Part shown: positions 1 through 64,000 of the stretch, one piece after another
How positions within the stretch are numbered: position 1 is the stretch's first letter
Layout: each line of letters starts with the position of its first letter
Origin: Escherichia coli
GTDB taxonomy: Bacteria; Pseudomonadota; Gammaproteobacteria; Enterobacterales; Enterobacteriaceae
Assembly: GCF_022846255.1 (NCBI RefSeq)
Contig: NZ_AP025682.1
Strand: one strand, 5' to 3'
Length of the DNA: 64,000 nucleotides
The notes under the pieces: generated by a model
The model's input: the letters and a program-made list of their open reading frames with translations, nothing else
Database searches by the model: none
What the model was told of the DNA's origin: nothing
Made by a program: the position numbers and the translations under genes

Positions 1-1
1 A

Positions 2-550
2 ATGCAATACAACCATGACGAAACGAAAGCCAAAGCCGAATGGGATAAAGTGACGAGCAAACCCACCAGCCTGACGTTTCTCTATTCTGATAATGATCCG
101 AACTGGGAACCGATCGCTCTGGCGACACAATCCAGTCTCAACAAGCTGGGCATCAATGTGAAGCTGGAAAAGCTGGCGAACGCCACCATGCGCGACAGAG
201 TGGGTAAAGGTGATTACGACATCGCGATTGGCAACTGGAGTCCGGATTTTGCCGACCCGTATATGTTTATGAATTACTGGTTTGAGTCAGACAAAAAAGG
301 TCTGCCGGGTAACCGCTCGTTCTATGAAAACAGTGAGGTCGATAAGCTACTGCGCAATGCGCTAGCGACCACCGACCAGACGCAGCGTACCCGGGACTAC
401 CAGCAGGCACAGAAAATCGTCATTGATGACGCTGCTTATGTGTACCTGTTCCAGAAAAACTACCAACTGGCGATGAACAAAGAGGTGAAAGGCTTTGTGT
501 TCAATCCCATGCTGGAACAGGTCTTCAATATCAATACCATGAGTAAATAA
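2..550 (+). CDS. ddpA: D,D-dipeptide ABC transporter periplasmic binding protein, C-terminal 182 aa (5' end outside window)
   Basis: ORF runs off the window start; family-5 SBP C-terminal sequence; followed by ddpBCDF in operon order. Confidence 0.85.
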   Translation: MQYNHDETKAKAEWDKVTSKPTSLTFLYSDNDPNWEPIALATQSSLNKLGINVKLEKLANATMRDRVGKGDYDIAIGNWSPDFADPYMFMNYWFESDKKGLPGNRSFYENSEVDKLLRNALATTDQTQRTRDYQQAQKIVIDDAAYVYLFQKNYQLAMNKEVKGFVFNPMLEQVFNINTMSK

Positions 551-551
551 C

Positions 552-1574
552 GTGACCTTCTGGAGTATTTTACGCCAACGCTGCTGGGGGCTGGTGCTCG
601 TGGTGGCGGGCGTCTGTGTGATAACGTTTATTATCTCGCACCTGATCCCCGGCGATCCGGCGCGGTTACTGGCGGGTGACCGCGCCAGCGATGCTATCGT
701 GGATAATATTCGCCAGCAACTGGGACTGGACCAGCCACTGTACGTACAGTTTTACCGCTACGTCAGCGACCTGTTTCAGGGTGACCTAGGAACATCCATT
801 CGTACCGGGCGTCCGGTGCTGGAAGAGTTGCGCATATTTTTCCCGGCGACGCTGGAACTGGCTTTTTGTGCCCTGCTGCTGGCACTCCTGATTGGCATCC
901 CGCTGGGCATACTCTCTGCAGTCTGGCGAAATCGCTGGCTGGATCATCTGGTGCGAATAATGGCCATTACCGGAATCTCCACACCTGCGTTCTGGCTTGG
1001 GCTGGGCGTCATTGTGCTGTTTTATGGTCATCTGCAAATTCTTCCCGGCGGCGGAAGGCTTGATGACTGGCTGGATCCACCAACGCACGTTACCGGCTTT
1101 TATCTGCTCGATGCGCTGCTTGAAGGTAACGGTGAAGTCTTCTTCAATGCGCTGCAACATCTCATCTTACCGGCATTAACGCTGGCGTTCGTTCACCTGG
1201 GAATTGTCGCTCGCCAGATCCGCTCAGCTATGCTGGAACAATTGAGTGAAGATTACATTCGTACCGCCCGGGCCAGCGGCTTGCCCGGCTGGTATATCGT
1301 TTTATGTTATGCGCTACCCAATGCGTTGATCCCCTCGATTACCGTATTGGGTCTGGCGCTGGGCGATTTGTTGTATGGCGCAGTGCTCACCGAAACCGTT
1401 TTTGCCTGGCCCGGAATGGGTGCATGGGTAGTAACATCAATACAGGCGCTCGACTTCCCGGCAGTGATGGGCTTTGCCGTCGTGGTTTCGTTTGCTTATG
1501 TGCTGGTGAACCTGGTGGTGGATTTGCTCTATTTGTGGATTGATCCGCGTATCGAACGTGGAGGTGGTGAATGA
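552..1574 (+). CDS. ddpB: D,D-dipeptide ABC transporter permease
   Basis: 340-aa polytopic membrane ORF with GTG start 1 nt after the ddpA stop; DppB-like permease. Confidence 0.9.
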   Translation: MTFWSILRQRCWGLVLVVAGVCVITFIISHLIPGDPARLLAGDRASDAIVDNIRQQLGLDQPLYVQFYRYVSDLFQGDLGTSIRTGRPVLEELRIFFPATLELAFCALLLALLIGIPLGILSAVWRNRWLDHLVRIMAITGISTPAFWLGLGVIVLFYGHLQILPGGGRLDDWLDPPTHVTGFYLLDALLEGNGEVFFNALQHLILPALTLAFVHLGIVARQIRSAMLEQLSEDYIRTARASGLPGWYIVLCYALPNALIPSITVLGLALGDLLYGAVLTETVFAWPGMGAWVVTSIQALDFPAVMGFAVVVSFAYVLVNLVVDLLYLWIDPRIERGGGE

Positions 1575-2467
1575 TGCTAAGCGAGGAAACGTCAGCCGTG
1601 CGCCCACCAAAACAAACGCGATTTAACGGTGCAAAACTGGTATGGATGCTGAAAGGCAGCCCGCTTACCGTGACCGGCGCAGTCATCATTGTATTAATGC
1701 TACTGATGATGATTTTTTCACCGTGGCTGGCGACGCATGATCCCAACGCCATTGATTTAACCGCCCGCCTTTTGCCGCCTTCTGCGGCGCACTGGTTTGG
1801 CACCGATGAAGTGGGACGCGATCTGTTTAGCCGCGTACTGGTCGGCAGTCAGCAATCAATTCTCGCCGGATTAGTGGTGGTCGCCATTGCAGGTATGATG
1901 GGGTCGCTACTCGGGTGTCTATCCGGTGTGCTTGGCGGACGCGCAGACGCGATTATCATGCGCATCATGGACATTATGCTGTCGATTCCTTCGCTGGTGC
2001 TGACAATGGCACTGGCAGCCGCTCTCGGGCCGAGTTTGTTTAACGCCATGCTGGCGATTGCTATTGTGCGAATTCCCTTTTATGTGCGCCTGGCGCGGGG
2101 GCAAACATTAGTTGTCCGCCAGTACACTTACGTTCAGGCGGCGAAAACCTTTGGTGCGTCGCGTTGGCATCTGATCAACTGGCATATTTTACGTAACTCC
2201 CTGCCGCCGCTGATTGTGCAGGCATCGCTGGATATCGGTAGCGCGATTTTAATGGCCGCCACGTTGGGATTTATTGGCCTTGGTGCTCAACAACCGAGTG
2301 CTGAATGGGGGGCGATGGTGGCGAATGGTCGCAACTATGTGCTCGATCAATGGTGGTATTGCGCATTTCCGGGGGCAGCGATTTTGCTTACCGCCGTCGG
2401 GTTTAATCTCTTTGGCGATGGTATTCGCGATCTGCTTGACCCGAAAGCAGGAGGAAAGCAGTCATGA
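1571..2467 (+). CDS. ddpC: D,D-dipeptide ABC transporter permease
   Basis: 298-aa membrane ORF overlapping ddpB stop by 4 nt; DppC-like. Confidence 0.9.
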   Translation: MMLSEETSAVRPPKQTRFNGAKLVWMLKGSPLTVTGAVIIVLMLLMMIFSPWLATHDPNAIDLTARLLPPSAAHWFGTDEVGRDLFSRVLVGSQQSILAGLVVVAIAGMMGSLLGCLSGVLGGRADAIIMRIMDIMLSIPSLVLTMALAAALGPSLFNAMLAIAIVRIPFYVRLARGQTLVVRQYTYVQAAKTFGASRWHLINWHILRNSLPPLIVQASLDIGSAILMAATLGFIGLGAQQPSAEWGAMVANGRNYVLDQWWYCAFPGAAILLTAVGFNLFGDGIRDLLDPKAGGKQS

Positions 2468-3450
2468 CCCAACCCGTTCTGGACATTCAACAGCTGCATT
2501 TGAGTTTCCCCGGTTTTAACGGCGACGTTCACGCGCTCAACAATGTGTCATTGAAAATCAACCGCGGTGAAATTGTCGGTCTGGTGGGAGAATCCGGCTC
2601 GGGTAAATCAGTCACTGCAATGTTGATTATGCGTCTGTTACCGACGGGCAGTTATTGCGTACATCGGGGGCAGATTTCACTGCTGGGAGAAGATGCTCTT
2701 AACGCTCGGGAAAAGCAGCTTCGTCAGTGGCGCGGCGCACGAGTGGCGATGATCTTTCAGGAACCGATGACCGCCCTTAATCCGACACGTCGAATAGGTC
2801 TTCAGATGATGGACGTGATCCGCCATCATCAACCAATAAGTCGTCGGGAAGCCAGAGCTAAAGCGATTGCCCTGCTGGAAGAGATGCAAATCCCGGATGC
2901 CGTGGAAGTTATGTCGCGCTATCCGTTTGAGCTTTCAGGTGGTATGCGCCAGCGGGTAATGATTGCGCTGGCATTCTCCTGCGAGCCGCAATTGATTATT
3001 GCCGACGAACCGACTACGGCGCTGGACGTCACGGTACAGTTGCAGGTACTGCGTCTGCTTAAACATAAAGCCCGCGCCAGTGGAACTGCGGTACTGTTCA
3101 TCAGCCATGATATGGCCGTGGTGTCGCAACTGTGCGATAGCGTTTACGTGATGTATGCCGGAAGCGTGATTGAAAGCGGCGTGACGGCAGACGTTATCCA
3201 TCATCCCCGGCATCCGTATACCATTGGTTTGCTGCAATGCGCACCGGAACATGGAATACCGCGCCAGCCATTACTCGCTATTCCGGGGACGGTACCAAAC
3301 CTCACCCATTTGCCTGACGGCTGCGCTTTTCGCGATCGTTGCTATGCGGCAGGTGCACAGTGTGAAAACGTCCCGGTGCTAACAGCGTATGGTGACAACA
3401 ACCACCGCTGCGCCTGTTGGTATCCGCAGCAGGAGGTCATTAGTGTCTGA
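2464..3450 (+). CDS. ddpD: D,D-dipeptide ABC transporter ATP-binding protein
   Basis: 328 aa with Walker A GESGSGKS and ABC signature LSGGMRQR; 4-nt overlap with ddpC. Confidence 0.9.
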   Translation: MTQPVLDIQQLHLSFPGFNGDVHALNNVSLKINRGEIVGLVGESGSGKSVTAMLIMRLLPTGSYCVHRGQISLLGEDALNAREKQLRQWRGARVAMIFQEPMTALNPTRRIGLQMMDVIRHHQPISRREARAKAIALLEEMQIPDAVEVMSRYPFELSGGMRQRVMIALAFSCEPQLIIADEPTTALDVTVQLQVLRLLKHKARASGTAVLFISHDMAVVSQLCDSVYVMYAGSVIESGVTADVIHHPRHPYTIGLLQCAPEHGIPRQPLLAIPGTVPNLTHLPDGCAFRDRCYAAGAQCENVPVLTAYGDNNHRCACWYPQQEVISV

Positions 3451-4369
3451 TACATTATTAACGTTACGCGACGTCCATATCAATTTCCCTGCCCGAAAAA
3501 ACTGGCTTGGTAAAACTACGGAACATGTTCATGCCATCAATGGTATTGATTTACAGATCCGTCGTGGTGAAACCTTAGGGATCGTCGGTGAGTCAGGCTG
3601 CGGCAAAAGCACCCTCGCACAGCTTTTAATGGGTATGCTGCAACCGAGCCACGGGCAGTACATCCGTTCAGGATCACAACGCATTATGCAGATGGTGTTT
3701 CAGGACCCGCTCTCTTCGCTTAATCCGCGCTTACCGGTGTGGCGCATCATCACGGAACCGCTCTGGATTGCTAAGCGTAGTAGTGAACAACAGCGGCGAG
3801 CGTTGGCAGAGGAGCTGGCTGTGCAGGTGGGTATTCGTCCGGAGTATCTCGACCGCTTGCCTCATGCGTTTTCCGGCGGGCAGCGGCAACGTATCGCCAT
3901 TGCCAGAGCACTCTCTTCGCAGCCTGACGTGATTGTGCTTGATGAACCAACCTCGGCGCTGGATATCTCCGTGCAGGCGCAGATCCTCAATTTACTGGTA
4001 ACGCTACAGGAAAATCGCGAGCTGACTTATGTGCTGATTTCACACAATGTCTCCGTGATACGTCATATGAGCGATCGGGTGGCGGTGATGTATCTCGGAC
4101 AGATTGTGGAACTAGGAGACGCGCAACAGGTGCTGACAGCTCCGGCACATCCATACACCCGATTATTGCTGGATTCCCTCCCCGCCATTGATAAACCGCT
4201 GGAGGAAGAATGGGCATTACGTAAAACGGATCTGCCGGGAAACCGCACGTTTCCGCAAGGCTGTTTTTTCTACGAACGTTGCCCTCTGGCAACCCACGGA
4301 TGTGAAGTCCGACAATCATTAGCAATAAGGGAGGACGGACGTGAGCTCCGGTGCTGGCGGGCGCTGTAG
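3443..4369 (+). CDS. ddpF: D,D-dipeptide ABC transporter ATP-binding protein
   Basis: ORF track extends to 3389, but the conserved protein begins VSDTLLTLRD at a GTG preceded by aggagg and overlapping the ddpD stop; Walker A GESGCGKS and signature FSGGQRQR. Confidence 0.85.
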   Translation: MSDTLLTLRDVHINFPARKNWLGKTTEHVHAINGIDLQIRRGETLGIVGESGCGKSTLAQLLMGMLQPSHGQYIRSGSQRIMQMVFQDPLSSLNPRLPVWRIITEPLWIAKRSSEQQRRALAEELAVQVGIRPEYLDRLPHAFSGGQRQRIAIARALSSQPDVIVLDEPTSALDISVQAQILNLLVTLQENRELTYVLISHNVSVIRHMSDRVAVMYLGQIVELGDAQQVLTAPAHPYTRLLLDSLPAIDKPLEEEWALRKTDLPGNRTFPQGCFFYERCPLATHGCEVRQSLAIREDGRELRCWRAL

Positions 4370-4424
4370 AGATGCTAACAACGCATCAGGCATTCACGCG
4401 CCTGACGCGTCATCCGGCAATGCT

Positions 4425-4856
4425 TTACGATTTCAACTGGTAATCCAGCGTAATTTCCGCTTTCAGTACCTGAGAGACCGGGCATCCTGCTTTTGCTTTC
4501 TGGATAATGCCGTCAAAAGTAGAGGCATCAATACCCGGCACCGCAACTTCGCTCTTCAGTGCGATTTTAGTAATCGCAAAACCGGCATCCACTTTATCCA
4601 GCGAGACATCGGCGGTGGTATCAATCGATGTTGGCGTGAATCCCGCTTCCCCCAGCATTAATGAAAGCGCCATTGAGAAACATGCGGCATGCGCTGCGCC
4701 AATCAGTTCTTCAGGGTTGGTTCCTTTTTCGCCTTCAAAACGCGTGTTAAATCCATACGGCTGTTGGTTCAGCACGCCGCTCTCAGTAGATACTGTTCCC
4801 TTCCCGCGTTTGATATCGCCTTCCCAGTGTGCCTGACCTTTCTTATGGATTGTCAT
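4425..4856 (-). CDS. osmC: osmotically inducible peroxiredoxin OsmC
   Basis: 143-aa ORF matching remembered OsmC sequence (MTIHKKGQAHWEGD...). Confidence 0.95.
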   Translation of the reverse strand: MTIHKKGQAHWEGDIKRGKGTVSTESGVLNQQPYGFNTRFEGEKGTNPEELIGAAHAACFSMALSLMLGEAGFTPTSIDTTADVSLDKVDAGFAITKIALKSEVAVPGIDASTFDGIIQKAKAGCPVSQVLKAEITLDYQLKS

Positions 4857-5200
4857 TGTTGCTCTCCTGTGGGCTTAAAAAGGAAATTATAGACTACGTG
4901 AGAAACAGCACGAGGATAAGCAGGATAATCCGAATAAAATCCGGCGAAAATATAATTCCTGCACTTAAATTAAATTTCCACAATAGATAACCGGAAATAT
5001 ATAACTCAAGAGATATTGCATCAATATCAATCAACTCATCACAATAATAATACCTATCAATATCATGGAGTTAAAATATAAAAATCATCAACCAGGACTA
5101 ATCTTAACAACGAAGCGGCAAATATTTGCCATGCTGAATGTGCTTTATAAATCTGCGATCCGTAGCAGACACCATAAATACACAGACACGGAGAATCACT

Positions 5201-5416
5201 ATGTTTACTTATTATCAGGCAGAAAATTCAACAGCAGAACCCGCTCTGGTTAATGCCATTGAGCAAGGCCTTCGGGCAGAGCACGGTGTTGTCACTGAAG
5301 ATGACATTCTCATGGAGCTGACCAAATGGGTGGAAGCATCTGATAACGACATCCTCAGTGATATCTACCAGCAAACGATCAATTATGTGGTCAGTGGTCA
5401 GCACCCTACGCTTTAA
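5201..5416 (+). CDS. bdm: biofilm-dependent modulation protein
   Basis: 71-aa product MFTYYQAENSTAEP... starting at an internal ATG of the 92-aa track ORF. Confidence 0.85.
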   Translation: MFTYYQAENSTAEPALVNAIEQGLRAEHGVVTEDDILMELTKWVEASDNDILSDIYQQTINYVVSGQHPTL

Positions 5417-5517
5417 GGTGCTATGCTTGATCGGCAACCTAATTTAGGGGTTTAGCACGTGTTTCTTCGCTACGGCGATGTTGTCCTTAAAACTAGCAAC
5501 AGGATTGAGGAGTTAAA

Positions 5518-5655
5518 ATGAAATCGAACCGTCAGGCACGTCATATTCTTGGACTGGACCATAAAATTTCTAACCAGCGCAAAATAGTTACCGAAGGTGA
5601 CAAATCCAGCGTGGTAAATAATCCCACCGGCAGAAAACGCCCCGCTGAAAAGTAA
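5518..5655 (+). CDS. sra: stationary-phase-induced ribosome-associated protein (45 aa)
   Basis: Hand-translated small [48 protein letters not shown], below the 60-aa track cutoff; RBS ggag upstream; terminator hairpin downstream. Confidence 0.85.
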
Positions 5656-5685
5656 TTCATAACCATCAGTCCTCAATGACGATTA

Positions 5686-5720
5686 AACACCATTGCCTGC
5701 GCAATGGTGTTTTTGTTTTT
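5686..5720 (+). terminator. Rho-independent terminator after sra
   Basis: Inverted repeat aacaccattgc / gcaatggtgtt followed by a T-run. Confidence 0.6.
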
Positions 5721-5811
5721 ATCTGCTTTATACTTGGTACTTGACGCCCTGGCGGTAATGCAAAGACGATAAAAGCCCCCAGGGATGGATATTCAAAAAA
5801 GAGTGAGTGAC

Positions 5812-7509
5812 ATGGAACCAAAAACAAAAAAACAGCGTTCGCTTTATATCCCTTACGCTGGCCCTGTATTGCTGGAATTTCCGTTGTTGAATAAAGGCAG
5901 CGCCTTCAGCATGGAAGAACGCCGTAACTTCAACCTGCTGGGGTTACTGCCGGAAGTGGTCGAAACCATCGAAGAACAAGCGGAACGAGCATGGATCCAG
6001 TATCAGGGATTCAAAACCGAAATCGACAAACACATCTACCTGCGTAACATCCAGGACACTAACGAAACCCTCTTCTACCGTCTGGTAAACAATCATCTTG
6101 ATGAGATGATGCCAGTCATTTACACCCCAACCGTCGGCGCAGCCTGTGAGCGTTTTTCTGAGATCTACCGCCGTTCACGCGGTGTGTTTATCTCTTACCA
6201 GAACCGCCACAATATGGACGATATTCTGCAAAACGTACCAAACCATAATATCAAAGTGATTGTGGTGACTGACGGCGAACGTATTCTGGGGCTTGGTGAC
6301 CAGGGCATCGGCGGGATGGGCATTCCGATCGGTAAACTGTCGCTCTATACCGCCTGTGGCGGCATCAGTCCGGCCTATACCCTTCCGGTGGTGCTGGATG
6401 TCGGCACCAACAACCAACAGCTGCTTAACGATCCGCTGTATATGGGCTGGCGTAATCCGCGTATCACTGACGACGAATACTATGAATTCGTTGATGAATT
6501 TATCCAGGCTGTGAAACAACGCTGGCCGGACGTACTGTTGCAGTTTGAAGACTTCGCACAAAAAAATGCGATGCCGTTACTTAACCGCTATCGCAATGAA
6601 ATTTGTTCTTTTAACGATGACATTCAGGGCACCGCGGCGGTAACAGTCGGCACACTGATCGCAGCCAGCCGCGCGGCAGGCGGTCAGTTAAGCGAGAAAA
6701 AAATCGTCTTCCTTGGCGCAGGTTCAGCGGGATGCGGCATTGCCGAAATGATCATCGCCCAGACCCAGCGCGAAGGATTAAGCGAGGAAGCGGCGCGGCA
6801 GAAAGTCTTTATGGTCGATCGCTTTGGCCTGCTGACCGACAAGATGCCGAACCTGCTGCCTTTCCAGACCAAACTGGTGCAGAAGCGCGAAAACCTCATC
6901 GACTGGGATACCGACAGCGATGTGCTGTCACTGCTGGATGTGGTGCGCAATGTAAAACCAGATATTCTGATTGGCGTCTCAGGACAGACCGGACTGTTTA
7001 CGGAAGAGATCATCCGTGAGATGCATAAACACTGTCCGCGTCCGATCGTGATGCCGCTGTCTAACCCGACGTCACGCGTGGAAGCCACACCGCAGGACAT
7101 TATCGCCTGGACCGAAGGTAACGCGCTGGTCGCCACTGGCAGTCCATTTAATCCAGTGGTATGGAAAGATAAAATCTACCCTATCGCCCAGTGTAATAAC
7201 GCCTTTATTTTCCCGGGCATCGGGCTGGGTGTTATTGCTTCCGGCGCGTCACGTATCACCGATGAAATGCTGATGTCGGCAAGTGAAACGCTTGCTCAGT
7301 ATTCGCCGCTGGTCCTGAACGGCGAAGGTCTGGTACTGCCGGAACTGAAAGATATTCAGAAAGTATCCCGCGCAATTGCGTTTGCGGTTGGCAAAATGGC
7401 GCAGCAGCAAGGCGTGGCGGTGAAAACCTCCGCCGAAGCTCTGCAACAGGCCATTGATGATAATTTCTGGCAAGCCGAATACCGCGACTACCGCCGTACC
7501 TCCATCTAA
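5812..7509 (+). CDS. maeA: NAD-dependent malic enzyme
   Basis: 565-aa product beginning [23 protein letters not shown]; the track ORF start at 5785 is an upstream extension. Confidence 0.95.
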
Positions 7510-7642
7510 GCCTGCGCCCGGTAGTGAAGGCTACCGGGCAATTTCCCTCTCCCTTTTTCAGATCTCATCCATACTGGGTAGTGGCGAATAAATCTCATTT
7601 GCCTCACCTGCTATGCAGAACATCATCCGAAAAGGAGGAACT

Positions 7643-8653
7643 ATGAAGGCTGCAGTTGTTACGAAGGATCATCATGTTGACGTTACGGATAAAACACTGC
7701 GCTCACTGAAACATGGCGAAGCCCTGCTGAAAATGGAGTGTTGTGGTGTATGTCATACCGATCTTCATGTTAAGAATGGCGATTTTGGTGACAAAACCGG
7801 CGTGATTCTGGGACACGAAGGTATTGGTGTGGTGGCAGAAGTTGGCCCTGGTGTTACTTCATTAAAACCAGGCGATCGTGCCAGCGTGGCGTGGTTCTAT
7901 GAAGGATGCGGTCATTGCGAATACTGTAACAGTGGTAACGAAACGCTCTGCCGTTCAGTTAAAAATGCCGGATACAGCGTTGATGGCGGGATGGCGGAAG
8001 AGTGCATCGTGGTCGCCGATTACGCGGTAAAAGTGCCAGATGGTCTGGACTCGGCGGCGGCCAGCAGCATTACCTGTGCGGGGGTCACTACCTACAAAGC
8101 CGTTAAGCTGTCAAAAATTCGTCCAGGACAGTGGATTGCTATCTACGGTCTTGGCGGTCTGGGTAACCTCGCCCTGCAATACGCGAAGAATGTCTTTAAC
8201 GCCAAAGTGATCGCCATTGATGTCAATGATGAACAGTTAAAACTGGCAACCGAAATGGGTGCAGATTTAGCGATTAACTCACGCACCGAAGACGCCGCCA
8301 GAATTGTGCAGGAGAAAGCCGGTGGCGCTCACGCAGCGGTGGTGACAGCGGTAGCTAAAGCTGCGTTTAACTCGGCGGTGGATGCTGTCCGTGCAGGTGG
8401 TCGTGTCGTGGCTGTCGGTCTGCCGCCGGAGTCTATGAGCCTGGACATCCCACGGCTGGTGCTGGATGGTATTGAAGTGGTCGGTTCGCTGGTCGGCACG
8501 CGTCAGGATCTCACCGAAGCCTTCCAGTTTGCCGCCGAAGGCAAAGTGGTGCCGAAAGTCGCCCTGCGTCCGTTAGCGGACATCAACACCATCTTTACCG
8601 AGATGGAAGAAGGCAAAATCCGTGGCCGTATGGTGATTGATTTCCGTCGCTAA
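7643..8653 (+). CDS. adhP: zinc-dependent alcohol dehydrogenase (propanol-preferring)
   Basis: 336-aa product [11 protein letters not shown]... with GHEGIGVV zinc-ADH motif. Confidence 0.95.
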
Positions 8654-8798
8654 GAGGTCTTTGCTGCGACTGCCATGTTCGGGTCGCAGCATCGCACACT
8701 CTCCAACATGAAATGGCTAAATGGATTATTGTTGCGTAGGAAGGAACAATAATGATAGTGTTCCTGGTGAAGGAACGCTACTGAGAGTAAAGACACTG

Positions 8799-9083
8799 AT
8801 GAAAATGGCCAATCCTCCCCGCCCGGGAGACATTATTCAGGAATCACTGGACGAACTTAATGTCAGCCTGCGCGAGTTTGCCAGAGCAATGGAAATTGCT
8901 CCCTCAACGGCAAGCCGATTGCTGACCGGAAAAGCAGCTTTGACGCCAGAAATGGCAATTAAACTTTCCGTGGTGATCGGCAGTTCGCCGCAAATGTGGC
9001 TGAATCTGCAAAACGCCTGGAGCCTGGCAGAGGCTGAAAAAACGGTGGATGTGTCGCGACTGCGCCGTCTGGTTACGCAATAA
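8799..9083 (+). CDS. yddM: HTH (XRE-type) antitoxin-like DNA-binding protein, HigA-like
   Basis: About 94-aa product [45 protein letters not shown]... with a helix-turn-helix; exact start uncertain (track ORF begins at 8721). Confidence 0.8.
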
Positions 9084-9084
9084 A

Positions 9085-9112
9085 AAAATGGCGCTTCTTA
9101 AAGCGCCATTTT
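9085..9112. terminator. bidirectional Rho-independent terminator between convergent yddM and fdnI
   Basis: 12-bp perfect inverted repeat aaaatggcgctt / aagcgccatttt flanked by an A-run and a T-run. Confidence 0.6.
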
Positions 9113-9133
9113 CAGCTTAAAGTTCAAAAGAGA

Positions 9134-9787
9134 TTATATCCCTTCTTCACTCTCTTTTTTCGCTTCTGCCTTCTCGATTTCACGATACCAGCGCGGATGG
9201 TGTTTCTTCGCCCAGCGACGGCTCACCTTCCCTTCGATCATCCCTTTAATCGATCCTTTCACCCAGAATGCCATATACATATGGATCAGGATGGCGTGGA
9301 TCAGGATGATACCCGCAGCCGCGTGAATCAGCAGGCTATAACGGACAACCTGTATCGGGAAGTACTGCGCAAAGTACGGACGCCAGATAATCACCCCGGT
9401 CACCAGCAGCACGAAAATCATGCTCATGATCGACCAGAACATCATCTTTTGCCCGGCGTTGTACTTACCGACATCCGCCACTTTATGCTCATTGCCTTTC
9501 AATACTTCGACAATGTTCAACAGCCACGGAATATCTTTCTTATCCGGGATGTTGTGATGCACAAAACGCACAAACATAAACATCAGTGCGACGAAAATCG
9601 CAATGCCGAAGAACGGGTGCAAAATGCGTCCCATCTGCGGCGTACCGAAGGTTTGCGTCAGCCATTGCAGCGTCGGGAAGAAGAACGAAATCCCGGACAG
9701 CGCCACCAGGAAGAAGCAAATCACCACGGTCCAGTGACAGGCGCGATCAATAAACTTGGTGCGCACAATCATTTTCGACTTACTCAT
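9134..9787 (-). CDS. fdnI: formate dehydrogenase-N cytochrome b556 (gamma) subunit
   Basis: 217-aa membrane protein beginning [19 protein letters not shown]; 8-nt overlap with fdnH. Confidence 0.95.
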
Positions 9788-10664
9788 GATGCTCCTCCTC
9801 GTCATCGTCCACTTCCTTATTCGGGCCAATACCGATGTAGTGGAAAATCAACCCGGCAAAAGTGGCGATAAAGCCAGCCGCTGCCAGCGGTTTCAACGCG
9901 CCTTTCCACAAGTTCACCGATGTGTCGATCTTCGGATCTTTCGGCAGACCGTGATACAGCTCCGGCTGATCGGCGTGATGCAACACGTACATGACGTGCG
10001 TACCACCGACCCCTTCCGGGTTGTAGACGCCAGCATGTTCGTAACCACGCGCTTTCAGTTTCGCCACGCGCTGTTCCGCCAGCTCCATCATCTCCTTCTT
10101 GGTGCCGAAGTGGATAGCCCCGGTCGGACAGGTTTTCACACAAGCCGGTTCCTGGCCGACGCTGACGCGATCGACGCAGAGCGTGCATTTATATACCCGG
10201 TTATCCTCTTTGTTGAGGCGCGGAATATTAAACGGACACCCGGCAATGCAGTAACCACAGCCGATGCAGTTTTCCGACTGGAAATCGACAATCCCGTTAG
10301 CGTACTGAATGATTGCACCAGCAGACGGGCACGCCTTCAGGCAGCCCGGATCTTCACAGTGCATACAGCCGTCTTTACGGATCAGCCACTCCAGCTTGCC
10401 GTTCTGTTCGGTTTCGCTAAAGCGCATCACCGTCCAGGACTTGGCGCTCAGATCGGCGGGGTTATCGTAAACCCCGACGCAGTGCCCCACTTCATCACGG
10501 ATGTCGTTCCACTCCGAACACGCCACCTGACAGGCTTTACAGCCGATACAGGTGGAAACGTCGATAAGTTTTGCGACTTCTGCTTTGTAATCACGCACCT
10601 GAGAAGGCGGCGTGATGGAGTTAGTTGCGGACCTTTTGATAATGTCCTGCGTTTCCATAGCCAT
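9780..10664 (-). CDS. fdnH: formate dehydrogenase-N iron-sulfur (beta) subunit
   Basis: 294 aa with multiple CxxCxxCxxxC ferredoxin motifs and a C-terminal TM helix. Confidence 0.95.
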
Positions 10665-10676
10665 CTGTTCGCCCCC

Positions 10677-13600
10677 TTACGCCTTCTCGATGTTGACTAA
10701 GAACGCTTTATATTCCGGCGTTTGCGAGTTTGCATCACCGACATTCGGCGTCAGAGTGTTAGCGATATAACCTTTACGCGCGACACCCTCAAAGCCCCAG
10801 TGGATCGGAATACCCACCGTTTCAACCTGCTGACCGTTTACATTCAGCGGTTTCAGACGGCGCGTTACCACCGCCACCGCGCGGATAAAGCCACGCTTGC
10901 TTGAGACAGTGACACGATCGCCATTATTAATGCCTTTCGCCGCCGCCAGCGTTTCGCTGATTTCCACAAACTGTTCCGGCTGAGCAATTGCGTTGAGCAA
11001 CGCGTGCTTGGTCCAGGTGTGGAAGTGCTCGGTCAGACGATAGGTCGTACCCACATACGGGAACTGCTCTTTTTTACCCATCCGCAGCGCGTCTTGTTCA
11101 TACAGACGAACGACCGGGTTAGACACCACGTTCGGATGCAGCGGGTTAGTGCCCAGCGGCGTTTCAATCGGCTCGTAGTGTTCCGGGAACGGACCTTCCG
11201 CCATTTTGTTGATGGCAAACAGGCGTCCCATCCCTTCCGGCTGCATGATAAACGGTCCGGTTGGTGTACCTGGCGCGGCATTGCCGAAGTCCGGAATATC
11301 GTTACCCGTCCACTTGCTGCCGTTCCACTGAATCAGCATCCGTTTCGGATCCCACGGTTTACCGTTGATATCCGCCGAAGCACGGTTGTAGAGTACGCGA
11401 CGGTTGAGCGGCCACGCCCAGGCCCATCCCAGCGTATTCCCCAGACCAGATGGGTCAGAGTTATCGCGGTTAGCCATCTGGTTGCCCTGCTCTGTCCAGC
11501 TACCGGTGTAGATCCAGCAAGACGATGCGGTTGTACCGTCATCACGCAGATGCGCAAAGCTACTCAGCAACTGACCTTTCTTCGCAATCAGCACGCCATT
11601 GGCATCATAGAGATCTTCCAGCGCGTAGCCGTTGTTCTCTTTCGCTACTTCGTCAGATTGCGGTTCGTGCGGCTGCTTGTAGTTCCAGCTCATCTTCATC
11701 AGCGGTTCTACGCCTTTACCACCCTCGGCCTGGTACAGCTCGCGCAGATGATGGTAGATACCCGCCAGAATTTCGCCGTCGTTACGTGCTTCGCCCGGCG
11801 CGTCCTGACCTTTCCAGTGCCACTGCAACCAGCGACCGGAGTTAGCGATAGAACCATCTTCTTCAGCAAAGCAGGTCGAAGGCAGACGGAATACTTCAGT
11901 CTGAATAGATGCCGGATCGACATCGTTCGACTCGCCGTGGTTCTGCCAGAAGGTAGAGGTTTCAGTCACCAGCGGATCGATAACCACCATGTACTTCAGT
12001 TTGCTCAGGCAGCTCACCACTTTGTTTTTGTCCGGGAAGGACGCAACCGGGTTAAAGCCCTGGCAGAAATAACCGGTGACTTTGCCTTCGTCCATCATGT
12101 TGAAATACTTGATGACGTCGTAGGTCTGGTCCCACTTCGGCAGCCAGTCGTAGCCCCAGTTGTTCTCTTTCTGCGCGGCATCGCCGTAGAAAGATTTCAT
12201 CAGGCTAACGAAAAACTTCGGATAGTTGCTCCAGTAGTTCACCTGATCAGCCAGCGTCGCTTTCGGCGTGTTCGCTTCCAGATACGACTGCAAATCAACC
12301 TGTTTTTCTGACGGCAGCGTCAGATAACCTGGCAGGCTGGTAGAGAGCAGGCCTAAGTCAGTCAGGCCCTGAATGTTGGAGTGACCACGCAATGCGTTCA
12401 CGCCGCCACCGGCCATACCCATGTTACCGAGCAGCAACTGGATCATCGCCATCGTACGGATGTTCTGCGCACCCACGGTGTGCTGCGTCCAGCCCAGCGC
12501 GTACAGGAAGGTGGTTGTGCGATCCGGTGCGCTGGTGGAGGCCAGCACTTCACACACTTTCAGGAAGTCGGCTTTTGGCGTACCGCAAATGTTTTCTACT
12601 ACGTCCGGCGTGTAGCGGGAAACGTGCGCTTTCAGCAGATTCCATACACAGCGCGGATGAGTCAGCGTGTCATCGCGTTTCGCATAGCCGTTTTCATCGA
12701 ACTGATAGTTCCAGGACGACTTATCGTATTGACGTTTTTCAGCGTCGTAGCCGCTGAACAGACCGTCTTCGAAAGCAAAATCATCACGCACCAGCAGGCT
12801 GGCGTTGGTGTAATGCTTAACGTATTCGGCGTTGATTTTGTTGTTTTCGATCAGGTAGCGCAAAACGCCAGACAGGAACGTAATGTCCGTACCGGAACGA
12901 ATAGGTGCGTAAATATCCGCCACAGAAGCGGTACGCGTAAAACGGGGATCGACAACGATCAAGGTTGCATCGTTGTTGTTTTTCGCTTCCATCGCCCAGC
13001 GGAAACCGACGGGATGCGCTTCAGCAGCGTTACCGCCCATCACCATTACGACGTTAGCGTTTTTGATATCCACCCAGTGGTTGGTCATCGCACCGCGACC
13101 AAATGTTGGAGCAAGACTTGCTACCGTTGGTCCGTGTCAGACGCGCGCCTGGTTGTCTACCGCCAGCATCCCGAGGGAGCGGGCAAATTTTTGAGTCAGC
13201 ATCCCGGTTTCGTTGCTGGCACCGGAAGCACACAGCATACCGGTAGAAAGCCAACGGTTTACCGTTACGCCCTGCTCGTTCTTTTCAATAAAGTTAGCGT
13301 CACGGTCGGCTTTCATCAGCTTCGCAATACGGGAGAATGCTTCTTCCCAGCTAATGCGCTGCCATTTGTCAGAACCTGGCGCACGATATTCCGGGTAGCG
13401 CAGACGGTTTTCGCTGTTGACGTAATCCAGCAAACCGGCCCCTTTCGGGCACAGCGCACCACGGCTTACCGGATGATCCGGGTCACCTTCAATGTGATAA
13501 ATCGCTTCTCTGGCGTTTTTCGCGCCATCACCCAGGCTATACATCAATAGCCCGCAACCTACGGAACAGTATGTGCAGGTGTTACGGATCTCTTTCGCGC

Positions 13601-13724
13601 GTAATAATTTGTAGTTTCGCGCCTGAGCCAGTGCTTGCTTCGGGGCAAAGCCCAATGCTGCTACTGTTGTTCCCGCCATACCGCCCGCGCAGATTTTAAA
13701 AAATTGTCTGCGACTGACGTCCAT
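10677..13724 (-). CDS. fdnG: formate dehydrogenase-N catalytic (alpha) subunit, selenocysteine-containing
   Basis: Two track ORFs (13137..13724 and 10677..13088) are in the same frame, separated only by a TGA at 13137..13139; N-terminus MDVSRRQFFKICAGG is a twin-arginine signal; total 1016 codons. Confidence 0.95.
13089..13136 (-). other. region expected to carry the SECIS stem-loop directing Sec insertion at the fdnG UGA
   Basis: Immediately 3' of the in-frame UGA on the mRNA; inferred from bacterial selenoprotein biology, structure not folded here. Confidence 0.5.
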
Positions 13725-13843
13725 TGCTTTCCTCTTTTTTCAGGGGTATTACTGCGCGAGGAAACTAACAGTAAAATTCTGAATCTTTTTGCGCGAAATC
13801 AAAAAGAACACGTGTTTGCCACAAAATAATCCTCCTGCGCAAA

Positions 13844-13857
13844 TTGACCTACCTCAA
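13844..13857 (-). promoter_or_regulatory. candidate FNR site in the fdnG-yddG divergent intergenic region
   Basis: TTGAC-N4-CTCAA resembles the TTGAT-N4-ATCAA consensus, about 120 bp upstream of the fdnG start; fdnG is known to be FNR-activated. Confidence 0.35.
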
Positions 13858-13956
13858 TAGCGGTAGAAAAACGCACCACTGCCTGACAGGCCAGTTAAAA
13901 AAAATGCTATAAAATTCAGCTTAATTTTTAACGGCAAGAGAGACAAAACAGCGAGC

Positions 13957-14838
13957 ATGACACGACAAAAAGCAACGCTCATAGGGCTAATAGCGATCGT
14001 CCTGTGGAGCACGATGGTAGGATTGATTCGCGGTGTCAGTGAGGGACTCGGCCCGGTCGGCGGCGCAGCTGCTATCTATTCATTAAGCGGGCTGCTGTTA
14101 ATCTTCACGGTTGGATTTCCGCGTATTCGGCAGATCCCGAAAGGCTATTTACTCGCCGGGAGTCTGTTATTCGTCAGCTATGAAATCTGTCTGGCGCTTT
14201 CCTTAGGGTATGCGGCGACCCGTCATCAGGCGATTGAAGTGGGGATGGTGAACTATCTGTGGCCCAGCCTGACAATTCTCTTTGCCATTCTGTTTAATGG
14301 TCAGAAAACCAACTGGCTGATTGTACCAGGATTATTATTAGCCCTGGTCGGCGTCTGCTGGGTGTTAGGCGGTGACAATGGGTTACATTATGATCAAATT
14401 ATTAATAATATCACCACCAGCCCATTGAGTTATTTCCTGGCGTTCATTGGGGCGTTTATCTGGGCAGCCTACTGCACAGTAACGAATAAATACGCACGCG
14501 GATTTAACGGAATTACCGTTTTTGTCCTGCTAACGGGAGCAAGTCTGTGGGTTTACTATTTTCTTACGCCACAACCAGAAATGGTATTTAGCACGCCCGT
14601 CATGATTAAACTCATCTCTGCGGCATTTACCTTAGGATTTGCTTATGCTGCATGGAATGTCGGTATATTACATGGCAACGTCACCATAATGGCGGTAGGT
14701 TCGTATTTTACGCCCGTCCTTTCCTCAGCGCTTGCAGCCGTGCTGCTCAGCGCCCCGCTGTCGTTCTCGTTCTGGCAAGGCGCGCTAATGGTCTGCGGCG
14801 GTTCCCTGCTCTGCTGGCTGGCGACACGTCGTGGCTAA
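13957..14838 (+). CDS. yddG: aromatic amino acid exporter (DMT family)
   Basis: 293-aa polytopic membrane protein matching remembered YddG. Confidence 0.9.
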   Translation: MTRQKATLIGLIAIVLWSTMVGLIRGVSEGLGPVGGAAAIYSLSGLLLIFTVGFPRIRQIPKGYLLAGSLLFVSYEICLALSLGYAATRHQAIEVGMVNYLWPSLTILFAILFNGQKTNWLIVPGLLLALVGVCWVLGGDNGLHYDQIINNITTSPLSYFLAFIGAFIWAAYCTVTNKYARGFNGITVFVLLTGASLWVYYFLTPQPEMVFSTPVMIKLISAAFTLGFAYAAWNVGILHGNVTIMAVGSYFTPVLSSALAAVLLSAPLSFSFWQGALMVCGGSLLCWLATRRG

Positions 14839-15110
14839 AATAATTGTCGGGTCTACGGCCCGGCAGTTAATCAGATAAATTCTGACAATATTAAAAAATA
14901 AATTTCAAATACCAGAAAGTCATTTTAGTTACATTTAGTAACACATATCTGTCTGTTTATTCCACATTCTGCCCCCGCAGTTACGCTTTCTTATCTATTC
15001 TTCTAATCAGCACTTCACCTGATTCATCCTTAATTCTAATAACTGGCTATTGCGCCTTACCTCCTGTTTTGTCTTTTTTTCATTACCAATGTGTGCATGT
15101 GAGGAACAAT

Positions 15111-16499
15111 ATGGCACTGCAAAATGAGAAAAATAGTCGTTATCTTTTACGCGACTGGAAACCAGAAAATCCGGCCTTCTGGGAAAATAAAGGAAAGCAT
15201 ATTGCACGAAGAAACCTCTGGATATCAGTCAGTTGCCTACTTCTTGCCTTCTGTGTCTGGATGCTATTTAGCGCAGTTACTGTTAATCTCAATAAAATCG
15301 GTTTTAATTTCACTACCGATCAACTCTTTTTATTAACCGCATTACCCTCCGTTTCTGGCGCATTATTGCGTGTCCCCTACTCCTTTATGGTGCCTATATT
15401 CGGTGGACGCCGATGGACGGTTTTTAGTACTGCAATCCTGATTATTCCTTGCGTCTGGCTCGGAATTGCCGTGCAAAATCCGAATACCCCTTTTGGGATA
15501 TTTATCGTTATCGCTTTGCTATGCGGTTTTGCAGGTGCGAACTTTGCTTCGAGCATGGGCAATATCAGTTTCTTCTTTCCAAAAGCCAAACAAGGGAGCG
15601 CTCTTGGGATTAATGGCGGATTAGGAAACTTAGGTGTAAGTGTGATGCAGCTGGTTGCACCGCTGGTCATTTTTGTCCCCGTATTTGCCTTTCTCGGCGT
15701 CAATGGCGTACCGCAGGCCGACGGTTCGGTGATGTCGCTGGCGAATGCCGCATGGATTTGGGTGCCATTACTGGCGATTGCCACGATCGCCGCCTGGTCA
15801 GGGATGAATGATATCGCCAGTTCACGCGCCTCAATTGCCGACCAGCTCCCTGTCTTGCAACGCCTGCATCTCTGGCTGCTGAGCCTGCTTTATCTTGCCA
15901 CCTTCGGTTCGTTTATCGGTTTTTCTGCGGGTTTTGCCATGCTGGCAAAAACCCAGTTCCCGGATGTGAATATTCTGCGCCTGGCGTTCTTTGGCCCATT
16001 TATCGGTGCCATCGCGCGATCGGTTGGTGGTGCTATTTCCGATAAATTCGGCGGCGTGCGGGTGACGTTGATCAACTTCATTTTTATGGCGATTTTCAGC
16101 GCCCTGCTGTTCCTTACCTTACCGGGCACAGGCTCCGGTAATTTCATCGCATTTTACGCCGTATTTATGGGGCTGTTTCTGACCGCGGGTCTGGGAAGTG
16201 GTTCTACTTTCCAGATGATCGCCGTCATCTTTCGCCAGATAACAATTTATCGGGTGAAGATGAAAGGCGGTAGTGATGAGCAAGCTCAAAGAGAAGCCGT
16301 CACCGAAACGGCAGCCGCTCTGGGCTTTATCTCAGCCATTGGCGCAGTGGGCGGCTTTTTTATTCCGCAGGCGTTTGGCATGTCGCTCAATATGACCGGC
16401 TCTCCGGTGGGCGCGATGAAAGTGTTTTTAATCTTCTACATCGTTTGTGTGCTACTGACCTGGCTGGTTTATGGTCGGCGGAAGTTCAGCCAAAAATAA
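15111..16499 (+). CDS. narU: nitrate/nitrite transporter (MFS)
   Basis: 462-aa product beginning MALQNEKNSRYLLRDWKPENPAFWENKGK; NarK-like. Confidence 0.95.
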   Translation: MALQNEKNSRYLLRDWKPENPAFWENKGKHIARRNLWISVSCLLLAFCVWMLFSAVTVNLNKIGFNFTTDQLFLLTALPSVSGALLRVPYSFMVPIFGGRRWTVFSTAILIIPCVWLGIAVQNPNTPFGIFIVIALLCGFAGANFASSMGNISFFFPKAKQGSALGINGGLGNLGVSVMQLVAPLVIFVPVFAFLGVNGVPQADGSVMSLANAAWIWVPLLAIATIAAWSGMNDIASSRASIADQLPVLQRLHLWLLSLLYLATFGSFIGFSAGFAMLAKTQFPDVNILRLAFFGPFIGAIARSVGGAISDKFGGVRVTLINFIFMAIFSALLFLTLPGTGSGNFIAFYAVFMGLFLTAGLGSGSTFQMIAVIFRQITIYRVKMKGGSDEQAQREAVTETAAALGFISAIGAVGGFFIPQAFGMSLNMTGSPVGAMKVFLIFYIVCVLLTWLVYGRRKFSQK

Positions 16500-16507
16500 G
16501 AGATCGA

Positions 16508-16530
16508 TGCCTGACACGTCTTATCAGGCT
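16508..16530. repeat. REP-like palindromic element in the narU-narZ spacer
   Basis: gcctgacacgtcttatcaggc resembles the REP unit seen at 24228. Confidence 0.3.
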
Positions 16531-16593
16531 ACAACCGTGTCTCATCCGACAAGGCATCAGATCCCAATTCATTCCTGGAGCAGGAGTTATGTC

Positions 16594-19500
16594 ATGAGTA
16601 AACTTTTGGATCGCTTTCGCTACTTCAAACAAAAGGGCGAAACCTTTGCCGATGGTCACGGACAGGTGATGCATAGCAACCGCGACTGGGAGGACAGCTA
16701 TCGCCAGCGTTGGCAGTTCGACAAAATCGTGCGTTCCACCCACGGTGTTAACTGTACAGGCTCCTGCAGCTGGAAAATCTACGTTAAAAATGGTCTGGTG
16801 ACCTGGGAAATCCAACAGACCGACTACCCGCGCACTCGCCCTGACCTGCCAAATCATGAACCTCGCGGCTGCCCGCGTGGCGCAAGTTACTCCTGGTATC
16901 TCTACAGCGCTAACCGCCTGAAATACCCGCTCATTCGTAAACGACTGATTGAACTGTGGCGCGAAGCCCTCAAACAACACAGCGATCCGGTACTGGCGTG
17001 GGCATCGATTATGAACGATCCGCAAAAGAGCCTGAGCTACAAACAAGTGCGTGGACGCGGTGGCTTTATCCGCTCCAACTGGCAGGAGCTAAATCAGCTG
17101 ATTGCCGCCGCTAACGTCTGGACCATCAAAACTTACGGCCCGGATCGCGTTGCCGGTTTCTCGCCGATTCCGGCGATGTCGATGGTTTCTTACGCCGCCG
17201 GAACACGCTATCTGTCGTTGTTAGGTGGCACCTGTTTAAGCTTCTACGACTGGTATTGCGACCTGCCGCCCGCCTCGCCGATGACCTGGGGCGAGCAAAC
17301 CGACGTACCGGAATCTGCCGACTGGTATAACTCCAGTTACATCATCGCCTGGGGGTCTAACGTACCGCAGACACGTACGCCGGACGCCCATTTCTTTACC
17401 GAAGTACGCTACAAAGGCACTAAAACCATCGCCATTACCCCTGACTACTCTGAAGTGGCCAAATTGTGCGACCAGTGGCTGGCACCGAAACAAGGCACTG
17501 ATAGTGCCCTGGCAATGGCAATGGGCCATGTCATTTTAAAAGAGTTTCATCTCGATAATCCCAGCGATTATTTTATCAACTACTGCCGCCGCTACAGCGA
17601 CATGCCGATGCTGGTAATGCTGGAACCTCGCGACGACGGCAGCTACGTTCCCGGGCGCATGGTCCGCGCATCTGACCTGGTGGATGGACTGGGCGAAAGC
17701 AATAATCCGCAGTGGAAAACCGTGGCAGTTAATACCGCAGGTGAATTGGTAGTGCCGAACGGTTCGATTGGTTTTCGCTGGGGAGAAAAAGGCAAATGGA
17801 ACCTGGAATCCATTGCCGCCGGTACGGAAACCGAATTGTCGTTAACCCTGCTCGGTCAACATGACGCCGTTGCAGGCGTGGCCTTCCCCTACTTTGGCGG
17901 CATTGAAAATCCACATTTTCGCAGCGTAAAACACAATCCTGTCCTGGTGCGCCAATTGCCCGTTAAAAACCTGACATTAGCCGATGGTAGCACCTGTCCG
18001 GTGGTCAGCGTTTATGATTTGGTACTGGCGAATTACGGCCTCGATCGCGGGCTGGAAGATGAAAACAGCGCGAAAGATTACGCTGAAATCAAACCTTATA
18101 CCCCTGCCTGGGGCGAGCAAATTACCGGCGTTCCGCGCCAGTATATTGAAACCATCGCCCGTGAATTTGCCGATACCGCCCATAAAACGCATGGGCGCTC
18201 GATGATTATTCTCGGCGCAGGTGTTAACCACTGGTATCACATGGACATGAACTACCGCGGGATGATCAATATGCTGATCTTCTGCGGTTGTGTCGGGCAA
18301 AGCGGTGGCGGCTGGGCACACTATGTCGGTCAGGAAAAACTGCGCCCGCAAACCGGCTGGCTGCCTCTGGCCTTTGCGCTCGACTGGAACCGACCACCGC
18401 GCCAGATGAACAGCACCTCGTTTTTCTACAATCACTCCAGCCAGTGGCGCTATGAAAAAGTCACCGCGCAGGAATTGCTCTCACCGCTCGCCGATGCCAG
18501 TAAATACAGCGGTCACCTGATTGATTTCAACGTTCGCGCCGAACGTATGGGCTGGCTACCTTCTGCGCCGCAGCTGGGGCGTAACCCGCTCTCCCTGAAA
18601 GCCGAAGCCGACAAGGCCGGATTGTCACCCGCCGAATTTACCGTCCAGGCACTGAAGTCAGGCGAATTACGCATGGCCTGCGAACAGCCGGACAACGGCA
18701 GCAACCATCCGCGTAACCTGTTTGTCTGGCGTTCAAACCTGCTTGGCTCTTCCGGCAAGGGCCACGAGTATATGCAGAAGTATCTGCTGGGTACGAAAAG
18801 TGGCATTCAGGGGGAAGAACTTGGACCGACGGAGGGAATCCAACCAGAAGAAGTCGAGTGGCAAACTGCGGCGATTGAAGGCAAGCTCGACCTGCTGGTG
18901 ACGCTCGACTTCCGCATGTCCAGTACCTGCCTGTTCTCCGATATCGTTCTGCCCACCGCCACCTGGTACGAAAAAGACGATATGAATACCTCGGATATGC
19001 ATCCATTTATTCATCCGCTTTCTGCGGCGGTCGATCCGGCGTGGGAATCACGCAGCGACTGGGAAATCTACAAAGGTATCGCTAAAGCCTTTTCGCAAGT
19101 GTGCATAGGGCATCTCGGCAAAGAAACCGACGTGGTATTACAACCACTGCTGCATGACTCCCCGGCAGAGCTTTCACAGCCGTGTGAAGTGCTCGACTGG
19201 CGCAAAGGTGAATGCGATCTGATTCCAGGCAAAACCGCGCCGAATATTGTGGCGGTGGAGCGCGACTACCCTGCTACCTATGAACGCTTTACCTCACTCG
19301 GGCCATTGATGGACAAACTTGGCAACGGCGGTAAAGGGATTTCGTGGAATACCCAGGATGAAATTGATTTCCTCGGTAAACTCAATTACACCAAGCGTGA
19401 TGGCCCGGCAAAGGGGCGTCCGCTGATTGACACCGCCATTGACGCATCAGAAGTGATTCTGGCACTGGCACCGGAAACCAACGGCCATGTTGCAGTCAAA

Positions 19501-20334
19501 GCGTGGCAAGCGCTGGGCGAGATCACCGGACGCGAACATACCCATCTGGCGCTGCACAAAGAGGACGAGAAGATTCGCTTTCGCGATATTCAGGCGCAGC
19601 CGCGTAAAATTATCTCCAGCCCCACATGGTCTGGTCTGGAAAGCGATCACGTTTCCTATAACGCGGGATACACCAACGTTCATGAGTTAATTCCGTGGCG
19701 CACGCTGTCAGGACGCCAGCAACTCTATCAGGATCATCCGTGGATGCGTGCTTTTGGTGAAAGTCTGGTGGCTTATCGCCCGCCTATCGACACCCGTAGC
19801 GTCAGTGAAATGCGCCAGATACCGCCAAACGGCTTCCCGGAGAAAGCCCTTAACTTCCTGACGCCGCACCAGAAATGGGGCATTCACTCAACCTACAGTG
19901 AAAACCTGCTAATGCTGACGCTCTCTCGCGGTGGACCGATTGTCTGGCTCAGCGAAACCGATGCCCGTGAACTGACCATTGTCGATAACGACTGGGTGGA
20001 AGTGTTTAACGCCAATGGCGCGCTGACTGCCCGCGCGGTGGTCAGCCAGCGTGTACCGCCGGGCATGACCATGATGTATCACGCTCAGGAACGCATTATG
20101 AATATTCCTGGTTCGGAAGTAACTGGCATGCGCGGCGGCATTCATAACTCGGTCACCCGCGTTTGTCCGAAACCAACGCATATGATTGGCGGTTACGCGC
20201 AGCTGGCCTGGGGCTTTAACTACTACGGCACCGTCGGCTCAAACCGCGACGAATTCATCATGATCCGCAAGATGAAGAACGTTAACTGGCTGGATGATGA
20301 AGGTCGCGATCAGGTACAGGAGGCGAAAAAATGA
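16594..20334 (+). CDS. narZ: respiratory nitrate reductase Z alpha subunit
   Basis: 1246-aa product beginning MSKLLDRFRYFKQKGETFADGHGQ (track ORF starts earlier at 16471); molybdopterin oxidoreductase. Confidence 0.95.
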   Translation: MSKLLDRFRYFKQKGETFADGHGQVMHSNRDWEDSYRQRWQFDKIVRSTHGVNCTGSCSWKIYVKNGLVTWEIQQTDYPRTRPDLPNHEPRGCPRGASYSWYLYSANRLKYPLIRKRLIELWREALKQHSDPVLAWASIMNDPQKSLSYKQVRGRGGFIRSNWQELNQLIAAANVWTIKTYGPDRVAGFSPIPAMSMVSYAAGTRYLSLLGGTCLSFYDWYCDLPPASPMTWGEQTDVPESADWYNSSYIIAWGSNVPQTRTPDAHFFTEVRYKGTKTIAITPDYSEVAKLCDQWLAPKQGTDSALAMAMGHVILKEFHLDNPSDYFINYCRRYSDMPMLVMLEPRDDGSYVPGRMVRASDLVDGLGESNNPQWKTVAVNTAGELVVPNGSIGFRWGEKGKWNLESIAAGTETELSLTLLGQHDAVAGVAFPYFGGIENPHFRSVKHNPVLVRQLPVKNLTLADGSTCPVVSVYDLVLANYGLDRGLEDENSAKDYAEIKPYTPAWGEQITGVPRQYIETIAREFADTAHKTHGRSMIILGAGVNHWYHMDMNYRGMINMLIFCGCVGQSGGGWAHYVGQEKLRPQTGWLPLAFALDWNRPPRQMNSTSFFYNHSSQWRYEKVTAQELLSPLADASKYSGHLIDFNVRAERMGWLPSAPQLGRNPLSLKAEADKAGLSPAEFTVQALKSGELRMACEQPDNGSNHPRNLFVWRSNLLGSSGKGHEYMQKYLLGTKSGIQGEELGPTEGIQPEEVEWQTAAIEGKLDLLVTLDFRMSSTCLFSDIVLPTATWYEKDDMNTSDMHPFIHPLSAAVDPAWESRSDWEIYKGIAKAFSQVCIGHLGKETDVVLQPLLHDSPAELSQPCEVLDWRKGECDLIPGKTAPNIVAVERDYPATYERFTSLGPLMDKLGNGGKGISWNTQDEIDFLGKLNYTKRDGPAKGRPLIDTAIDASEVILALAPETNGHVAVKAWQALGEITGREHTHLALHKEDEKIRFRDIQAQPRKIISSPTWSGLESDHVSYNAGYTNVHELIPWRTLSGRQQLYQDHPWMRAFGESLVAYRPPIDTRSVSEMRQIPPNGFPEKALNFLTPHQKWGIHSTYSENLLMLTLSRGGPIVWLSETDARELTIVDNDWVEVFNANGALTARAVVSQRVPPGMTMMYHAQERIMNIPGSEVTGMRGGIHNSVTRVCPKPTHMIGGYAQLAWGFNYYGTVGSNRDEFIMIRKMKNVNWLDDEGRDQVQEAKK

Positions 20335-21875
20335 AAATACGTTCGCAAGTCGGCATGGTGCTTAACCTCGATAAATGTATCGGCTGCCATACCTGTTCGG
20401 TGACCTGTAAAAACGTCTGGACCGGACGCGAAGGCATGGAGTACGCATGGTTTAACAACGTCGAAACCAAACCGGGCATTGGTTATCCGAAAAACTGGGA
20501 AGATCAGGAAGAGTGGCAAGGCGGCTGGGTGCGTGATGTGAATGGCAAGATCCGCCCGCGTCTGGGCAGCAAGATGGGCGTAATAACCAAAATCTTCGCC
20601 AACCCGGTGGTGCCGCAGATTGATGATTACTACGAACCTTTCACCTTCGACTACGAACATTTGCATAGCGCACCGGAAGGCAAACATATCCCTACTGCTC
20701 GCCCGCGTTCACTGATTGACGGCAAACGGATGGACAAAGTGATCTGGGGGCCAAACTGGGAAGAATTGTTGGGCGGCGAATTCGAAAAACGCGCCCGTGA
20801 CCGCAACTTCGAGGCCATGCAAAAGGAGATGTACGGGCAGTTTGAAAACACCTTCATGATGTACCTGCCGCGCTTGTGCGAACACTGCCTCAATCCCAGT
20901 TGCGTGGCGACCTGCCCAAGCGGCGCTATCTACAAACGCGAAGAAGACGGCATTGTGCTGATCGATCAGGATAAATGCCGTGGCTGGCGTTTGTGCATTA
21001 GCGGTTGTCCGTACAAAAAAATCTACTTCAACTGGAAAAGCGGCAAGTCAGAAAAATGTATCTTCTGTTACCCACGAATTGAGTCAGGCCAACCCACCGT
21101 GTGCTCAGAAACCTGCGTGGGTCGCATCCGGTATCTGGGCGTGCTGCTTTACGACGCCGACCGCATCGAGGAAGCGGCGAGCACCGAGCGCGAAGTTGAC
21201 CTCTATGAACGCCAGTGCGAAGTGTTCCTCGATCCGCACGATCCCTCAGTGATCGAAGAAGCCCTGAAACAAGGTATTCCACAAAACGTGATTGACGCTG
21301 CCCAGCGTTCGCCAGTCTACAAAATGGCAATGGACTGGAAACTGGCGCTACCGCTGCACCCTGAATACCGCACCCTGCCGATGGTCTGGTACGTTCCGCC
21401 GCTGTCACCGATTCAGTCCTACGCTGATGCGGGAGGTTTGCCGAAAAGCGAAGGCGTGCTGCCCGCCATCGAAAGCCTGCGTATTCCGGTGCAATATCTC
21501 GCCAATATGTTGAGTGCCGGTGATACCGGTCCGGTACTGCGGGCGCTGAAACGGATGATGGCGATGCGCCACTATATGCGTTCACAAACCGTGGAAGGCG
21601 TTACTGATACTCGTGCCATCGACGAAGTAGGTCTGAGCGTCGCCCAGGTCGAAGAGATGTATCGTTACCTCGCCATTGCCAACTATGAAGACCGTTTTGT
21701 CATCCCGACAAGCCATCGGGAAATGGCGGGCGATGCCTTCGCAGAACGCAACGGCTGCGGTTTTACCTTTGGCGACGGTTGCCACGGCTCGGACAGCAAA
21801 TTCAACCTGTTCAACAGTAGCCGTATCGATGCCATCAACATCACCGAAGTGCGCGACAAAGCGGAGGGCGAATAA
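20331..21875 (+). CDS. narY: respiratory nitrate reductase Z beta subunit (Fe-S)
   Basis: 514 aa with multiple Cys clusters; 4-nt overlap with narZ stop. Confidence 0.95.
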   Translation: MKIRSQVGMVLNLDKCIGCHTCSVTCKNVWTGREGMEYAWFNNVETKPGIGYPKNWEDQEEWQGGWVRDVNGKIRPRLGSKMGVITKIFANPVVPQIDDYYEPFTFDYEHLHSAPEGKHIPTARPRSLIDGKRMDKVIWGPNWEELLGGEFEKRARDRNFEAMQKEMYGQFENTFMMYLPRLCEHCLNPSCVATCPSGAIYKREEDGIVLIDQDKCRGWRLCISGCPYKKIYFNWKSGKSEKCIFCYPRIESGQPTVCSETCVGRIRYLGVLLYDADRIEEAASTEREVDLYERQCEVFLDPHDPSVIEEALKQGIPQNVIDAAQRSPVYKMAMDWKLALPLHPEYRTLPMVWYVPPLSPIQSYADAGGLPKSEGVLPAIESLRIPVQYLANMLSAGDTGPVLRALKRMMAMRHYMRSQTVEGVTDTRAIDEVGLSVAQVEEMYRYLAIANYEDRFVIPTSHREMAGDAFAERNGCGFTFGDGCHGSDSKFNLFNSSRIDAINITEVRDKAEGE

Positions 21876-22570
21876 TGCAGATCCTCAAAGTGATCGGCCT
21901 GTTGATGGAGTATCCGGACGAGCTGTTATGGGAATGTAAGGAGGACGCGCTGGCGTTGATCCGCCGCGACGCACCGATGCTTACGGATTTTACCCGCAAC
22001 CTGCTTAACGCGCCGCTGCTGGATAAACAGGCCGAATGGTGCGAAGTGTTTGACCGTGGACGTACCACATCGCTGCTGCTGTTCGAACATGTTCATGCCG
22101 AGTCCCGCGATCGCGGCCAGGCAATGGTGGACCTGCTGGCGGAGTATGAAAAGGTCGGTCTGCAACTGAATTGTAGGGAACTGCCCGATTATCTACCGCT
22201 GTATCTGGAGTATTTAAGCGTACTTCCGGACGATCAGTCGAAAGAAGGATTACTCAACGTTGCGCCGATCCTCGCCCTGCTTGGCGGACGCTTAAAACAA
22301 CGCGAGGCACCGTGGTACGCGTTATTTGACGCCCTGTTGCAACTGGCAGGAAGCCCTCTGTCAAGTGACAGCGTCACAAAACAGATTCGCAGTGAAGAGC
22401 GTGACGACACCCGCCAGGCGCTGGATGCCGTGTGGGAAGAAGAACAGGTGAAGTTTATTGAAGATAACGCCACGGCGTGTGACAGCTCGCCGCTTAATCA
22501 ATATCAGCGACGCTTTAGCCAGGATGTCGCGCCGCAGTATGTCGACATCAGTGCGGGAGGTGGGAAATGA
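21875..22570 (+). CDS. narW: nitrate reductase Z assembly chaperone (delta)
   Basis: 231 aa immediately after narY, NarJ-like. Confidence 0.9.
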
Positions 22571-23247
22571 TTCAGTATCTGAACGTCTTTTTTTACGATA
22601 TCTACCCGTACTTGTGTGGCACGGTTTTTATCCTTGGAAGCTGGCTGCGCTACGATTACGGGCAGTATACCTGGCGTGCCGCCTCCAGCCAGATGCTGGA
22701 TAAACGCGGGATGGTGCTATGGTCGAACTTGTTCCATATCGGCATTCTGGGGATCTTCTTCGGTCATCTGTTCGGCATGTTAACGCCGCACTGGATGTAC
22801 GCGTGGTTTCTGCCGGTGGCGGTAAAACAGCAGATGGCGATGATCCTCGGCGGAATATGCGGGGTATTGACGCTGATTGGCGGTGCGGGGCTACTGGTGC
22901 GTCGTTTAACAAATCCGCGTATCAGGGTGACGTCTTCTGGTGCGGATATCCTGATCCTCGCCATTTTGTTAATTCAGTGCATTCTTGGGTTAACCACCAT
23001 TCCTTTTTCAGCACAACATCCGGACGGCAGTGAAATGATGAAGCTGGTGGGCTGGGCGCAAAGCATTGTCACTTTCCAGGGCGGTGCATCTACGCATCTT
23101 GATGGTGTCGCCTTTATATTCCGCGTTCATCTGGTGCTTGGAATGACCATCTTCCTGCTCTTCCCGTTCACCCGACTGGTGCATGTCTGGAGCGCGCCGT
23201 TTGAGTACTTTACTCGTCGGTATCAGATTGTGCGTTCGCGGCGTTAA
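22567..23247 (+). CDS. narV: respiratory nitrate reductase Z gamma subunit (cytochrome b)
   Basis: 226-aa membrane protein, 4-nt overlap with narW. Confidence 0.95.
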
Positions 23248-23326
23248 TTCTCACGCGGGCCGGATAGCCCTTCGCTCTCCGGCCACTTGCAGGCTATGAT
23301 AGTTCTCCAGCCACAGGAGAACATTA

Positions 23327-24220
23327 ATGAAACCGCAGGTTTACCACGTCGATGCTTTTACCTCTCAACCGTTTCGCGGCAATTCTGCCGGTGTTGTTTT
23401 CCCCGCCGATAATCTCAGTGAAGCGCAAATGCAGCTTATCGCCCGCGAGTTAGGTCATTCGGAAACTGCTTTTCTGCTGCACAGAGACGACAGCGATGTG
23501 CGCATCCGCTACTTTACGCCAACGGTTGAAGTTCCGATTTGTGGTCACGCGACAGTAGCTGCGCACTATGTACGTGCAAAGGTGTTAGGTTTAGGAAATT
23601 GCACGGTCTGGCAAACATCGCTGGCAGGAAAACATCGCGTGACTATCGAAAAGCACAACGATGATTATCGTATTTCGCTGGAACAAGGTACGCCGGGCTT
23701 TGAGCCACCGCTGGAAGGTGAAACACGTGCGGCGATTATCAACGCGCTTCATCTCACTGAAGACGATATTCTGCCAGGCTTGCCAATTCAGGTGGCAACC
23801 ACAGGACACTCAAAAGTGATGATCCCACTGAAACCGGAAGTGGATATCGACGCCCTTTCGCCTGACCTTAATGCGCTGACCGCTATCAGCAAACAGATTG
23901 GCTGCAATGGTTTCTTCCCGTTCCAGATCCGCCCAGACAAAAACGAAACCGACGGTCGTATGTTCTCGCCTGCCATTGGTATTGTGGAAGATCCGGTGAC
24001 TGGCAATGCCAATGGCCCGATGGGTGCATGGTTAGTACATCACAACGTATTGCCCCACGATGGCAACGTGTTGCGTGTTAAAGGCCATCAGGGGCGCGCA
24101 TTAGGGCGTGACGGCGTGATTGAAGTGACGGTGACAATTCGTGATAACCAACCGGAGAAAGTCACCATTTCTGGCGTGGCGGTGATTTTGTTTCATGCCG
24201 AATGGGCAATTGAACTCTGA
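23327..24220 (+). CDS. yddE: PhzF-family isomerase-like protein
   Basis: 297 aa matching remembered YddE. Confidence 0.9.
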   Translation: MKPQVYHVDAFTSQPFRGNSAGVVFPADNLSEAQMQLIARELGHSETAFLLHRDDSDVRIRYFTPTVEVPICGHATVAAHYVRAKVLGLGNCTVWQTSLAGKHRVTIEKHNDDYRISLEQGTPGFEPPLEGETRAAIINALHLTEDDILPGLPIQVATTGHSKVMIPLKPEVDIDALSPDLNALTAISKQIGCNGFFPFQIRPDKNETDGRMFSPAIGIVEDPVTGNANGPMGAWLVHHNVLPHDGNVLRVKGHQGRALGRDGVIEVTVTIRDNQPEKVTISGVAVILFHAEWAIEL

Positions 24221-24227
24221 AACCGTT

Positions 24228-24304
24228 GCCTGATGCGCTTCGCTTATCAGGTCTACAACCGGGCTAATGTAGGCCGGATAAGGCGTTTACGCCACATCCG
24301 GCAA
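24228..24304. repeat. BIME / paired REP elements between convergent yddE and nhoA
   Basis: gcctgatgcgcttcgcttatcaggtctac followed by gtaggccggataaggcgtttacgccacatccggcaa, classic REP consensus. Confidence 0.6.
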
Positions 24305-24315
24305 CCTGACATAAA

Positions 24316-25161
24316 TTATTTTCCCGCCTCCGGGTGCGTATCAAACGCCGCCATCACCAGCGCTAACTCATCCACAGTAAAGCCATGTTTCGCATCATCT
24401 ACGCCCAGACCAAACTGTTCCTGCATCACGGCATATAACGACGCCACATCTGGTAGATTTCGCTGCTCAACTGCGTGCCCATTTTCATAATGGGTAAAAT
24501 GAAAATTGGTCAGCGTTAGCTTGCCACCGTCCGGCAAATGGCGACACATCAGCAAATGATGGCGAAAATGCGACTGCGGCCAGTGCGCCGACCAGAAATT
24601 GCCCATCACATAATCGCTTTGTTGCTGCTCGCAGAGATCAAAACGGTACATCGACTGCCAGTGCTGATGATGATTAAACTGCAACACCCAATCATCACCC
24701 TCCTGCAACAACCGATACTCTCCGTGTGGCGTGGTTTGCATGATATCCGGCATTAAACGAATCGGCGCGGTTAGCGTCTGCCCACCGAAACCGACATCAG
24801 CAATCCATTTTTCCCCTTCCAGTTCCACCAACAGCAAACGATGGGTGCGCGGCGGTAATGCTGGCGGATTTGATAACACTACGCGCCCTAACAAGCTGCG
24901 AACGTTAAACCCCAGCTCGCGTAACACCCGCTCAAACACGCCATTCTGCTCAAAACAGTAACCACCACGACGGGCTATCACCAGTTTCTCTTCCAGCGAT
25001 TGATCATCAAGCTGTATTTCCCTCGGCAGCAAAACGTCGAGATTTTCAAACGGAATGGTGCAATTGTGTTTCAGGTGCAATGCACGCAGCGTATCAATAT
25101 TGGCCGCAGCAGCTCCCAACCAGTTAATACGGGCAAAATAATGATTCAGAATGGGCGTCAT
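24316..25161 (-). CDS. nhoA: arylamine N-acetyltransferase / N-hydroxyarylamine O-acetyltransferase
   Basis: 281 aa, NAT family. Confidence 0.95.
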   Translation of the reverse strand: MTPILNHYFARINWLGAAAANIDTLRALHLKHNCTIPFENLDVLLPREIQLDDQSLEEKLVIARRGGYCFEQNGVFERVLRELGFNVRSLLGRVVLSNPPALPPRTHRLLLVELEGEKWIADVGFGGQTLTAPIRLMPDIMQTTPHGEYRLLQEGDDWVLQFNHHQHWQSMYRFDLCEQQQSDYVMGNFWSAHWPQSHFRHHLLMCRHLPDGGKLTLTNFHFTHYENGHAVEQRNLPDVASLYAVMQEQFGLGVDDAKHGFTVDELALVMAAFDTHPEAGK

Positions 25162-25335
25162 CAGGCGTTTCCCTTAGTGGTTTTCTCAACTTATAACCTG
25201 GAATAGACGCCGCACTGGCTATTTTGTGCGATCGCGGACATGCATCACGTTCGCAAATCGCCAATCCCGTTAATTTCGTTACTTATTGCGTTACGAGCTA
25301 CGCTTTTAAAACACCCTTCATAGCGAGGCGATATC

Positions 25336-25905
25336 GTGAGCCGATTCATCCCTGTCGAATTACACCATGCCAGCCGTCTGTTAAATCATGGCCCAACTGT
25401 CTTGATCACCAGTTTCGATGAGCAATCCCAGCGGCGTAACATTATGGCAGCAGCCTGGTCAATGCCGGTGGAGTTTGAACCGCCACGCGTGGCGATTGTG
25501 GTAGATAAATCGACATGGACCAGGGAGTTGATTGAACGTAACGGTAAGTTTGGCATCGTTATCCCGGGCGTTGCGGCGACTAACTGGACGTGGGCGGTGG
25601 GAAGTGTGTCGGGGCGTGATGAAGATAAGTTTAATTGCTATGGTATTCCGGTTGTGAAAGGTCCGGTGCTTGGTTTGCCGCTGGTCGAGGAAAAATGTCT
25701 GGCGTGGATGGAGTGTCGCCTGCTACCTGCAACTTCCGCGCAAGAAAAATACGATACGCTATTTGGCGAAGTGGTATCTGCAGCGGCAGACGCACGAGTA
25801 TTTGTCGAAGGCCGCTGGCAGTTTGATGATGACAAACTCAATACGTTGCATCATTTAGGTGCTGGCACGTTTGTTACCAGCGGCAAGCGTGTTACGGCAG
25901 GTTAA
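25336..25905 (+). CDS. yddH: flavin reductase-like domain protein
   Basis: 189 aa matching remembered YddH. Confidence 0.85.
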   Translation: MSRFIPVELHHASRLLNHGPTVLITSFDEQSQRRNIMAAAWSMPVEFEPPRVAIVVDKSTWTRELIERNGKFGIVIPGVAATNWTWAVGSVSGRDEDKFNCYGIPVVKGPVLGLPLVEEKCLAWMECRLLPATSAQEKYDTLFGEVVSAAADARVFVEGRWQFDDDKLNTLHHLGAGTFVTSGKRVTAG

Positions 25906-25908
25906 GCA

Positions 25909-26136
25909 TTACATGCTGTAACCGGGTTTCTTTATCAAAGCCTCCATTTGGGGCTCGACTTCGGCATCCCAGATAGCTTGCCAAGATTCTGGTTGAATCT
26001 GCTGTAGAGAAATGCTTATCGAGCTATCTTTACTGTTCAGATGGCGAATAATAACGTCGGTAATATCTGCAGCAAGTGCTGCTTTTTGTTGTTCGTCCAG
26101 TTCACGCGGAAAACATTTAATGTCTATGTGCGGCAT
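25909..26136 (-). CDS. pptA: tautomerase (4-oxalocrotonate tautomerase family)
   Basis: 75-aa product [16 protein letters not shown]... with the N-terminal Pro typical of tautomerases; start placed by codon arithmetic from the 88-aa track ORF. Confidence 0.85.
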
Positions 26137-26441
26137 GATTGTGCTCCTTTTGAAAGATGTCAGTAAAATTAACACACGTTGTGAATGTCGTGTGTCCGGT
26201 AATGCGTTTTTACGGCAATAATGCCTACTTGAAATTGTACATATTTGTACTACACACTTTTAAATAAAGCGCCAATGAAAACGTTAACTTGCAGAATATA
26301 TTCTTCGCCAACATGCCATTAAGAAAACATCAAGTTCCCGGCTTGCCAATTTGTTAACGCCCATTATAGTTATTCTTGCCCTCACTAAAAATTTTCATCC
26401 GTAATTACCCCCAATAAAAATCCATTCTGGAGACGCTTAAG

Positions 26442-28418
26442 ATGCAGCTTAATCATATCGTTAAAAGTCTGCTAATAACGGGATTATTCACCACCAGTTC
26501 TTTACCTCTCCTCGCGGCGGAAGCTCCTAAAGACGCCACCGCAGCCACGCAACAAGCAAACAATTTACTCTACAACCAGTTGCCGTTTGCCGATAACACT
26601 GACTTTACTGATGCCCATAAAGGTTTTATTGCCCCTATCCCTCAAGACGTGATTAAGGGCGAACAAGGGAATGTTATCTGGGATCCACAACATTACGCTT
26701 TTATCAAAGAAGGCGATAAAGCCCCTGATACGGTGAATCCGAGTTTATGGCGTCAGGCGCAACTGATAAATATCAGCGGGTTATTCGAAGTAACTGAAGG
26801 TGTCTATCAGATTCGCAATCTCGATCTATCAAATATGACCATCATTGAAGGCAAAGAGGGTATTACCGTCGTTGATCCCCTTGTTTCAGCAGAAACAGCC
26901 AAAGTGGGTATGGATCTCTATTACAAAAATCGCGGCAAAAAACCGGTAGTGGCGGTTATCTATACACACAGTCATGTCGATCACTACGGTGGTGTTCGTG
27001 GCGTAATTGATGAAGCTGACGTTAAATCAGGCAAAGTTAAAATCTATGCGCCAGCCGGATTTTTGGAGGAAGCCGTTTCCGAAAACATCATGGCTGGCAA
27101 TGTTATGAGCCGACGAGCCAGTTATATGTATGGCAACTTATTGAAACCTGATGTTAAAGGCCAGGTGGGGGCTGGACTGGGAACGACTACTTCAGCAGGA
27201 ACAGTCACGTTGATTGCTCCTACTAACTACATCACCAAAACCGGACAAATAGAAACTATTGACGGGTTGACTTATGATTTCCTGATGGCGCCAGGTTCTG
27301 AAGCGCCTTCTGAAATGCTGTGGTTTATTGAAGAAAAGAAACTGATCGAAACCGCTGAAGATGTCACGCACACCCTTCATAACACCTATTCGCTGCGTGG
27401 GGCTAAAATTCGCCAACCGCTGCCGTGGTCAAAATATATTAATGAAGCTCTCAATTTGTGGGGTGATAAAGCCGAGATTATTCTCGCTCAACATCACTGG
27501 CCAACCTGGGGCAACGATAACGTGGTCAAACTGCTTAAAAGCCAGCGTGATTTGTATCGTTACATCAATGATCAAACTCTGCGCATGGCTAATCAAGGGA
27601 TGACCCGTGATGAAATTGCCGCAAACTTTAAACTGCCCTCTTCACTGGCTAACACCTGGGCGAATCGCGGCTATTACGGTTCGGTAAGTCATGACGTGAA
27701 AGCAACTTACGTGCTTTATCTCGGCTGGTTTGATGGTAACCCCGCGACGCTTGATGAACTGCCGCCAGAAGAAGGCGCAAAAAAATTCGTCGAGTATATG
27801 GGCGGTGCTGATGCCATTTTACAGAAAGCCAAACAGGATTATGACCAGGGTAATTTCCGCTGGGTTGCCCAAGTTGTTAGTAAGGTGGTGTTTGCCGATC
27901 CAAACAACCAGGCAGCGAGAGATCTGGAAGCTGATGCGCTTGAGCAGTTAGGCTATCAGGCTGAATCTGGGCCGTGGCGTAATTTCTATCTCACTGGTGC
28001 ACAGGAATTGCGTAATGGCGTACAAAAATTACCAACACCAAATACTGCCAGCCCAGACACCGTGCGTGCGATGACGCCGGAGATGTTCTTTGATTATCTT
28101 GCCGTCCATATTAATGGTGAGAAAGCGGCAGATGCCAAAACCGTGTTGAATTTCGATTTTGGTGAAGATGGCGGCACCTATAAAGTGGAGCTTGAAAATG
28201 GTGTTCTCAATCATACCGCTGGTGTAGAGGCTTCGGATGCTGATGCCACTATCACTCTGTCTCGTGATGTATTGAACAAAATTGTACTGAAAGAAGAGAC
28301 GCTGAAAGAAGCCACGGCCAAAGGAGATGTCAAAATTACTGGCAATGCGGAAAAACTCAACGAGCTGTTAGGTTATATGGATAATTTTGAATTTTGGTTC
28401 AATATAGTGACACCATAA
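26442..28418 (+). CDS. secreted alkyl/aryl-sulfatase-like metallo-beta-lactamase-fold hydrolase
   Basis: 658 aa with N-terminal signal peptide (..SLPLLAAEAP) and metal-binding motif HSHVDHYGG; SdsA1/YjcS-like architecture; not at this position in K-12 as I recall. Confidence 0.75.
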   Translation: MQLNHIVKSLLITGLFTTSSLPLLAAEAPKDATAATQQANNLLYNQLPFADNTDFTDAHKGFIAPIPQDVIKGEQGNVIWDPQHYAFIKEGDKAPDTVNPSLWRQAQLINISGLFEVTEGVYQIRNLDLSNMTIIEGKEGITVVDPLVSAETAKVGMDLYYKNRGKKPVVAVIYTHSHVDHYGGVRGVIDEADVKSGKVKIYAPAGFLEEAVSENIMAGNVMSRRASYMYGNLLKPDVKGQVGAGLGTTTSAGTVTLIAPTNYITKTGQIETIDGLTYDFLMAPGSEAPSEMLWFIEEKKLIETAEDVTHTLHNTYSLRGAKIRQPLPWSKYINEALNLWGDKAEIILAQHHWPTWGNDNVVKLLKSQRDLYRYINDQTLRMANQGMTRDEIAANFKLPSSLANTWANRGYYGSVSHDVKATYVLYLGWFDGNPATLDELPPEEGAKKFVEYMGGADAILQKAKQDYDQGNFRWVAQVVSKVVFADPNNQAARDLEADALEQLGYQAESGPWRNFYLTGAQELRNGVQKLPTPNTASPDTVRAMTPEMFFDYLAVHINGEKAADAKTVLNFDFGEDGGTYKVELENGVLNHTAGVEASDADATITLSRDVLNKIVLKEETLKEATAKGDVKITGNAEKLNELLGYMDNFEFWFNIVTP

Positions 28419-28432
28419 ATTTACTGCATACC

Positions 28433-28455
28433 GGGCAGGTATCCTGCCCTTTTTT
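28433..28455 (+). terminator. Rho-independent terminator after the sulfatase gene
   Basis: gggcagg-tat-cctgccc hairpin followed by a T6 run. Confidence 0.6.
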
Positions 28456-28464
28456 GGTTAAAAA

Positions 28465-29562
28465 ATGGCTGAACGAAGAAAAACGCATCACTCATGGAAA
28501 ACCCGCCGCGATATGGTTATTCGCGGCATGACGATTAGTTTGCCATGGTTTGCTTTTATCAATGTCAGTTTTGCATTGATAATTTTGCTGCGCCGTGTTC
28601 TGTTTAATGACCTTACTCCACCCTGGTTAAATGAAAAAAGCCTTATACATTCTATTGATATATCTGCAACGGGTATTCTGCTGATTTGCAGTGGTTTACT
28701 ACTCATCCCTCGGCAAAAAACATTACCTATCCAGGTGCTATTAGTTGCCCTGAGCCTGCTATGGTCATGGTGTAGTTATCACTTTATTGCGTACTGGACG
28801 CTGCAGTTTGCTTATCCACTATGTGTATTATTAATGCTTAGTGGCGTTGTCGCACTTTATTTCCATACCCCATCATTGCTCGCATTTGTCATTCCCTTAT
28901 GGTTCACCACTCCAATAGCGAGTCTTATGCTTAATCAACAGATCAATATTCATTTTGCTGTTGTATGGTGTATTTTTTCACTGGCGCTATATGGTGGGCG
29001 ACTCATTTTGTTACGTTGGTTTGAAGAAGCATGGGTACAAAACAGTTATAACAACCAGTTAATTAATCGCCTTGATGCATTAGCACATCGCGATCCTTTA
29101 ACTGGGATAGCAAACCGACGTGCAATGAACAGTATCTTACACGACGCGATGGATAACGGCGGGTCATTTGCTCTTATTATGCTGGATGTCGATTTTTTTA
29201 AACGTTACAACGACACTTACGGGCATCCTGCTGGGGATCGTTGTCTAATACAAGTTGCCGACGCTCTACAGCGTTCAACTCGCCAGTCGGAGGATGTTGT
29301 TGTCCGTTATGGTGGCGAAGAGTTTGCCATCATACTTTTTAATGCAACATTGCCGGAAGCAGAGACGGTAGCAGCCAGAGTGAAGCAAGAACTTAAACTG
29401 GCAGCTATCCCACATCAGGCATCTGCTGTTAATGCATTCGTTACGGTTAGTCAGGGGATTACCTGTTCTGCTCCCGCAAAAACGGCTGAACAAATTATTT
29501 CAGATGCCGACGCTGCGTTATACCGGGCGAAAGAAAGTGGGCGAAATCGATGGGCTTTATAA
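28465..29562 (+). CDS. membrane-anchored diguanylate cyclase (GGDEF domain)
   Basis: 365 aa: about 190-aa N-terminal region with several predicted TM helices, then GGDEF domain with active-site RYGGEEF; precise start codon uncertain (several in-frame Met). Confidence 0.8.
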   Translation: MAERRKTHHSWKTRRDMVIRGMTISLPWFAFINVSFALIILLRRVLFNDLTPPWLNEKSLIHSIDISATGILLICSGLLLIPRQKTLPIQVLLVALSLLWSWCSYHFIAYWTLQFAYPLCVLLMLSGVVALYFHTPSLLAFVIPLWFTTPIASLMLNQQINIHFAVVWCIFSLALYGGRLILLRWFEEAWVQNSYNNQLINRLDALAHRDPLTGIANRRAMNSILHDAMDNGGSFALIMLDVDFFKRYNDTYGHPAGDRCLIQVADALQRSTRQSEDVVVRYGGEEFAIILFNATLPEAETVAARVKQELKLAAIPHQASAVNAFVTVSQGITCSAPAKTAEQIISDADAALYRAKESGRNRWAL

Positions 29563-29589
29563 GCATTAGGGGACTGGACAGATTACGTC

Positions 29590-30328
29590 TCTCCTCGCTT
29601 AACAAGGGCTGACGGAGGGTAATAATTGTCTATAGCTATCTTCTTAGCGATGTCTTTCTGGTATCACATTGGATCGGTGCAATTATTTTTCCTTTAATAC
29701 CCATTATGTTAAGAAATTCAGAACCAGCTGTAATCTCATTGTTTTTTTCATTCGTCTTGATCTTCCAAGGAATCTGACTGTGCATTATTGAGAACACACT
29801 AATAACGTGAATCGCTCCCTTGCGACGACTCTTGTCATAAGAGTACCGGAGCGTTTTTCCATCAATTGCAATGACGTCTTTATCATCTGAAGAATGGCAG
29901 TCAAGCATCCAGTTAATAAAGCACTCATGAAATTTTTCAGGACTGATACAGGATACAACTCTGGCAATGGTATCGTGAACAGGAATACCATTATCAAAAT
30001 CACCATATTGCTTCAAAAAATCGAGATGTGTTTCCCCAAAATCCTCTATATCTTCCCAGCCTTCTGCACCCGAAATAACGACACAAATAGTCAACAGTAG
30101 AATATCCGATAATTTATGCTCCACTTTCCAGGCTTGTCTGTAATCGGGGATAATAGAAATATGTTCCATCAATTTTTTAAGTTCCATTTTGTTCTCCTTA
30201 ATTATGTAAAGAGTATTTGATCATGTATAAGCAATAAAAAACAGCTTTAGGTAATGAGGAATATCTCAATTTTTAAACATAAAATGCGAATTATTTAGTA
30301 CAAAAAAGCAGCGTTACGTGATCTTTCC
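29590..30328 (-). mobile_element. truncated, diverged ISAs1-family (H-repeat) element copy
   Basis: 183-aa ORF (29636..30187) is similar but not identical to the N-terminal part of the H-repeat transposase at 31727..32554, then diverges; its 5' flank (about 30190..30328) repeats 32560..32695. Confidence 0.6.
29636..30187 (-). pseudogene. ISAs1-family transposase, truncated copy
   Basis: N-terminal about 150 aa align with the second copy, C-terminal tail diverges and terminates early. Confidence 0.65.
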
Positions 30329-30348
30329 ATGGAAAAGAGAGTAATACA

Positions 30349-30364
30349 CTGATTTTTAACGCAG
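30349..30364 (+). promoter_or_regulatory. candidate LexA (SOS) box upstream of the symE-like gene
   Basis: CTG-N10-CAG (ctgatttttaacgcag) with AT-rich spacer about 65 bp upstream of the ATG; deviates from CTGT/ACAG at two conserved positions; K-12 symE is SOS-regulated. Confidence 0.25.
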
Positions 30365-30427
30365 ATTGCCAGTGCTACCAACACTGACAATCTGCTCACC
30401 ACAAGCAACTAACAGAGGTAGTTAATC

Positions 30428-30747
30428 ATGGCTGAACACGATATTACGCCAGAAGTCGCCATTTCCAAAACACAGCGCCGCTATAAAGTCGGCTATGTCA
30501 GAGCCCGCCACATAAACAGCAAACCACGTACTACTCACGACACCCCAGCCTGAACCTTAAGGGCGACTGGCTGAAAGAGGCCGGATTTGATACCGGACGG
30601 GGTGTCACGGTGAAGATTTCGGAGGGGTGCCTGACCATCATCGCTGACAGTGACGAGGTGCAGGAACTGCGGGAGGAACTTTATCAGGTTAAACAGGTGG
30701 TTAAGGGGATGCGGAACGGGATGTTTAGTGTGCTGAACGAGAATTAA
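30428..30747 (+). pseudogene. symE-like type I toxin gene (AbrB-fold), apparently frameshifted
   Basis: 41 codons from ATG 30428 (MAEHDITPEVAISKTQRRYKVGYVRARHINSKP...) end at TGA about 30551; the SymE core LNLKGDWLKEAGFDTGRGVTVKISEGCLTII... continues in the -1 frame to TAA about 30745; restoring one C near 30550 would fuse them. Confidence 0.6.
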
Positions 30748-30797
30748 ATAATAAAAAAGCCGGGGAGATTTAAAATCTTCCCGGCTTTCTTTATCAT

Positions 30798-31100
30798 CTA
30801 AAAAGGTAATAATCCTCTAATAGGAGAAAATTTTGTAATATCAATACCTTGTAATTTAAAGTAATTAAAAGCATCTTCTATATTGGAAAACGCACTAATT
30901 TCTTCAGTTGCATAATCTTCGAACACTTCCATTTTATTTTCTGGTATTTTGAAAAAATAGGTATTGTATTTTTCATCCTGTTTTTTAATGGCATATTGGA
31001 AAAAATAACTTTCACCATTTATTTCCTTTATCTCATCAAAACCTCTAACCTTACCATTCTCTATAGCAACAATTAATTTTTCAATAGACAAATCAACCAT
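30798..31100 (-). CDS. putative immunity protein for the upstream toxin-like ORF
   Basis: 100-aa acidic, low-GC ORF; its ATG overlaps the stop of the upstream ORF (ATGgtTGA), the usual toxin-immunity arrangement; no sequence family recognised. Confidence 0.45.
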   Translation of the reverse strand: MVDLSIEKLIVAIENGKVRGFDEIKEINGESYFFQYAIKKQDEKYNTYFFKIPENKMEVFEDYATEEISAFSNIEDAFNYFKLQGIDITKFSPIRGLLPF

Positions 31101-31440
31101 CTATATCTATCCTCACCATTGTCCCATCAGAACGTTTAATATTTATATGAGGCAAAGAACCATGCCCTGTGCCTTTATGGTCATCATGACCATATACACG
31201 ACCAGTATTAGAATCAATAGGGTAATCTTTCCTATAACGGACAGTACCATCTCTTTTCTTAAATTGTTCCATCTTATGTTTTTTTCTAATACCGGCGGCA
31301 TCCTGCGAACTGATCCCTCTTACTTTTTGAGCATCAGGAAAGGCCTCCATCAATAAATCATGGGCTTCCTGTTTTGATTTAACTGTGACAACGGTTCCTT
31401 GAGGCCCCAGGGCAAGATTACGAAAGCCCGCTCCCCGCAA
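31093..31440 (-). CDS. putative orphan polymorphic-toxin C-terminal domain (3' fragment of an IS-disrupted gene)
   Basis: Track ORF begins inside the ISAs1 end with a TTG; first ATG gives [10 protein letters not shown]... (about 31350); C-terminal His-rich motif [21 protein letters not shown] is reminiscent of HNH/beta-beta-alpha-Me nuclease toxins; low GC. Confidence 0.4.
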
Positions 31441-32695
31441 GGACTGACGCCAGATAGTTTCTGTCCATGGCTGCTTTTCGCATCTTACGTCTTAACCCTG
31501 CCTTGAATACCTTATCATTCGTCAAAATATTAATAGCGATGTGCCGTATCCCTGAAAATAATTCTGCTGCATTTCCTCTTCTTATTTTGCAGTCGTCTTC
31601 ATTCATTACCACGTCCAGACGCCAGTGCAGCTTATTCTCCACGTGCCAGTGGTTTCGGATTGCTGTGGCGAACTTCTCTGCGGTTAAATCAGCAGAACTG
31701 ATATAATATCTGACCGTCATTTCTGGCTATTTCTTTTGTTCTGCTATTATGGACCGAAAGGAGACTGCCACGCATAATTTCTTCAGTCCTTTCCATTCAA
31801 ACGTGAAATCAATAAGTTCATCAGGGACATCGCAAACAATATGAAGACGGATTTCTTCTCTGCCGTGACTTTTTTCACTAATTGCGTAACTGTCATGCTC
31901 TGGATTATTCAATTCTTTCAGCGGAAATTTTTCCTCGAAGGCTTTATTTAGCCGCCCCTGGTTTCCTTTTACAGCGAATAAATAATCACCTCCCTGTTTT
32001 TGTATCTTCTCTGCAATATCTTTCTGGCAACCCATCGCATCAGTTGTGATGATTTTTCCTTTAATATCCAGCATGTTAAGAAGTTCAGGGATAGCTGTAA
32101 TTTCATTGGATTTCTCATCCGTCCTGATCTGTCCGATGACCAGACTGTGCATTGTTGAGAACGCACTAATGACATGAATCGCTCCCCTGCGGCGACTCTT
32201 GTCATAAGAATGTCGGAGCGTTTTTCCATCAATTGCAATAACGTCTTTATCATCTGAAGAATGGCAGTCACGCATCCAGTTAATAAAGCACTCGTGAAAT
32301 TTTGCAGGACTGATACAGGATACAACTCTGGCAATGGTATCGTGAACAGGAATACCATTTTCAAAATCACCATATTGCTTCAAAAAATCGAGATGTGTTT
32401 CCCCAAAACCCTCTATATCTTCCCAGCCTTCTGCACCAGAAATAACGGCACAAATAGTCAACAGTAGAATATCCGATAATTTATGTTCCACTTTCCAGGC
32501 TTGTCTGTAATCGGGGATAATAGAAATATGTTCCATCAATTTTTTAAGTACCATTTTGTTCTCCTTAATTATGTAAGGAGTATTTGATCATGTATAAGCA
32601 ATAAAAAACAGCTTCAGGTAATAAGGAATATCTCAATTTTTAAACATAAAATGCGAATTATTTAGTACAAAAAAGCAGCGTTACGTGATCTTTCC
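31400..32695 (-). mobile_element. ISAs1-family (H-repeat) insertion sequence
   Basis: Transposase reading frame of about 379 codons (31418..32554) with the [26 protein letters not shown]-terminal signature; upstream boundary set where the two copies' flanks diverge (after ...gtgatctttcc). Confidence 0.7.
31418..32554 (-). pseudogene. ISAs1-family transposase, split by a frameshift near 31720-31727
   Basis: 275-aa N-terminal ORF (31727..32554) and 100-aa C-terminal ORF (31418..31720) are contiguous in different frames. Confidence 0.7.
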
Positions 32696-32871
32696 CTGGT
32701 TATCGCTGTTCTTTCCCCTTGACCAGGCAAATATTTTTCATTATGGATCCATACCTTGCTATAATCAATTGTATTCTCAAAAATCGATCTGGCCAATGTT
32801 AATTCACCAGATGTCATTCTCCTTAATGACATATCCTTTCCCCTGGAAATAATATCTTTCAGATAAAACAC
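32662..32871 (-). pseudogene. 5' fragment of a gene truncated by the ISAs1 insertion; N-terminus resembles DUF4157-type domains
   Basis: 69-aa ORF whose last about 12 codons are encoded by IS-end sequence; motif LARSIFENTIDYSKVWIH resembles the E..fG.DfS.VRVH N-terminal signature of DUF4157 (a recollection, not verified). Confidence 0.35.
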
Positions 32872-33769
32872 AAACGCTCTTTGATGTTCAACATTCCCAC
32901 TTTATACAGTATTGATGGCATCATCTTCATAGAAAATGAAATCAAAGCAAGTTATCAACGTTTCCCATTACGATTTCTTAACATTAATTCTCAGCATTTT
33001 TATTAATCTATTTTCAATATCAATAACCGATGCAAATGATTACGCAGTTAACATAATCCTTATCAATTGATTAATATCTGTAAACGCTACCGCCCCACCC
33101 TGATATCTTAATCTGCACATAGCAATCTTAACGTTATGCCCCATACATTAGTAATGTAAATTAAGAATTCGGAATATATCAAATTCACTTCATAAATTAA
33201 TATCGGGAATGATATACACATTAATTATATTGAAGTAATGGTTTAAGAGTTGTAATGACCATGGAACAGGACTAATTCCAGAAACTCCTGTTGGGCAATA
33301 GCGCGTTTATCATCCTACATGCCTCTTACATTTTTTAGCCTTTTCTTTAACGTCAGCAATTGGCTCATTTAATCAGCAATGGTATTGGTATTTGGCGTAT
33401 TACCCCTGAAACCCGTCATGTGCTAGCACCTCACTATTCAATGAGCCAACCACGCCAGTGTCCACTGCAACCACTGGCGTTCAGAGCGACGAACGAGTGG
33501 CGCAAGAGTAGGACTGCCGTCGGGCATCATCAAACCAATAGTTGTTGTTTCCGTCAAAATTTCATCAGGTTGCTATTTGGTTGCCGGCCGCCTTTATCCC
33601 CACATATTTATAGCGGGATTATTTTGCATCGTTACACGATAAAAGGTAGGATTCTGCGCCGACAGTTATACCCATAAAGAATAATGGTGAATCTTGTCAT
33701 CGCCAGGATGAATAAACATTGTTCATGGCAACTTATATGACTTTTTCATTAAAGCAATCAGGGAGAGCA

Positions 33770-35269
33770 ATGAGTAAACACGACACCGACACTTCAGATC
33801 AACACGCCGCGAAACGCCGCTGGCTTAATGCCCACGAAGAGGGGTATCACAAAGCGATGGGCAATCGCCAGGTACAGATGATCGCCATTGGCGGCGCGAT
33901 TGGCACCGGCTTGTTTTTAGGTGCAGGAGCCCGACTGCAAATGGCGGGGCCAGCACTGGCACTGGTCTATTTAATCTGCGGCCTGTTTTCATTTTTTATT
34001 CTGCGTGCATTGGGTGAGCTGGTGCTACACCGCCCTTCCAGTGGCAGTTTTGTCTCTTATGCCCGTGAGTTTTTAGGAGAGAAAGCCGCTTACGTTGCAG
34101 GCTGGATGTACTTCATCAACTGGGCGATGACGGGGATTGTCGATATTACCGCCGTCGCTCTGTATATGCATTACTGGGGTGCGTTTGGCGGCGTGCCGCA
34201 GTGGGTCTTTGCGCTCGCTGCGCTGACCATCGTTGGTACCATGAATATGATTGGTGTGAAATGGTTTGCGGAGATGGAGTTCTGGTTTGCGCTTATTAAA
34301 GTGCTCGCCATCGTGACCTTTTTGGTCGTGGGTACAGTGTTCCTCGGTAGCGGTCAGCCGCTGGATGGCAACGCCACTGGCTTTCATTTAATTACCGATA
34401 ACGGCGGCTTTTTCCCCCACGGTTTGCTGCCTGCGCTGGTGTTGATTCAGGGCGTAGTGTTTGCTTTTGCCTCCATTGAAATGGTGGGTACAGCGGCCGG
34501 AGAATGTAAAGATCCGCAGACCATGGTGCCTAAAGCGATTAACAGTGTGATTTGGCGTATTGGTCTGTTTTACGTCGGCTCCGTGGTGTTGCTGGTTATG
34601 TTATTGCCGTGGAGCGCGTATCAGGCGGGGCAAAGTCCGTTCGTGACGTTTTTCTCTAAACTGGGTGTGCCATATATCGGCAGCATTATGAACATTGTGG
34701 TGCTGACCGCTGCCCTCTCCAGCCTGAATTCAGGTCTGTACTGCACCGGGCGTATTCTGCGCTCGATGGCGATGGGCGGTTCCGCACCGAGTTTTATGGC
34801 GAAAATGAGTCGTCAGCATGTGCCGTATGCCGGGATTCTGGCGACACTGGTTGTGTATGTCGTCGGCGTATTCCTCAACTATCTGGTGCCGTCGCGCGTA
34901 TTTGAGATTGTGTTGAACTTCGCGTCGCTGGGAATCATCGCTTCATGGGCGTTTATCATCGTGTGCCAGATGCGCCTGCGTAAAGCGATTAAAGAAGGCA
35001 AAGCAGCGGATGTCAGTTTTAAACTGCCTGGCGCGCCCTTCACTTCCTGGCTGACATTACTGTTTTTACTGAGTGTCCTTGTGCTGATGGCGTTCGATTA
35101 CCCGAACGGGACTTATACTATCGCGGCGCTGCCGTTTATCGGTATTCTGCTGGTTATAGGCTGGTTTGGTGTGCGCAAACGCGTTGCTGAAATTCACAGC
35201 ACTGCGCCAGTCGTCGAGGAAGATGAAGAACAACAGGAAATTGTGTTTAAGCCTGAAACGGCGAGTTAA
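33770..35269 (+). CDS. ansP: L-asparagine permease (APC family)
   Basis: 499-aa product beginning MSKHDTDTSDQHAAKRRWLNAHEEGYHK; track ORF starts upstream at 33719. Confidence 0.95.
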   Translation: MSKHDTDTSDQHAAKRRWLNAHEEGYHKAMGNRQVQMIAIGGAIGTGLFLGAGARLQMAGPALALVYLICGLFSFFILRALGELVLHRPSSGSFVSYAREFLGEKAAYVAGWMYFINWAMTGIVDITAVALYMHYWGAFGGVPQWVFALAALTIVGTMNMIGVKWFAEMEFWFALIKVLAIVTFLVVGTVFLGSGQPLDGNATGFHLITDNGGFFPHGLLPALVLIQGVVFAFASIEMVGTAAGECKDPQTMVPKAINSVIWRIGLFYVGSVVLLVMLLPWSAYQAGQSPFVTFFSKLGVPYIGSIMNIVVLTAALSSLNSGLYCTGRILRSMAMGGSAPSFMAKMSRQHVPYAGILATLVVYVVGVFLNYLVPSRVFEIVLNFASLGIIASWAFIIVCQMRLRKAIKEGKAADVSFKLPGAPFTSWLTLLFLLSVLVLMAFDYPNGTYTIAALPFIGILLVIGWFGVRKRVAEIHSTAPVVEEDEEQQEIVFKPETAS

Positions 35270-35320
35270 TTGCAAAACTGCCCGGCTACGTGCCGGGCAA
35301 ATTCAGACTACTGACGAAGG

Positions 35321-35345
35321 TGCCGGATGCGGCGTGATAAAAGTC
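35321..35345. repeat. REP element
   Basis: tgccggatgcggcgtga matches the REP consensus. Confidence 0.45.
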
Positions 35346-35381
35346 AGGCAAGTCTCTCCATTTTCACCCTCGCCATATCTA

Positions 35382-36443
35382 TTACAGCGCAATACGAATC
35401 ACATCGTCCGGCTGGGTAGCTTCCTGCTGTTTAGTGGATTTTTGTTTCACACTGACATACAGCGTTTTGCCATCGGCAGACAGCGCCAGGCTGTTCGGAT
35501 GAGTCGGCGTATCGAACGTTTTCACCACTTTATAGCTTTTCGCGTCAATCACACTGACTTTACCTGCCTGACGATGCGTCACGTAGGCTTCATTACGCGC
35601 GGGGTTAAACAGCACAGCCAGTGATTCCGGTGCCGCAACCTTCGCCAGAATATTGCCATTACGGGTATCGACCACTAACACTTCTGCCGCTTTAGAATCG
35701 GTGATAAATGCACGCTGCCTGGCGGTATCAAGGCTAATGTTGATAAAGAAGTGCTCTTTGCCGTCATCCAGCAGCTTTTTACGGCTGAGGATTTTATTGT
35801 CGGCGGTGTCGATGGTAATCAATTCGCCGTCAGCGTTAGTGGTGTAAAGACGTTTGCCTTTGCTATCCAGCGCCAAACCGGTACTCATTTTACCGGTGTT
35901 CTGGATGGCGGTTTTCAGTTTGATATTCTCGCCATCAACGACCCAAATCACGCTCTCTTTACCAATACCACTGATGTAAACGGTGTTCGTGGCATCATCA
36001 GTTACCAGCTCACGCGGCTGCAACGGACGCACTTCTTCGGTACGTTTACGCTCATCAAGCACCAGACGTCCTTTCACTTCGCCCGTTTTGGCATCTATCG
36101 CCGTGACCGCACTATTTACGGTGTTACCAAACCACAACGTCTGAGTCGTGTTATTGATGGTGGCACCAAACGACTTGAGATCGTTATGGATCGCCTGCGT
36201 CACTTCCAGAGTAACCGGATCAAGACGATAAACCACACCGCCTTTATCCAGTTTGCGGCTTTGCGAAGTGGCGAGCCACAGCGCGTTTTCTTGCTGGCTA
36301 TAAGCCATTTCGTAGGCACCTTTACCTACCGCTTTACGCAGCATTTCTTCTGCGGCCTGCGTACTGAATGATGAAGCAACGAGCAATGAACCTAACAGTA
36401 ATGAACCACGCAGGCGCGATGAAAACAGATGACGTAAATGCAT
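35382..36443 (-). CDS. yncE: seven-bladed beta-propeller protein (PQQ-like repeats), exported
   Basis: 353 aa with signal peptide, matching remembered YncE. Confidence 0.9.
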   Translation of the reverse strand: MHLRHLFSSRLRGSLLLGSLLVASSFSTQAAEEMLRKAVGKGAYEMAYSQQENALWLATSQSRKLDKGGVVYRLDPVTLEVTQAIHNDLKSFGATINNTTQTLWFGNTVNSAVTAIDAKTGEVKGRLVLDERKRTEEVRPLQPRELVTDDATNTVYISGIGKESVIWVVDGENIKLKTAIQNTGKMSTGLALDSKGKRLYTTNADGELITIDTADNKILSRKKLLDDGKEHFFINISLDTARQRAFITDSKAAEVLVVDTRNGNILAKVAAPESLAVLFNPARNEAYVTHRQAGKVSVIDAKSYKVVKTFDTPTHPNSLALSADGKTLYVSVKQKSTKQQEATQPDDVIRIAL

Positions 36444-36685
36444 GACGACTCCCTTTGATGAACCGATATTTTTGCTGCTTCACAATGCTTCGCTAAGCGT
36501 AATCATCGTTACGCCCTTGTTATAAATGGGAATGGTAATCATTATTTTCTCAAATGTGGAGCATTTCTTACCGTTACGACTACAATTTTCTCAATTACTT
36601 AACGTATTGTGCCGTTTCGTTTTCCATAATTTTACAATTTTATTACTATGACGGTGTTTTCCCCATTCTTAACCTGGCTTTTTTC

Positions 36686-38788
36686 ATGAAGATTTTTTCC
36701 GTCCGACAAACCGTTTTGCCCGCACTGCTTGTCCTTTCCCCCGTTGTTTTTGCCGCTGATGAACAGACCATGATTGTCAGTGCCGCACCGCAGGTGGTTT
36801 CAGAACTGGATACCCCAGCAGCCGTGAGCGTGGTGGATGGCGAGGAGATGCGCCTGGCAACACCGCGCATTAACTTGTCTGAATCACTGACTGGCGTGCC
36901 TGGTTTGCAGGTACAAAACCGGCAGAACTATGCGCAAGATTTACAGCTGTCGATTCGCGGATTTGGCTCCCGCTCCACTTACGGAATTCGTGGTATTCGC
37001 CTGTATGTGGACGGTATTCCCGCCACCATGCCCGACGGACAAGGGCAAACATCTAACATCGATTTAAGCAGTGTGCAAAATGTGGAAGTGCTGCGTGGCC
37101 CCTTCTCTGCTCTGTATGGCAACGCGTCTGGCGGTGTAATGAATGTCACCACCCAGACCGGACAACAGCCACCAACCATTGAAGCCAGTAGTTACTACGG
37201 CAGTTTTGGCAGCTGGCGCTATGGGCTGAAAGCTACGGGCGCAACGGGCGACGGCACACAGCCTGGCGATGTCGATTACACCGTCTCAACCACACGTTTT
37301 ACGACCCACGGCTATCGTGACCATAGTGGCGCACAGAAAAATTTAGCCAATGCCAAACTGGGCGTTCGCATTGATGACGCCAGCAAATTAAGCCTGATTT
37401 TCAATAGTGTGGATATCAAAGCAGATGACCCAGGTGGGCTAACCGAAGCAGAATGGAAGGCGAATCCACAACAAGCGCCTCGTGCAGAACAGTACGACAC
37501 GCGAAAAACCATCAAGCAAACTCAGGCTGGGTTGCGCTATGAGCGTAGCCTGAGCGCGCAAGATGATATGAGTGTGATGATGTATGCCGGAGAGCGAGAA
37601 ACGACCCAGTACCAGTCAATCCCGATGGCCCCCCAACTTAACCCGTCGCATGCGGGCGGCGTGATTACTCTGCAACGCCATTACCAGGGGATAGACAGCC
37701 GCTGGACACACCGTGGTGATCTGGGCGTTCCGGTCACGTTCACTACCGGCCTGAACTATGAAAACATGAGTGAAAACCGCAAGGGCTACAATAACTTCCG
37801 CCTGAATAGCGGCGTGCCGGAATACGGGCAAAAAGGTGAGTTGCGCCGCGACGAACGCAATCTGATGTGGAACGTCGATCCCTATTTACAGACGCAGTGG
37901 CAGCTGAGCGAAAAACTGTCGCTGGATGCTGGCGTGCGCTACAGCTCCGTGTGGTTTGATTCCAACGACCATTACGTTACTCCGGGTAACGGCGATGACA
38001 GCGGTGATGCCAGTTATCACAAATGGCTACCTGCCGGTTCGTTAAAATATGCAATGACCGATGCCTGGAATATCTATCTGGCAGCCGGGCGAGGTTTTGA
38101 AACGCCGACGATTAATGAGCTGTCTTATCGTGCTGATGGACAAAGCGGTATGAACTTTGGGTTAAAACCCTCCACCAACGATACAATTGAGATCGGCAGT
38201 AAAACGCGTATTGGTGATGGGCTGCTTAGTCTCGCATTGTTCCAGACCGACACCGATGATGAAATTGTTGTCGATAGCAGTAGCGGTGGGCGTACGACTT
38301 ACAAAAATGCCGGAAAGACCCGTCGTCAAGGCGCTGAACTGGCATGGGCTCAACGTTTCGCGGGAGATTTTCGCGTAAAAGCGTCCTGGACCTGGCTTGA
38401 TGCGACCTATCGCAGCAATGTGTGCAATGAACAGGATTGTAACGGTAACCGGATGCCAGGGATCGCCCGTAATATGGGCTTTGCGTCGATAGGTTATATA
38501 CCGGAAGATGGTTGGTATGCAGGCACGGAAGCGCGTTATATGGGCGATATTATGGCAGATGATGAAAATACGGCCAAAGCGCCTTCTTATACACTCGTCG
38601 GCTTATTCACCGGGTATAAATACAATTACCACAATTTTACCGTGGATTTATTTGGTCGTGTCGATAATTTATTCGATAAAGAATACGTTGGCTCTGTCAT
38701 TGTCAATGAGTCAAACGGGCGATATTACGAACCTGCGCCCGGACGAAATTATGGTGTCGGCATAAATATTGCGTGGCGATTTGAGTGA
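36686..38788 (+). CDS. yncD: TonB-dependent outer-membrane receptor
   Basis: 700-aa product beginning MKIFSVRQTVLPALLVLSPVVFA, TonB-box-like DEQTMIVSA, C-terminal aromatic residue; track ORF extends upstream to 36554. Confidence 0.9.
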   Translation: MKIFSVRQTVLPALLVLSPVVFAADEQTMIVSAAPQVVSELDTPAAVSVVDGEEMRLATPRINLSESLTGVPGLQVQNRQNYAQDLQLSIRGFGSRSTYGIRGIRLYVDGIPATMPDGQGQTSNIDLSSVQNVEVLRGPFSALYGNASGGVMNVTTQTGQQPPTIEASSYYGSFGSWRYGLKATGATGDGTQPGDVDYTVSTTRFTTHGYRDHSGAQKNLANAKLGVRIDDASKLSLIFNSVDIKADDPGGLTEAEWKANPQQAPRAEQYDTRKTIKQTQAGLRYERSLSAQDDMSVMMYAGERETTQYQSIPMAPQLNPSHAGGVITLQRHYQGIDSRWTHRGDLGVPVTFTTGLNYENMSENRKGYNNFRLNSGVPEYGQKGELRRDERNLMWNVDPYLQTQWQLSEKLSLDAGVRYSSVWFDSNDHYVTPGNGDDSGDASYHKWLPAGSLKYAMTDAWNIYLAAGRGFETPTINELSYRADGQSGMNFGLKPSTNDTIEIGSKTRIGDGLLSLALFQTDTDDEIVVDSSSGGRTTYKNAGKTRRQGAELAWAQRFAGDFRVKASWTWLDATYRSNVCNEQDCNGNRMPGIARNMGFASIGYIPEDGWYAGTEARYMGDIMADDENTAKAPSYTLVGLFTGYKYNYHNFTVDLFGRVDNLFDKEYVGSVIVNESNGRYYEPAPGRNYGVGINIAWRFE

Positions 38789-38823
38789 TTATCTTGATGC
38801 CCGGTATTTGCTGGGCATTTAAT

Positions 38824-39489
38824 TTAACGATTATATTGCTGGTATAACATAGCAACATTTTGTTGCATAATTTCAGCAAGACAATGTCTGCATCCCTCTT
38901 TGTCTTTTACTTTTAACGCGGCGAGTAGTTCATGATAGCTTTCTATACGCTCACGTAATTCCGCTGGGTTAATCGCTTCATAAAGATAATGTAAACCAGG
39001 TCCCATCCTGATCCACAGTTGCTCAATCATTTCACACAGGATGGGCATATTTGAACGATGATAAATCGCTAAGCGAAATAGTCTGTTCGCATTAATGATT
39101 TGTTCCATGTCGCCCTTTTCTTGCGCCTGCTGTAATTTCTCGAGCAATTCCTCGAGTTCCGCCAGGTCTGGCGGGGTGAGGTTTTCAAGAGCCAGAGTAA
39201 CTGCCATTAATTCCAGTTCGTAGCGAATCCGATTGATTTCGTCTAATTGACGTTTCCCCACTTCCGGAACTGTAAATGCTTGCGCTGGTGCGACAGAAAG
39301 CGCATTCACCGAAACCAGACGTAATAATGCTTCACGCACGGGTGTAATACTCATACCTAATTGCTCCGCCAGATTTTTAGTAATCAGGCGTGCGCCAGGT
39401 TTTAATGCGCCAATACTAAGCTGATGTTTCAGGTCGTTCTCAACCTGCATAGTCAAACTGATATGCGGTATTTTTTCCGTTCCAGGCAT
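38824..39489 (-). CDS. mcbR: GntR-family transcriptional regulator (colanic acid / biofilm regulator)
   Basis: 221 aa with N-terminal GntR HTH and FCD domain. Confidence 0.9.
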   Translation of the reverse strand: MPGTEKIPHISLTMQVENDLKHQLSIGALKPGARLITKNLAEQLGMSITPVREALLRLVSVNALSVAPAQAFTVPEVGKRQLDEINRIRYELELMAVTLALENLTPPDLAELEELLEKLQQAQEKGDMEQIINANRLFRLAIYHRSNMPILCEMIEQLWIRMGPGLHYLYEAINPAELRERIESYHELLAALKVKDKEGCRHCLAEIMQQNVAMLYQQYNR

Positions 39490-39687
39490 GTTATTTCCTT
39501 CACGTGTATTCGTTCTAACTCTGCCGGTATAGCAGAAGTTGTTTACCTGGCGTATGAAGCTGAATAATCATTATCCACTCATCTTTATTGTTATTAGCCG
39601 TCGAACAGTGATGTAGTTAGTTAATTAAAGCTGGAAATAAGATTTTTGCCTGGATTTTTGTGGCGGCTTTACGCCGCCGTCGTATCT

Positions 39688-40725
39688 TTAGTCATCACCC
39701 GCGACGCGAATAACAACTTTACCGAAGTTTTTGCCGTTCAGCAGGCCAATAAACGTCTGTGGGGCGTTCTCCAAACCGTTGGTAACTTGTTCACGATAGT
39801 GAATTTTTCCCTCTTTTACCCACTGCCCCATCTCTTGCTGAAACTCATGGATGCGGTGACCATAATCCTGACTAATAATAAACCCTTGCAAGCGAATGCG
39901 TTTTTTCAGCACCGTTGCCATCAACAGGGGTAAACGATCCGGACCGGGTGGTAGCTCTGTAGCGTTATAGCTGCTCACTAAGCCACAAACGGGAATGCGC
40001 GCAGATGTATTAAGTAATGGTAGCACTGCATCAAATACCTTACCGCCCACGTTTTCATAATAGATATCAATACCTTTTGGGCACGCTTTCGCCAGTTGTT
40101 CGGCAAAATCGTCCGCGTGGTGATCAAGGCAAACATCGAAGCCTAACACCTCGGTAGCATGGCGGCATTTTTCCGCGCCACCGGCTACCCCCACCACTCT
40201 GCAACCTTTAAGTTTGCCGATTTGCCCCACCGTCGCCCCTACTGGTCCTGTCGCCGCCGCAACCACCAGCGTTTCGCCCTCTTTAGGCTGACCGATATCC
40301 AGTAGGCCCATATAAGCAGTAAAGCCTGGCATCCCCAGCACACCCAGCGACCACGATGGATTTTGCGGATGATCGCCAAGTTTCACCAGTTCATCACCAC
40401 TGGATATGTCATAGTCCTGCCATCCACTGTAGCCCAGCACCCAGTCGCCAGGCTGATAATCAGGATGATTCGACTCCACGACACGGCTCACCGTGCCGCC
40501 GACCATCACGCCGCCAATATCAACAGGCGGTGAATAAGATGGCTCATCGCTCATACGTCCACGCATATACGGGTCCAGTGACAAATAAACTGTGCGCAGT
40601 AACACCTGTCCTTCACCCGGTGTGGCGACATCATCTTCTTCAAGACGGAAATTCTCCGGAACCGGTGCGCCATGCGGACGCGAGGCCAGAACCCAACGGC
40701 GGTTACGCTGCTTTTGTTGCCCCAT
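39688..40725 (-). CDS. curA: NADPH-dependent curcumin/dihydrocurcumin reductase (MDR family)
   Basis: 345-aa product beginning MGQQKQRNRRWVLASRPHG; track ORF extends upstream to 40818. Confidence 0.9.
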   Translation of the reverse strand: MGQQKQRNRRWVLASRPHGAPVPENFRLEEDDVATPGEGQVLLRTVYLSLDPYMRGRMSDEPSYSPPVDIGGVMVGGTVSRVVESNHPDYQPGDWVLGYSGWQDYDISSGDELVKLGDHPQNPSWSLGVLGMPGFTAYMGLLDIGQPKEGETLVVAAATGPVGATVGQIGKLKGCRVVGVAGGAEKCRHATEVLGFDVCLDHHADDFAEQLAKACPKGIDIYYENVGGKVFDAVLPLLNTSARIPVCGLVSSYNATELPPGPDRLPLLMATVLKKRIRLQGFIISQDYGHRIHEFQQEMGQWVKEGKIHYREQVTNGLENAPQTFIGLLNGKNFGKVVIRVAGDD

Positions 40726-40905
40726 AATGCTCTCCTGTGCTTTTAGCATGAATCCATCAATAGTAGCAGGCTCACAGGATTGGTTTTGTTTGCAGCCGTC
40801 ACATCCCCTCTGCAACACGCAATAATTTCATAGAGGAATCCGTTGCTTCGGGCTGTTTTCGATAGTATTGATAACATCATCATCATTATTTTATCGAGGC
40901 CAGAC

Positions 40906-41424
40906 ATGTCCATCCGTTTTGCCCGCAAAGCCGACTGTGCTGCAATTGCGGAAATTTATAACCACGCCGTGTTGTATACGGCGGCTATCTGGAATGACCA
41001 AACGGTGGATGCGGATAACCGCATTGCCTGGTTTGAAGCGCGGACCATAGCAGGTTATCCGGTGCTGGTGAGTGAAGAAGATGGCGTAGTGACGGGATAT
41101 GCCTCGTTTGGCGACTGGCGTAGTTTTGATGGTTTTCGCCATACCGTGGAACATTCGGTTTATGTCCATCCCGATCATCAGGGGAAAGGTCTGGGGCGTA
41201 AATTGTTAAGCCGATTGATTGATGAAGCGCGGGATTGCGGGAAGCATGTCATGGTCGCCGGGATCGAATCGCAAAATCAGGCCTCGCTGCATCTGCACCA
41301 GTCGCTGGGATTTGTCGTCACCGCGCAAATGCCGCAGGTAGGCACTAAATTTGGGCGCTGGCTGGATCTGACATTTATGCAGTTGCAACTCGACGAGCGC
41401 ACTGAACCGGACGCGATTGGATGA
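40906..41424 (+). CDS. mnaT: GNAT L-amino acid N-acyltransferase
   Basis: 172-aa product beginning MSIRFARKADCAAIAEIYNH; track ORF starts at 40843. Confidence 0.9.
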   Translation: MSIRFARKADCAAIAEIYNHAVLYTAAIWNDQTVDADNRIAWFEARTIAGYPVLVSEEDGVVTGYASFGDWRSFDGFRHTVEHSVYVHPDHQGKGLGRKLLSRLIDEARDCGKHVMVAGIESQNQASLHLHQSLGFVVTAQMPQVGTKFGRWLDLTFMQLQLDERTEPDAIG

Positions 41425-41870
41425 ATCAGTCACTTACCCTTGCCTTTTTGATTGCAGCCGGGATTGGTCTGGTAGTCCAGAACACGCTGATGGTGCGCAT
41501 CACCCAGACCTCCTCTACCATTCTCATCGCCATGTTGCTGAACTCACTGGTGGGGATTGTGCTCTTTGTTTCTATTTTATGGTTTAAACAAGGCATGGCG
41601 GGGTTTGGCGAACTGGTGTCCAGCGTGCGCTGGTGGACACTTATACCTGGCTTGCTGGGATCGTTTTTTGTCTTCGCCAGTATCAGCGGATATCAGAATG
41701 TGGGAGCGGCGACAACTATTGCAGTACTGGTCGCCAGCCAGCTGATTGGCGGTCTGGTGCTGGATATCTTCCGCAGCCATGGCGTACCACTTCGGGCGTT
41801 GATCGGCCCAATTTGTGGCGCAATTTTACTTGTGGTTGGCGCCTGGCTGGTGGCCAGACGCTCATTTTAA
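41421..41870 (+). CDS. ydcZ: inner membrane protein (DMT-like, DUF606)
   Basis: 149-aa hydrophobic ORF, 4-nt overlap with mnaT stop. Confidence 0.85.
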   Translation: MNQSLTLAFLIAAGIGLVVQNTLMVRITQTSSTILIAMLLNSLVGIVLFVSILWFKQGMAGFGELVSSVRWWTLIPGLLGSFFVFASISGYQNVGAATTIAVLVASQLIGGLVLDIFRSHGVPLRALIGPICGAILLVVGAWLVARRSF

Positions 41871-42104
41871 TCAGAGGATGGTACCGCCTTTGGTTAACTG
41901 TTCGTGGCGCGCTTCCATATCTTCTTTATGTTTGCGACCGTGATGAGCAATAGCGGTGCGCAAACGCTGCTGCTGGGTGTAGCGATCTTCCCGACTTAAC
42001 TCCGCGTCATCGCTCAGGGCGATTAATAATTCGTTCATATGGGCAATGACGCTCTCTTCAATCGCGGCATCCACGCGCGCGATGACTTCATCCAGATGCG
42101 ACAT
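41871..42104 (-). CDS. ydcY: DUF2526 family protein
   Basis: 77-aa ORF convergent with ydcZ. Confidence 0.8.
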   Translation of the reverse strand: MSHLDEVIARVDAAIEESVIAHMNELLIALSDDAELSREDRYTQQQRLRTAIAHHGRKHKEDMEARHEQLTKGGTIL

Positions 42105-42189
42105 ACTTTCTCCTTAGCCACTTGTGAAATTTATCGATTCATCCAAATGATATAAGTCTGCGTGGTGCCGTCAAGCCAGTGCATAAGAT

Positions 42190-42363
42190 TTAAAACAGAG
42201 AAAACAACAGCGCCACCGGGAAACTCATCGGCCATGTTGCCCCCACCAGAAAGGCGCTTAAGAAACGGATGCGTTTCTTATCGTGAGAAAGAAACCAGGT
42301 GATAAGAAATGCGATTGCTGCCATAACCGCATAAAAAACAAGCATATGTTGATAGAGAGACAT
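42190..42363 (-). CDS. ortT: small membrane toxin OrtT (orphan toxin related to TisB)
   Basis: 57-aa hydrophobic product MSLYQHMLVFYAVMAAIAFLITWFLSHDKK...; track ORF has a 22-codon upstream extension. Confidence 0.8.
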   Translation of the reverse strand: MSLYQHMLVFYAVMAAIAFLITWFLSHDKKRIRFLSAFLVGATWPMSFPVALLFSLF

Positions 42364-42558
42364 GTACGGGCGTCCAGCCAGATGAATAAAACGCGCGCAA
42401 ATATGCGTCATTTTTTTGACGTGCATCAAGTTTTTTCACCAGTTAGAGAAAAAATCATCAAACAGCAACTTGCCCTTCTCTATCTTCAGAATGAGTATTA
42501 TTGCGGATTTTCTTAACCCGTACTATACACATAGGGGCAATGATAAAAGGTGGCAAAA

Positions 42559-42654
42559 ATGAATGTTTCCAGTAGAACTGTAGTACTGATAAATGTCTTT
42601 GCTGCTGTTGGTTTGTTTACTCTTATCTCTATGAGATTTGGCTGGTTTATTTGA
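42559..42654 (+). CDS. yncL: small protein YncL (31 aa, single TM helix)
   Basis: Hand-translated MNVSSRTVVLINVFAAVGLFTLISMRFGWFI, below the track cutoff; RBS aaaggtgg 8 nt upstream. Confidence 0.7.
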   Translation: MNVSSRTVVLINVFAAVGLFTLISMRFGWFI

Positions 42655-42750
42655 TGTTGTGATTTTGCACGCAGCACGTACTGTCAGAGAAATCAGTGCT
42701 CTGACAGTACGCAAGATCATCTCATACTCTTACGATCTGCAATATTATCC

Positions 42751-44175
42751 TTAATGTTTAACCATGACGTGGCGGACGACGGTGTAATCCTCCAGCCCAT
42801 AAAGTGACATATCCTTGCCGTAACCAGAAAGTTTCTGCCCACCGTGCGGCATTTCACTTACCAGCATGAAATGGGTATTGACCCAGGTACAACCATATTG
42901 CAGCCGCGCGCTGACGCGATGCACCCTGCCCACATCTTTCGTCCATACCGAAGATGCAAGTCCGTACTGGCTGTCATTCGCCCAGTTCACCACCTGTTCT
43001 TCGTTGTCGAAGAGCGTAACACTCACTACCGGACCAAATACCTCTTTTTGCACGATGGCATCGTCCTGTAATGCGCCAGCCAGCAGCGTCGGCGCATAGT
43101 AATAGCCATTACCCTTGCGCTTTTCACCGCCAGTGATCACTTTGATGTGCCCTGTCGCTTTCGCCTCTTCTACCGCCTTGCTGACGCGTTCGAGATGCGC
43201 CAGCGAGCTTAAAGGTCCAAGCTCCGTAGACTCGTCATCCGGCGAACCCGATTTTAACGTTGCCACCGCAGCACCGAGTTTTTCCACCAGCGTATCGTAA
43301 ATGCCTTTTTGCGCGTAGATCCGACAAGCCGCAGTACAATCCTGTCCGGCATTGTAATAGCCAAAAGTACGTACACCTTCGACCACTGCTTCAATATCCG
43401 CATCATCAAAAACAATCACTGGCGCTTTGCCACCAAGTTCCATATGAGTACGCTTAATGGACGGCGCGGTATGGCTGATGATGTGTTCCCCAGTGGCGAT
43501 AGAACCCGTCAGCGACACCATCCGCACTTTGGGATGTCCGGTCAGCGGATCGCCCACCGTTTTGCCTCTGCCAAACAGCACGTTAATCACGCCAGCCGGG
43601 AAGATATCTTTCGCCAGCTCTGCCAACTTCAACGCGGTCAGCGGGGTAATTTCTGATGGTTTAAGCACTACGCAGTTCCCTGCCGCCAGCGCCGGAGCCA
43701 GTTTCCACGCAGCCATCATCAGCGGATAATTCCACGGTGCGATAGAAGCCACGACCCCCAACGGATCGCGACGGATCATCGAAGTATGACCTTCAAGATA
43801 TTCACCTGCCGCCAGACCATTCAGGCAGCGCGCCGCACCGGCGAAAAAGCGAAAGACATCGACAATCGCCGGAATTTCATCATTGAACGCGCGATGCAGC
43901 GGTTTGCCACAATTACGGGACTCCAGTTCGGCAAAAACCTGACCATTTTCTTCAATAACATCAGCCAGTTTCAGCAGGCATTCCGCACGCGCTTTTGGCG
44001 TGGTTTGCCCCCATTCGGCAAATGCTGCATCTGCCGCGCGAACAGCAGCATTGACCTGCTCTGCGGATGCCTCGGCAATCTCCAGTAAAACGTCCCCCGT
44101 TGCCGGATTATAGACAGGCTGTTTTTCCCCTTCGCCGCTAACCAGTTCTCCGTTAATCAGTAACTTATGTTGCAT
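42751..44175 (-). CDS. patD: gamma-aminobutyraldehyde dehydrogenase
   Basis: 474-aa aldehyde dehydrogenase beginning [27 protein letters not shown]. Confidence 0.95.
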
Positions 44176-44196
44176 AGCATATTCCTGTATCAGTGG

Positions 44197-44991
44197 TTAT
44201 TGACCATTGTCGCCTTCGCGGGTTAGCCACCAGGCCCCCAGGATCGGCAAGGTTGTTACCAACATAACCAGCAGTGCCACCACGTTGGTTACCGGGACAT
44301 CACGCGGTCGCCCAAGCTGATTGAGCAACCACAACGGTAACGTTCGTTCATGACCTGCCGTAAAAGTCGTCACGATGATTTCATCGAACGACAAGGCAAA
44401 CGCCAGCATTCCTCCAGCCAGTAACGCCGAACTGAGATTCGGCAACACTACGTAGCGGAAGGTTTGCCAGCCATTGGCCCCAAGATCCATTGACGCCTCA
44501 ACCAGACTCCACGAGGTGCGGCGAAAACGGGCGATGACATTGTTAAACACCACCACTACGCAAAAAGTCGCATGACCGACTACGATGGTGAAAAATCCCG
44601 GCTCCAGATTGATGGTTTTAAAAGCGGTTAATAGCGCCAGACCAGTGACAATGCCCGGCAGCGCAATGGGCAGCAGCAGTAACAACGAAATGGCGTTTTT
44701 ACCGAAAAAGTCTCGTCGCCACAGCGCGGCAGCGGCCAGCGTCCCTAACACCAGCGCGATTAATGTCGCCAGCGCCGCCACTTTAAGTGACAGTGTCACG
44801 GCATCAAGAATATCACTACGCTGTGCTGCCACGCTAAACCAGCGCAGCGTCAGGCCTTGCGGTGGAAAACTAAACGCCGCATCTTCAGTGTTAAACGCAT
44901 AAACGGCGATAATCAGAATGGGAAAATGTAAGAAAACCACGCCGCCCCAGGCCGCCAGTTTGAGGAAAAACGGTGCGCGTTCAGAGTGCAT
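44197..44991 (-). CDS. ydcV: polyamine-type ABC transporter permease
   Basis: 264-aa membrane protein in the ydcSTUV operon. Confidence 0.9.
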
Positions 44992-45922
44992 CGAACGCTC
45001 CCAGACGTTTCACGAACGCCAGGTAAAGTGCGATGAGAACAATCGGCACCAGGGTGAATGCCGCCGCCATCGGCATATTGCCAATCGCCCCCTGCTGGGA
45101 ATAAACCATATTGCCGATAAAATATCCTGGAGGGCCAACCAGCTGCGGGACAATAAAATCGCCCAGCGTGAGTGAGAAGGTAAAGATAGAGCCAGCGGCA
45201 ATACCCGGGATTGCCAGCGGCAGCACCACATAGCGAAAGGTTTGTCGTGGACGTGCGCCAAGATCAGCCGACGCCTGCAACAATGACGGCGGCAAACGCT
45301 CAAGCGCCGCCTGCACCGGGAGGATCATGAACGGCAACCAGATATAGAGAAACACCAGAAAGCGCCCCAGCCCGGAAGTTGACAGCGTATTGCCGCCCAC
45401 CGCCGGTAGCGTGAGGAACGCAGTCAGCAGTGGTTCCAGCCCCAGATGTTGTAAAAACCACTGCGCCACGCCATCTTTTGCCAGCAATAACGTCCAGGCA
45501 TAGGCTTTAACAATGTAGCTCGCCCACATCGGCAACATTACCGCGATATAAAAAAACGCTTTCATTTTTCCGCTGGTATAGCGCGCCATATACCACGCCA
45601 TTGGAAAAGCCAGAATGGCGCTGGCGATAGTGACTGCCACAGCCATGGTCAGCGTGCGGAGAATGATGTCGTAATTCGCCGGATTAAACAGCGCACGGAT
45701 ATTCGCCAGCGTCAGTTCCGGCGTTACCGACATGGTGAAATCGTCAAAGGTATAAAAGCCCTGCCACAACAGCGTCAGCAGCGAGCCGAAATAGACAATG
45801 CCAAACCACATTAGCGGGCCAAGCAGCAGCAAAAACAGCCCCAGCCCCGGATTACGCCAGAAGAAACCGGACACCTTACCCAGACCTGGACGTGAAGGTG
45901 ATTGCAATACGTTCATCGCCAT
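44981..45922 (-). CDS. ydcU: polyamine-type ABC transporter permease
   Basis: 313-aa membrane protein, overlaps ydcV start. Confidence 0.9.
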
Positions 45923-46936
45923 TCACCTCTCCTCAACCAGCGCCACCATCACATCACGCGACCAGGAAACCATCACCTGTTGTCCGGGCGTGAGCGTGGC
46001 AGGCAGTTCTTCGCCTGTCATATTGGCCTGACTCACCAGCAGTTTTTCACCGCCGCTCAGTGTCAGTTCAAAACGAGTTGCCGCGCCCTGATACTGCACC
46101 GCCTGGATCGTGCCATTAGCCTGCATTTCGCCAGGGGTGTTGAGGCGGATATGTTCCGGTCGTAGTGCGAAGCTTCCCGTCATGCCACAAAGTTTCTCTG
46201 CCATCAGTCCATCAAAAACATTCGATGTCCCAACGAATCCCGCAACAAACGGCGTGCGCGGGCGCATATAGAGATCGCGCGGAGAATCGACCTGTTCAAT
46301 GCGTCCATTATTGAAAACCGCCACCCGATCGGACATCGATAACGCTTCGCCCTGATCGTGGGTAACGAAGATAAAAGTGATACCGAGAGACTGTTGCAGC
46401 TTTTTCAGCTCAAGCTGCATTTGCTCTCGCAATTTGAGATCCAGCGCGCCGAGCGGTTCATCCAGCAACAACACACGCGGTTCGTTCACCAGTGCTCTGG
46501 CGATGGCGACTCGCTGGCGCTGACCACCAGAAAGTTGTGACGGTTTACGTTGCTGTACAAACCCCAACGCCACTTTCTCAAGCGCCTCTTGCGCCATTGC
46601 ATGCCGCTGCTTTTTATTCACGCCTTTGACCATCAGCCCGTAGGCTACGTTGTCAAGAATCGACATATGCGGAAATAGCGCGTAGTCCTGGAAGACAGTA
46701 TTCACGTCCCGCTCCCACGGTGGCAGATTGCTGGCGGGCGTACCAAAAATAGAGATAGCCCCGCCGGAAAGCTGTTCGAATCCAGCAATCAGGCGCAGGC
46801 AAGTGGTTTTGCCGGAGCCGGACGGCCCCAGCATAGAGAAGAACTCACCATCTTTTATCGCAATACTGACGCCATCTACTGCGCGCACGTCACCGTACAA
46901 CCGTGAGACGTTGTCAAACTCCACTGCGTACGTCAT
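45923..46936 (-). CDS. ydcT: polyamine-type ABC transporter ATP-binding protein
   Basis: 337 aa with Walker A GPSGSGKT and signature LSGGQRQR. Confidence 0.9.
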   Translation of the reverse strand: MTYAVEFDNVSRLYGDVRAVDGVSIAIKDGEFFSMLGPSGSGKTTCLRLIAGFEQLSGGAISIFGTPASNLPPWERDVNTVFQDYALFPHMSILDNVAYGLMVKGVNKKQRHAMAQEALEKVALGFVQQRKPSQLSGGQRQRVAIARALVNEPRVLLLDEPLGALDLKLREQMQLELKKLQQSLGITFIFVTHDQGEALSMSDRVAVFNNGRIEQVDSPRDLYMRPRTPFVAGFVGTSNVFDGLMAEKLCGMTGSFALRPEHIRLNTPGEMQANGTIQAVQYQGAATRFELTLSGGEKLLVSQANMTGEELPATLTPGQQVMVSWSRDVMVALVEER

Positions 46937-46953
46937 AAAACACCCCAGCGAAG

Positions 46954-48099
46954 TTAGCGACCGCCCATAATGGCAATGTAATCCTGCGTCCAGCGACTGT
47001 AGGGAACAAACTTGCCCCCTTCTGCTATAGGCGTTTTCCAGAAGGCGATTTTATCGAAATAGTTAAAACCGTTTGTTTCACAACCTTTCTCGCCTAATAA
47101 CGGACTGGCTTTACACCCTTGCGGCACTACTGGTAACGAGCCAAACCAGGCCGCCACATCGCCCTGCACTTTTGGGGTTAATGACCAGTTCATCCATTTG
47201 TAGGCGCAAACCGGATGTTTCGCTTCGCTATGTAGCATGGTGGTGTCAGCCCAACCGGTAACGCCCTCCTTCGGGAAAACGGTAGCGACAGGCTGGCCTT
47301 CGGCTTTCAGGGCGTTGGCCTGATAGGGCCATGCACTGGAAGCCACCACACCCTCGTTTTTGAAATCGCTCATTTGCACGGTAGTGTCATGCCAGTAGCG
47401 ATGGATCAAATTATGTTGATCGCGCAGCACTTTCAGCACCGCCTGATACTGTTCTTCGGTGAGTTGATACGGATCACTGATGCCCAACTGTGGCTGCGTG
47501 GCTTTGACGAACAACGCGGCATCCGCAATGTAGATAGGGCCATCATAAGCCTGTACCCGGCCTTTATTGCTCTTGCCGTCCGGCAGATTCTGCTCAACAA
47601 AAACCACTTGCCAGCTATCCGGCGGCGTCGGGAAGGTTTTAGTGTTGTACATCAGCAGGTTCGGCCCCCATTGGTAAGGTGTGCCGTAAACTTTGCCACC
47701 AACGTTAAACCAGTCGCCTTTAACCACGCGCGGATCGAGCGCTTTCCAGTTGGGAATCAAGGCGGTATTAATTGGCTGCACGCGTTTGCCCATAATCAAA
47801 CGCAGCGAGGCATCGCCGGATGCCGTAACCAGATCGTAACCCCCTTTGGCCATCAGACTGACCATTTCATCGGAAGTCGCGGCGGTTTTAACATTCACCG
47901 CGCAGCCTGTCTCTTTTTCGAATTGCGTTACCCAGTCGTACTGTTTATCAGTTTGTCCGCGTTCGATGTATCCCGGCCAGGCGATAATATCCAGTCGCCC
48001 TTCCGGATTCTCTAAATTGGTAGGCGGTTCGGCGGCGTGAGCGGTCATTATTGTCATGCTGAGCGCACACAGGCTGCTGCGGGCAAATGTCTTGCTCAT
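46954..48099 (-). CDS. ydcS: periplasmic polyamine-binding protein (also reported as PHB synthase)
   Basis: 381 aa with signal peptide; PotD/PotF-like. Confidence 0.9.
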   Translation of the reverse strand: MSKTFARSSLCALSMTIMTAHAAEPPTNLENPEGRLDIIAWPGYIERGQTDKQYDWVTQFEKETGCAVNVKTAATSDEMVSLMAKGGYDLVTASGDASLRLIMGKRVQPINTALIPNWKALDPRVVKGDWFNVGGKVYGTPYQWGPNLLMYNTKTFPTPPDSWQVVFVEQNLPDGKSNKGRVQAYDGPIYIADAALFVKATQPQLGISDPYQLTEEQYQAVLKVLRDQHNLIHRYWHDTTVQMSDFKNEGVVASSAWPYQANALKAEGQPVATVFPKEGVTGWADTTMLHSEAKHPVCAYKWMNWSLTPKVQGDVAAWFGSLPVVPQGCKASPLLGEKGCETNGFNYFDKIAFWKTPIAEGGKFVPYSRWTQDYIAIMGGR

Positions 48100-48343
48100 A
48101 AGGTCTTACTCCTGTCGTAATTAATTGTTCAGCCGCCGTGCCGTAAAAATATCTCCTTGTTTAACCATAGACGGCGGCTTGCAGGCACACCTTCGGCCCT
48201 GAGAAAATTTAATCAGGTTGTGAGCTACCGCGCATTATGCCGTCTGTAAGGTTATCTTCTGGAGTATAGACAAGGAGTTAGGATATATGACTGCTATTCG
48301 AAATTCATATTACCCAACCTGAGAGGAATTAAATTAAACGCTA

Positions 48344-49750
48344 TTACAGCCGTTCTTGAATAAGTTTGCCTAATTGTTTTACCGCCTGTTCTTCACGTTC
48401 TCCCCACTGCCACGCGGTATTAAAACGAAAAAAACGTGACCAGTTTTCACCGGTAGAAAACATATTACCCGGCGCAATACTGATATGATGCGTCAGTGCC
48501 ACCAGGCTTAATTCTCCTGCATCTAACGGCTCGGGGAGCTCCAGCCAGAGAAAATAACCGCTGTCATTGTGATGAATTTTGACTTCCGCAGGCAGATAAC
48601 GCAGCAAAGCCTGCCAGGCGCGTTGTTTACGTTCCGCAAGCTGGCGACGCAGGCGACGAAGATGAGCATCGTATCGGCGAGTAGAAAGGTAATCCACCAG
48701 CGCAAGCTGCATCGGTGAGCTGGTGGAAAGCGTACTCATCAACTGCAAGCGTTGAATTTTACGTGCATGTTTTCCGGCGGCGACCCAACCAATACGAAAA
48801 CCAGGCACCAGACATTTCGAAAACGAAGAGCAATGCAAAACACCATCGTGGCGATCCCACGCTTTCGCAGGCAGCGGTTTTTCCCGTCCAAAATAAAGTT
48901 CGCTATAAACGTCATCTTCAATCAGCGTTACGTTGTACTGATTGAGCAACGCTACCAGCCGCACTTTTTTCTGCGGCGTTAAGGTAAATCCAAGTGGGTT
49001 CTGGCTATTAGTCATCAGCCAGCACGCTTTCACCGGATACTCCTGCAACGCCAGTTCCAGCGCCTGAAGATCGATCCCTTCTTTAATATCCGTCGCTACC
49101 GATAACGCCTTCAGCCGTAACCGCTCCAGCGCCTGCAACGCGCCGTAGAAACAAGGATTCTCTACTATCACCCAATCGCCCGGTTCAGTGACCGCTTGCA
49201 AACTGAGGTTTAATGCCTCTAACGCCCCGGCGGTAATGACAATTTCATCAGGAGAAATGGTGATGCCCTGTAAGGCATAGCGACGAGCAATAGCCTGACG
49301 CAGTTCTACGTTTCCTGGCGGTAAGTTTTCAATCACGCTCATCGCCGTGGCGGTTTTGCTTACCTGCGCCAGCGAGCGGTTTAGTTGTTGGAGGGGGAAA
49401 AGTCGCGGGTCGGGAAAGGCCGAGGCAAACGGAACTACCGACGGATCACGACTGGCCTGCAACATATCAAAAATATAGGTGTTGATATCGACTGCTTCAT
49501 CTCGTGTGACTGGAATGACTGTCGCTTTCGGCATTTTTATTGCCTGTGGCGCAACGTAATAACCCGATTGCGGTCGCGCGATAATATATCCCTGACTTTC
49601 GAGCAACTGATAGGCATGGCTGACAGTCATAAAGCTCATGCCAGAAAGCGCCACCTGGTCACGCAACGAAGGCAAACGATCGCCGGGTTGCCAGATACCC
49701 GACGCAATCTGCTCGCGTAATTGTTCTGCAAGCTGCTGGTATTTTTTCAT
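48344..49750 (-). CDS. ydcR: MocR-family regulator (GntR HTH fused to aminotransferase-like domain)
   Basis: 468 aa, N-terminal HTH plus PLP-fold domain. Confidence 0.9.
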   Translation of the reverse strand: MKKYQQLAEQLREQIASGIWQPGDRLPSLRDQVALSGMSFMTVSHAYQLLESQGYIIARPQSGYYVAPQAIKMPKATVIPVTRDEAVDINTYIFDMLQASRDPSVVPFASAFPDPRLFPLQQLNRSLAQVSKTATAMSVIENLPPGNVELRQAIARRYALQGITISPDEIVITAGALEALNLSLQAVTEPGDWVIVENPCFYGALQALERLRLKALSVATDIKEGIDLQALELALQEYPVKACWLMTNSQNPLGFTLTPQKKVRLVALLNQYNVTLIEDDVYSELYFGREKPLPAKAWDRHDGVLHCSSFSKCLVPGFRIGWVAAGKHARKIQRLQLMSTLSTSSPMQLALVDYLSTRRYDAHLRRLRRQLAERKQRAWQALLRYLPAEVKIHHNDSGYFLWLELPEPLDAGELSLVALTHHISIAPGNMFSTGENWSRFFRFNTAWQWGEREEQAVKQLGKLIQERL

Positions 49751-49828
49751 TATCGAATCGTAATTATGTGCAGATGATTCGGCAGTCTATATCAGTTGTT
49801 AAAAATGACAACTTTTCATTAACTGTAA

Positions 49829-50032
<204 letters not shown>

Positions 50033-50243
50033 TTCAATAAAGTGATCGTGACTATTTAATGGCGAAGTTTACCTCCGTGTGTAATGTGCTCGAAAATAGC
50101 ACTAAATCGCCGCAACGGCAGAATGCAATGCAAAATCAGGAAGGAAGATTCCAGAATTTCTTTGCTCTAATTTGCAAAACTGAATAATAACCTCAAGAAA
50201 CGATCGGCATCATAGCGGCAAAAGGTTAGAAAAAGGTGGCGGG

Positions 50244-50474
50244 ATGTTTTCGAAGGCGTTATCGGTTGTCTTATTAACGTGTGCACTGTTCTCAGGACAA
50301 CTCATGGCAGGGCACAAAGGACATGAATTTATGTGGGTAAAGAATGTGGATCATCAGCTGCGTCATGAAGCGGACAGCGATGAATTGCGTGCTGTGGCGG
50401 AAGAGTCGGCGGAAGGTTTGCGCGAGCATTTTTACTGGCAAAAATCGCGCAAACCAGAAGCGGGACAGCGTTGA
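50244..50474 (+). CDS. yncJ: small exported protein YncJ
   Basis: 76 aa with signal peptide, ...AGHKGHEFMWVKNVDHQLRHEADSDELRAV... Confidence 0.85.
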   Translation: MFSKALSVVLLTCALFSGQLMAGHKGHEFMWVKNVDHQLRHEADSDELRAVAEESAEGLREHFYWQKSRKPEAGQR

Positions 50475-50484
50475 GTCGTGTGTT

Positions 50485-50515
50485 GCCGGATGCGGCGTGA
50501 CACCTTACCCGGCAG
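50485..50515. repeat. REP element downstream of yncJ
   Basis: tgccggatgcggcgtgacaccttacccggca, REP consensus. Confidence 0.5.
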
Positions 50516-50565
50516 GCAATATCATGCAGATTTGATGAGTGGTGAGTAACCCGAAAACTGGCGTT

Positions 50566-52569
50566 TTACCCTTTTCGCTTCGGCAATGTTTTCAGCAGAT
50601 CATCCGGACTTACGGATGCCACTACGCTTCCCGGTAACGGCATTTTCAGTATGTGATTTTTGATTTTGCCAATGACGTGCATCTCGCATGGGCGGCAATC
50701 AAACTTTAGCGTTAATACTTCATCGCCGTTAACCAGTTGCATTGGCGTCGCCTTCCAGCTTTTGATATTGCCTTTCGCCTGTTTCGGGCACAGATTGAAG
50801 GCAAAGCGCAGACAATGCTTGGTGATCATCACCGGGACTTCGCCCTTCTCTTCATGTGCCTCATACGCCGCGTCAATCAGTTGCACACCATAGCGATGAT
50901 AAAATTCACGCGCTTTCTGGTTGTATACGTTCGCGAGGAAACTCAGATGCGTTTGCGGATAAACCGGCGCAGGATCAGCAACCGGTTTACGGCTGCCGCG
51001 CTGGTAACTGGCAAGACGCGCAGCATCAAGCATATCGGCGGCTTCACGGCGGAACTGGTTTAACAGACTGTTTGGTACAAACAGCGCCCCCGGCAAATTA
51101 ATTTGCACATTGCGGGCGTAATAGATGGTTTGCCCCAGTTTTGCCAGACCATCCTTCAGATTGTTCATTGCTTTTTCGGCGTTATTGGCTTCGTCGAACT
51201 GCCCGTCCAGCGTATGTGTGATGCTGACACCCTCTTCACTGGTGAGGGTCAGAATCAGTTGTTCCTGCCAGCCGCCCAGTTCAATGTCTACCGCCACCCG
51301 GCGTTCGCTGGAGGTTTTTGTCAGTGCCTGCTGCCAGTTATGATCAAGATTTCGGTTTAGTGGGTGATGCGGGCGAATTTTGTGCAAATCTGCTGGCATT
51401 TCATTGGGCCAGACGCGGTACTGATTTTCTCCGGTTTTCTCTACCGTATTAGCACGAAAACCGACGACTTCACGTTTAATCATCACGTTCAGGCCATCGC
51501 CATTTGCCAGTGGCTCGGTAACGGCAACATCAATATGATCTTTCGCTACTTTCAATACTTCGCCCACCGGCAGGCCGATAAATTTCGGCGAATCGAACGC
51601 GCCAATATCGCCTTTACGGGCATTCACAAAATAATCTGTGCTACCACGGTGGAAAGTCTTTTCCGTCGATGGAACAAAGAAATGTTCAGTACGACCTGAT
51701 GAAGCGCGCGCCAGATCGCCACGTTCTTCAATAATGGCATCCAGCATCTGACGATAATGGGCGGTGATATTCTTCACGTAGCTCATATCTTTGTAACGCC
51801 CTTCAATCTTGAAGGAGCGTACGCCAGCATCAATCAGCGCGCCGAGGTTGGCAGTCTGATCGTTATCTTTCATCGACAGCAGATGTTTTTCATAGGAAAC
51901 CACCCGCCCCTGATCGTCTTTCAATGTGTATGGCAAACGGCACGCCTGCGAGCAATCGCCACGGTTGGCGCTACGCCCTGTTTGCGCATGAGAAATGTAG
52001 CACTGACCCGAATAGGCCACGCACAATGCGCCATGAATAAAGAATTCAATGGTCGCGTCCGTGGCCTGGTGAATCGCGCGGATCTGCTCAAGATTCAGCT
52101 CTCGCGCCAGCACAATCTGCGTGAAGCCAACATCAGAGAGGAACTTCGCTTTTTCTACTGTACGAATATCGCACTGCGTACTGGCGTGCAGTTCAATCGG
52201 CGGAATATCAAGTTCCAGAATCCCCATATCCTGAACAATCAGCGCATCGACACCGATCTGGTAGAGGTCAGTAATCAGCCGTTGCGCGGGTTCCAGCTCA
52301 TCATCATGCAAAATGGTGTTAAGCGTGACGAAAATTTTTGCACCATAACGATGGGCAAACGGCACCAACTCGGCAATATCTTTCAGGCTATTACTGGCAT
52401 TATGACGGGCACCAAAACCAGGGCCGCCGATATAAACAGCATCGGCACCGTGCAAAATAGCTTCGCGGGCAATGGCGGCATCGCGTGCCGGGCTTAACAG
52501 TTCAAGACGATGAGAAGATACGGTCACTTTCTTATCCAGTAGCTGAAAAATGGCGGCTATTTTAGCCAC
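50566..52569 (-). CDS. ydcP: peptidase U32 family protein (23S rRNA hydroxycytidine synthase RlhA)
   Basis: 667-aa ORF with U32-family features; the true start may be an internal codon. Confidence 0.85.
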   Translation of the reverse strand: MAKIAAIFQLLDKKVTVSSHRLELLSPARDAAIAREAILHGADAVYIGGPGFGARHNASNSLKDIAELVPFAHRYGAKIFVTLNTILHDDELEPAQRLITDLYQIGVDALIVQDMGILELDIPPIELHASTQCDIRTVEKAKFLSDVGFTQIVLARELNLEQIRAIHQATDATIEFFIHGALCVAYSGQCYISHAQTGRSANRGDCSQACRLPYTLKDDQGRVVSYEKHLLSMKDNDQTANLGALIDAGVRSFKIEGRYKDMSYVKNITAHYRQMLDAIIEERGDLARASSGRTEHFFVPSTEKTFHRGSTDYFVNARKGDIGAFDSPKFIGLPVGEVLKVAKDHIDVAVTEPLANGDGLNVMIKREVVGFRANTVEKTGENQYRVWPNEMPADLHKIRPHHPLNRNLDHNWQQALTKTSSERRVAVDIELGGWQEQLILTLTSEEGVSITHTLDGQFDEANNAEKAMNNLKDGLAKLGQTIYYARNVQINLPGALFVPNSLLNQFRREAADMLDAARLASYQRGSRKPVADPAPVYPQTHLSFLANVYNQKAREFYHRYGVQLIDAAYEAHEEKGEVPVMITKHCLRFAFNLCPKQAKGNIKSWKATPMQLVNGDEVLTLKFDCRPCEMHVIGKIKNHILKMPLPGSVVASVSPDDLLKTLPKRKG

Positions 52570-52599
52570 AAGCGCGACGTTGCGAAATAGTTTTCCCGC

Positions 52600-53136
52600 T
52601 TAACTGCGCGGGTAATGGATGAGGGAATGAAAATGTACGGTTTGCTCCCCACCATTACGATAGACATGCGTGACGTCTGCAGCAAATCGAACGCCTTCCC
52701 CACAATTAAGGCTCTGCCATTCACCATCAACACACAGATCAAGTTGTCCATCAATGACGACGACATGTTCGATTACCCCCTTTTCATGGGGCGTCGATTC
52801 GCTTATTGCACCGGGTGCCATCTGAATCGAGAAGTGTTCAAAGCAGAGTTGTGGATCATAAGGAAACAGCGAAGTGATCACCATCGCCTGCCGTTGTGGA
52901 TCATAAACTGAAGGCGTAGAGGACTGCGGCGGAGAAATAAATGTTGAAAATGGCACGTTCAACCCGGTGGCAATTTTCCATAATGTCGCGACCGTCGGGC
53001 TGGATTCATTACGCTCAATCTGCCCTAACATCGCTTTAGAAACGCCCGTCGCTTCTGCCAGTCGCGAAAGACTCCAGCCGCGCTGCTGACGTAGTTGTTT
53101 AAGTGTGGTGGATAAAAAGCGAGCGAGATTTTCCAT
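52600..53136 (-). CDS. ydcN: XRE-HTH / cupin-domain transcriptional regulator (SutR)
   Basis: 178 aa, N-terminal HTH and C-terminal cupin. Confidence 0.85.
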   Translation of the reverse strand: MENLARFLSTTLKQLRQQRGWSLSRLAEATGVSKAMLGQIERNESSPTVATLWKIATGLNVPFSTFISPPQSSTPSVYDPQRQAMVITSLFPYDPQLCFEHFSIQMAPGAISESTPHEKGVIEHVVVIDGQLDLCVDGEWQSLNCGEGVRFAADVTHVYRNGGEQTVHFHSLIHYPRS

Positions 53137-53227
53137 GCGACTCCTCCGGCAAAACGGAAGTTTATCACTTGTGCGTTATAACGGACAAATGCTACGGTAC
53201 CTGTACGTTATAACGCACGAGGTGACT

Positions 53228-54403
53228 ATGCGTCTGTTTTCTATTCCTCCACCCACGCTACTGGCGGGGTTTCTGGCGGTATTAATTGGCTACGCCAGTT
53301 CAGCGGCAATAATCTGGCAAGCAGCGATTGTCGCCGGAGCCACCACTGCACAAATCTCTGGCTGGATGACGGCGCTGGGGCTGGCAATGGGCGTCAGTAC
53401 GCTGACTCTGACATTATGGTATCGCGTACCTGTTCTCACCGCATGGTCAACGCCTGGCGCGGCTTTGTTGGTCACCGGATTACAGGGACTAACACTTAAC
53501 GAAGCCATCGGCGTTTTTATTGTCACCAACGTGTTAATAGTCCTCTGCGGCATAACGGGACTCTTTGCTCGTCTGATGCGCATTATTCCGCACTCGCTTG
53601 CGGCGGCAATGCTTGCCGGGATTTTATTACGTTTTGGTTTACAGGCGTTTGCCAGTCTGGATGGTCAATTTACGTTGTGTGGCAGTATGTTGCTGGTATG
53701 GCTGGCAACCAGGGCCGTTGCGCCGCGCTATGCGGTAATTGCCGCGATGATTATTGGGATCGTGATCGTTATCGCGCAAGGTGACGTTGTCACAACTGAT
53801 GTTGTCTTTAAACCCGTTCTCCCCACTTATATTCCCCCTGATTTTTCGTTTGCTCACAGTCTGAGCGTTGCACTCCCCCTTTTTCTGGTGACGATGGCAT
53901 CGCAAAACGCACCGGGTATCGCAGCAATGAAAGCAGCCGGATATTCGGCTCCTGTTTCGCCATTAATTATATTTACTGGATTGCTGGCACTGGTTTTTTC
54001 CCCTTTCGGCGTTTATTCCGTCGGTATTGCGGCAATCACCGCGGCTATTTGCCAAAGCCCGGAAGCGCATCCGGATAAAGATCAACGTTGGCTGGCAGCT
54101 GCCGTTGCAGGCATTTTCTATTTGCTCGCAGGTCTGTTTGGTAGTGCCATTACCGGGATGATGGCTGCCCTGCCCGTAAGTTGGATCCAGATGCTGGCAG
54201 GTCTGGCGCTGTTGAGTACCATTGGCGGCAGTTTGTATCAGGCGCTGCATAATGAGCGTGAGCGCGACGCGGCGGTGGTGGCATTTCTGGTAACGGCAAG
54301 TGGATTGACGCTGGCCGGGATTGGTTCTGCGTTTTGGGGATTAATTGCCGGAGGCGTTTGTTACGTGGTGTTGAATTTAATCGCTGACAGAAACCGATAT
54401 TGA
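53228..54403 (+). CDS. ydcO: BenE-family membrane transporter
   Basis: 391-aa product beginning MRLFSIPPPTLLAGFLAVLIGYASS; track ORF extends upstream to 53105. Confidence 0.9.
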   Translation: MRLFSIPPPTLLAGFLAVLIGYASSAAIIWQAAIVAGATTAQISGWMTALGLAMGVSTLTLTLWYRVPVLTAWSTPGAALLVTGLQGLTLNEAIGVFIVTNVLIVLCGITGLFARLMRIIPHSLAAAMLAGILLRFGLQAFASLDGQFTLCGSMLLVWLATRAVAPRYAVIAAMIIGIVIVIAQGDVVTTDVVFKPVLPTYIPPDFSFAHSLSVALPLFLVTMASQNAPGIAAMKAAGYSAPVSPLIIFTGLLALVFSPFGVYSVGIAAITAAICQSPEAHPDKDQRWLAAAVAGIFYLLAGLFGSAITGMMAALPVSWIQMLAGLALLSTIGGSLYQALHNERERDAAVVAFLVTASGLTLAGIGSAFWGLIAGGVCYVVLNLIADRNRY

Positions 54404-54408
54404 CATCC

Positions 54409-54430
54409 TCCACGCCCTGAAGGACGTGGA
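54409..54430. repeat. IS200/IS605-type subterminal hairpin (tnpB-proximal end)
   Basis: tccacg-ccctgaagga-cgtgga stem-loop just after the ydcO stop. Confidence 0.45.
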
Positions 54431-54442
54431 TCCCTGCTACGT

Positions 54443-55651
54443 TCAGGCTGTCGCCTGAATCATTTCGGTGGGTTCCTGCTTCAACGGGCGGCCTGACTGC
54501 ACCATCTCTCCACAGGCAAGAACGGCGTGCCCCGCCGCTAAAATGTTACGAGCGCCATTTACATCGGCGTTCGCTGTATATCCACATACCTGGCATCTGA
54601 ATTTACTTTGTGACAGGCGGTTCTCTTTCGCTGTATGACCACAGTACGCGCAACGCTGGCTTGTATACGCTGGCGGAACAGCAAGCACCTGACCGCCACG
54701 CCAGAGCTGCTTGTACTCAAGCTGGCGGCGCATTTCATACCAGCCCTGATCCAGTATCGAACGGTTTAAACCTGATTTTGCCCGGACATTGCGCCCCGGC
54801 TGGCTGACCGTACCCGCTGCTGACTTTGACATGTTGCTGACCTTCAAATCCTCAATGACTATCATTGCGTGGTTTTTGCTGACGGCCGTTGTGACTTTGT
54901 GAAGGTAGTCCCTGCGGATATTTGCGATACAGGAATGCAGTCGCTGTATTTTGCGTTTCTGCTTCTGCCAGTTGTTGCTGAATTTGACCTTGCGGCTTAA
55001 CTGTCGCTGAAGTCTCGCCAGCGTCTTCTGGTTTTTCTGAAAACTGTTTACAGGCTCAAAGACTGTGCCATCTGACAGCGTGGCGAGTTTAGCCACGCCA
55101 GCATCCAGCCCGACCATTGATGCTGAAGGGTGAGCCGGAGTGGATACTTCACTTTCTGTCTGAATACTGATGTACCACTTACCGCAGGACTGGCTGACAG
55201 TGACATTTTTCACAACACCCGTGACCTGACGGCTATTCCGGTAGCGCATCCAGCCCAGTTTCGGCAGAAAAATACGGCTGTTTTCCTGATCGAGCTTAAC
55301 GCCCTGCGGGTAGCGGAATGCATCATTCTGTCCCCGCTTTTTGAATCGGGGAAAAGCAGCCCGCTTCCGGAAGAAGTTTTTGTAAGCCCGCTCAAGGTCT
55401 TTCAGTGACTGTTGCAATGGCTGTGAGGGAGAATCTTTAAGCCATTGCGTTTCAGTGGCGTTTTTCCACTCAACCAGCCAGGAAGCCATTTTCCCGTAAG
55501 GGATGTATTTATTACCGGCCTCATGATTCTCATTCTGAAGCGCCAGAGCACGATTGAAAACGAAACGACATGCGCCTGCGAAGCGCCTCATTTCACACTC
55601 CTGTTGACCACCTGGTCTTAACTGGAATTTAAATGCCTGTAATCGTTTCAC
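54443..55651 (-). CDS. insQ: IS609 TnpB / OrfB (RuvC-like, RNA-guided nuclease family)
   Basis: 402-aa track ORF (alternative start at [10 protein letters not shown], 55591) with a C-terminal Cys cluster CAYCGH...CQVCG and OrfB_IS605 features. Confidence 0.85.
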
Positions 55652-55658
55652 AGGTCAA

Positions 55659-56150
55659 ATGATACTTTGGTCTGTGAAAAAAGAAACCGATATCCGGCGT
55701 GGAAGGCATTGTGTTTTCCTGATGCATGTTCAGCTGGTCTTTGTCCCAAATACCGACGCCAGATTTTTGACCATGACGCGACAGAAAAACTACGCACTTA
55801 CTATTCAAATGTATGTGCTGATTTTGAAGCTGAACTGGTTGAAATGGATGGCGAACCAGATCACGTCCATTTGTTAATTAACTATCCTCCCAAACTGGCG
55901 ATATCCAGTCTGGTAAACAGCCTCAAAGGCGTATCGGGTAGGTGACTGCGACGAGATCGACCAGATATTGCAGTCAGGTATTACTACAAAGGCGTTTTGT
56001 GGAGTCCTGGCTATTTTGCCAGTAGCTGCGGAGGTGCGCCAATATCCGTCATCCGCCAATACATTGAACAACAGCAAACACCTGGTCAGGTGGAAAACCG
56101 CGCCTTATATCCCCGCCCTGAAGGACGGGGTTTTACGGCGCACCGGATAA
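55659..56150 (+). pseudogene. IS200-like TnpA (Y1 HUH transposase) split over three reading frames
   Basis: Frame A HVQLVFVPNTD, frame B EAELVEMDGEPDHVHLLINYPPK (HUH motif), frame C YYKGVLWSPGYFASSCGGAPISVIRQYIEQQ (catalytic Tyr region); at least two frameshifts. Confidence 0.75.
56111..56130. repeat. IS200/IS605-type subterminal hairpin (tnpA-proximal end)
   Basis: ccccg-ccctgaagga-cgggg, same loop as the hairpin at 54409. Confidence 0.45.
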
Positions 56151-56176
56151 AAAGCGCCATCTAACGATGGCGCGTC
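56150..56176 (-). terminator. Rho-independent terminator after ydcL
   Basis: On the minus strand: gcgccatcg-tta-gatggcgc followed by T-run. Confidence 0.5.
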
Positions 56177-56181
56177 TGGAA

Positions 56182-56850
56182 CTACTTTTTGTTAACGTCA
56201 AACATGGTGGCATCGGTCGCCATGTCATCAATAACTTGTTTAATATTTTCGAAAGCCATTGGCGTACTTTCGTTATTCAGGTCTTTACCTTCGCCCTGAC
56301 GAACGACTTTGATAACCGGTTTATTAGTCGCTGCATCAATCAGCTCACCTTCAAAATACAAGCGAGTATCCATGGTTCGGTGGCCTGTAGCCATTTGCGT
56401 CCCCGCTACCACTAATGCAACAGGAACCACTTCATAGAATTGCAGCCCTTCTTTACTGGTATCTACACCGGTAATGGCCCCACGGAAAATCAGACTACGC
56501 GGCCCAGCGGTGGTAACCAGTGGTTTACGCTGCGCTATCGCTTCTTTCATTTCGGTGTTGGTATAGTTCAAAATTTTATCCAGAACTTTCTGCCCTACCT
56601 GGGTAGAAGGTTTCGGTACCGGATAATAAGTGATTGGGTTCCAGACGATGCTGTCATATTTGCTTTGATCAAAACTCGGGTCTACCCAACGTAAAACAGG
56701 TTTACCTGTTGCCGAGGTTGTTTCTTTTAAATCAGAGTAATTGTTTAAAAAACCAGAATATTTATCTGGCTGGGTGATTTTAGAGGCACAACCAGACAGA
56801 GCCAACAAGCCGCATAAAGCTGCAACTTTCGCAAATGATGTGGTACGCAT
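56182..56850 (-). CDS. ydcL: lipoprotein (DUF3313)
   Basis: 222 aa with lipobox LALSGC. Confidence 0.9.
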   Translation of the reverse strand: MRTTSFAKVAALCGLLALSGCASKITQPDKYSGFLNNYSDLKETTSATGKPVLRWVDPSFDQSKYDSIVWNPITYYPVPKPSTQVGQKVLDKILNYTNTEMKEAIAQRKPLVTTAGPRSLIFRGAITGVDTSKEGLQFYEVVPVALVVAGTQMATGHRTMDTRLYFEGELIDAATNKPVIKVVRQGEGKDLNNESTPMAFENIKQVIDDMATDATMFDVNKK

Positions 56851-56946
56851 GAATAGTTTCCTGAGATGATTATATTACTTTCTAAGTTATAGCAAAAAGC
56901 GCCGCTTCGTGTTGTGGCAAAAAAAGTGTTGGTGAAAATAAATTTT

Positions 56947-56991
56947 TTAGCCCCTTTTCAGACGACATAGTCAATGCCGAAAAAGGGGCTA
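56947..56991. terminator. strong inverted repeat between tehB and ydcL (likely tehAB terminator)
   Basis: ttagcccctttt ... aaaaggggctaa, 12-bp arms flanking a 21-nt loop. Confidence 0.4.
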
Positions 56992-57152
56992 AGTCAATCA
57001 TCAGTAGTTAAATTTCAGTAAGTTAAGCGGCTAAAAAACTTCGACTACTGTGATTAATTTCACATCCCTTCGATAAAAAATATGCTTACCGAAAAGAAGA
57101 ACAGTAAACCATCTCAGCGTGGGGAATTTTCACGCGCTTTGTTCTTACCGGA

Positions 57153-57746
57153 TCATTTTTTACGTGCCAGCATCGTGGCGAAACGCAGTTTAATACGATT
57201 ACCGTTGGCGTCGGTGCGGTGCAGTTCGCCGACGTCTTCATTGTATTTCACCATCTCCCAGCCTTCGTAATATCGACGTAATTCCCCCTCTTTGAAGGCA
57301 AACGGGAAGCCGACGGTACATGGATAATCAGCGGTATCCATCGCCGCCACAATCAGGTTGTAACCACCAGGTTTCGTGCAACGTTGCATATTGGCAATCA
57401 GCCCTGGGATGGTTTTAGCCTCAAGGAACATCAGCACCACAGTCGAAAGAATAAAATCGTATTTCCCATCAAATGTGAGGTTATTCAGATCAACGACCCG
57501 GGTGTGTAAATTATCCAGATTTTCAATGGATTTAATGCGCTCGACGTTGGCGATACTCATGGCATTTTTATCCCATGCGTCAACATCATAACCATTGGCT
57601 GCCAGGTAGAGACTGTTACGACCATTGCCACAGCCCAGATCCAGCGTTTTACCCGGTTTAACCACTTTCACCGCTTCCAGTACTTCAGAGTGTGTGCGAG
57701 TTAATTCATATTTATCAGTAAAATAGTTTTCGTCACGAATGATCAT
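57153..57746 (-). CDS. tehB: tellurite methyltransferase (SAM-dependent)
   Basis: 197 aa with SAM-binding motif [15 protein letters not shown]. Confidence 0.95.
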
Positions 57747-58735
57747 TCTTTGTCCTCTGCTTTCATTAAAACGGCGCGCTCGGTTCTGATTAACAATTTT
57801 CCCTGCATCAGAAGCGCAAAAGTACGGATGAGCAGTATTGCAATAATAAAATTGGTAAAGATAAACAGCGGCACCGCCAGCGTATGGAAAAATCCATTAT
57901 CGCTGCTACTCCCCAGATGCAAACCGGTGGTTGCCAGTGCAGATACACCGAACGAGAAACTCCAGAATGAAGCATTAAATGGCTGGGAGAGATACCATGG
58001 CATCAGACGTAGCATAAACAGCAGTTGCAGCAGTCCATAACCGAAAAGCATTTTCGCCAGCGTGTCACCCTCGCCGCCGTTGACGCTCAGCCAGGCACTA
58101 CAGGCCACCAGCGCAGGAGCGAGCTGAATGCCGAGTGATGTCCGCAGTGCCGTGGGTAATTCTCCCGAACTGCGCAGACGCTGCAAGATCACCGGTTCCA
58201 GGCTTAGCCATGAGAAAACGCCTGCGCCTAAAAACACCAGACCGGCGTCGGTGTAGCCCAACGCACCACAGGCCATTGCGCTGATAAAGTTGTTGGCAAC
58301 TGTCGGCAGATACAGTCCAGGCGTGGTAGCTTCTTCAGGGTGAGATCCGCGCCATAATCCCGCAGTTTGCCAGGCGGCATAAGCCAACTGAACCACGACA
58401 CCAAAACTGAACAGGCACACCGCCAGTGGGCGAAACCACGGAACAAAACCAATCGCCACCAGCATCGTCGTTGCCGGAAACAAACTCACAAAACTGCTCA
58501 GCACTGGATGGCGCACTTCTGCCAGCACGCTATGCGGAAAGCGTATGAGTCGGGTAATAAATGCGCCAGTCAATAATCCCCAGATGATCATCGCCAGAAT
58601 CACCAGCCCATCACCCAACCAGTGGCTGACCTGCCAAACCTGGCTGGCATAGCGCCAGGCAAATCCCATCCCTATCGTCCCCAACACAATACCAAAGTAG
58701 CCTGCCGGCAAATTGAGCACTTTATCGCTCTGCAT
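57743..58735 (-). CDS. tehA: tellurite resistance / dicarboxylate-type membrane transporter
   Basis: 330-aa product beginning [17 protein letters not shown]; track ORF extends to 58843; 4-nt overlap with tehB. Confidence 0.9.
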
Positions 58736-58858
58736 CTTCTTACTCATTTTGTTTAATTTATAAAGTATATTTGAAATGCATTTTATGGAATTTTCTCGAG
58801 CATAGCCAGAGCCGCAGAATTTGCTACGGTTATAGTAAGTCACCTGTGGGAAAACGCT

Positions 58859-59839
58859 ATGCGTAAATATCGTCTAAGTGAAGAACAGCGAGCCTTTAGT
58901 TATCAGGAAGATGGCACTAAAAAAAGTGTGTTATTACGGCAAATTATCGCCATGAGCGATTTTAACGATGTGATAGCAGGAAGCGCTGGCGGCTGGATCG
59001 ATCGCGAAACGGTGTTAGCACAGGAAGGAAATTGCTGGATTTACGACCAGAATGCTATTGCGTTCGGCGGAACGGTGATTTCCGGGAATACGCGTATCAC
59101 CGGCACCAGCGTGCTGTGGGGAGAGGTTTACGCAACGGATAATGTCTGGATCGATAATAGTGAAATCAGCCAGGGGGCATATATAAGTGACAGCGTCACC
59201 ATTCGTGACTCATTAGTTTGCGGTCAATGTAGAATATTTGGTCACGCCTTAATTGATCAACATTCTATGATCGTCGCCGCACAAGGCTTAACGCCCGAAC
59301 ATCAACTCCTGCTACAAATTTATGATCGCGCGAGGGTTAGCGCCTCGCGTATTGTCCACCAGGCACAAATTTATGACGATGCCGTCGTCCGGTATGCTTT
59401 TATTGAACATCGCGCCGAAGTTTTTGATTTTGCCAGTATTGAAGGTAATGAAGAGAACAACGTCTGGCTATGCGATTGCGCTAAAGTTTACGGTCACGCG
59501 CAGGTGAAATCTGGCATAGAAGAAGATGCCATTCCGACGATTCATTACAGTTCACAGGTGGCGGAATATGCCATTGTGGAAGGTAATTGTGTGTTAAAAC
59601 ATCATGTCTTGATTGGCGGAAATGCCGTGGTACGTGGCGGACCGATTCTGCTCGACGAGCACGTTGTCATACAAGGTGAGAGCCGTATTACAGGTGCGGT
59701 GATAATTGAAAACCATGTGGAGTTAACTGACCACGCCGTCGTTGAAGCCTTTGATGGCGACACGATTCATATCCGTGGTCCAAAAGTCATTAACGGCGAG
59801 GAGCGCATTACGCGAACGCTGCTGGCAGGGTTATTGTGA
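58859..59839 (+). CDS. ydcK: hexapeptide-repeat (left-handed beta-helix) protein
   Basis: 326 aa with repetitive I/V-x-G-x hexapeptide pattern. Confidence 0.85.
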
Positions 59840-60370
59840 ATCGATAATACGCGCGTATAAGTTCACATCATCATAGGCATCATTCAGGAACTCAGCCTGT
59901 TTAAGGCAACCTTCAAGGATAAAACCATTGCGCAACGCTACCTGGTTGCTTTGCGGATTGTCCACCCGACATTTGATCACGAAGCGTCTAAGTTCACCAG
60001 ACTGAGCGTAATGATGAATCAATGCCTGCAGCGCCTGAGAAATGATCCCCTGCCCCTGATGAGATTCGTCCAGCCAGTAGCCGATTTCAGCGGTTTTATT
60101 CAGTGGTTCAATACGATTAAACGAGATAACGCCGATAAGTTCATCTTCTTTGAAAATCATGAACATTTTGGCATAGCCGCGTTGATGCAACATTACATTG
60201 CCCTGCACTGTTTTTCGCGTGTCCTCTTCACTTTGAACAAACTGCGGCCAGTTTAGCGACTGCTGTAACCAGGTTCTATTTTTACAGATTAACTGATAAA
60301 GAGGTGTGACATGACTTTCTGCAACAGCATGTAATTCAAGTGATTCGCTTACTTTTATCGTTTCGGTCAT
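59831..60370 (-). CDS. rimL: ribosomal protein L7/L12 serine N-acetyltransferase
   Basis: 179-aa GNAT protein beginning [16 protein letters not shown]; converges on and overlaps the ydcK 3' end by 9 nt. Confidence 0.9.
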
Positions 60371-60432
60371 CTTATCTCCAGTCAATCCATGCAGTTGTTA
60401 AAAAAGCCGCCTGGCTGGCGGCTTAGGAAAGT

Positions 60433-60657
60433 TTACACCTCTTTGACGCTCTCCTGCTGCAGGATTTTGAGCATCTCATCTTTTAACTGTAGCTTTTGTT
60501 TTTTCATGCGGACCACTTCCGCATTGTACCCTCGACCGTTGGAACCTTCCTTTCTGGCAATTTCATGATCAAGTTTATTGTGTTTATCGAACAAGGACAT
60601 AAAGCGAGGATTTTCGTTTTTCAGACGGGATATTAAATCTCGATATTCTGGAAACAT
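60433..60657 (-). CDS. ydcH: DUF465 family protein
   Basis: 74-aa product MFPEYRDLISRLKNENPRFMSLFDKHNKLDHEIARKEG... Confidence 0.85.
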   Translation of the reverse strand: MFPEYRDLISRLKNENPRFMSLFDKHNKLDHEIARKEGSNGRGYNAEVVRMKKQKLQLKDEMLKILQQESVKEV

Positions 60658-60796
60658 ACGCACTCCCTGTTAGTGGCTGACAAGGTGTATCTGAAATACA
60701 CACCATCAGATTACTCATTTAACTTAGGGAAAAATGCGAGCGGGATCGTGTTTAACCAGACGGCACCTCCCGAAGAAGATGCCGAAGAAAAAACGA

Positions 60797-62452
60797 TTAA
60801 CTCATCACGCGGTCATCAACATACTGACGTTTATCCGGCGCTGGCGGGAAATACTGATACAGCCATGTTTCACTGATAGCGTCGCCCTGACAACGCAGAT
60901 ACATCCGCATATCGACCGGATCAGTGGAGTCCGAAGTCGGATACCAGTCAAACTGAATACGATAACCATCAATGGGTTCAATATAGAGAATTTCGATTTG
61001 CTTCGCTTCCCCACTGGAAAGCGTAATCACCGGCTCAATGCCTTTTGGCGCGGCAGCTTTCAGATCACCACCAACGAAATCGACGGCAAAACGACGCGCC
61101 CATTTTTCGGGATAGTGTTCACCTGGAGCCCAACCTTCCGGGAAACCACCCATGCCGGTACGCGTCGCCATAACGCGCGCTAATGGGCAATGAACAGGCG
61201 GTTGCGCACTCCAGTACAGACGATACTGGAATGCAAACTCATCACCCGCTTTTACAGCTTTTTCTGGCTGCCAGAAGCAGACAATGTTATCCAGCGTTTC
61301 GCCCGTTGTTGGGATTTCCATCAGGCCGATGGTGCCCTTACCCCACTTGTTACGCGGTTCCACCCACAGACTTGGGCGTTTGTTATACCAGCCCATAATG
61401 TCCTGATAATGGGAGAAATCACGATCCAGTTGCAATAAACCAAACCCTTTCGGGTTGTTGTCGGTGTAAGCATTGAACTGCAATTTTTGCGGATTGTTCA
61501 GCGGACGACAAATCCACTCGCCGTTGCCCCGCCACATGGACAAACGATCAGAGTCATGGATTTGCGGATGAATGGTGTCGCACATCCGACGTTCATTAGT
61601 ACCGCAGCTGAACATACTGGTCATCGGCGCAATGCCCAGCTGTTTAATGTCTTTGCGCGCATACAGGTGATTTTCCACATCCATAATCACCTGACTTTTC
61701 TCGCAATGGATAGTGAACTTATAGGCACCAGTAATGCTGGCGCTATCGAGCAACGCATAAACGGTAAAGGTGGTTGCCCCCGGTTTTACCGTATCAAACC
61801 AGAAGGCGGTAAAGTCGGGGAACTCTTCTTTACTGTCGGTGTAAGTGTCGATCGCCAGGCCGCGAGCCGATAGACCGTATTGATATGTGTCGTCAACGGC
61901 GCGGAAATAACTCGCACCGAGGAATGATACTACATCACGGCGCGCCAGTTCGGGGGCTTTAAACACGCGAAAACCGGCAAAACCGAGATCGCTTTGCCCT
62001 TCTAATTGTTTGGTATCCACACCCGCATCGTTGTATTTGAACAACTCCGGGCGAAAGTGAATTTCACGCGCCAGATGTGTTGCGGGATCAACAGAAAACA
62101 TACGAACGCGGCGACGGAATCCCATTCCCATATGGAAAAACTGAGCGTCCAGTTGACGGTTCTCAACGTTATGCCAGAGCGATTTTTCGGCGTCGTATTG
62201 AATACTGTTATAAGCCTGCGGCGTCATTGTCGCCAGCGTGTCAGGTAACGGACGCGGCGCACCACGCCACGCTGTTTGCGCTAAGTCGTGCGCCATTGAC
62301 TGTAGAATGGAGAAGTCAAAACGCTGGGTTTGCCCGTCGGCAATATCAGAATCTGCCGCGAATGCCGCCTGAGAAAAAAGAGAAACAATGCCGCTGGTAC
62401 CGCACACGGCGGCCATAGCCATTGAACCTTTAATAAATCGTCTACGATCCAT
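60797..62452 (-). CDS. opgD: periplasmic glucans biosynthesis protein D (Tat-exported)
   Basis: 551 aa with twin-arginine signal [16 protein letters not shown]...AFA. Confidence 0.95.
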
Positions 62453-62676
62453 ACCTGAAAGTGAGTCCTTCTGGTGTTGTGAATGGTCCCGCGCTGGTCG
62501 TTTTCAGCGGCAAGAAAGTGCTTATTTATGACCGCTCACTCTAGACAATATTTATTAATAATCCAATTGTTGAACTGAGAGAATATGCATAAATCGGCAA
62601 TTTTTTTATGTCGATGGGATGAGCCTGATTCGTTTGTAAAATCAGGCAAATTTTTGCAAAGGCGGATGGTCAGAAT

Positions 62677-64000
62677 TTAAAGCAAACCACAGCGACGTTT
62701 ACTGCGTTCTTCCGCTTCCTGATAAAGCTGGAACTCATCCAAAACCGGGCAGCCCAACGCCTGCTCAAATGCTTCGCGACTGGCATTACCGTGACTGCGT
62801 GCCTGCGTTTCATTACCCAGATTTGACTGGAAGATCCCCGCCGCGCTAACGGGCAAGAAATCTTCATAGGTAATGGGTTGCGCCACTACCCAACCACGTT
62901 CAATTAAGGGCTGTGGATCGTCTCCGGGATGAATCGCCTGACGATGCGCCTCACCCGAAGGCGTCAGACGGTACCGGAACCATGCCAACCCTTGCTGACG
63001 CATTAAAAACTCACTGTCAGGAAAAGTGCGGAAGGTTTCCTGTAAATGCATTTGGTGAGTGAGATTATCCTGCCCGGTTCCAGCGTTACGCAGAAGATCA
63101 TCATACAGTTGTCGCCCTTTCGGCGTTAATGCCACACCACGCTGCTCTATTTCACCAAAGCGCGCGGTATGCGTACCCTGTTTCTGCCCTGCAAACAACA
63201 CCGTCTCTTCCAGTGCTTTAAAGCTGGTCTGGCGTAGTAAAATCGGTACCTCGCGGCGCGGCGGCCCTTCGATCAGAATTTTGGGTTCAATCCCGCATTC
63301 AGGCATCATCGACTGCACCCGGTCAATATCCAGCGTACGTGGCGTCAGGTGGTTGATATGGCATCCAGGAAAACAGACCACATCAGCAATCAACCGATGT
63401 TCGTTGTGCAAGGCGCGATAGGTTTCTTCATCTACCGTTGCTGACTGGTGCCAACGAAACGTTTCCAGGGCTTCCTGCACAAACTCCTGTGCCTGTGTTT
63501 CGTTAAAACCGCCCCGCTGCTCATACTCCTCTAACAGTTGTCGACAACGTGGGGTGAAGATATCGCGCTGACGCAGAATCTCCGCCGCTTTCTGGCGCAA
63601 AAATTCGTTCTCGATAAGCTCAAGGCGGAGTAATGAGGTAAAAACGCGGAAGGGATTACGCGCCAGAGAAGCATCATCAATGGGCCGAAATGCTGTGGAA
63701 TGTACCGGCACTCCCGCCTGCGAGAGATCGTAATAGCTCACCGGGTACATCCCCATAATGGTAAACATCCGCCGAAGAGTAGCAAGCTCTTGTGCAGTCC
63801 CAACACGAATCGCCCCATGACGTTCAACATTCAGTCGCGCCAGCTCGTCTGCATTTACCATTTTTTCGTGCAGTTGAGGATTGTTTTCCAGCACAGCCAG
63901 ATTCACATCAGCTACCAGTTCCAGCAGCGTGCCATATTGCGGAACTTCTTGCTGGTACATGGCTGACATTGCCTGCGAAAACTGTTCCCGAATCTCATCC
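62677..64000 (-). CDS. ydcJ: DUF1338 family protein, N-terminus beyond window end
   Basis: 430-aa track ORF reaches 63969; the coding frame stays open to the window edge, consistent with a longer protein starting past 64000. Confidence 0.85.
   Translation of the reverse strand, partial: DEIREQFSQAMSAMYQQEVPQYGTLLELVADVNLAVLENNPQLHEKMVNADELARLNVERHGAIRVGTAQELATLRRMFTIMGMYPVSYYDLSQAGVPVHSTAFRPIDDASLARNPFRVFTSLLRLELIENEFLRQKAAEILRQRDIFTPRCRQLLEEYEQRGGFNETQAQEFVQEALETFRWHQSATVDEETYRALHNEHRLIADVVCFPGCHINHLTPRTLDIDRVQSMMPECGIEPKILIEGPPRREVPILLRQTSFKALEETVLFAGQKQGTHTARFGEIEQRGVALTPKGRQLYDDLLRNAGTGQDNLTHQMHLQETFRTFPDSEFLMRQQGLAWFRYRLTPSGEAHRQAIHPGDDPQPLIERGWVVAQPITYEDFLPVSAAGIFQSNLGNETQARSHGNASREAFEQALGCPVLDEFQLYQEAEERSKRRCGLL

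Follow-up and report, generated by a model that had tools for sequence, protein, structure and literature searches.

Among the same-strand gene pairs of bacteria and archaea, no spacing is commoner than the short stop/start overlap, and the significance of further examples is small. In E. coli, 707 of 2987 same-strand pairs (24%) have spacings of −8 to +6 (Huber et al., 2023), where spacing, as used here, is the downstream start minus the end of the upstream stop minus 1. Reporter assays found four of five native E. coli pairs with a −4 spacing to be translationally coupled (Huber et al., 2019). Coupling at such pairs usually required a Shine-Dalgarno sequence, and bioB-bioF was uncoupled, so that an overlap is no guarantee of coupling (Huber et al., 2019). 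Coupling collapsed after the insertion of about 20–38 nt, and subunits of heteromeric complexes are enriched 4.5-fold among short-spaced pairs (Huber et al., 2023). At a −4 spacing, the coefficient of reinitiation is threefold higher. On the genome scale, relative translation was about as variable in overlapped as in non-overlapped pairs (Burkhardt, 2017), and depletion of the ribosome recycling factor left coupling and the density ratios of overlapped pairs unchanged, a result that speaks against reinitiation as the principal route. The abundance of the −4 class has also been ascribed to its ease of evolution (review by Brown and Wade).

Junctions of the ddp, nar and ydc operons

The window analyzed here, a 64,000-nt stretch of the E. 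coli chromosome, corresponds to the K-12 region at about 1.50–1.56 Mb in reverse orientation. The genes of the junctions share 97–99% DNA identity with annotated E. coli genes, Pfam domains were assigned in all 10 proteins tested, and junction sequences and spacings were read directly from the window. The first-pass annotation had claimed short stop/start overlaps in ddp, nar and ydc, and these are present, including its two examples, ATGA at ddpC-ddpD and TAATG at narY-narW. Its description of overlaps of 1–8 nt or abutting codons holds for ddpB/C/D/F and narZ/Y/W/V but fails at ydcU-ydcV, where the overlap is 11 nt; likewise, the positions it gave (552–4369) cover ddpB-ddpF, but not the nar junctions at 20.3–22.6 kb or the ydc junctions at 45–46 kb on the minus strand. 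All of these are ordinary short overlaps (−4, −1, −8, −11) or 0/+1 spacings between consecutive cistrons of ddpXABCDF, narUZYWV, ydcSTUV-patD, fdnGHI, tehAB and mnaT-ydcZ. The feature is already known: the ddp, nar and ydc pairs are tabulated for K-12 with the same spacings, including −11 for ydcU-ydcV (Huber et al., 2023, Table S2), and the corresponding COG pairs have median spacings between −4 and 0 over 1,695 species (Huber et al., 2023, Table S4).

The ddp operon, for which the name ddpXABCDF is in use in the literature, lies on the plus strand. The ddpA stop (TAA, 548–550) is followed after one nucleotide by the GTG start of ddpB (TAA c GTG, 548–554, spacing +1). This ABC permease gene (552–1574) has no Shine-Dalgarno sequence; its start has an in-frame stop 12 nt upstream, the next in-frame start, at +42 nt, falls within TM1, and residues 7–78 of the protein align to positions 5–76 of the Pfam profile BPD_transp_1_N. 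The second permease gene, ddpC (1571–2467), starts within an ATGA shared with the ddpB TGA (1571–1574, −4), 6 nt downstream of GGAGG (1560–1564). A start further upstream is impossible, because an in-frame stop lies at −3, and use of a second ATG at 1574 would preserve the overlap (−1). The ATPase gene ddpD (2464–3450) overlaps the ddpC TGA in the same manner (ATGA, 2464–2467, −4), with AGGAGG (2449–2454) 9 nt upstream, and this junction showed no variation among six E. coli strains. The second ATPase gene, ddpF (3443–4369), starts with GTG in an 8-nt overlap with ddpD (GTGTCTGA, 3443–3450, −8), 6 nt downstream of AGGAGG (3431–3436). In K-12 and three more of the five other strains compared, this GTG directly follows an in-frame TAA, so that it is the first possible ddpF start in every strain compared. 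Strain M6 has TAA instead of TGA as its ddpD stop and keeps the overlap. Conservation within the species is uninformative as evidence of selection, as 7 of 152 junction-window columns vary versus 6.2% of the whole ddp region.

In the nar operon, also on the plus strand, narZ and narY share an ATGA (20331–20334, −4) preceded by AGGAGG at 20318–20323, and the NarY N-terminus (MKIRSQVG) is identical to that of NarH. A −4 junction between the alpha and beta genes also occurs in K-12 narGH, Duffyella, Burkholderia, Cupriavidus and Ralstonia, whereas the beta-J and J-gamma junctions of other genera lack overlap (+7 to +48); these nar operons of other genera (n = 6) came from tblastn searches against plasmids and chromids. 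The narY-narW junction is TAATG (21873–21877, −1) with GGAGG at 21863–21867, and here NarW counts against a coupling of complex subunits, since it acts as a chaperone in assembly and is no stoichiometric subunit. At narW-narV, an ATGA (22567–22570, −4) follows GGGAGG (22555–22560); narV has the highest predicted ribosome-binding-site opening cost (17.0 kcal/mol), and residues 6–225 of its product align to positions 1–217 of the Pfam profile Nitrate_red_gam. We found no literature on translational coupling in narZYWV.

On the minus strand, ydcT and ydcU abut (TGAATG, 45920–45925, spacing 0), with GAGGAGAGG upstream at 45934–45926 and a predicted opening energy of 12.5 kcal/mol at the ydcU ribosome-binding site. 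The 11-nt ydcU-ydcV overlap (44981–44991, ATGCACTCTGA), with GGGAG at 45002–44998, is identical in three strains and lies slightly beyond the common spacing classes (−8, −4, −1, and 0 to +6). Four overlaps were absent from the first-pass annotation: fdnH-fdnI (9780–9787, minus strand, 8 nt), mnaT-ydcZ (41421–41424, plus strand, ATGA, −4, with a weak Shine-Dalgarno sequence), tehA-tehB (57743–57746, minus strand, ATGA, −4), and a pair of hypothetical ORFs (31093–31100, −8).

Spacing frequency, ribosome-binding sites and RNA structure

Spacings of −8 to +6 account for 8 of the 12 junctions of the three operons, versus the genome base rate of 24% (binomial P = 0.0019), an enrichment to be expected where operons encode the subunits of complexes. 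Across the whole window, about 11 of 35 same-strand neighbor pairs are close-spaced by hand count; this is near the genome-wide proportion, and therefore the window is not unusual. The NTGA motif is itself trivial, because every TGA stop without a preceding C makes one; the non-trivial part is that long, homology-supported ORFs start exactly at it.

Most junctions have a strong Shine-Dalgarno sequence 6–9 nt upstream of the start, within the final codons of the preceding gene, and for this reason the tails of the upstream proteins are rich in Gly and Glu. An anti-Shine-Dalgarno duplex of −9 kcal/mol or better was found at 8 of 12 close-spaced starts versus 0.8% of random window positions, and mean strength was −8.6 kcal/mol at close-spaced starts versus −6.3 kcal/mol at other starts (P = 0.04). 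No extra RNA structure was predicted at close-spaced starts (opening energy 9.0 versus 8.5 kcal/mol, P = 0.34), and as a group they do not appear to follow the RNA-unfolding type of coupling, in which the ribosome-binding site is sequestered by the upstream coding sequence. Spacings of +1 or less leave no room for a terminator and promoter between genes, and in positions 1–4900 promoter-like and terminator-like sites were no commoner than in shuffled sequence.

Translation at the junctions and alternative explanations

Pfam assignments identify DdpB/C/D/F, NarZ/Y/V and YdcT/U/V as subunits of heteromeric complexes, and the reading of the ddp, nar and ydc overlaps as sites of coupled translation is plausible, though supported only in part. 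A ribosome terminating on the upstream gene would cover the downstream ribosome-binding site and clear local RNA structure. The downstream gene might then be initiated in one of two ways: by termination-reinitiation, in which the nearby Shine-Dalgarno sequence holds that ribosome or its 30S subunit for a restart at the overlapping start codon, or by the binding of a fresh 30S subunit in the gap that the terminating ribosome leaves. By either route, downstream output would depend on upstream flux, without exposure of an untranslated gap; the probable advantage is that the subunits of transporters and reductases are made in roughly proportional amounts. A mixture of local reinitiation and ribosome-assisted fresh initiation seems most likely to us. 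Dependence on reinitiation is most likely at ddpB, whose GTG start lacks a Shine-Dalgarno sequence and lies 1 nt past the ddpA stop, and this start would be a reasonable native test case. The ddp, nar and ydc operons, which are poorly expressed and stress-induced, are not especially good models for the coupling mechanism, and the sole question that these pairs touch is the general one of reinitiation versus ribosome-assisted fresh initiation.

Alternatively, the overlaps might be a by-product of genome compaction and of the easy evolution of NTGA, with each gene initiated independently by fresh 30S subunits and without functionally meaningful coupling. The strong, well-spaced Shine-Dalgarno sequences could suffice for this, and the recycling factor data favor fresh initiation; the uncoupled bioBF, the variable translation ratios of overlapped pairs and the view of Brown and Wade on the −4 class point the same way, and dpp and several nar operons function at spacings of +7 to +48. 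However, most of the native −4 pairs assayed in E. coli were coupled, and independent initiation should be poor at ddpB. Nor would compaction readily account for the enrichment of complex subunits among short spacings, or for the −4 alpha-beta junction being kept, despite sequence divergence, in four beta- and gammaproteobacterial genera besides E. coli. On balance, we regard independent initiation as unlikely, and ordinary overlaps with coupled translation remain our preferred and probable reading.

If the overlaps were artifacts of annotation, the real starts would lie further downstream and the genes would not overlap. In-frame starts do exist within 30 nt downstream at narY (+24), narW (+15, +27, +30), ydcU (+6, +15), ddpC (+3, +27) and fdnI (+15, +21), and we found no experimentally determined N-termini for these poorly expressed proteins. 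However, the ddpC +3 and ydcU +6 alternatives would leave, respectively, a persisting overlap and a gap of only 6 nt, and the ORF boundaries, together with the TAA preceding the ddpF GTG in most other strains, argue for the annotated starts. So do the protein N-termini: paralogs align from residue 1–4 (NarZ/Y/W/V) or within 3 residues (DdpB/D), Pfam N-terminal domains begin 2–6 residues from the annotated starts, and MK(I/V)R at the NarH start is conserved across phyla. With Shine-Dalgarno sequences also correctly spaced for these starts, the overlaps would most probably survive re-annotation, and we reject the artifact explanation as scarcely credible.

We give practically no weight to the proposal that ribosomal frameshifting at any of the junctions yields fusion proteins. 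The best candidate is narZ-narY, where AAA AAA TGA would let tRNA-Lys slip by −1 at a slow stop codon into the narY frame, which is indeed −1 relative to narZ by direct reading; three other E. coli strains share the window's run GCGAAAAAATGA, and slippery runs beside stop codons promote frameshifting. However, the run of six A is missing from narG-narH (GTAAAATGA) and from Duffyella (GTGAAATGA), and for this want of comparative support the fusion was rejected. Slippery sequence is absent from the other junctions, and the Shine-Dalgarno sequence lies just 2 nt from the narZ-narY run, whereas −1 shifts are stimulated by one at 10–14 nt; a conserved slippery run with a suitably spaced Shine-Dalgarno stimulator, as at programmed −1 frameshift sites, was therefore not found. 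We know of no reported alpha-beta fusion. It is very unlikely that a detectable fraction of the ribosomes pausing at the narZ stop (GCG AAA AAA TGA) slip back by one base and make a NarZ-NarY fusion, or, as a milder departure, that ddpB is strictly reinitiation-dependent and thereby sets a low permease-to-binding-protein ratio.

Comparison with known operons

Like the classical pairs trpB-trpA, galT-galK, rplK-rplA and prfA-prmC, the window pairs have stop and start codons that adjoin or overlap, presumably on a single mRNA; at the classical pairs the dependence of downstream on upstream translation has been measured (coupling of 1.7- to 7-fold), whereas at the window pairs we only infer it. 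In spacing class, the window pairs match hyfH-hyfI, astD-astB, ydbH-ynbE and menD-menH (Huber et al., 2019, 2023). In pairs of the hyfH-hyfI type, as in ddp, nar and ydc, the Shine-Dalgarno sequence lies within the 3′ end of the preceding gene, and the products are mostly complex subunits. Pairs of the hyfH-hyfI type are coupled by termination-reinitiation, as those of ddp, narZ and ydc may be, and ydcU-ydcV (−11) falls just beyond the −8 to +10 range taken as predictive by Huber et al.

K-12 narGHJI and narZYWV have the same four-gene order, three overlapping junctions each and 59–79% protein identity. However, their spacing classes are swapped (−4/−4/−1 in narGHJI, −4/−1/−4 in narZYWV), and the Shine-Dalgarno sequences are weaker in narGHJI (−7.4, −5.8 and −9.5) than in narZYWV (−10.3, −10.0 and −11.6). 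Overlap thus persists between the nar paralogs, but its exact form is not conserved.

The K-12 operons dppABCDF, potABCD and potFGHI encode the same subunit types in the same gene order as the ddp and ydc importers. Some of their junctions are more open: dppB-C (+9) and dppC-D (+10) stand against −4 at both ddpB-C and ddpC-D, dppA-B (+307) against +1 at ddpA-B, and the ATPase-permease junction of the pot systems (+13 or +9) against 0 in ydc. Others overlap, with dppD-F, potB-C, potC-D and potH-I all at −4, and in each of the three paralogous pot-type systems the two permease genes overlap (−11, −4 and −4).

Close-spaced junctions in the ddp, nar and ydc operons

Taking spacing as downstream start minus upstream stop end minus 1, the ddp junctions measure +1 (ddpA-B, TAA c GTG), −4 (ddpB-C and ddpC-D, both ATGA) and −8 (ddpD-F, GTGTCTGA), those of nar +81 (narU-Z), −4 (narZ-Y), −1 (narY-W, TAATG) and −4 (narW-V), and those of ydc +17 (ydcS-T), 0 (ydcT-U, TGAATG), −11 (ydcU-V) and +21 (ydcV-patD). 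The overlaps and abutting codons described in the first-pass annotation are confirmed with small corrections: its two quoted junctions (ddpC-D ATGA, narY-W TAATG) match the sequence exactly, its range of 1–8 nt holds for the ddp and nar overlaps but not for ydcU/V (11 nt), and its coordinates 552–4369 cover ddpB-ddpF but not the nar and ydc junctions, which lie outside that span. A mechanical scan of the window for long ORF pairs joined at −14 to +3 also returned fdnH-I (−8), mnaT-ydcZ (−4), tehA-B (−4), and two hypothetical ORFs overlapping at 31093–31100 (−8).

The NTGA motif by itself is trivial, and the informative test is where real genes start. In the three operons, 8 of 12 junctions fall within −8 to +6, compared with 707 of 2987 (24%) same-strand pairs in E. 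coli (binomial P = 0.0019). Across the whole window, about 11 of about 35 same-strand neighbor pairs are close-spaced (hand count), near the genome-wide figure, and therefore the window is not unusual. The overlap feature of these pairs is already known and catalogued: every pair discussed is listed for K-12 with identical spacings, most of them flagged as complex subunits (Huber et al., 2023, Table S2). Subunits of heteromeric complexes are 4.5-fold enriched at short spacings (30.4% vs. 6.8%; Huber et al., 2023), and −4, −1, and −8 are the three spacing classes enriched across all prokaryotes (Brown and Wade, 2025). We consider these to be ordinary overlapped operon junctions, with a probability of roughly 0.8.

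The first 6 kb of the window show 95–99% identity to 5,414 of 5,426 complete E. coli genomes, the top identity among these being 99.0% in the ddp region and 97.5% at 23–46 kb. Identity to K-12 in ddp is 97.0%, and the window is not K-12. Gene order, from the RefSeq annotation of the best match and K-12, is ddpA-B-C-D-F, osmC, bdm, sra, maeA, adhP, fdnIHG, yddG, narUZYWV, yddE and, further on, patD-ydcVUTS-ydcR and tehBA, running opposite to the K-12 numbering (~1.50–1.56 Mb), with all ORFs intact and of K-12 length.

Several other features were seen. From the yddG stop to the narU start the gap is only 272 nt (14838–15111), where K-12 has yddL/K/J (~2.2 kb) and O157:H7 a porin, LRR proteins and espR1 (~4.4 kb); the interval is a variable islet, empty in the window. 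Where K-12 has pptA-ydcC-yncI-rhsE, the window (26442–29562) encodes an alkyl-sulfatase with Lactamase_B, Alkyl_sulf_dimr and Alkyl_sulf_C domains, and a diguanylate cyclase of MASE5-GGDEF type. The stretch 29636–32554 (−) holds ISAs1/H-repeat-type transposase remnants (29636–30187, and a split copy at 31421–31720 and 31727–32554) and an isrA-like Hfq-binding sRNA (30499–30617), and the Rhs/Vgr content of the window is ~6.5 kb below that of the genomes matching it best. The one in-frame TGA of fdnG (10677–13724, −), adjoined by an Rfam SECIS_3 element (13084–13142, −), is the known selenocysteine codon of formate dehydrogenase-N. The IS609 TnpB-like insQ (OrfB_IS605 and Cas12f1-like TNB domains; 54443–55651, −) sits, as it does in K-12, between ydcO and ydcL.

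Shine-Dalgarno signals and probable translational coupling

At these junctions, stop and start codons abut or share nucleotides, with a Shine-Dalgarno (SD) sequence at working distance inside the upstream gene. Nine overlapped or abutting starts have a GGAG-type SD 6–9 nt upstream, within the preceding gene. At 8 of 12 close-spaced starts the anti-SD duplex reaches at least −9 kcal/mol in strength, vs. 0.8% of random window positions (mean −8.6 kcal/mol vs. −6.3 at other window starts, P = 0.04). The embedded SD sequences result in Gly/Glu-rich C-terminal tails of the upstream proteins (DdpB ...RGGGE, DdpC ...AGGKQS, NarW ...AGGGK, NarY ...KAEGE). The exception is ddpB, which starts with GTG, has no SD (−2.2 kcal/mol) and is the least structured of the sites; it is the likeliest to depend strictly on reinitiation. 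Close-spaced starts as a group showed no excess of RNA structure (opening 9.0 vs. 8.5 kcal/mol, P = 0.34), and predicted opening costs are high at the single sites narV (17.0), ydcT (16.1) and ydcU (12.5 kcal/mol). At the narZ start (16589–16597), ATGTCATGA reads as a mini-ORF of two codons (Met-Ser-stop) that ends in a TGA overlapping the narZ ATG, again as ATGA; SD spacing favors the narZ ATG, and the mini-ORF is therefore probably fortuitous.

A terminating ribosome would cover and unfold the downstream site, where either the same ribosome or its 30S subunit, held by the SD, might restart, or a fresh 30S subunit might bind in the gap left. Downstream output would then follow upstream flux, and no untranslated gap would be exposed. 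In reporters, coupling was seen for 4 of 5 native −4 pairs from E. coli, usually in an SD-dependent manner, with bioBF uncoupled (Huber et al., 2019); it was abolished by introduced spacing of 14–38 nt (Huber et al., 2023), and the reinitiation coefficient is threefold higher at −4 (Tian and Salis). When ribosome recycling factor was depleted, neither coupling nor the density ratios of overlapped pairs changed, which counts against reinitiation, and relative translation is about as variable in overlapped pairs as in others (Burkhardt, 2017). Our literature search for coupling in narZYWV found no paper. Coupled translation is a plausible interpretation for these genes, and we lean towards most of the junctions being truly coupled. 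That each gene initiates independently, the overlaps being a by-product of compaction, seems unlikely.

Annotated starts and the narZ-narY A-run

We regard mis-annotated starts as highly improbable, since ORF limits, paralogue N-termini, Pfam models and strain comparison yield no re-annotation that removes the overlaps. An in-frame stop lies 3 nt 5′ of the annotated ATG in ddpC and ydcU, and 12 nt upstream of ddpB, whose next candidate start is 42 nt downstream, within the first transmembrane helix. Close-by alternatives in ddpC (+3) and ydcU (+6) would still overlap or leave only a 6-nt gap. Next to the ddpF GTG, on its 5′ side, four of the five other E. coli strains compared (including K-12) have the in-frame codon TAA; in the window and its closest relative it is TTA, so that the frame is open back to ATG 3389 and the mechanical ORF is 54 nt longer (3389–3443), which would give a 62-nt overlap. 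Given the TAA/TTA pattern, GTG 3443 is the earliest start open to all six sequences, and ATG 3389 is very probably not used. N-termini match from residue 1–4 in NarZ/G, NarY/H, NarW/J and NarV/I, and agree within 3 residues in DdpB/DppB and DdpD/DppD; annotated starts lie 2–6 residues from the onset of Pfam N-terminal models, and the beta subunit start MK(I/V)R is kept from E. coli to Thermus.

A frameshift fusion at narZ-Y, where a −1 slip on the A6 run that immediately precedes the narZ stop and the narY start (20322–20334, GCGAAAAAATGA) would enter the narY frame, can be dismissed almost entirely: although kept in four E. coli sequences, the run is missing from narG-H and Duffyella.

Strains, paralogues and other genera

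Start, stop and SD cores are unchanged in six E. coli strains (96–99% identity to the window). In strain M6, ddpD ends in TAA instead of TGA with the overlap kept, and the same base difference gives Asn instead of Asp at DdpF residue 3. Variable columns number 7 of 152 in junction windows vs. 6.2% in the rest of the ddp operon; the junctions are no more conserved than their surroundings, and the within-species data therefore say little.

Some lineages can dispense with these operons and show their decay: an internal stop makes ddpB a pseudogene in strain 2012C-4502, whose genome is the window's closest relative, strain 163 has a narZ pseudogene, and ~1,064 of the 5,336 genomes that gave a match of any kind retain <80% of the ddp region. 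The narZ region also appears in PLSDB "plasmid" records of 4.8–4.9 Mb (e.g., NZ_CP141089.1, NZ_CP134663.1, NZ_OL790696.1), evidently E. coli chromosomes mislabelled as plasmids, and narUZYWV on smaller PLSDB "plasmids" of 34–386 kb.

In other genera, spacing between the nar alpha and beta genes is −4 in Duffyella, Burkholderia, Cupriavidus and Ralstonia, +11 in Thermus, and a doubtful +298 as annotated in Moraxella. On the Moraxella osloensis plasmid pSKB0120-1 (1902–2201), the alpha subunit is annotated to end 298 nt before narH and a TAA lies ~13 nt upstream of the narH ATG; its 3′-end annotation looks doubtful, or the gene disrupted. At the beta-J and J-gamma junctions, spacings lie between −4 and +48. 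Paralogous operons retain overlaps, although not the exact spacing: narGHJI has −4/−4/−1 where narZYWV has −4/−1/−4, dppABCDF +307/+9/+10/−4 where ddp has +1/−4/−4/−8, and potABCD (+13/−4/−4) and potFGHI (+94/+9/−4) differ from ydc (+17/0/−11). The spacings across other-genus nar operons and paralogues agree with the published medians (quartiles) of COG-pair spacing in 1,695 species, which are −1 (−4, 12) for NarG-NarY, −1 (−4, 2) for NarY-NarJ, −1 (−4, 11) for NarJ-NarI, −0.1 (−4, 10.9) for DppB-DppC, −4 (−10.4, −4) for DppD-DppF, and −3.1 (−4, 3) for PotB-PotC.

Follow-up and report, generated by a model that had tools for sequence, protein, structure and literature searches.

The HigA-family protein YddM of Escherichia coli: a probable antitoxin retained with its putative operators after loss of the HigB toxin gene

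The stretch of Escherichia coli DNA analyzed here, 64,000 nucleotides long and referred to as the window, contains the maeA-adhP-yddM-fdnIHG region in an orientation reversed relative to K-12. Across the first 25 kb of the window, the nearest complete RefSeq genome reaches at most 98.3% identity. The plus-strand gene adhP (7643-8653, stop codon at 8651..8653), which carries this name in the annotation of all matching genomes, is followed on the same strand by yddM (8799..9083), encoding a protein of 94 amino acid residues that profile, PDB and selection evidence characterize as a HigA-family antitoxin, or Xre-type HTH protein. Between the two genes lie 145 bp, the figure that an earlier sequence-only reading of this DNA had given as approximate. 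Downstream of yddM, a bidirectional terminator hairpin at 9085..9112 (AAAAAATGGCGCT-TCTT-AAGCGCCATTTT; -16.2 kcal/mol, z -5.8) is common to the convergent genes yddM and fdnI; terminator-like matches of this hairpin in Rfam are weak and sub-threshold. A match to the region with yddM was obtained in 5,413 of the 5,426 complete E. coli genomes.

The yddM-fdnI interval (9084-9133 in the window, 1185-1590 in locus L003, and likewise in loci L004 and L002) varies in the copy number of a unit of about 178 bp, in which REP/BIME-like palindromes are accompanied by a further copy of the hairpin. The unit is absent from the window and from strain C7, occurs once in O157 and ExPEC XM, and is present as two tandem copies in K-12. 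In E. coli TUM2330, an IS200/IS605 transposase gene is situated inside the adhP-yddM-fdnI stretch, and one further genome (H30) matched the fdnI end of the query only.

With 95.3 bits against TIGR02607, the profile of HigA family addiction module antitoxins (cut-off 47.7), YddM is a member of this family, and it also matches PF01381 HTH_3 (39 bits, cut-off 23). The RefSeq annotation of yddM is likewise HigA family antitoxin. YddM shares 93 of its 94 residues with the crystallized antitoxin HigA of E. coli CFT073 (PDB 2ICP/2ICT), the sole difference being H6P. One identical YddM protein, WP_000781370.1, is encoded in K-12, in B1 and B2 strains and in E. albertii; the H6P exchange (window 8814-8816) sets the window against this common protein, and proline at position 6 is also found in the homologues of Cedecea, Buttiauxella and 'Enterobacteriaceae bacterium 89'. 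The yddM frame is open upstream to an ATG at 8721, which would give a protein of 120 residues. This extended form was rejected, since the homologues and the crystal structure start at MKMAN and the ATG at 8721 lies upstream of the inferred promoter.

When the intact HigB encoded at the same site in other strains was compared with the whole 64-kb window by tblastn (word size 2, E≤100), noise only was returned, with nothing credible within 8654-8798. The gap had been described as containing at most a 14-codon reading frame. Longer frames do exist, namely a 25-codon ATG frame at 8675-8752, from which the internal ATG at 8708 yields the 14 codons, and a 48-codon GTG frame on the minus strand. None of these, nor the extended yddM frame, is HigB-like; thus the length limit falls and the lack of a toxin-like frame stands. 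In the B1 haplotype the ATG at 8708 is replaced by ATT, so that the 14-codon frame is not conserved, and an Rfam search gave no match inside 8654-8798. On these two grounds a small gene or RNA in the gap was rejected. A remnant of HigB in the gap was also rejected, because of the tblastn noise and a local DNA alignment at the level of shuffled sequence. An intact toxin gene directly upstream of yddM, which would have contradicted the sequence-only reading, is not present in the window, and neither is a complete type II HigBA system, defined by an intact PF05015 gene adjoining the antitoxin gene. Taken together, the profile score of YddM and the absence of HigB support the previous description of a solitary HigA-like antitoxin without its cognate toxin.

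Further toxin-antitoxin components are located elsewhere in the window. Between ydcR and yncJ, a hicB fragment on the minus strand (49832-50098) encodes residues 50-138 and is 84% identical to HicB from a related strain. The fragment had been recognized before, and hicA is absent beside it; a second toxin-antitoxin pair of the window has thus been left without its toxin. A check of the window also found ortT intact on the minus strand (42193-42363).

Allele counts among the 5,426 complete E. coli genomes revealed a toxin-less spacer of the window type in 4,075, K-12 included. Strains bearing higB at this site, with which the window can be compared, exist as well (1,331 of 5,426). Here higB comprises 279 bp, encodes a product of 92 residues and overlaps yddM by 1 nt; examples with the 92-residue frame overlapping yddM are ExPEC XM, UTI89, the type strain ATCC 11775 and NRG857c. 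The 92-residue HigB, filed for B2 as WP_000605675.1, scores 63 bits against PF05015 (HigB-like toxin) and aligns end to end with HigB of Proteus vulgaris Rts1 (4MCT_B, E 1e-31), both proteins ending in an ILxYEDYH tail. In 545 of the 1,331 higB carriers (about 41%), counted by exact match of a 64-nt context, higB contains a 1-nt frameshift, represented in strain C7 by a single-base deletion at codon 33 (CACCGACTC to CACCACTC).

YddM might also be a working antitoxin whose toxin gene lies at another place in the genome. However, no HigB-like sequence is found within the 64-kb window, the higB query matches at most one place per E. coli genome, and every related toxin-bearing locus has higB directly upstream, overlapping the antitoxin start. 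A partner at a distant site is therefore highly improbable.

A promoter of the toxin-less type together with a toxin gene is absent among the complete E. coli genomes, where two partial matches turned out to be 29-bp deletions, and pattern scans of metagenomes did not find a toxin-bearing relative of the toxin-less promoter. The O157:H7 strain TR01 has an adhP-yddM gap of 145 bp but is mosaic: two stretches of toxin-less sequence, of 34 nt and 45 nt, are replaced at equal length by sequence of the intact allele, the 3' end of higB among it, and the 29-nt core between the exchanged stretches is unchanged. TR01 was rejected as an intermediate allele, since it resembles a reference-guided consensus and is probably an assembly artefact.

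A survey with one genome per bacterial species identified 41 loci encoding relatives of YddM. Full-length higB, at the same spacing upstream, is present in E. albertii, the representatives of three other Escherichia species and about 13 Citrobacter, as well as in Cedecea, Buttiauxella, Pluralibacter, Enterobacter sp., Chimaeribacter and Erwinia. Most of these higB-yddM loci are followed by fdnI, and in the Escherichia representatives and two Citrobacter adhP is found alongside, too. Orthologues of YddM are thus paired with a HigB gene immediately upstream in E. coli B2, E. albertii, Citrobacter and others. By its sequence, YddM is the antitoxin half of an old chromosomal HigB-HigA pair, and its identity with the partner of the intact B2 HigB suggests that it could neutralize HigB by direct binding. 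Because higB-yddM occupies the same site in related species, the pair is an old resident of this chromosomal position and the toxin-less state is derived.

Decay of higB beside an intact antitoxin gene was also observed independently in other lineages, by an internal deletion in Citrobacter sp. FP75 and by a frameshift in C. portucalensis A60. In two Xenorhabdus, higB is frameshifted or partial and the antitoxin gene intact.

Within the 145-bp gap, a pattern search located two putative operators on the plus strand, O1 (GTTGC-N7-GGAAC, 8731..8747) and O2 (GTTCC-N7-GGAAC, 8760..8776), the latter also indicated by alignment and an inverted repeat. O1 overlaps the -35-like sequence TTGCGT (8732-8737) and is embedded in a perfect 9-bp inverted repeat (ATTATTGTT/AACAATAAT, 8725-8753). 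The candidate -10 hexamer GATAGT (8754..8759, plus strand) was located by cross-genus alignment and stands 16 nt after TTGCGT, at a position where the homologues display GATAAT, TATACT or TACACT. Directly behind it follows O2, which lies over the transcription start expected near 8766-8770. Palindromes bracketing the -35 and -10 elements are the usual layout of an autoregulated toxin-antitoxin promoter. A scan for consensus promoters gave nothing at threshold in this region, GATAGT remaining below it. Throughout the 64 kb, the motif GTTSC-N7-GGAAC occurs only at O1 and O2 (0.26 expected), and the O1/O2 region folds as two strong hairpins (z -4.4).

The promoters of 32 alleles from eight genera (Escherichia, Citrobacter, Cedecea, Buttiauxella, Pluralibacter, Xenorhabdus, Chimaeribacter and Erwinia) were aligned, and 31 of them share the architecture GTTGCG-N5-NGGAAC-N11/12-GTTCC-N7-GGAAC with constant half-sites and variable spacers. 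Moreover, a binding site of the sigma-70 holoenzyme has been assigned to yddM in K-12 (PMC3946193). The arrangement suggests that the gap represents the retained higBA promoter-operator, complete in the window, and that YddM may bind the O1 and O2 palindromes in its own promoter.

Both ends of the gap differ from the toxin-bearing alleles. Behind adhP, a stem-loop on the plus strand (8662..8691; -18.1 kcal/mol, z -2.1) is formed by 9-bp arms (TGCTGCGAC/GTCGCAGCA) and a loop of 12 nt, as seen from the inverted repeat and the fold. The sequence 3' of this stem-loop reads CTGTTTTGCG in toxin-bearing alleles and TCGCACAC in the window, so that a short T-run, which is found in all toxin-bearing Escherichia alleles, is missing. 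At the other end, a segment of 22 nt on the plus strand (segment B, 8777..8798) occupies the position at which intact alleles have the ribosome-binding site of higB and the complete gene of 279 bp; it contains a weak Shine-Dalgarno-like run, GAGAG (8783-8787). These 22 nt before the yddM start are nearly identical in the toxin-less haplotypes of the window, K-12, O157, O111 and EC707, and this near-identity across all sampled toxin-less haplotypes argues for loss of higB by one deletion event.

Relative to the B2 allele, the spacer of the window has diverged much more strongly than the sequences on either side. Over the final 500 bp of adhP, 498 of 500 positions agree, and in yddM 278 of 285, whereas of the spacer only 8729-8776 can be aligned (39/48). 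Segment A (8692..8728, plus strand), which holds the 14-codon frame, has no detectable counterpart in the intact allele; in local alignments on both strands, it and segment B matched the intact allele no better than shuffled sequences did. Accordingly, the exact deletion junction cannot be placed: a MAFFT junction at a shared ATGAA and an alternative junction that keeps the last 20 nt of higB are both weak placements. Segment A shows weak similarity to Citrobacter promoter-upstream sequence only, and the operator block is as near to Citrobacter (41/48) as to Escherichia.

The operators themselves are conserved in their half-sites and variable between them. In about 1,061 B1-type genomes the 11-nt spacer of O1 is exactly inverted (GCGTAGGAAGG to CCTTCCTACGC), and since O1 is palindromic, the inversion preserves the operator. 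In O111:H8 the inverted spacer (window 8734-8744) is flanked by the perfect 9-bp arms mentioned above. The spacer of O2 differs in every toxin-less haplotype sampled, with unchanged half-sites. Its first four bases (8765-8771 being the whole spacer) read TGGT, CAGT, CAGA and TGAT among the haplotypes of the window, L003, L004 and L050, and this variation sits over the expected transcription start. In strains AST215 and EC16, a 29-bp deletion between AAGGAAC direct repeats (window 8748-8776) has removed the -10 element and O2, leaving yddM intact.

The divergence of the spacer may possibly be explained by import from an unsampled donor or by repeated template-switch mutation in quasi-palindromes. 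The toxin-less allele may be a rebuilt control region and not a plain deletion of the resident Escherichia operon, a reading that we put forward only tentatively. The four half-sites and the -10 element are constant and their surroundings replaced or scrambled, a pattern that would suit an antitoxin adapted to work as an independent regulator; such changes could stem from repeated template-switching at the quasi-palindromes or from the acquisition of a foreign promoter.

The coding sequence of yddM appears to be under strong purifying selection in the toxin-less state. Among seven short toxin-less alleles, 9 synonymous and 3 non-synonymous variable codons give a pN/pS of about 0.07. A neutral relic, that is, a functionless remainder after toxin loss which is bound to decay, might at first be suspected, because decay is expected to remove the toxin before the antitoxin. 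In this window hicA and half of hicB are missing, higB has decayed independently in Citrobacter sp. FP75, C. portucalensis and Xenorhabdus, and O2 together with the -10 element is deleted in some strains. However, such a relic is hardly compatible with the low pN/pS, with a protein that phylogroups A, B1 and B2 and E. albertii share unchanged, with the occurrence of the yddM region in nearly all complete genomes (see above), or with half-sites that are unchanged amid strongly diverged surroundings. In addition, Gao et al. 2018 (PMC6237786) list ten candidate regulators for which ChIP-exo peaks were obtained in K-12, which itself lacks the toxin; YddM is one of them, and also one of six regulators put through a motif search. 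According to these published data, YddM binds DNA in vivo in K-12. We thus regard a neutral relic as quite unlikely. A Keio screen found the yddM deletion strain hypersusceptible to epetraborole, in an experiment without complementation (PMC12457515).

Selection on yddM could also be exerted by incoming toxins. In this case the orphan YddM would act in anti-addiction or immunity, neutralizing HigB acquired from plasmids or by recombination and thereby guarding the cell against post-segregational killing. Toxin-less strains and carriers of an intact HigB encode the same YddM protein, which should therefore still neutralize that HigB. Toxins of the PF05015 type are found on 538 plasmid records, of which Escherichia accounts for 99. 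However, leaving aside three records with at least 90% identity, no plasmid homologue exceeds 56.5% identity with the chromosomal HigB, which renders cross-neutralization uncertain, and the one record of at least 90% identity that was inspected is a 385-kb 'plasmid' bearing this same adhP-fdnI locus. A protective role against foreign HigB is therefore rather doubtful as the reason for the persistence of yddM.

YddM is probably a retained HTH regulator that represses its own gene and stems from the antitoxin of an ancestral Rts1-type higB-higA operon. In the proposed course of events, a chromosomal operon of this type would have been situated between adhP and fdnI, and a single deletion in an ancestor of E. 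coli would have removed the whole higB reading frame, sparing the operon promoter, the two palindromic operators and the antitoxin gene. The YddM dimer would still bind O1 and O2, block RNA polymerase and so repress its own promoter, and yddM would have been kept as a small stand-alone DNA-binding regulator of the Xre type, owing to a benefit that is independent of the toxin. One observation stands against autoregulation: in AST215 and EC16, where the -10 element and O2 are gone and yddM is intact, autoregulation is dispensable, at least in those strains. As the T-run after the adhP hairpin has been lost, yddM might alternatively be expressed by read-through from adhP.

The complete pair corresponds to TA20 (ParE-2/HigA-2) of NRG857c (Bustamante et al. 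2020, PMC7232551), whose coordinates in that genome match yddM and the toxin gene exactly; HS and K-12 were reported to keep the antitoxin alone at the TA20 locus (PMC7232551). The window shares with the HigB-HigA systems of CFT073 and NRG857c the locus, the flanking genes, the four operator half-sites and the antitoxin at 93 of 94 residues. Compared with these, higB (279 bp) and some 40 bp further upstream are absent from the window, the spacer is unalignable outside the 48-bp operator block, and the T-run after the adhP hairpin is missing.

HigB-HigA of the Proteus vulgaris plasmid Rts1 (PDB 4MCT/4MCX; HigA-operator complex 6CHV) resembles the complete E. coli alleles in the toxin-first gene order, in HigB over its full length as described above, in HigA (E 1e-18 with YddM) and in the two palindromic sites at the promoter. 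The E. coli system differs in being chromosomal, with a neighbourhood kept across genera, whereas the Rts1 system is plasmid-borne; the operator sequences differ as well, and the window lacks the toxin.

A comparable case in K-12 is YbaQ (PDB 2EBY), a HigA-like HTH protein without a toxin in K-12 and HS, the PF05015 toxin partner of which occurs only in some pathogenic strains (PMC7232551). In the ChIP-exo study, YbaQ was likewise reported as a DNA-binding regulator (PMC6237786), and it is a sequence relative of YddM (E 1e-9). However, YbaQ is encoded at another locus and, with 113 residues, represents a distant paralogue.

It was already known that yddM is an orphan in K-12 and that CFT073 and NRG857c carry the complete pair, and the structure of the antitoxin had been published. 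The present analysis adds the frequencies of the alleles, the direction in which the locus has changed, the architecture of the operators that were kept and the unusual divergence of the spacer. The locus thereby offers a clean, datable case of a chromosomal toxin-antitoxin pair coming apart, toxin first, with higB deleted in about 75% of the strains and frameshifted in another 10%, and with antitoxin and operators that appear to be under selection. These findings should be useful for the reading of 'orphan antitoxin' annotations and of studies that treat YddM as a transcription factor; they leave current views unchanged.

Follow-up and report, generated by a model that had tools for sequence, protein, structure and literature searches.

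The in-frame UGA codon of Escherichia coli fdnG and the SECIS hairpin that adjoins it

Two open reading frames (ORFs) follow each other in the same frame at a formate dehydrogenase locus of Escherichia coli and are separated by a single TGA. Does this codon end translation, or is it the known selenocysteine (Sec) codon of formate dehydrogenase-N, with a bacterial SECIS hairpin adjoining it in the mRNA? The second reading had been proposed in a preliminary description of the locus, and it was followed up here in the window (the whole stretch of DNA analysed, 64,000 nucleotides), focusing on the identity of the gene, the architecture and folding of the hairpin and its conservation among relatives. 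The features of the locus are listed in Table 1.

Table 1. Features of the fdn locus and of the SECIS hairpin in the 64-kb window
Feature	Position	Strand	Basis
fdnI, gamma (cytochrome b) subunit	9134..9787	minus	NF007558, 486.1 bits versus cut-off 339
fdnH, beta (Fe-S) subunit	9780..10664	minus	TIGR01582, 482.5 bits versus cut-off 334.7; colinear with CFT073 fdnH
fdnG, alpha (catalytic) subunit of formate dehydrogenase-N	10677..13724	minus	translation, megablast, TIGR01553, 1kqf_A
Bacterial SECIS, Rfam SECIS_3 (RF01989)	13084..13142	minus	84.3 bits versus gathering score 63; full model 1-59
Lower helix, 3' arm, mRNA positions 38-48	13092..13102	minus	minimum free energy (MFE) structure, relatives
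Apical stem-loop GGUAGCAAGUCUUGCUCC, mRNA positions 15-32 (from U of UGA)	13108..13125	minus	folds, relatives, PMC8659212
Lower helix, 5' arm, mRNA positions 3-13	13127..13137	minus	MFE structure
Selenocysteine codon UGA, codon 196 (SeCys196 of Fdh-N)	13137..13139	minus	flanking halves align to 1kqf_A, TIGR01553
Predicted Tat export motif S-R-R-Q-F-F-K, FdnG codons 4-10	13695..13715	minus	read from translation
yddG-fdnG intergenic region, 232 bp	13725-13956		

Identity of the gene and of its internal UGA

Translation of the minus-strand frame from 13724 to 10677 gave 1016 codons (1015 residues and the terminal stop), and its sole internal stop was the TGA of codon 196, which appears as 'tca' on the plus strand. 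The ORF list cut this frame into a piece of 195 aa (13137..13724, minus strand) and a piece of 803 aa (10677..13088, minus strand). The preliminary description, which left the strand unstated, is thus accurate for the stop-to-stop frames, and so is its remark that ORF calling of this kind mis-splits selenoprotein genes. The second call starts 16 sense codons past the TGA, at the first ATG (13088), a gap due solely to the tool's need for a start codon to reopen an ORF; the 16 codons encode conserved formate dehydrogenase (FDH) sequence. Searched separately against PDB, the two halves aligned to residues 1-195 and 197-1015 of 1kqf_A (entry title 'formate dehydrogenase, nitrate-inducible, major subunit'), leaving residue 196 between them at the UGA. 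TIGR01553 matched the N-terminal part at profile positions 1-194 (279.5 bits) and the C-terminal part alone at positions 196-1009 (1316.4 bits, cut-off 814.2), the UGA corresponding to profile position 195. With the halves of both alignments flanking it, the TGA is the Sec codon of formate dehydrogenase-N that had been named. The Sec196 residue is visible in the 1KQF structure.

The nearest complete genomes for the window gene were B2-type strains (CFT073 and Nissle 1917), in which fdnG is annotated as one CDS and is 99.5% identical by megablast. Identity to fdnG of K-12 (b1474; Fdh-N 1KQF), the same gene with the same UGA codon, operon and neighbours, was 98.0% at the nucleotide level, with 60 nucleotide differences and four amino acid changes (F342L, D352E, A366E and A666S), all distant from the UGA; the 59-nt SECIS was identical. 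It was also identical in K-12 fdoG (b3894), which has the same Sec196 and an equal SECIS_3 score, so that the hairpin alone cannot separate the two genes, and the equivalog model TIGR01553 takes in both FdnG and FdoG. That the gene is this paralog, encoding the aerobic formate dehydrogenase-O, is nevertheless extremely unlikely and was rejected on sequence identity, gene context and the gamma-subunit model. Identity to K-12 fdoG was only 74.7% in nucleotides and 77% in amino acids, and the window protein has 1015 aa versus 1016 for fdoG. fdnH and fdnI come after fdnG, yddG lies upstream and narU/narZ farther out, whereas fdoG belongs to an fdoGHI-fdhE operon with fdhD upstream at another chromosomal site; fdhD and fdhE are absent at the present locus. 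The gamma subunit passed NF007558 (model name 'formate dehydrogenase-N subunit gamma') and failed the FdoI-type model NF007924 (270.1 bits, cut-off 341). The naming of the gene as fdnG in the preliminary description is therefore borne out by its identity to K-12 fdnG, the gamma model and the yddG/narU/narZ context. Codons 4-10 appear to fit the twin-arginine (Tat) consensus S/T-R-R-x-F-L-K and are a predicted export signal.

If the TGA were a genuine stop, as UGA normally is and as the two pieces from mechanical ORF calling would suggest, fdnG would be split or pseudogenised and would yield a product of 195 aa, perhaps along with one of 803 aa from a restart at ATG 13088. Several results speak against a stop at this codon. 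Of 5433 records matching the 71-nt stretch around the UGA, all but one (5432) had a best match with an identity of 99% or more; these covered 5425 of the 5426 complete E. coli genomes, and the TGA with its context is identical in essentially all of these 5425 genomes, with one CDS annotated. In a comparative set obtained with a DNA pattern requiring TGA, this codon recurred at the homologous position in at least 120 loci, distant phyla included. It aligns to residue 196 of a solved full-length protein, it is followed by the 16 codons of conserved FDH sequence, and a curated SECIS model matches directly 3' of it. On the strength of the single-CDS annotation, the recurrence in distant phyla and the conservation over E. 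coli genomes a pseudogene or real stop was rejected, and we give it next to no credence. Furthermore, the fdnG UGA was demonstrated as a selenocysteine codon in 1991 according to a reference given in PMC13188914, and literature cited via the same article reported a full-length, selenium-containing FdnG of ~110 kDa for E. coli. We are nearly certain that the frame from 13724 to 10677 is E. coli fdnG and encodes the catalytic subunit (of the molybdopterin/selenocysteine type) of formate dehydrogenase-N, the respiratory enzyme inducible by nitrate, with UGA 196 decoded as Sec. Expression of such a gene would be induced by nitrate and anaerobiosis through a NarL/FNR-dependent promoter.

Architecture and folding of the SECIS hairpin

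The SECIS_3 match (E = 1.4e-18, calculated over all 64 kb of the window) starts 3 nt upstream of the UGA and reaches 56 nt beyond the first base of this codon. This E value, together with the near-universal 71-nt identity across E. coli genomes, indicates that the combination of UGA and hairpin is not due to chance. The interval first singled out (13089-13139) consists of the UGA and the next 48 nt of mRNA, which is essentially the hairpin. The hairpin lies wholly inside the fdnG frame, from the A of the UGA to 48 nt past the first base of that codon, and the 5' arm of its lower helix covers this A and the His-Gly-Pro-Thr codons. The apical stem-loop begins 11 nt past the UGA and has the form GG-U-AGCAA-GUC-UUGCU-CC, with U17 (window 13123) bulging out between 2 bp and 5 bp and with G23, U24 and C25 (13117-13115) forming the loop.

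In the fdhF mRNA, the determinants for SelB are an apical stem-loop of ~17 nt situated 11 nt past the UGA, a bulged U17 and the loop bases G23 and U24 (PMC8659212), and the fdnG hairpin has the same spacing, U17, G23 and U24. By analogy, its apical stem-loop would be the SelB-binding minihelix. The bSECIS model described in PMC13188914 comprises a loop of 3-9 nt, an upper stem of 4-16 bp, a G in the first two loop positions, a UGA-to-loop distance of 16-37 nt and an MFE of -7.5 kcal/mol or lower. The fdnG hairpin, with its 3-nt loop opening with G and then U, its 7-bp upper stem containing one bulge and its 19 nt between UGA and loop, falls within these constraints. K-12 fdhF (b4079), the experimentally dissected prototype, encodes a cytoplasmic enzyme with Sec at residue 140 and matches the sister model SECIS_2 (RF01988), on which the window element scored 28.8 bits, below the gathering score of 70. 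The fdhF and fdnG elements share 40 of 60 nt, the 11-nt spacer, G15-G16, the bulged U17 and the loop bases G23-U24; above the bulge, however, fdhF has 4 bp and a 4-nt loop (GGUC), whereas the window fdnG has 5 bp and a 3-nt loop (GUC). An alignment with the fdhF and fdoG elements, which the preliminary description had suggested, thus gave the same architecture in the former and 59 identical nucleotides in the latter.

RNA folding downstream of the UGA had been suggested as well, and its outcome was mixed. The hairpin does fold, with an MFE of -14.6 kcal/mol, and is kept in a 101-nt context; as evidence on its own the fold is weak, its energy not going beyond that of shuffled sequences. Against dinucleotide shuffles the energy was not discriminating (z = -0.76 for 51 nt, -1.44 for 48 nt and -0.15 for 101 nt), and 41 of 200 shuffles equalled or bettered the -14.6 kcal/mol fold. 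Only the 18-nt minihelix alone, among the folds tested, reached z = -2.06. Since the experimentally defined fdhF SECIS scores equally badly (z = -0.67), fold energy was dropped as a criterion and was not counted against the element. In the 101-nt fold, positions -4..-1 pair with 51-54, an outer extension that resembles the outermost 5 bp of Rfam SECIS_2. It was rejected, since pair counts in 86 fdnG-type sequences among the matches listed did not support it: the invariant Met codon occupies positions 52-54, and the one pair free to vary, -1/51, was paired in 64%.

Conservation and covariation among relatives

The comparative set of at least 120 loci was collected with a DNA pattern fixing TGA, CAYGGNCC and GGNGCNATGWSNAAY; as TGA and the conserved codons on either side of it were prerequisites of a match, the set says nothing on the frequency of Cys at the site, and invariance was counted only in columns that the pattern left free. 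Covariation was analysed in 70 distinct fdnG/fdoG-type sequences among the matches listed, from Proteobacteria, Acidobacteria, Actinomycetota and others. In these 70 relatives the apical helix was 97.3% paired, and compensatory changes were found at three of its seven pairs (18-30, 19-29 and 21-27). The covariation score was 0.224, compared with 0.111 in shuffles (0 of 500 reached 0.224) and at most 0.092 when the partners were slid. Among the matches listed, the lower helix was ~82% paired in relatives (82.9% in the Rfam register and 81.6% in the ViennaRNA register). The ViennaRNA register of the window element differs from the Rfam consensus, and the Rfam register gives A-C and A-G mismatches there; the lower helix probably differs between lineages.

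Covariation and invariance bear on another explanation, namely that the UGA is read through independently of a SECIS, by near-cognate Trp-tRNA or Cys-tRNA, and that the hairpin is a by-product of the conserved peptide HGPTVASLAPTFGRG. The peptide past the UGA is indeed highly conserved, and the free energy of the hairpin is unremarkable against shuffles. Peptide conservation, however, fails to account for the invariant synonymous third positions at column 15 (G in 81 of 82 sequences among the matches listed) and column 24 (U in 82 of 82). Compensatory double changes swap amino acids in step and yet keep the pairs, as when GCA..UGC becomes UCC..GGG (Ala/Ala to Ser/Gly). The invariant bases, moreover, are the published SelB contacts (PMC8659212), with U17 in 82/82, U24 in 82/82 and G23 in 81/82 of the pattern-free columns among the matches listed. 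SECIS-independent read-through is consequently scarcely credible. The case for a SECIS in fdnG is carried by conserved architecture and covariation, not by fold energy. The claim that such a hairpin adjoins the UGA stands on the SECIS_3 match, the fdhF-like architecture and the covariation across phyla; the combination of a missing hairpin and divergence from FdnG around the site, named beforehand as what would speak against it, was not what we found, the hairpin being present and 59 nt being identical to K-12 fdnG.

Decoding of the UGA and significance of the element

In the proposed mechanism, the UGA of codon 196 would be read as selenocysteine with no termination. The ~45 nt past it fold into the bacterial SECIS hairpin, whose apical minihelix (positions 15-32, with the bulged U17 and the loop bases G23/U24) would bind the C-terminal domain of SelB, a specialised elongation factor that carries GTP and Sec-tRNA(Sec). 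While the ribosome melts the lower helix and brings the UGA to its A site, the tethered SelB would deliver Sec-tRNA(Sec) in competition with RF2. Genes selA, selB, selC and selD are absent from the 64-kb window, and so are tRNA genes; by analogy with the known E. coli sel system, they would be expected elsewhere in the genome, and SelB binding and actual Sec insertion would be expected as well. None of the results argues against the reading of fdnG as a Sec/SECIS gene.

The longest run identical between the window fdnG and K-12 fdoG was 71 nt, from 3 nt before the UGA (-3 to +65), and an identical 60-mer was found in 21 loci from other genera among the matches listed, whose 180-nt flanks were 71-96% identical. 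In Enterobacterales, 60-71 nt around the UGA are frozen at synonymous sites across genera, in both fdnG and fdoG; the loci of the synonymous-codon table were picked by core identity, coinciding with a choice by flank protein identity, and are a biased sample. The frozen stretch far exceeds the 17-18 nt required by the SelB-binding minihelix. From this synonymous freeze and the non-Rfam register of the lower helix, an additional, undescribed constraint on the fdnG/fdoG element may be proposed, which is compatible with the data, not required by them, and in our judgement improbable. It could stem from tuned kinetics of lower-helix unwinding, from a further partner (RNA or protein), or from gene conversion between fdnG and fdoG that is repeatedly seeded at this site.

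The Sec codon and SECIS of fdnG are already known and are textbook material, and the initial reading of the locus was correct but ordinary. It carries little weight as a discovery, the hairpin being a curated Rfam family and the gene being annotated as a single CDS in RefSeq. Its value is practical: the locus can serve genome scans as a positive control, and it illustrates how stop-to-stop ORF calling splits selenoprotein genes. Where two ORFs of one frame are linked by a single TGA, there is good reason to look for a SECIS. Z-scores of free energy are poorly suited to that purpose, since the validated fdhF element fails on them too, whereas covariance models and the analysis of covariation succeed.

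The reading frame and identity of fdnG

The frame 13724..10677 on the minus strand comprises 1016 codons, and upon translation stops were found only at codon 196 and at the end. That fdnG appears as two adjacent ORFs of one frame with a single TGA between them, as the preliminary description had it, was confirmed by the ORF listing and by this translation. The 803-aa ORF begins 16 sense codons past the TGA only because the ORF caller resumes at the first ATG, and the interval 13089-13139 first assigned to the feature therefore represents the UGA and the following 48 nt of mRNA. The preliminary description was correct on all points but did not give the strand, which is the minus strand.

Coordinates of the features in the window
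Feature	Position	Strand	Basis
ORF, 195 aa	13137..13724	-	ORF listing
ORF, 803 aa	10677..13088	-	ORF listing, frame shared with the 195-aa ORF
Internal TGA	13139..13137	-	codon 196, read from sequence
SECIS_3 (RF01989)	13084..13142	-	84.3 bits, gathering score 63, E = 1.4e-18
71-nt identical run	13072..13142 (fdnG nt 583-653; K-12 fdoG locus L005, 371..441 (-))	-	paralog alignment
isrA (RF01385)	30499..30617	-	96.4 bits
Region surrounding isrA, with the SymE-family toxin frame	30428..30760	+	
yddM, HigA-family antitoxin	8721..9083	+	ORF

Megablast recovered the 3048-nt frame from 5425 of the 5426 complete E. coli genomes; it was closest (99.5%) to CFT073, Nissle 1917 and their relatives, in whose records it is one CDS annotated as 'fdnG: formate dehydrogenase-N subunit alpha'. 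It shares 98.0% nucleotide identity with K-12 fdnG, with four amino-acid differences, versus 74.7% nucleotide and 77% amino-acid identity with the K-12 paralog fdoG. Window 9082-25724 and CFT073 are colinear from fdnI to yddG, narU and on through narZ to yddH, yddG lying upstream of fdnG and divergent. Downstream, fdnH matched TIGR01582 (482 bits), and fdnI exceeded the cut-off of the gamma model specific to FDH-N (486 bits vs 339) but not that of the FdoI-type model (270 bits vs 341). Identity, genomic context and gamma-subunit models exclude the reading that the gene is fdoG.

Both halves of the gene matched NCBIfam TIGR01553; the N-terminal half covered profile positions 1-194, and the C-terminal half, covering 196-1009, reached 1316 bits by itself (cut-off 814). 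In PDB 1kqf_A ('formate dehydrogenase, nitrate-inducible, major subunit') the two halves correspond to residues 1-195 and 197-1015, so that the UGA falls at residue 196. The assignment to fdnG with the UGA at its Sec codon was thus borne out by K-12 identity, TIGR01553 and the 1kqf_A alignment. In translation the N-terminus of FdnG is MDVSRRQFFK, which we take to be a twin-arginine export motif.

The SECIS hairpin and its conservation

SECIS_3 gave one of the two Rfam matches at the gathering threshold in the whole window; the sister model SECIS_2, built on fdhF, scored only 28.8 bits at the fdnG element. The 51 nt from the UGA folded in ViennaRNA into a single hairpin of -14.6 kcal/mol, which was retained in a 101-nt context. 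Numbered from the U of UGA, positions 3-13 pair with 38-48 in the lower helix, and the apical minihelix consists of G15 G16, bulged U17, A18-A22, the loop G23 U24 C25, U26-U30 and C31 C32. In the fdhF prototype the upper stem-loop is 17 nt long and lies 11 nt from the UGA, with bulged U17 and loop G23 and U24, where U17 and G23 are SelB contacts (PMC8659212); counted in the same way, the fdnG hairpin matches these features, and it also conforms to the general bSECIS model in each of its four constraints (PMC13188914). An extra outer helix hinted at by the 101-nt fold was rejected as lacking comparative support.

Free energy does not set the hairpin apart from coding sequence, and comparative evidence decides. 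The z-scores were -0.76 (51 nt), -1.44 (48 nt) and -2.06 (18-nt minihelix), and the experimentally defined fdhF SECIS, at -0.67, was no better than fdnG. Folding, proposed earlier as a check, thus recovered the hairpin, but its stability was not discriminating.

The longest identical run between the window fdnG and K-12 fdoG is 71 nt (runner-up 36 nt), extending from 3 nt 5' of the UGA to 65 nt past its first base. In 5432 of 5433 E. coli records the best match to this 71-mer reached 99% identity or more, and the median copy number per genome was two. The identity of the paralogs may reflect RNA constraint alone, or gene conversion as well. In length, the conserved stretch around the UGA exceeds the minimal SelB-binding minihelix several-fold.

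One genome per GTDB species was scanned with a pattern fixing only TGA, CAYGGNCC and a distal GGNGCNATGWSNAAY, which yielded at least 120 loci; among the matches listed there were 82 distinct 60-mers (70 fdnG/fdoG-type, 12 fdhF-type), spanning Gamma-, Beta- and Alphaproteobacteria, Acidobacteria, Desulfovibrio, Actinomycetota and others. The window-identical 60-mer occurred in at least 21 loci of other genera, including Citrobacter, Enterobacter, Klebsiella, Yersinia, Photorhabdus and Providencia, with 180-nt flanks 71-96% identical; in several enterobacterial genera besides Escherichia it recurred in both paralogs. In the gapless alignment of the 70 fdnG/fdoG-type sequences among the matches listed, the apical helix was 97.3% paired, with compensatory changes at 18-30 (GC/AU/CG/GU), 19-29 (GC/UG) and 21-27 (AU/CG/GC); its covariation score was 0.224, against 0.111 for column shuffles (0 of 500 as high) and no more than 0.092 for slid partners. 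The lower helix was weaker (about 82% paired among these matches), and its register in the MFE fold of the window sequence differs from the Rfam consensus.

Among the matches listed, columns free of pattern constraint were invariant or nearly so at U17 (82/82), U24 (82/82) and G23 (81/82), coinciding with reported SelB-binding bases. Synonymous third positions fall at columns 15 and 24, and some compensatory changes shift both amino acids together, e.g. Ala..Ala to Ser..Gly. Invariant synonymous sites and compensatory changes exclude a pseudo-hairpin produced by a conserved peptide. The SECIS hairpin 3' of the UGA, anticipated in the preliminary description, is therefore supported by the SECIS_3 match, fold, fdhF-like architecture and comparative evidence. 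A true stop or an fdnG pseudogene is excluded, since the TGA is universally conserved together with its context, relatives have the gene annotated as one CDS, a full-length protein of solved structure aligns with it, and the SECIS model matches.

An fdhF-type locus of Haemophilus haemolyticus (L046, 3070..3129 (+)) carries the sole U instead of G at position 15 among the matches listed. Its inferred partner in the fdhF-type register (15-31, 16-30) is position 31, which is A in this locus and C in the other fdhF-type sequences; the apical minihelix would thus have undergone a compensatory G-C to U-A change at its base.

Other features of the window

The second Rfam gathering-level match, isrA, runs antisense across the 5' portion of a 'SymE family type I addiction module toxin' gene and adjoins an Rhs/DUF6531-Vgr (type VI secretion) cluster; this neighbourhood was taken from homology to annotated NZ_AP025214.2 (99% over 1.9 kb). 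The N-terminal ~41 codons of the toxin frame and its remainder lie in different frames, and the ORF listing shows no ORF of at least 50 aa there. The toxin frame appears broken, and isrA looks like a SymR-like antisense RNA retained next to a frameshifted toxin gene.

In the region 8690..9111 next to yddM, the window lacks ~320 bp relative to CFT073 (104 bp vs 422 bp) and matches it only in the yddM part (95%). A RelE/ParE-family toxin gene directly adjoins yddM in CFT073, and the antitoxin gene appears to be an orphan in the window. Positions 1..4381, without a match to the CFT073 region past osmC, correspond to the ddp (D-Ala-D-Ala dipeptide ABC transporter) genes, which follow osmC in other E. 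coli strains; judging from these matches, lineages differ here by a presence/absence polymorphism. Across the window, identity to complete E. coli genomes varies: fdnG is best matched by B2-type strains (99.5%), and best-record identity is only ~98.2% over 1-9200 and ~97.5% over 25700-50000. The source strain may belong to a lineage that has no close representative among complete RefSeq genomes, or be a mosaic.

Probable mechanism of Sec insertion and comparison with known elements

From established knowledge of the E. coli Sec-decoding system, summarised in PMC13188914, we infer how Sec would be inserted at fdnG. SelB with GTP and Sec-tRNA(Sec) would bind the apical part of the hairpin, the lower helix would be opened by the oncoming ribosome, and with the UGA in the A site the tethered SelB would hand over Sec-tRNA(Sec). 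Sec196 would then act in the Mo-bis-MGD active site of Fdh-N, which Tat exports to the periplasm. No tRNA genes were found within the 64-kb window.

The window element is sequence-identical to the Sec196 codon and SECIS of K-12 fdnG. The suggested alignment with fdhF and fdoG elements had a clear outcome: K-12 fdnG and fdoG share all 59 nt with the window element, and 40 of 60 nt agree with the fdhF SECIS, with U17, G23 and U24 in matching columns. Above the bulged U the window has 5 bp and a 3-nt loop, whereas fdhF has 4 bp and a 4-nt loop. The element belongs to Rfam SECIS_3 and is, in function, closely analogous to the SECIS of fdhF. The fdnG Sec codon was reportedly described earlier by Berg et al. 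in 1991. Sec196 of fdnG and its SECIS are already known, including from PDB 1KQF; the finding is correct but ordinary, and its use is limited to that of a positive control for selenoprotein-aware ORF calling.

Follow-up and report, generated by a model that had tools for sequence, protein, structure and literature searches.

The 272 bp between yddG and narU in the window (the whole 64-kb stretch of Escherichia coli DNA that was analysed) represent the empty allele at a chromosomal site that occurs in three states in E. coli. The first state, which includes O-island 62 of O157:H7, is a 4.1-kb low-G+C segment that carries an OmpD-type porin, fragments of leucine-rich repeat (LRR) genes and espR1, a gene for an LRR type III effector. 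The second, the K-12 form yddL-yddK-yddJ, is the first state less two internal pieces, each deleted at a short overlap of sequence. In the third, the form found in the window, the flanking points are the same with nothing between them, and this form appears typical of the B2 lineage. The compact form was probably produced by a single deletion in an ancestor of the B2 lineage, and probably does not represent a site that was never filled. We infer both the direction of this event (loss) and its mechanism.

The yddG stop codon (TAA) lies at 14836-14838 and the narU ATG at 15111-15113, leaving a spacer at 14839-15110. yddG (13957-14838, plus strand) was taken from the ORF list and NCBIfam as an intact gene for an aromatic amino acid exporter of 293 aa. 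Its product scored 472 bits against NF008676 (cut-off 194) and was 99% identical to K-12 YddG in amino acids. narU (15111-16499, plus strand) is likewise intact and encodes a nitrate/nitrite transporter of 462 aa, which scored 1021 bits against NCBIfam NF011608 (cut-off 836) and was 99.6% identical in amino acids to NarU of K-12 and 100% identical to that of ST648. Its ribosome-binding site, GAGGA, is at 15101-15105. Both gene identities matched the RefSeq annotation of near-identical genomes, and the two genes stand in the same orientation at the empty site.

The spacer itself contained no small ORFs other than spurious ones, which are 20-66 aa long and overlap the start of narU. A search of positions 13500-15600 against Rfam (E <= 1) returned only a chance miR-129 match outside the spacer, and no known RNA within it. 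No tblastn match to the porin, LRR170 or EspR1 was found in the window. On the far side of yddG, fdnG (10677-13724, minus strand) was split by an in-frame stop into ORFs of 195 and 803 aa. We interpret this stop as the UGA codon for selenocysteine that is expected in formate dehydrogenase-N, and not as the sign of a pseudogene.

A sequence-only reading of this DNA had noted a gap of about 270 bp and had placed yddL, yddK and yddJ at the same position in MG1655. Both points were borne out by the comparison with MG1655 (NC_000913, 1536000-1550000), in which the narU-yddG spacer is 2,227 bp long and holds yddJ (a pseudogene), yddK and yddL. MG1655 does not have an equally short spacer, and the indel is real; as the comparison is one of structure, chance plays no part in it. 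BLAST of the window against MG1655 gave two collinear blocks, 13001-14922 and 14925-17000. The K-12 insert between them is 1,956 bp long with a G+C content of 33.7%, and includes all of yddL, yddK and yddJ.

The junction (the empty site) is therefore placed at 14923-14924 by these two blocks. K-12 has its 1,956 bp here, O157:H7 strain 4276 has 4,143 bp at the same two breakpoints, and the isolate '648' (ST648) has a segment of similar size. The alignments with K-12 and O157 both put the breakpoints at 14922/14925, and the one with ST648 differed from this by no more than 7 bp. The 84-bp yddG-proximal part of the spacer (14839-14922, plus strand) is common to the segment-bearing K-12, O157 and ST648, and was 90% identical to O157 over 89 bp. 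It gave no alignment with the corresponding spacers of two cryptic-clade Escherichia (L006 and L007), Citrobacter or Salmonella, and is therefore uninformative.

The distribution of the alleles was surveyed in 5,426 complete E. coli genomes. With a 122-bp probe centred on the junction, the exact compact junction was found in 1,118 of them (~21%) at 98.4-99.2% identity; with a 1.4-kb probe, yddG and narU were contiguous in 1,134. Segment DNA of any extent was present in 4,282 genomes (~79%). It was full length (at least 80% of the 4,143 bp) in 1,009, and the rest were mostly of the K-12 type of ~1.96 kb. In the segment-bearing genomes that were sampled, the break fell mostly at positions 60/63 of the probe, corresponding to 14922/14925 of the window, and in a few it was up to ~10 bp off.

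Among the genomes with the compact allele are O25b:H4-ST131, ATCC 25922 and DSM 30083 (= ATCC 11775). From the strain names and general knowledge, we take ST131, ATCC 25922 and ATCC 11775 to belong to phylogroup B2 and ST648 to phylogroup F. With phylogroup labels assigned from strain names in this way, the compact form would be typical of the B2 lineage. The indel had been described as strain-specific, which was not supported: it is a lineage-wide allele, carried by about 21% of complete E. coli genomes.

These counts also bear on whether the compact junction might be a recent deletion private to the strain, or a collapse in the assembly. Nothing beyond the comparison with K-12 alone speaks for either, and the presence of the same junction in 1,118 complete genomes, ST131, ATCC 25922 and DSM 30083 among them, leaves such an explanation practically without probability. 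Because so many complete genomes carry it, the junction is no assembly artefact. For annotation, the 272-bp spacer of the strain is complete, with nothing absent through error. The compact junction is an ordinary presence/absence polymorphism at the level of lineages, in a locus that is already documented. Among the few genomes with contiguous yddG and narU that did not have the exact junction was E. coli NH-21 (L088, 2298-3082), of K-12-like background, in which an IS1 lies between the two genes and only ~34 porin codons are left; this was an independent event.

The content of the occupied site was examined in O157:H7 and ST648, where the segment is intact. It comprises a porin gene (366 aa; annotated as 'OmpC'), fragments of LRR genes, and espR1, whose annotation reads 'T3SS effector leucine-rich repeat protein'. 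K-12, on the other hand, has a decayed remnant. Its sequence equals the O157 segment minus 4316-5851 (1,536 bp) and 6178-6818 (641 bp), in the coordinates of the O157:H7 4276 locus (L003). The alignment blocks adjoining these two internal deletions overlap by 9 and 12 bp.

By coordinates, yddL (9739-10029 of the K-12 locus, L001) corresponds to the first ~92 codons of the porin, yddK (8759-9715 of the same locus) to a chimera in which an LRR fragment is joined to the central part of espR1, and yddJ to the tail of espR1. yddL would then be the 5' end of the porin gene left by the 1,536-bp deletion, and yddK a chimeric ORF created by the 641-bp deletion between two LRR genes. On this evidence yddL, yddK and yddJ of K-12 are gene wreckage, and not genes that the strain studied here 'lacks'. 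The G+C content of the segment was 36% overall, 44% in the porin gene and 32-33% in the LRR genes. This difference suggested that the porin is old, and that the LRR genes joined it later by acquisition.

The locus has been described by Okeke et al. (2011, Gut Pathog 3:4; PMC3079680), who located O-island 62 (z2239-z2242 of EDL933) between yddG and narU, related yddL and yddJ to z2239 and z2242, and regarded the segment as horizontally acquired. The site and the flanking genes are the same here, and the window represents the allele without the whole variable segment. In that study O157, EAEC 042 and K-12 were compared and the island was treated as a marker of certain lineages; a fully empty junction and its frequency are not described there. 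The K-12 state was proposed to come from an insertion of yddK, whereas our alignment indicated two internal deletions. Added by the present analysis are the breakpoints, the allele frequencies, the K-12 remnant as the product of two deletions, a connection with the ompD-smvAR locus found in other enterobacteria, a reasoned polarity (loss) and the extent of the conserved narU control region.

The older history of the site was followed in species-representative genomes, which were scanned with YddG and then searched by tblastn. The gene directly 3' of yddG encodes a porin in Citrobacter, Enterobacter, Lelliottia and Salmonella arizonae/diarizonae. In the first two of these genera smvA, smvR, narU and narZ come next, in this order; the SmvA family match scored 877 bits (cut-off 701) and the TetR regulator 327 bits (cut-off 144). 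The E. coli porin was 72-75% identical to most of the yddG-adjacent porins, versus 59-62% to OmpC, OmpF, PhoE and OmpN of E. coli. It clustered with the yddG-adjacent porins, on a long branch, and the DNA upstream of it aligned with that upstream of those porins (E = 3e-10 to 1e-4). The yddG-adjacent porins of Enterobacter wuhouensis (L043) and E. vonholyi (L049) clustered instead with OmpC, outside the OmpD-type group, suggesting that the gene at this slot was replaced.

The yddG-ompD-smvA neighbourhood has been studied in Salmonella (Santiviago et al. 2002, Mol Microbiol 46:687, as cited in PMC6362122), and E. coli has been reported to be without smvAR (PMC6362122). The flanks of the yddG-ompD-smvA-smvR locus of Salmonella, Citrobacter and Enterobacter are the same as those found here (fdnG, yddG and narU-narZ), and the porin of segment-bearing E. 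coli groups with the yddG-adjacent porins of that locus. Compared with it, the window is without porin, smvA and smvR, that is, everything from yddG to the narU control region, whereas other E. coli retain the porin and have LRR genes in place of smvAR. The porin end of the segment would be a vertical leftover of an ancestral enterobacterial order of fdnG (leftward), yddG (rightward), an ompD-type porin gene (rightward), smvA (leftward), smvR (rightward) and narU (rightward), and the LRR genes of E. coli would occupy the place of smvA-smvR.

The compact form most probably goes back to one illegitimate deletion in the B2 ancestor, which would have begun 84 bp after yddG and ended where the conserved narU control region starts. 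The porin genes of O157 and ST648 were 97.8% identical (a difference of 2.2%), and the flanking genes yddG, narU, fdnG and narZ differed by 1.8-2.8%. Since the divergence of the porin matches that of the core flanks, the segment appears to be old in E. coli.

The DNA around the junction was compared further with the segment-bearing ST648. From 14700 to ~17900, the window was 98-99.8% identical to ST648, versus 94.7-97.9% to K-12 and O157. In the 186 bp to the right of the junction, the window sides with ST648, and not with K-12 and O157, at eight variable sites, and one site is unique to the window; in narU, 14 sites group the window with ST648 and five are unique to the window. The variable sites on the yddG side were equivocal (five and six, respectively). 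As the haplotype shared with ST648 reaches to within ~36 bp of the boundary, the segment could have been imported into an empty site only by a crossover very close to its edge.

Such an import is what the opposite polarity would demand. If the compact junction were the ancestral state of E. coli or of Escherichia, the 4.1-kb segment would have entered the non-B2 ancestor by homologous recombination from a lineage that retained ompD. We consider this unlikely. The low G+C content of the segment (36%, with 32-33% in the LRR genes) and its description as horizontally acquired (PMC3079680) are in its favour. Against it, the porin gene stands in the place that it has in the ancestral gene order and is preceded by homologous DNA, it has diverged between groups E and F as much as the core flanks have, and the segment-bearing ST648 has the haplotype of the window almost up to the boundary.

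Other support for an ancestral empty site came from related genomes. The two cryptic Escherichia, L006 and L007 (~91-92.5% nucleotide identity), which represent divergent species, also have compact yddG-narU junctions. However, the left part of these junctions is unrelated to the 84 bp of the window, and L006 retains ~19 bp more of the ancestral smvR-narU spacer than the window does. Because both the left sequence and the right end differ from those of the window, the short spacers of L006 and L007 are separate deletions. In L006 (E. coli E69), the fdnG part (1-2100) was 96-99% identical to E. coli, and yddG and beyond (2100-3240) 84-90%. This drop may reflect either a strong conservation of fdnG or a recombination boundary.

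The closest outgroup, Escherichia sp. MOD1-EC7003, is without narU and gives no information on the polarity. In its locus (L004, 10877-20876) yddG is followed directly by nhoA-, ansP-, yncE- and yncD-like ORFs; narU was not found downstream of yddG, and the narUZYWV block appears to be missing. The YddG scan of species-representative genomes returned no locus from E. albertii or E. fergusonii. As the nearest outgroups gave no usable locus, the polarity rests on the deeper synteny and on the sharing of haplotypes.

Neighbour-joining trees of the flanks gave conflicting positions for the window, which was an outlier in part of narZ. That the window branches first in the narZ tree would also fit an ancestral empty site, but sliding-window identities traced the signal to a separate divergent tract at ~17900-19500. 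In this tract (peak 18300-19100), the window was 91-93% identical to K-12, O157 and ST648, which were 97.5-98.8% identical to each other, and the flanks of the tract were 97-99% identical. The window is here as divergent as a different Escherichia species (L006), and the tract looks like a recombinant import into narZ in the lineage of the window. The outlier signal thus comes from a mosaic tract apart from the junction, and loss of the segment is the reading that we retain.

The 186 bp between the junction and narU (14925-15110, plus strand) form a conserved block. Its identity was 93.5% to O157, 79-82% to cryptic Escherichia and 60-69% to the smvR-narU spacers of Citrobacter and Enterobacter, with which it is homologous over most of their length. 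Within this block, 4 bp from the junction, is a palindromic element, TTACAnTTnGTAACA (TTACATTTAGTAACA; 14929-14943), that is invariant in Escherichia, Citrobacter, Enterobacter and Kluyvera. TTACAnTTnGTAACA occurs nowhere else in the 64-kb window, where 0.03 matches would be expected by chance. No mention of TTACAnTTnGTAACA was found in a search of the literature, and to our knowledge the TTACATTTAGTAACA palindrome matches no consensus for FNR, NarL, CRP, ArcA, NsrR, Fur or TyrR. Conceivably, TTACAnTTnGTAACA serves as the operator of a narU regulator.

A second block invariant across the genera, CTTTnTTATCTATTCTT (14987-15002, plus strand), was identified from the alignment columns. The TCTATTCTT inside it is a candidate sigma-S-like -10 element, by comparison with the consensus KCTAYRCTT. 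Downstream of it is a candidate sigma-70 promoter (15014-15040, plus strand), composed of TTCACC (15014-15019) and TCTAAT (15035-15040). An RpoD 'constitutive' promoter, TTCACC-16-TCTAAT, has been assigned to the K-12 narU-yddJ spacer by genomic SELEX (Shimada et al. 2014; PMC3946193); the spacing between the hexamers counted in the window was 15, versus 16 in that study. A scan for promoter and terminator consensus sequences gave one promoter-like site on the minus strand, no more than was obtained with shuffled sequences.

The 186-bp block is common to all alleles and holds the RpoD SELEX hexamers. The core narU promoter would therefore lie in the conserved 186 bp and be unaltered by the junction. 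It had been proposed from the sequence that the junction defines the narU promoter region in this strain. This applies only to the DNA upstream of -186, which is changed; the core of 186 bp is the same region in every allele.

The occupied alleles were searched for signs of a mobile element. No tRNA genes were found by the tRNA search, no terminal direct or inverted repeats by the repeat search, and no integrase in the annotation. There was also no IS sequence in the 272 bp of the window, in contrast to NH-21 with the IS1 at its site. From these results the segment does not appear to be a mobile island, and mobile-element machinery was probably not involved in its removal.

Two features would fit a mobile segment whose precise excision left an attB-like site in the window. 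In the four aligned genomes, and in most of those sampled, the breakpoints agree to within a few bp, and the 15-bp palindrome lies 4 bp from the junction. Precise excision is nevertheless very improbable. There is no integrase, transposase, tRNA, terminal repeat or target-site duplication, and one gene of the segment is ancestral and in syntenic position. Genera in which smvR takes the place of the segment also conserve the palindrome, which for this reason belongs to the control of narU and not to an att site.

The junction sequences were read for a deletion scar, and only an imperfect TTA...CATTT similarity was seen between the start of the segment and the right flank, in A+T-rich DNA. The internal deletions of K-12 are located at overlaps of 9 and 12 bp, and we read the B2 event, too, as probably an illegitimate deletion at short homology. 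On its right side it ends 4 bp short of the conserved cis-element, which is consistent with selection against deletions that extend into the narU control region. Other small lineage-specific deletions in the E. coli core, of the illegitimate or microhomology-mediated class, are likewise free of mobile-element signatures, have at most a few bp of microhomology and are fixed in one phylogroup. Unlike that class in general, we infer the mechanism here, and the junction carries no unambiguous scar.

Upstream of the 186-bp block, the window has only the 84-bp tail of yddG, whereas K-12 has ~2 kb of segment remnant. A G+C-rich hairpin with a 12-bp stem and a 3-nt loop (14842-14868, plus strand) begins 3 nt after the yddG stop codon, and the RNA of 14830-14945 was predicted to fold with -31.5 kcal/mol (z = -6.3). 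The scan found no intrinsic terminator, and there is no U-tract after the hairpin; without this tract, it is not a canonical intrinsic terminator. The deletion would thus have replaced all the more distal upstream DNA with the 3' end of yddG and its hairpin, and left the 186-bp narU control region untouched.

One possible effect on narU concerns a ciprofloxacin-adaptive mutation in BW25113, T1538580C, with which narUZYWV transcripts were up to 10-fold higher (PMC11417348). This mutation (BW25113 position 1538580; position 2081 of our locus L089) maps 263 bp upstream of the narU ATG and 77 bp inside the K-12 remnant. From our reading of the sequence, it affects the basal pair of a hairpin with a 12-bp stem in the remnant. 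The window has no homologous position, and its own -263 falls in the yddG 3' hairpin.

It is conceivable, though doubtful, that loss of the segment in B2/ExPEC strains rewires the distal control of narUZYWV, the nitrate system of stationary phase. If it did, B2 strains could express NarU/NRZ differently, for example by read-through from yddG, and could be blind to the ciprofloxacin-adaptive route at -263. Because ~21% of E. coli genomes are without the -263 position, counts of variants in the narU 'regulatory region' of clinical isolates that are referenced to K-12 could be confounded by the presence or absence of the segment. More generally, variant calls 'upstream of narU' against the K-12 reference concern DNA that is missing from about one-fifth of E. 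coli genomes, major ExPEC lineages included. With the polarity and the order of events proposed here, the locus would be a tidy example of stepwise decay, from ompD-smvAR to a porin with LRR effector genes, then to a remnant, and finally to nothing.

Follow-up and report, generated by a model that had tools for sequence, protein, structure and literature searches.

The stretch analysed here (the window) comprises 64,000 nucleotides of an Escherichia coli contig (NZ_AP025682.1, assembly GCF_022846255.1). A 2.1-kb query around the element described below matches 5,424 of 5,426 complete E. coli genomes, best in strain RM14723 (99.6% identity) and at ~96.7% in K-12, and the window is a segment of a non-K-12 E. 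coli. By the annotation of RM14723 and K-12, its gene order begins with dosP and osmC, continues further on with fdnGHI, yddG, narU, narZYWV, yddE and, on the opposite strand, nhoA, and then includes ansP and yncE and, later, yncJ and rlhA. The genes yddE and nhoA converge, and the 95-bp gap between their stop codons holds a REP element at 24227-24303 that is composed of two REP units and a linker (Table 1). The first unit begins 6 nt past the yddE stop codon, and the second ends 12 nt before that of nhoA. An 85-aa ORF (24233-24490) that overlaps the element is spurious. A sequence-only reading of the window had placed a REP palindrome here, with coordinates that prove to be one base off, and had listed clear REP-consensus palindromes at several other intergenic sites as well; that description fits the yddE/nhoA site only, the rest being worn-down copies.

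Table 1. Coding sequences flanking the yddE/nhoA element, parts of the element and other REP-derived sites in the window.
Feature	Position	Strand	Basis
yddE CDS	23327..24220	+	ORF list; annotation of the 99.6%-identical strain RM14723
z1-type (short Z) REP	24227..24256	-	2 mismatches in 30 against the consensus; TGCCTGATGCGCTTCGCTTATCAGGTCTAC
12-nt linker	24257..24268	.	Lies between CTAC and GTAG; alignment with KY1497; AACCGGGCTAAT
y-type REP	24269..24303	+	2 mismatches in 35 against the consensus; GTAGGCCGGATAAGGCGTTTACGCCACATCCGGCA
nhoA CDS	24316..25161	-	ORF list; RM14723 annotation
Decayed z1 REP beside the osmC 3' end (dosP/osmC)	4365..4392	+	GTAG at 4366-4369, CGCATCAGGCA at 4382-4392
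Decayed z1-type REP (16508-16532) with linker bases AACCG (16533-16537), narU/narZ	16508..16537	-	Local alignment
Half y REP, ansP/yncE (convergent)	35321..35337	-	Exact 17-mer TGCCGGATGCGGCGTGA on the + strand, expected 0.00 times by chance
Degenerate y REP, yncJ/rlhA (convergent)	50484..50514	-	Edit distance 6/35; 0/60 shuffles below 9

The z1 unit reads on the + strand as an iREP (TGCC...CTAC), with its GTAG tag on the - strand (CTAC at 24253-24256), and the y unit has an intact 5' GTAG tag at 24269-24272. Within the y unit T11, A12A13, C27 and G32 are all kept, and only the loop (C20T) and the bulge (G26A) depart from the consensus. Identity to the full consensus is 33/35 for the y unit and 28/30 for the z1 unit. 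Features that define an E. coli y-type REP, namely the consensus, the GTAG tag, the bulged palindrome and an extragenic and repeated occurrence, are found at this site.

The consensus sequences, including that of the y unit (GTAGGCCGGATAAGGCGTTCACGCCGCATCCGGCA, ~35 nt), were checked in two ways. The published account of the y unit (PMC8266576), with a length of 35 nt, T11, A12A13, a loop at 18-21, G26C27 and G32, fits the consensus exactly, and the units are also present in the K-12 elements REP325 and fdnI/yddM (REP120). Scoring consisted of a full-length edit-distance scan of both strands, set against the whole window shuffled 60 times with its dinucleotides preserved. The lowest distance reached in a shuffle ranged over 7-10 for z1 and over 9-12 for both y and z2, whereas the units at yddE/nhoA lie at a distance of 2 each, and the formal scoring thus bore out the REP palindrome proposed for this gap. 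The Z unit is clearly of the short kind, with an edit distance of 2/30 to z1 versus 9/37 to z2. Applied to K-12, the same scan gives unit ends at exactly 1508824, 1534958 and 1552168. These are the annotated ends of REP117 (1508792-1508824, yncJ/rlhA), REP118 (1534884-1534958, yddE/nhoA) and REP120 (1552072-1552168, fdnI/yddM) in the supplement of a recent preprint (10.64898/2026.03.23.713779), and this exact agreement both confirms the scan and settles the orthology. The REP names used here are those of that supplement; the RefSeq feature table of NC_000913.3 used here lists no REP features.

A 158-nt query spanning the locus has a median of at least 30 matches per E. coli genome and the sequence is therefore repetitive. 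Searches with the core motifs alone (GCCKGATGCG and CTTATCMGGCCTAC, mismatches allowed) stayed near the chance expectation, and a search for the ERIC/IRU consensus gave no matches. An Rfam scan of the whole window returned no REP-like family. Its only matches, both at the gathering score, are the Hfq-binding sRNA isrA (30499-30617, - strand, 96 bits) and the selenocysteine insertion element SECIS_3 (13084-13142, - strand, 84 bits), the latter in fdnG by position.

RNA folding, proposed earlier as a check, gave the expected bulged hairpins for both units. The y unit forms a hairpin of -19.9 kcal/mol (z = -5.1), with stems of 7 bp and 4 bp around a 2x2 internal loop that reads AA/AC instead of AA/GC and retains C27. 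The z1 hairpin has -11.5 kcal/mol (z = -3.4), and the 95-nt gap as a whole folds into two separate hairpins on either strand. Among ten orthologues 98% of the stem cells are paired and both stems are kept, with zero double-sided or compensatory changes; since the divergence is so small and no change is compensatory, selection on structure cannot be inferred from this set. In the z1 stem the ten orthologues show three one-sided changes (C24229T and A24246G in K-12, C24252T in the window), as seen when window positions 24227-24256 are compared with 34929-34958 of the K-12 segment L001. On the yddE-sense strand each replaces a Watson-Crick pair by G·U, and on the nhoA-sense strand each would be an A·C mismatch; three changes are too few for a test of strand-specific selection on RNA.

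The lengths of the units place the element among the known classes of BIME. A z1 unit has 29 nt and a z2 unit 37 nt (PMC8266576), each repeat of REP325 is one Z2 plus one Y unit (10.64898/2026.03.23.713779), and the K-12 sequence of REP325 indeed shows a 37-nt Z; the 30-nt Z at yddE/nhoA is hence a z1. In the published scheme BIME-1 consists of z1 plus y and an L linker, long and conserved, in which an IHF site is often present, whereas BIME-2 consists of z2 plus y in tandem arrays (Ton-Hoang et al.). At yddE/nhoA there is one z1 and one y unit, inverted and in single copy, as in BIME-1, but the long L linker is absent from the window copy, which has 12 nt and no IHF core. The tandem z2 plus y array of a BIME-2 is also absent here, where only one pair is found. 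Judged by its sequence, the element is a BIME-1 by composition that has lost the IHF-carrying core of its linker, an 'atypical BIME' in the terms of the literature.

Comparison with individual systems bears this out. With BIME-1/RIB/RIP elements such as K-12 REP120 at fdnI/yddM it shares z1 plus y, CTAC facing GTAG and the single copy, but their linkers have ~35-38 nt with an IHF-like core, which is missing in the window. With the BIME-2 element REP325 (yjdM/yjdN) the y unit is identical at 36/37 positions, and the alternating inverted layout and a short linker are shared; REP325, however, has a 37-nt z2 and is amplified to 12 hairpins, in contrast to a 30-nt z1 and a single pair. The REPIN-RAYT systems of Pseudomonas and others likewise have two inverted REPs per unit and an association with a domesticated HUH Y1 transposase, whereas the group 2 REPs of enterobacteria are long and bulged and carry a GTAG tag. 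The 64-kb window contains no RAYT gene.

By position and sequence, the element is the orthologue of K-12 REP118, which occupies the same locus in a gap of the same 95 bp, consists likewise of z1, a 12-nt linker and y, and is 95% identical over the 231 bp compared. The window copy is the nearer to the consensus, its z1 unit having 2 differences versus 5 in K-12. The tag of the y unit is GTAG in the window versus GTAT in K-12, and the bulge carries G26A versus G. The change from GTAG to GTAT is found in K-12 and many other genomes, which argues that the element is decaying and is not kept as a substrate of the transposase.

The linker differs more widely between strains. KY1497 has a gap of 118 bp and a 35-nt linker, AGCCGCATCGTAATTTATTGAATATATTGGCTAAT, which can be divided into AGCCG-CATCGTAATTTATTGAATATATT-GGCTAAT. 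Its reverse complement contains ATTCAATAAATTA, which by our own reading differs at a single position from the IHF consensus WATCAANNNNTTR, and its core resembles the BIME-1 linker of K-12 at fdnI/yddM. The window linker corresponds to that of KY1497 minus the central 23 nt (AACCG | GGCTAAT), and these 23 nt hold the IHF-like site. In TUM1886 and GPEC403-625 the linker is wholly absent (CTA|TGTAT), the B2 strains sampled have AACCGGACTAAT in its place, and Escherichia sp. E1V33 carries at the same locus z1, AACC and a y unit without GTAG, the result of a different deletion. Four of these alleles were counted in the 5,426 genomes with junction-specific 53-nt queries. The K-12-type junction is found in 2,138 genomes, the window type in 764 (139 of them exact), the linker-less allele in 219 and the full L linker with the IHF-like site in 100. 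A 12-nt linker is present in at least 2,900 of the 5,426. The ~2,200 genomes that matched none of the four queries carry variants that break the 28-nt seed, as for example in the sampled B2 strains with AACCGGACTAAT. Identity bands of the 158-nt locus query were discarded as an allele count, being confounded by split alignments.

When species-representative genomes were scanned with a degenerate pattern of the yddE C-terminus, two loci came up; these show that the element is present outside E. coli, but two do not suffice for polarising the linker deletions. By these comparisons the element is old at its locus, inherited vertically across E. coli and at least one other Escherichia species, and drifts through point changes and linker deletions. 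Parsimony suggests that the full L form is ancestral and that most lineages have lost the IHF linker from what was a BIME-1; alternatively, the full-L allele could have been restored by gene conversion from another BIME-1. It is also conceivable, although we think it unlikely, that the allelic series reflects recurrent targeted excision of the linker by the REP-associated transposase TnpA_REP (cleavage at C|T) and not random slippage, and that the alleles might set different 3'-end processing or termination of yddE and nhoA. For the 12-bp deletion in TUM1886 and GPEC403 such cleavage was considered and set aside, as the junction that it predicts is, by our own reading, one base off the one observed.

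The other REP-derived sites of the window are in a different state. One lies between yncJ and rlhA and is the orthologue of K-12 REP117. The sequence-only reading had a palindrome here at 50485..50515, and the derivation from a REP holds, with an alignment score of 35 that 0/300 shuffles reach; the unit is, however, degenerate and tagless, the CTAC/GTAG having been lost with GGC in its place, and shows no clear palindrome. Its hairpin is strong on the - strand only (-18.7 kcal/mol, z = -3.9, versus z = -0.5 on the + strand). In the gap between the co-directional genes narU and narZ a possible palindrome had been noted, and local alignment of the intergenic region with the window's own BIME confirms that it derives from a REP (score 33 versus a null maximum of 23, 0/300 shuffles). 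The alignment reads TGCCTGA--CACGT--CTTATCAGG-CTACAACCG and shows a z1-like unit with 5 positions deleted. This copy is decayed, with a full-length edit distance of 7/30 that 6/60 shuffles reach and that is thus borderline, and a fold of -8.2 kcal/mol with a 6-bp stem only. In K-12 the site carries a further 13-bp deletion.

Between ansP and yncE, where a palindrome had been reported at 35321..35345, one 17-nt arm of a y unit is exact, but the second arm, the tag and the REP hairpin are absent (folding z = -0.7), and the site is not a palindrome. K-12 and KY1497 share this truncation, and the half site appears to be unannotated in K-12, as the REP numbering runs from REP117 straight to REP118. 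In the same gap, 14 nt past the ansP stop codon, a perfect 7-bp GC hairpin (GCCCGGC-TACGT-GCCGGGC, 35283-35301) is followed on the minus strand by AGTTTTGCAATT; it may be a real terminator of the converging yncE transcript, although our simple terminator scan makes no call there. The stretch from pptA to ansP (~26400-33700) is a variable region: by comparison with RM14723 it contains pseudogenes related to rhs and T6SS, along with a SymE-family toxin, whereas rhsE, ydcD and ydcC occupy it in K-12, and vgrG and an intact RHS protein in KY1497.

A fifth site, missing from the earlier list, lies beside the osmC 3' end and matches K-12 at every one of the 81 nt compared. Its full-length edit distance of 8/30 is not significant alone, and its local alignment score is 26 against a null maximum of 25 (0/300 shuffles). 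A strong hairpin beside osmC (4381-4413, -22.5 kcal/mol on the minus strand) falls within this comparison and is likewise unchanged in K-12. The ddpXABCDF operon, which occupies ~6 kb between osmC and dosP in K-12, is absent from the window (gap 4237-4425) and from RM14723. The four sites other than yddE/nhoA are older, decaying copies of the REP family with little or no hairpin left. One of the five REP-derived sites is intact. Five sites in 64 kb is the density expected from K-12, where ~355 REP elements in 4.64 Mb amount to ~1 per 13 kb (10.64898/2026.03.23.713779).

The fdnI/yddM gap differs between the strains compared. In K-12 it has 406 bp (2992-3397 of segment L009) and contains two tandem canonical BIME-1 copies, REP120 and a second one, each flanked by copies of a terminator-like hairpin. 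In the window (9085-9134) only 50 bp with a single hairpin and no REP are left, and KY1497 has IS200C in this gap.

Taken together, and with high confidence, we explain the yddE/nhoA element as a copy of the REP/BIME family, the orthologue of REP118 and a BIME-1 devoid of its IHF site, which probably acts as a hairpin barrier in 3' UTRs. The earlier identification of REP/BIME sequences in the window is supported by the consensus scoring and by the orthology with REP118 and REP117. REP elements were presumably seeded and remodelled by TnpA_REP, an HUH enzyme that binds GTAG and the bulged hairpin on ssDNA, cleaves CT sites in iREPs and linkers and can recombine BIMEs (PMC8266576; Ton-Hoang et al.). 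The window y unit retains, at the sequence level, all known TnpA_REP recognition positions. In one genome, NZ_CM187531 (segment L004, NZ_CM187531.1 2521-4037), IS1397 of the IS3 family has inserted into the y REP loop of the yddE/nhoA BIME, with the junction ...GGCGTTT[TGAACTG...CAGTTCA]TTACGCC..., in keeping with the published insertion specificity of IS1397 for REP units. The part of recombination target, which the sequence-only reading had assigned to such palindromes, is thus matched by the literature and, in this one genome, by the insertion. The strain is a laboratory 'capsule spontaneous mutant', and its BIME is of the linker-less type.

If the gap is transcribed, both converging mRNAs would carry the two stable hairpins in their 3' UTRs, starting 6 nt past the yddE and 12 nt past the nhoA stop codon. 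There they would most likely block 3'-to-5' exonucleases on both mRNAs and, together with Rho, probably restrict transcription that runs on, antisense, into the opposing gene. For K-12, Rho-utilisation (rut) peaks are listed at 1534700-1534866, on the yddE-sense strand and 18-51 nt beyond REP118; they overlap a 'BST' entry, taken as a bicyclomycin-sensitive transcript (10.64898/2026.03.23.713779, supplement). According to the preprint, REP325 and other REPs act as partly Rho-dependent terminators and mRNA stabilisers, and mRNA half-lives are not changed uniformly by REPs (10.64898/2026.03.23.713779). Some 60% of the REPs in E. coli occupy extragenic convergent positions, and genome-wide the expression of convergent gene pairs is higher where they have REPs. 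The roles of mRNA stabiliser and terminator proposed in the sequence-only reading agree with this literature in a generic way, with the exception that no site is an intrinsic U-tract terminator.

The chief rival reading takes the element for a relic that does nothing for the host at this locus, a piece of selfish or neutral DNA retained because its deletion brings no benefit. We regard this as quite possible, and the present data do not separate it from function as a hairpin barrier. It is favoured by the several independent linker deletions, the GTAG to GTAT change in the K-12-type allele of 2,138 genomes, the plain decay of the four other sites in the window, the lack of a covariation signal and the absence from the window of K-12's REP120, with the flanking fdnI and yddM nevertheless intact. 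Against it stand the stems kept in 10/10 orthologues, at a divergence too small to serve as proof of selection, the rut peaks and 'BST' entry just downstream of REP118 and the genome-wide expression of REP-bearing convergent gene pairs.

Far less probable is an ordinary Rho-independent bidirectional terminator that merely resembles REPs. The position between convergent genes and the stable GC-rich hairpins would suit such a terminator, but neither hairpin is followed by a T-run, whichever strand is read, and a convergent origin could not attain the match to the REP consensus described above. The terminator scan found no terminator-like sites in 23900-24700, 16400-16650 or 50400-50650, and its single match in 35200-35450 (35411-35435) lies inside yncE, away from the REP half-site. 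As no REP-derived site has a U-tract terminator, none is a classical intrinsic terminator, and any termination at yddE/nhoA would therefore be Rho-dependent or a roadblock effect. The hairpin of the fdnI/yddM gap in the window (~9090-9108), with its A-run and T-run, provides the contrast and is read as a genuine bidirectional terminator.

Even more improbable is that the element works as a functional canonical BIME-1 (RIB/RIP) through binding of IHF between its REPs. The single-copy z1 plus y layout and the KY1497 allele with its IHF-like site speak for it, but in the window the entire IHF-like core is deleted, which refutes the idea for this allele; a 12-nt linker is too short for an IHF site, and the best-known activity of BIME-1 is therefore inapplicable here. 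That the matches are chance GC-rich palindromes can practically be dismissed, since only the borderline narU/narZ unit lends itself to that view and nothing at yddE/nhoA does, where the shuffle controls exclude it, no shuffle nears the scores of this site or of 50484, the 17-mer at 35321 is not expected by chance, and the intergenic alignment scores of three sites are reached in 0/300 shuffles.

The REP and BIME elements of E. coli have been catalogued for decades, and the family found here is an already known one, its copies corresponding to numbered K-12 elements. Beyond correct annotation the finding has little importance. For the genome itself, it means that the intergenic hairpins described here should be annotated as repeat elements and not as terminators, sRNAs or small ORFs. 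For the family, the yddE/nhoA locus offers a miniature of the decay of a BIME-1, in which the IHF linker and the tag are lost, internal deletions arise and IS1397 inserts.
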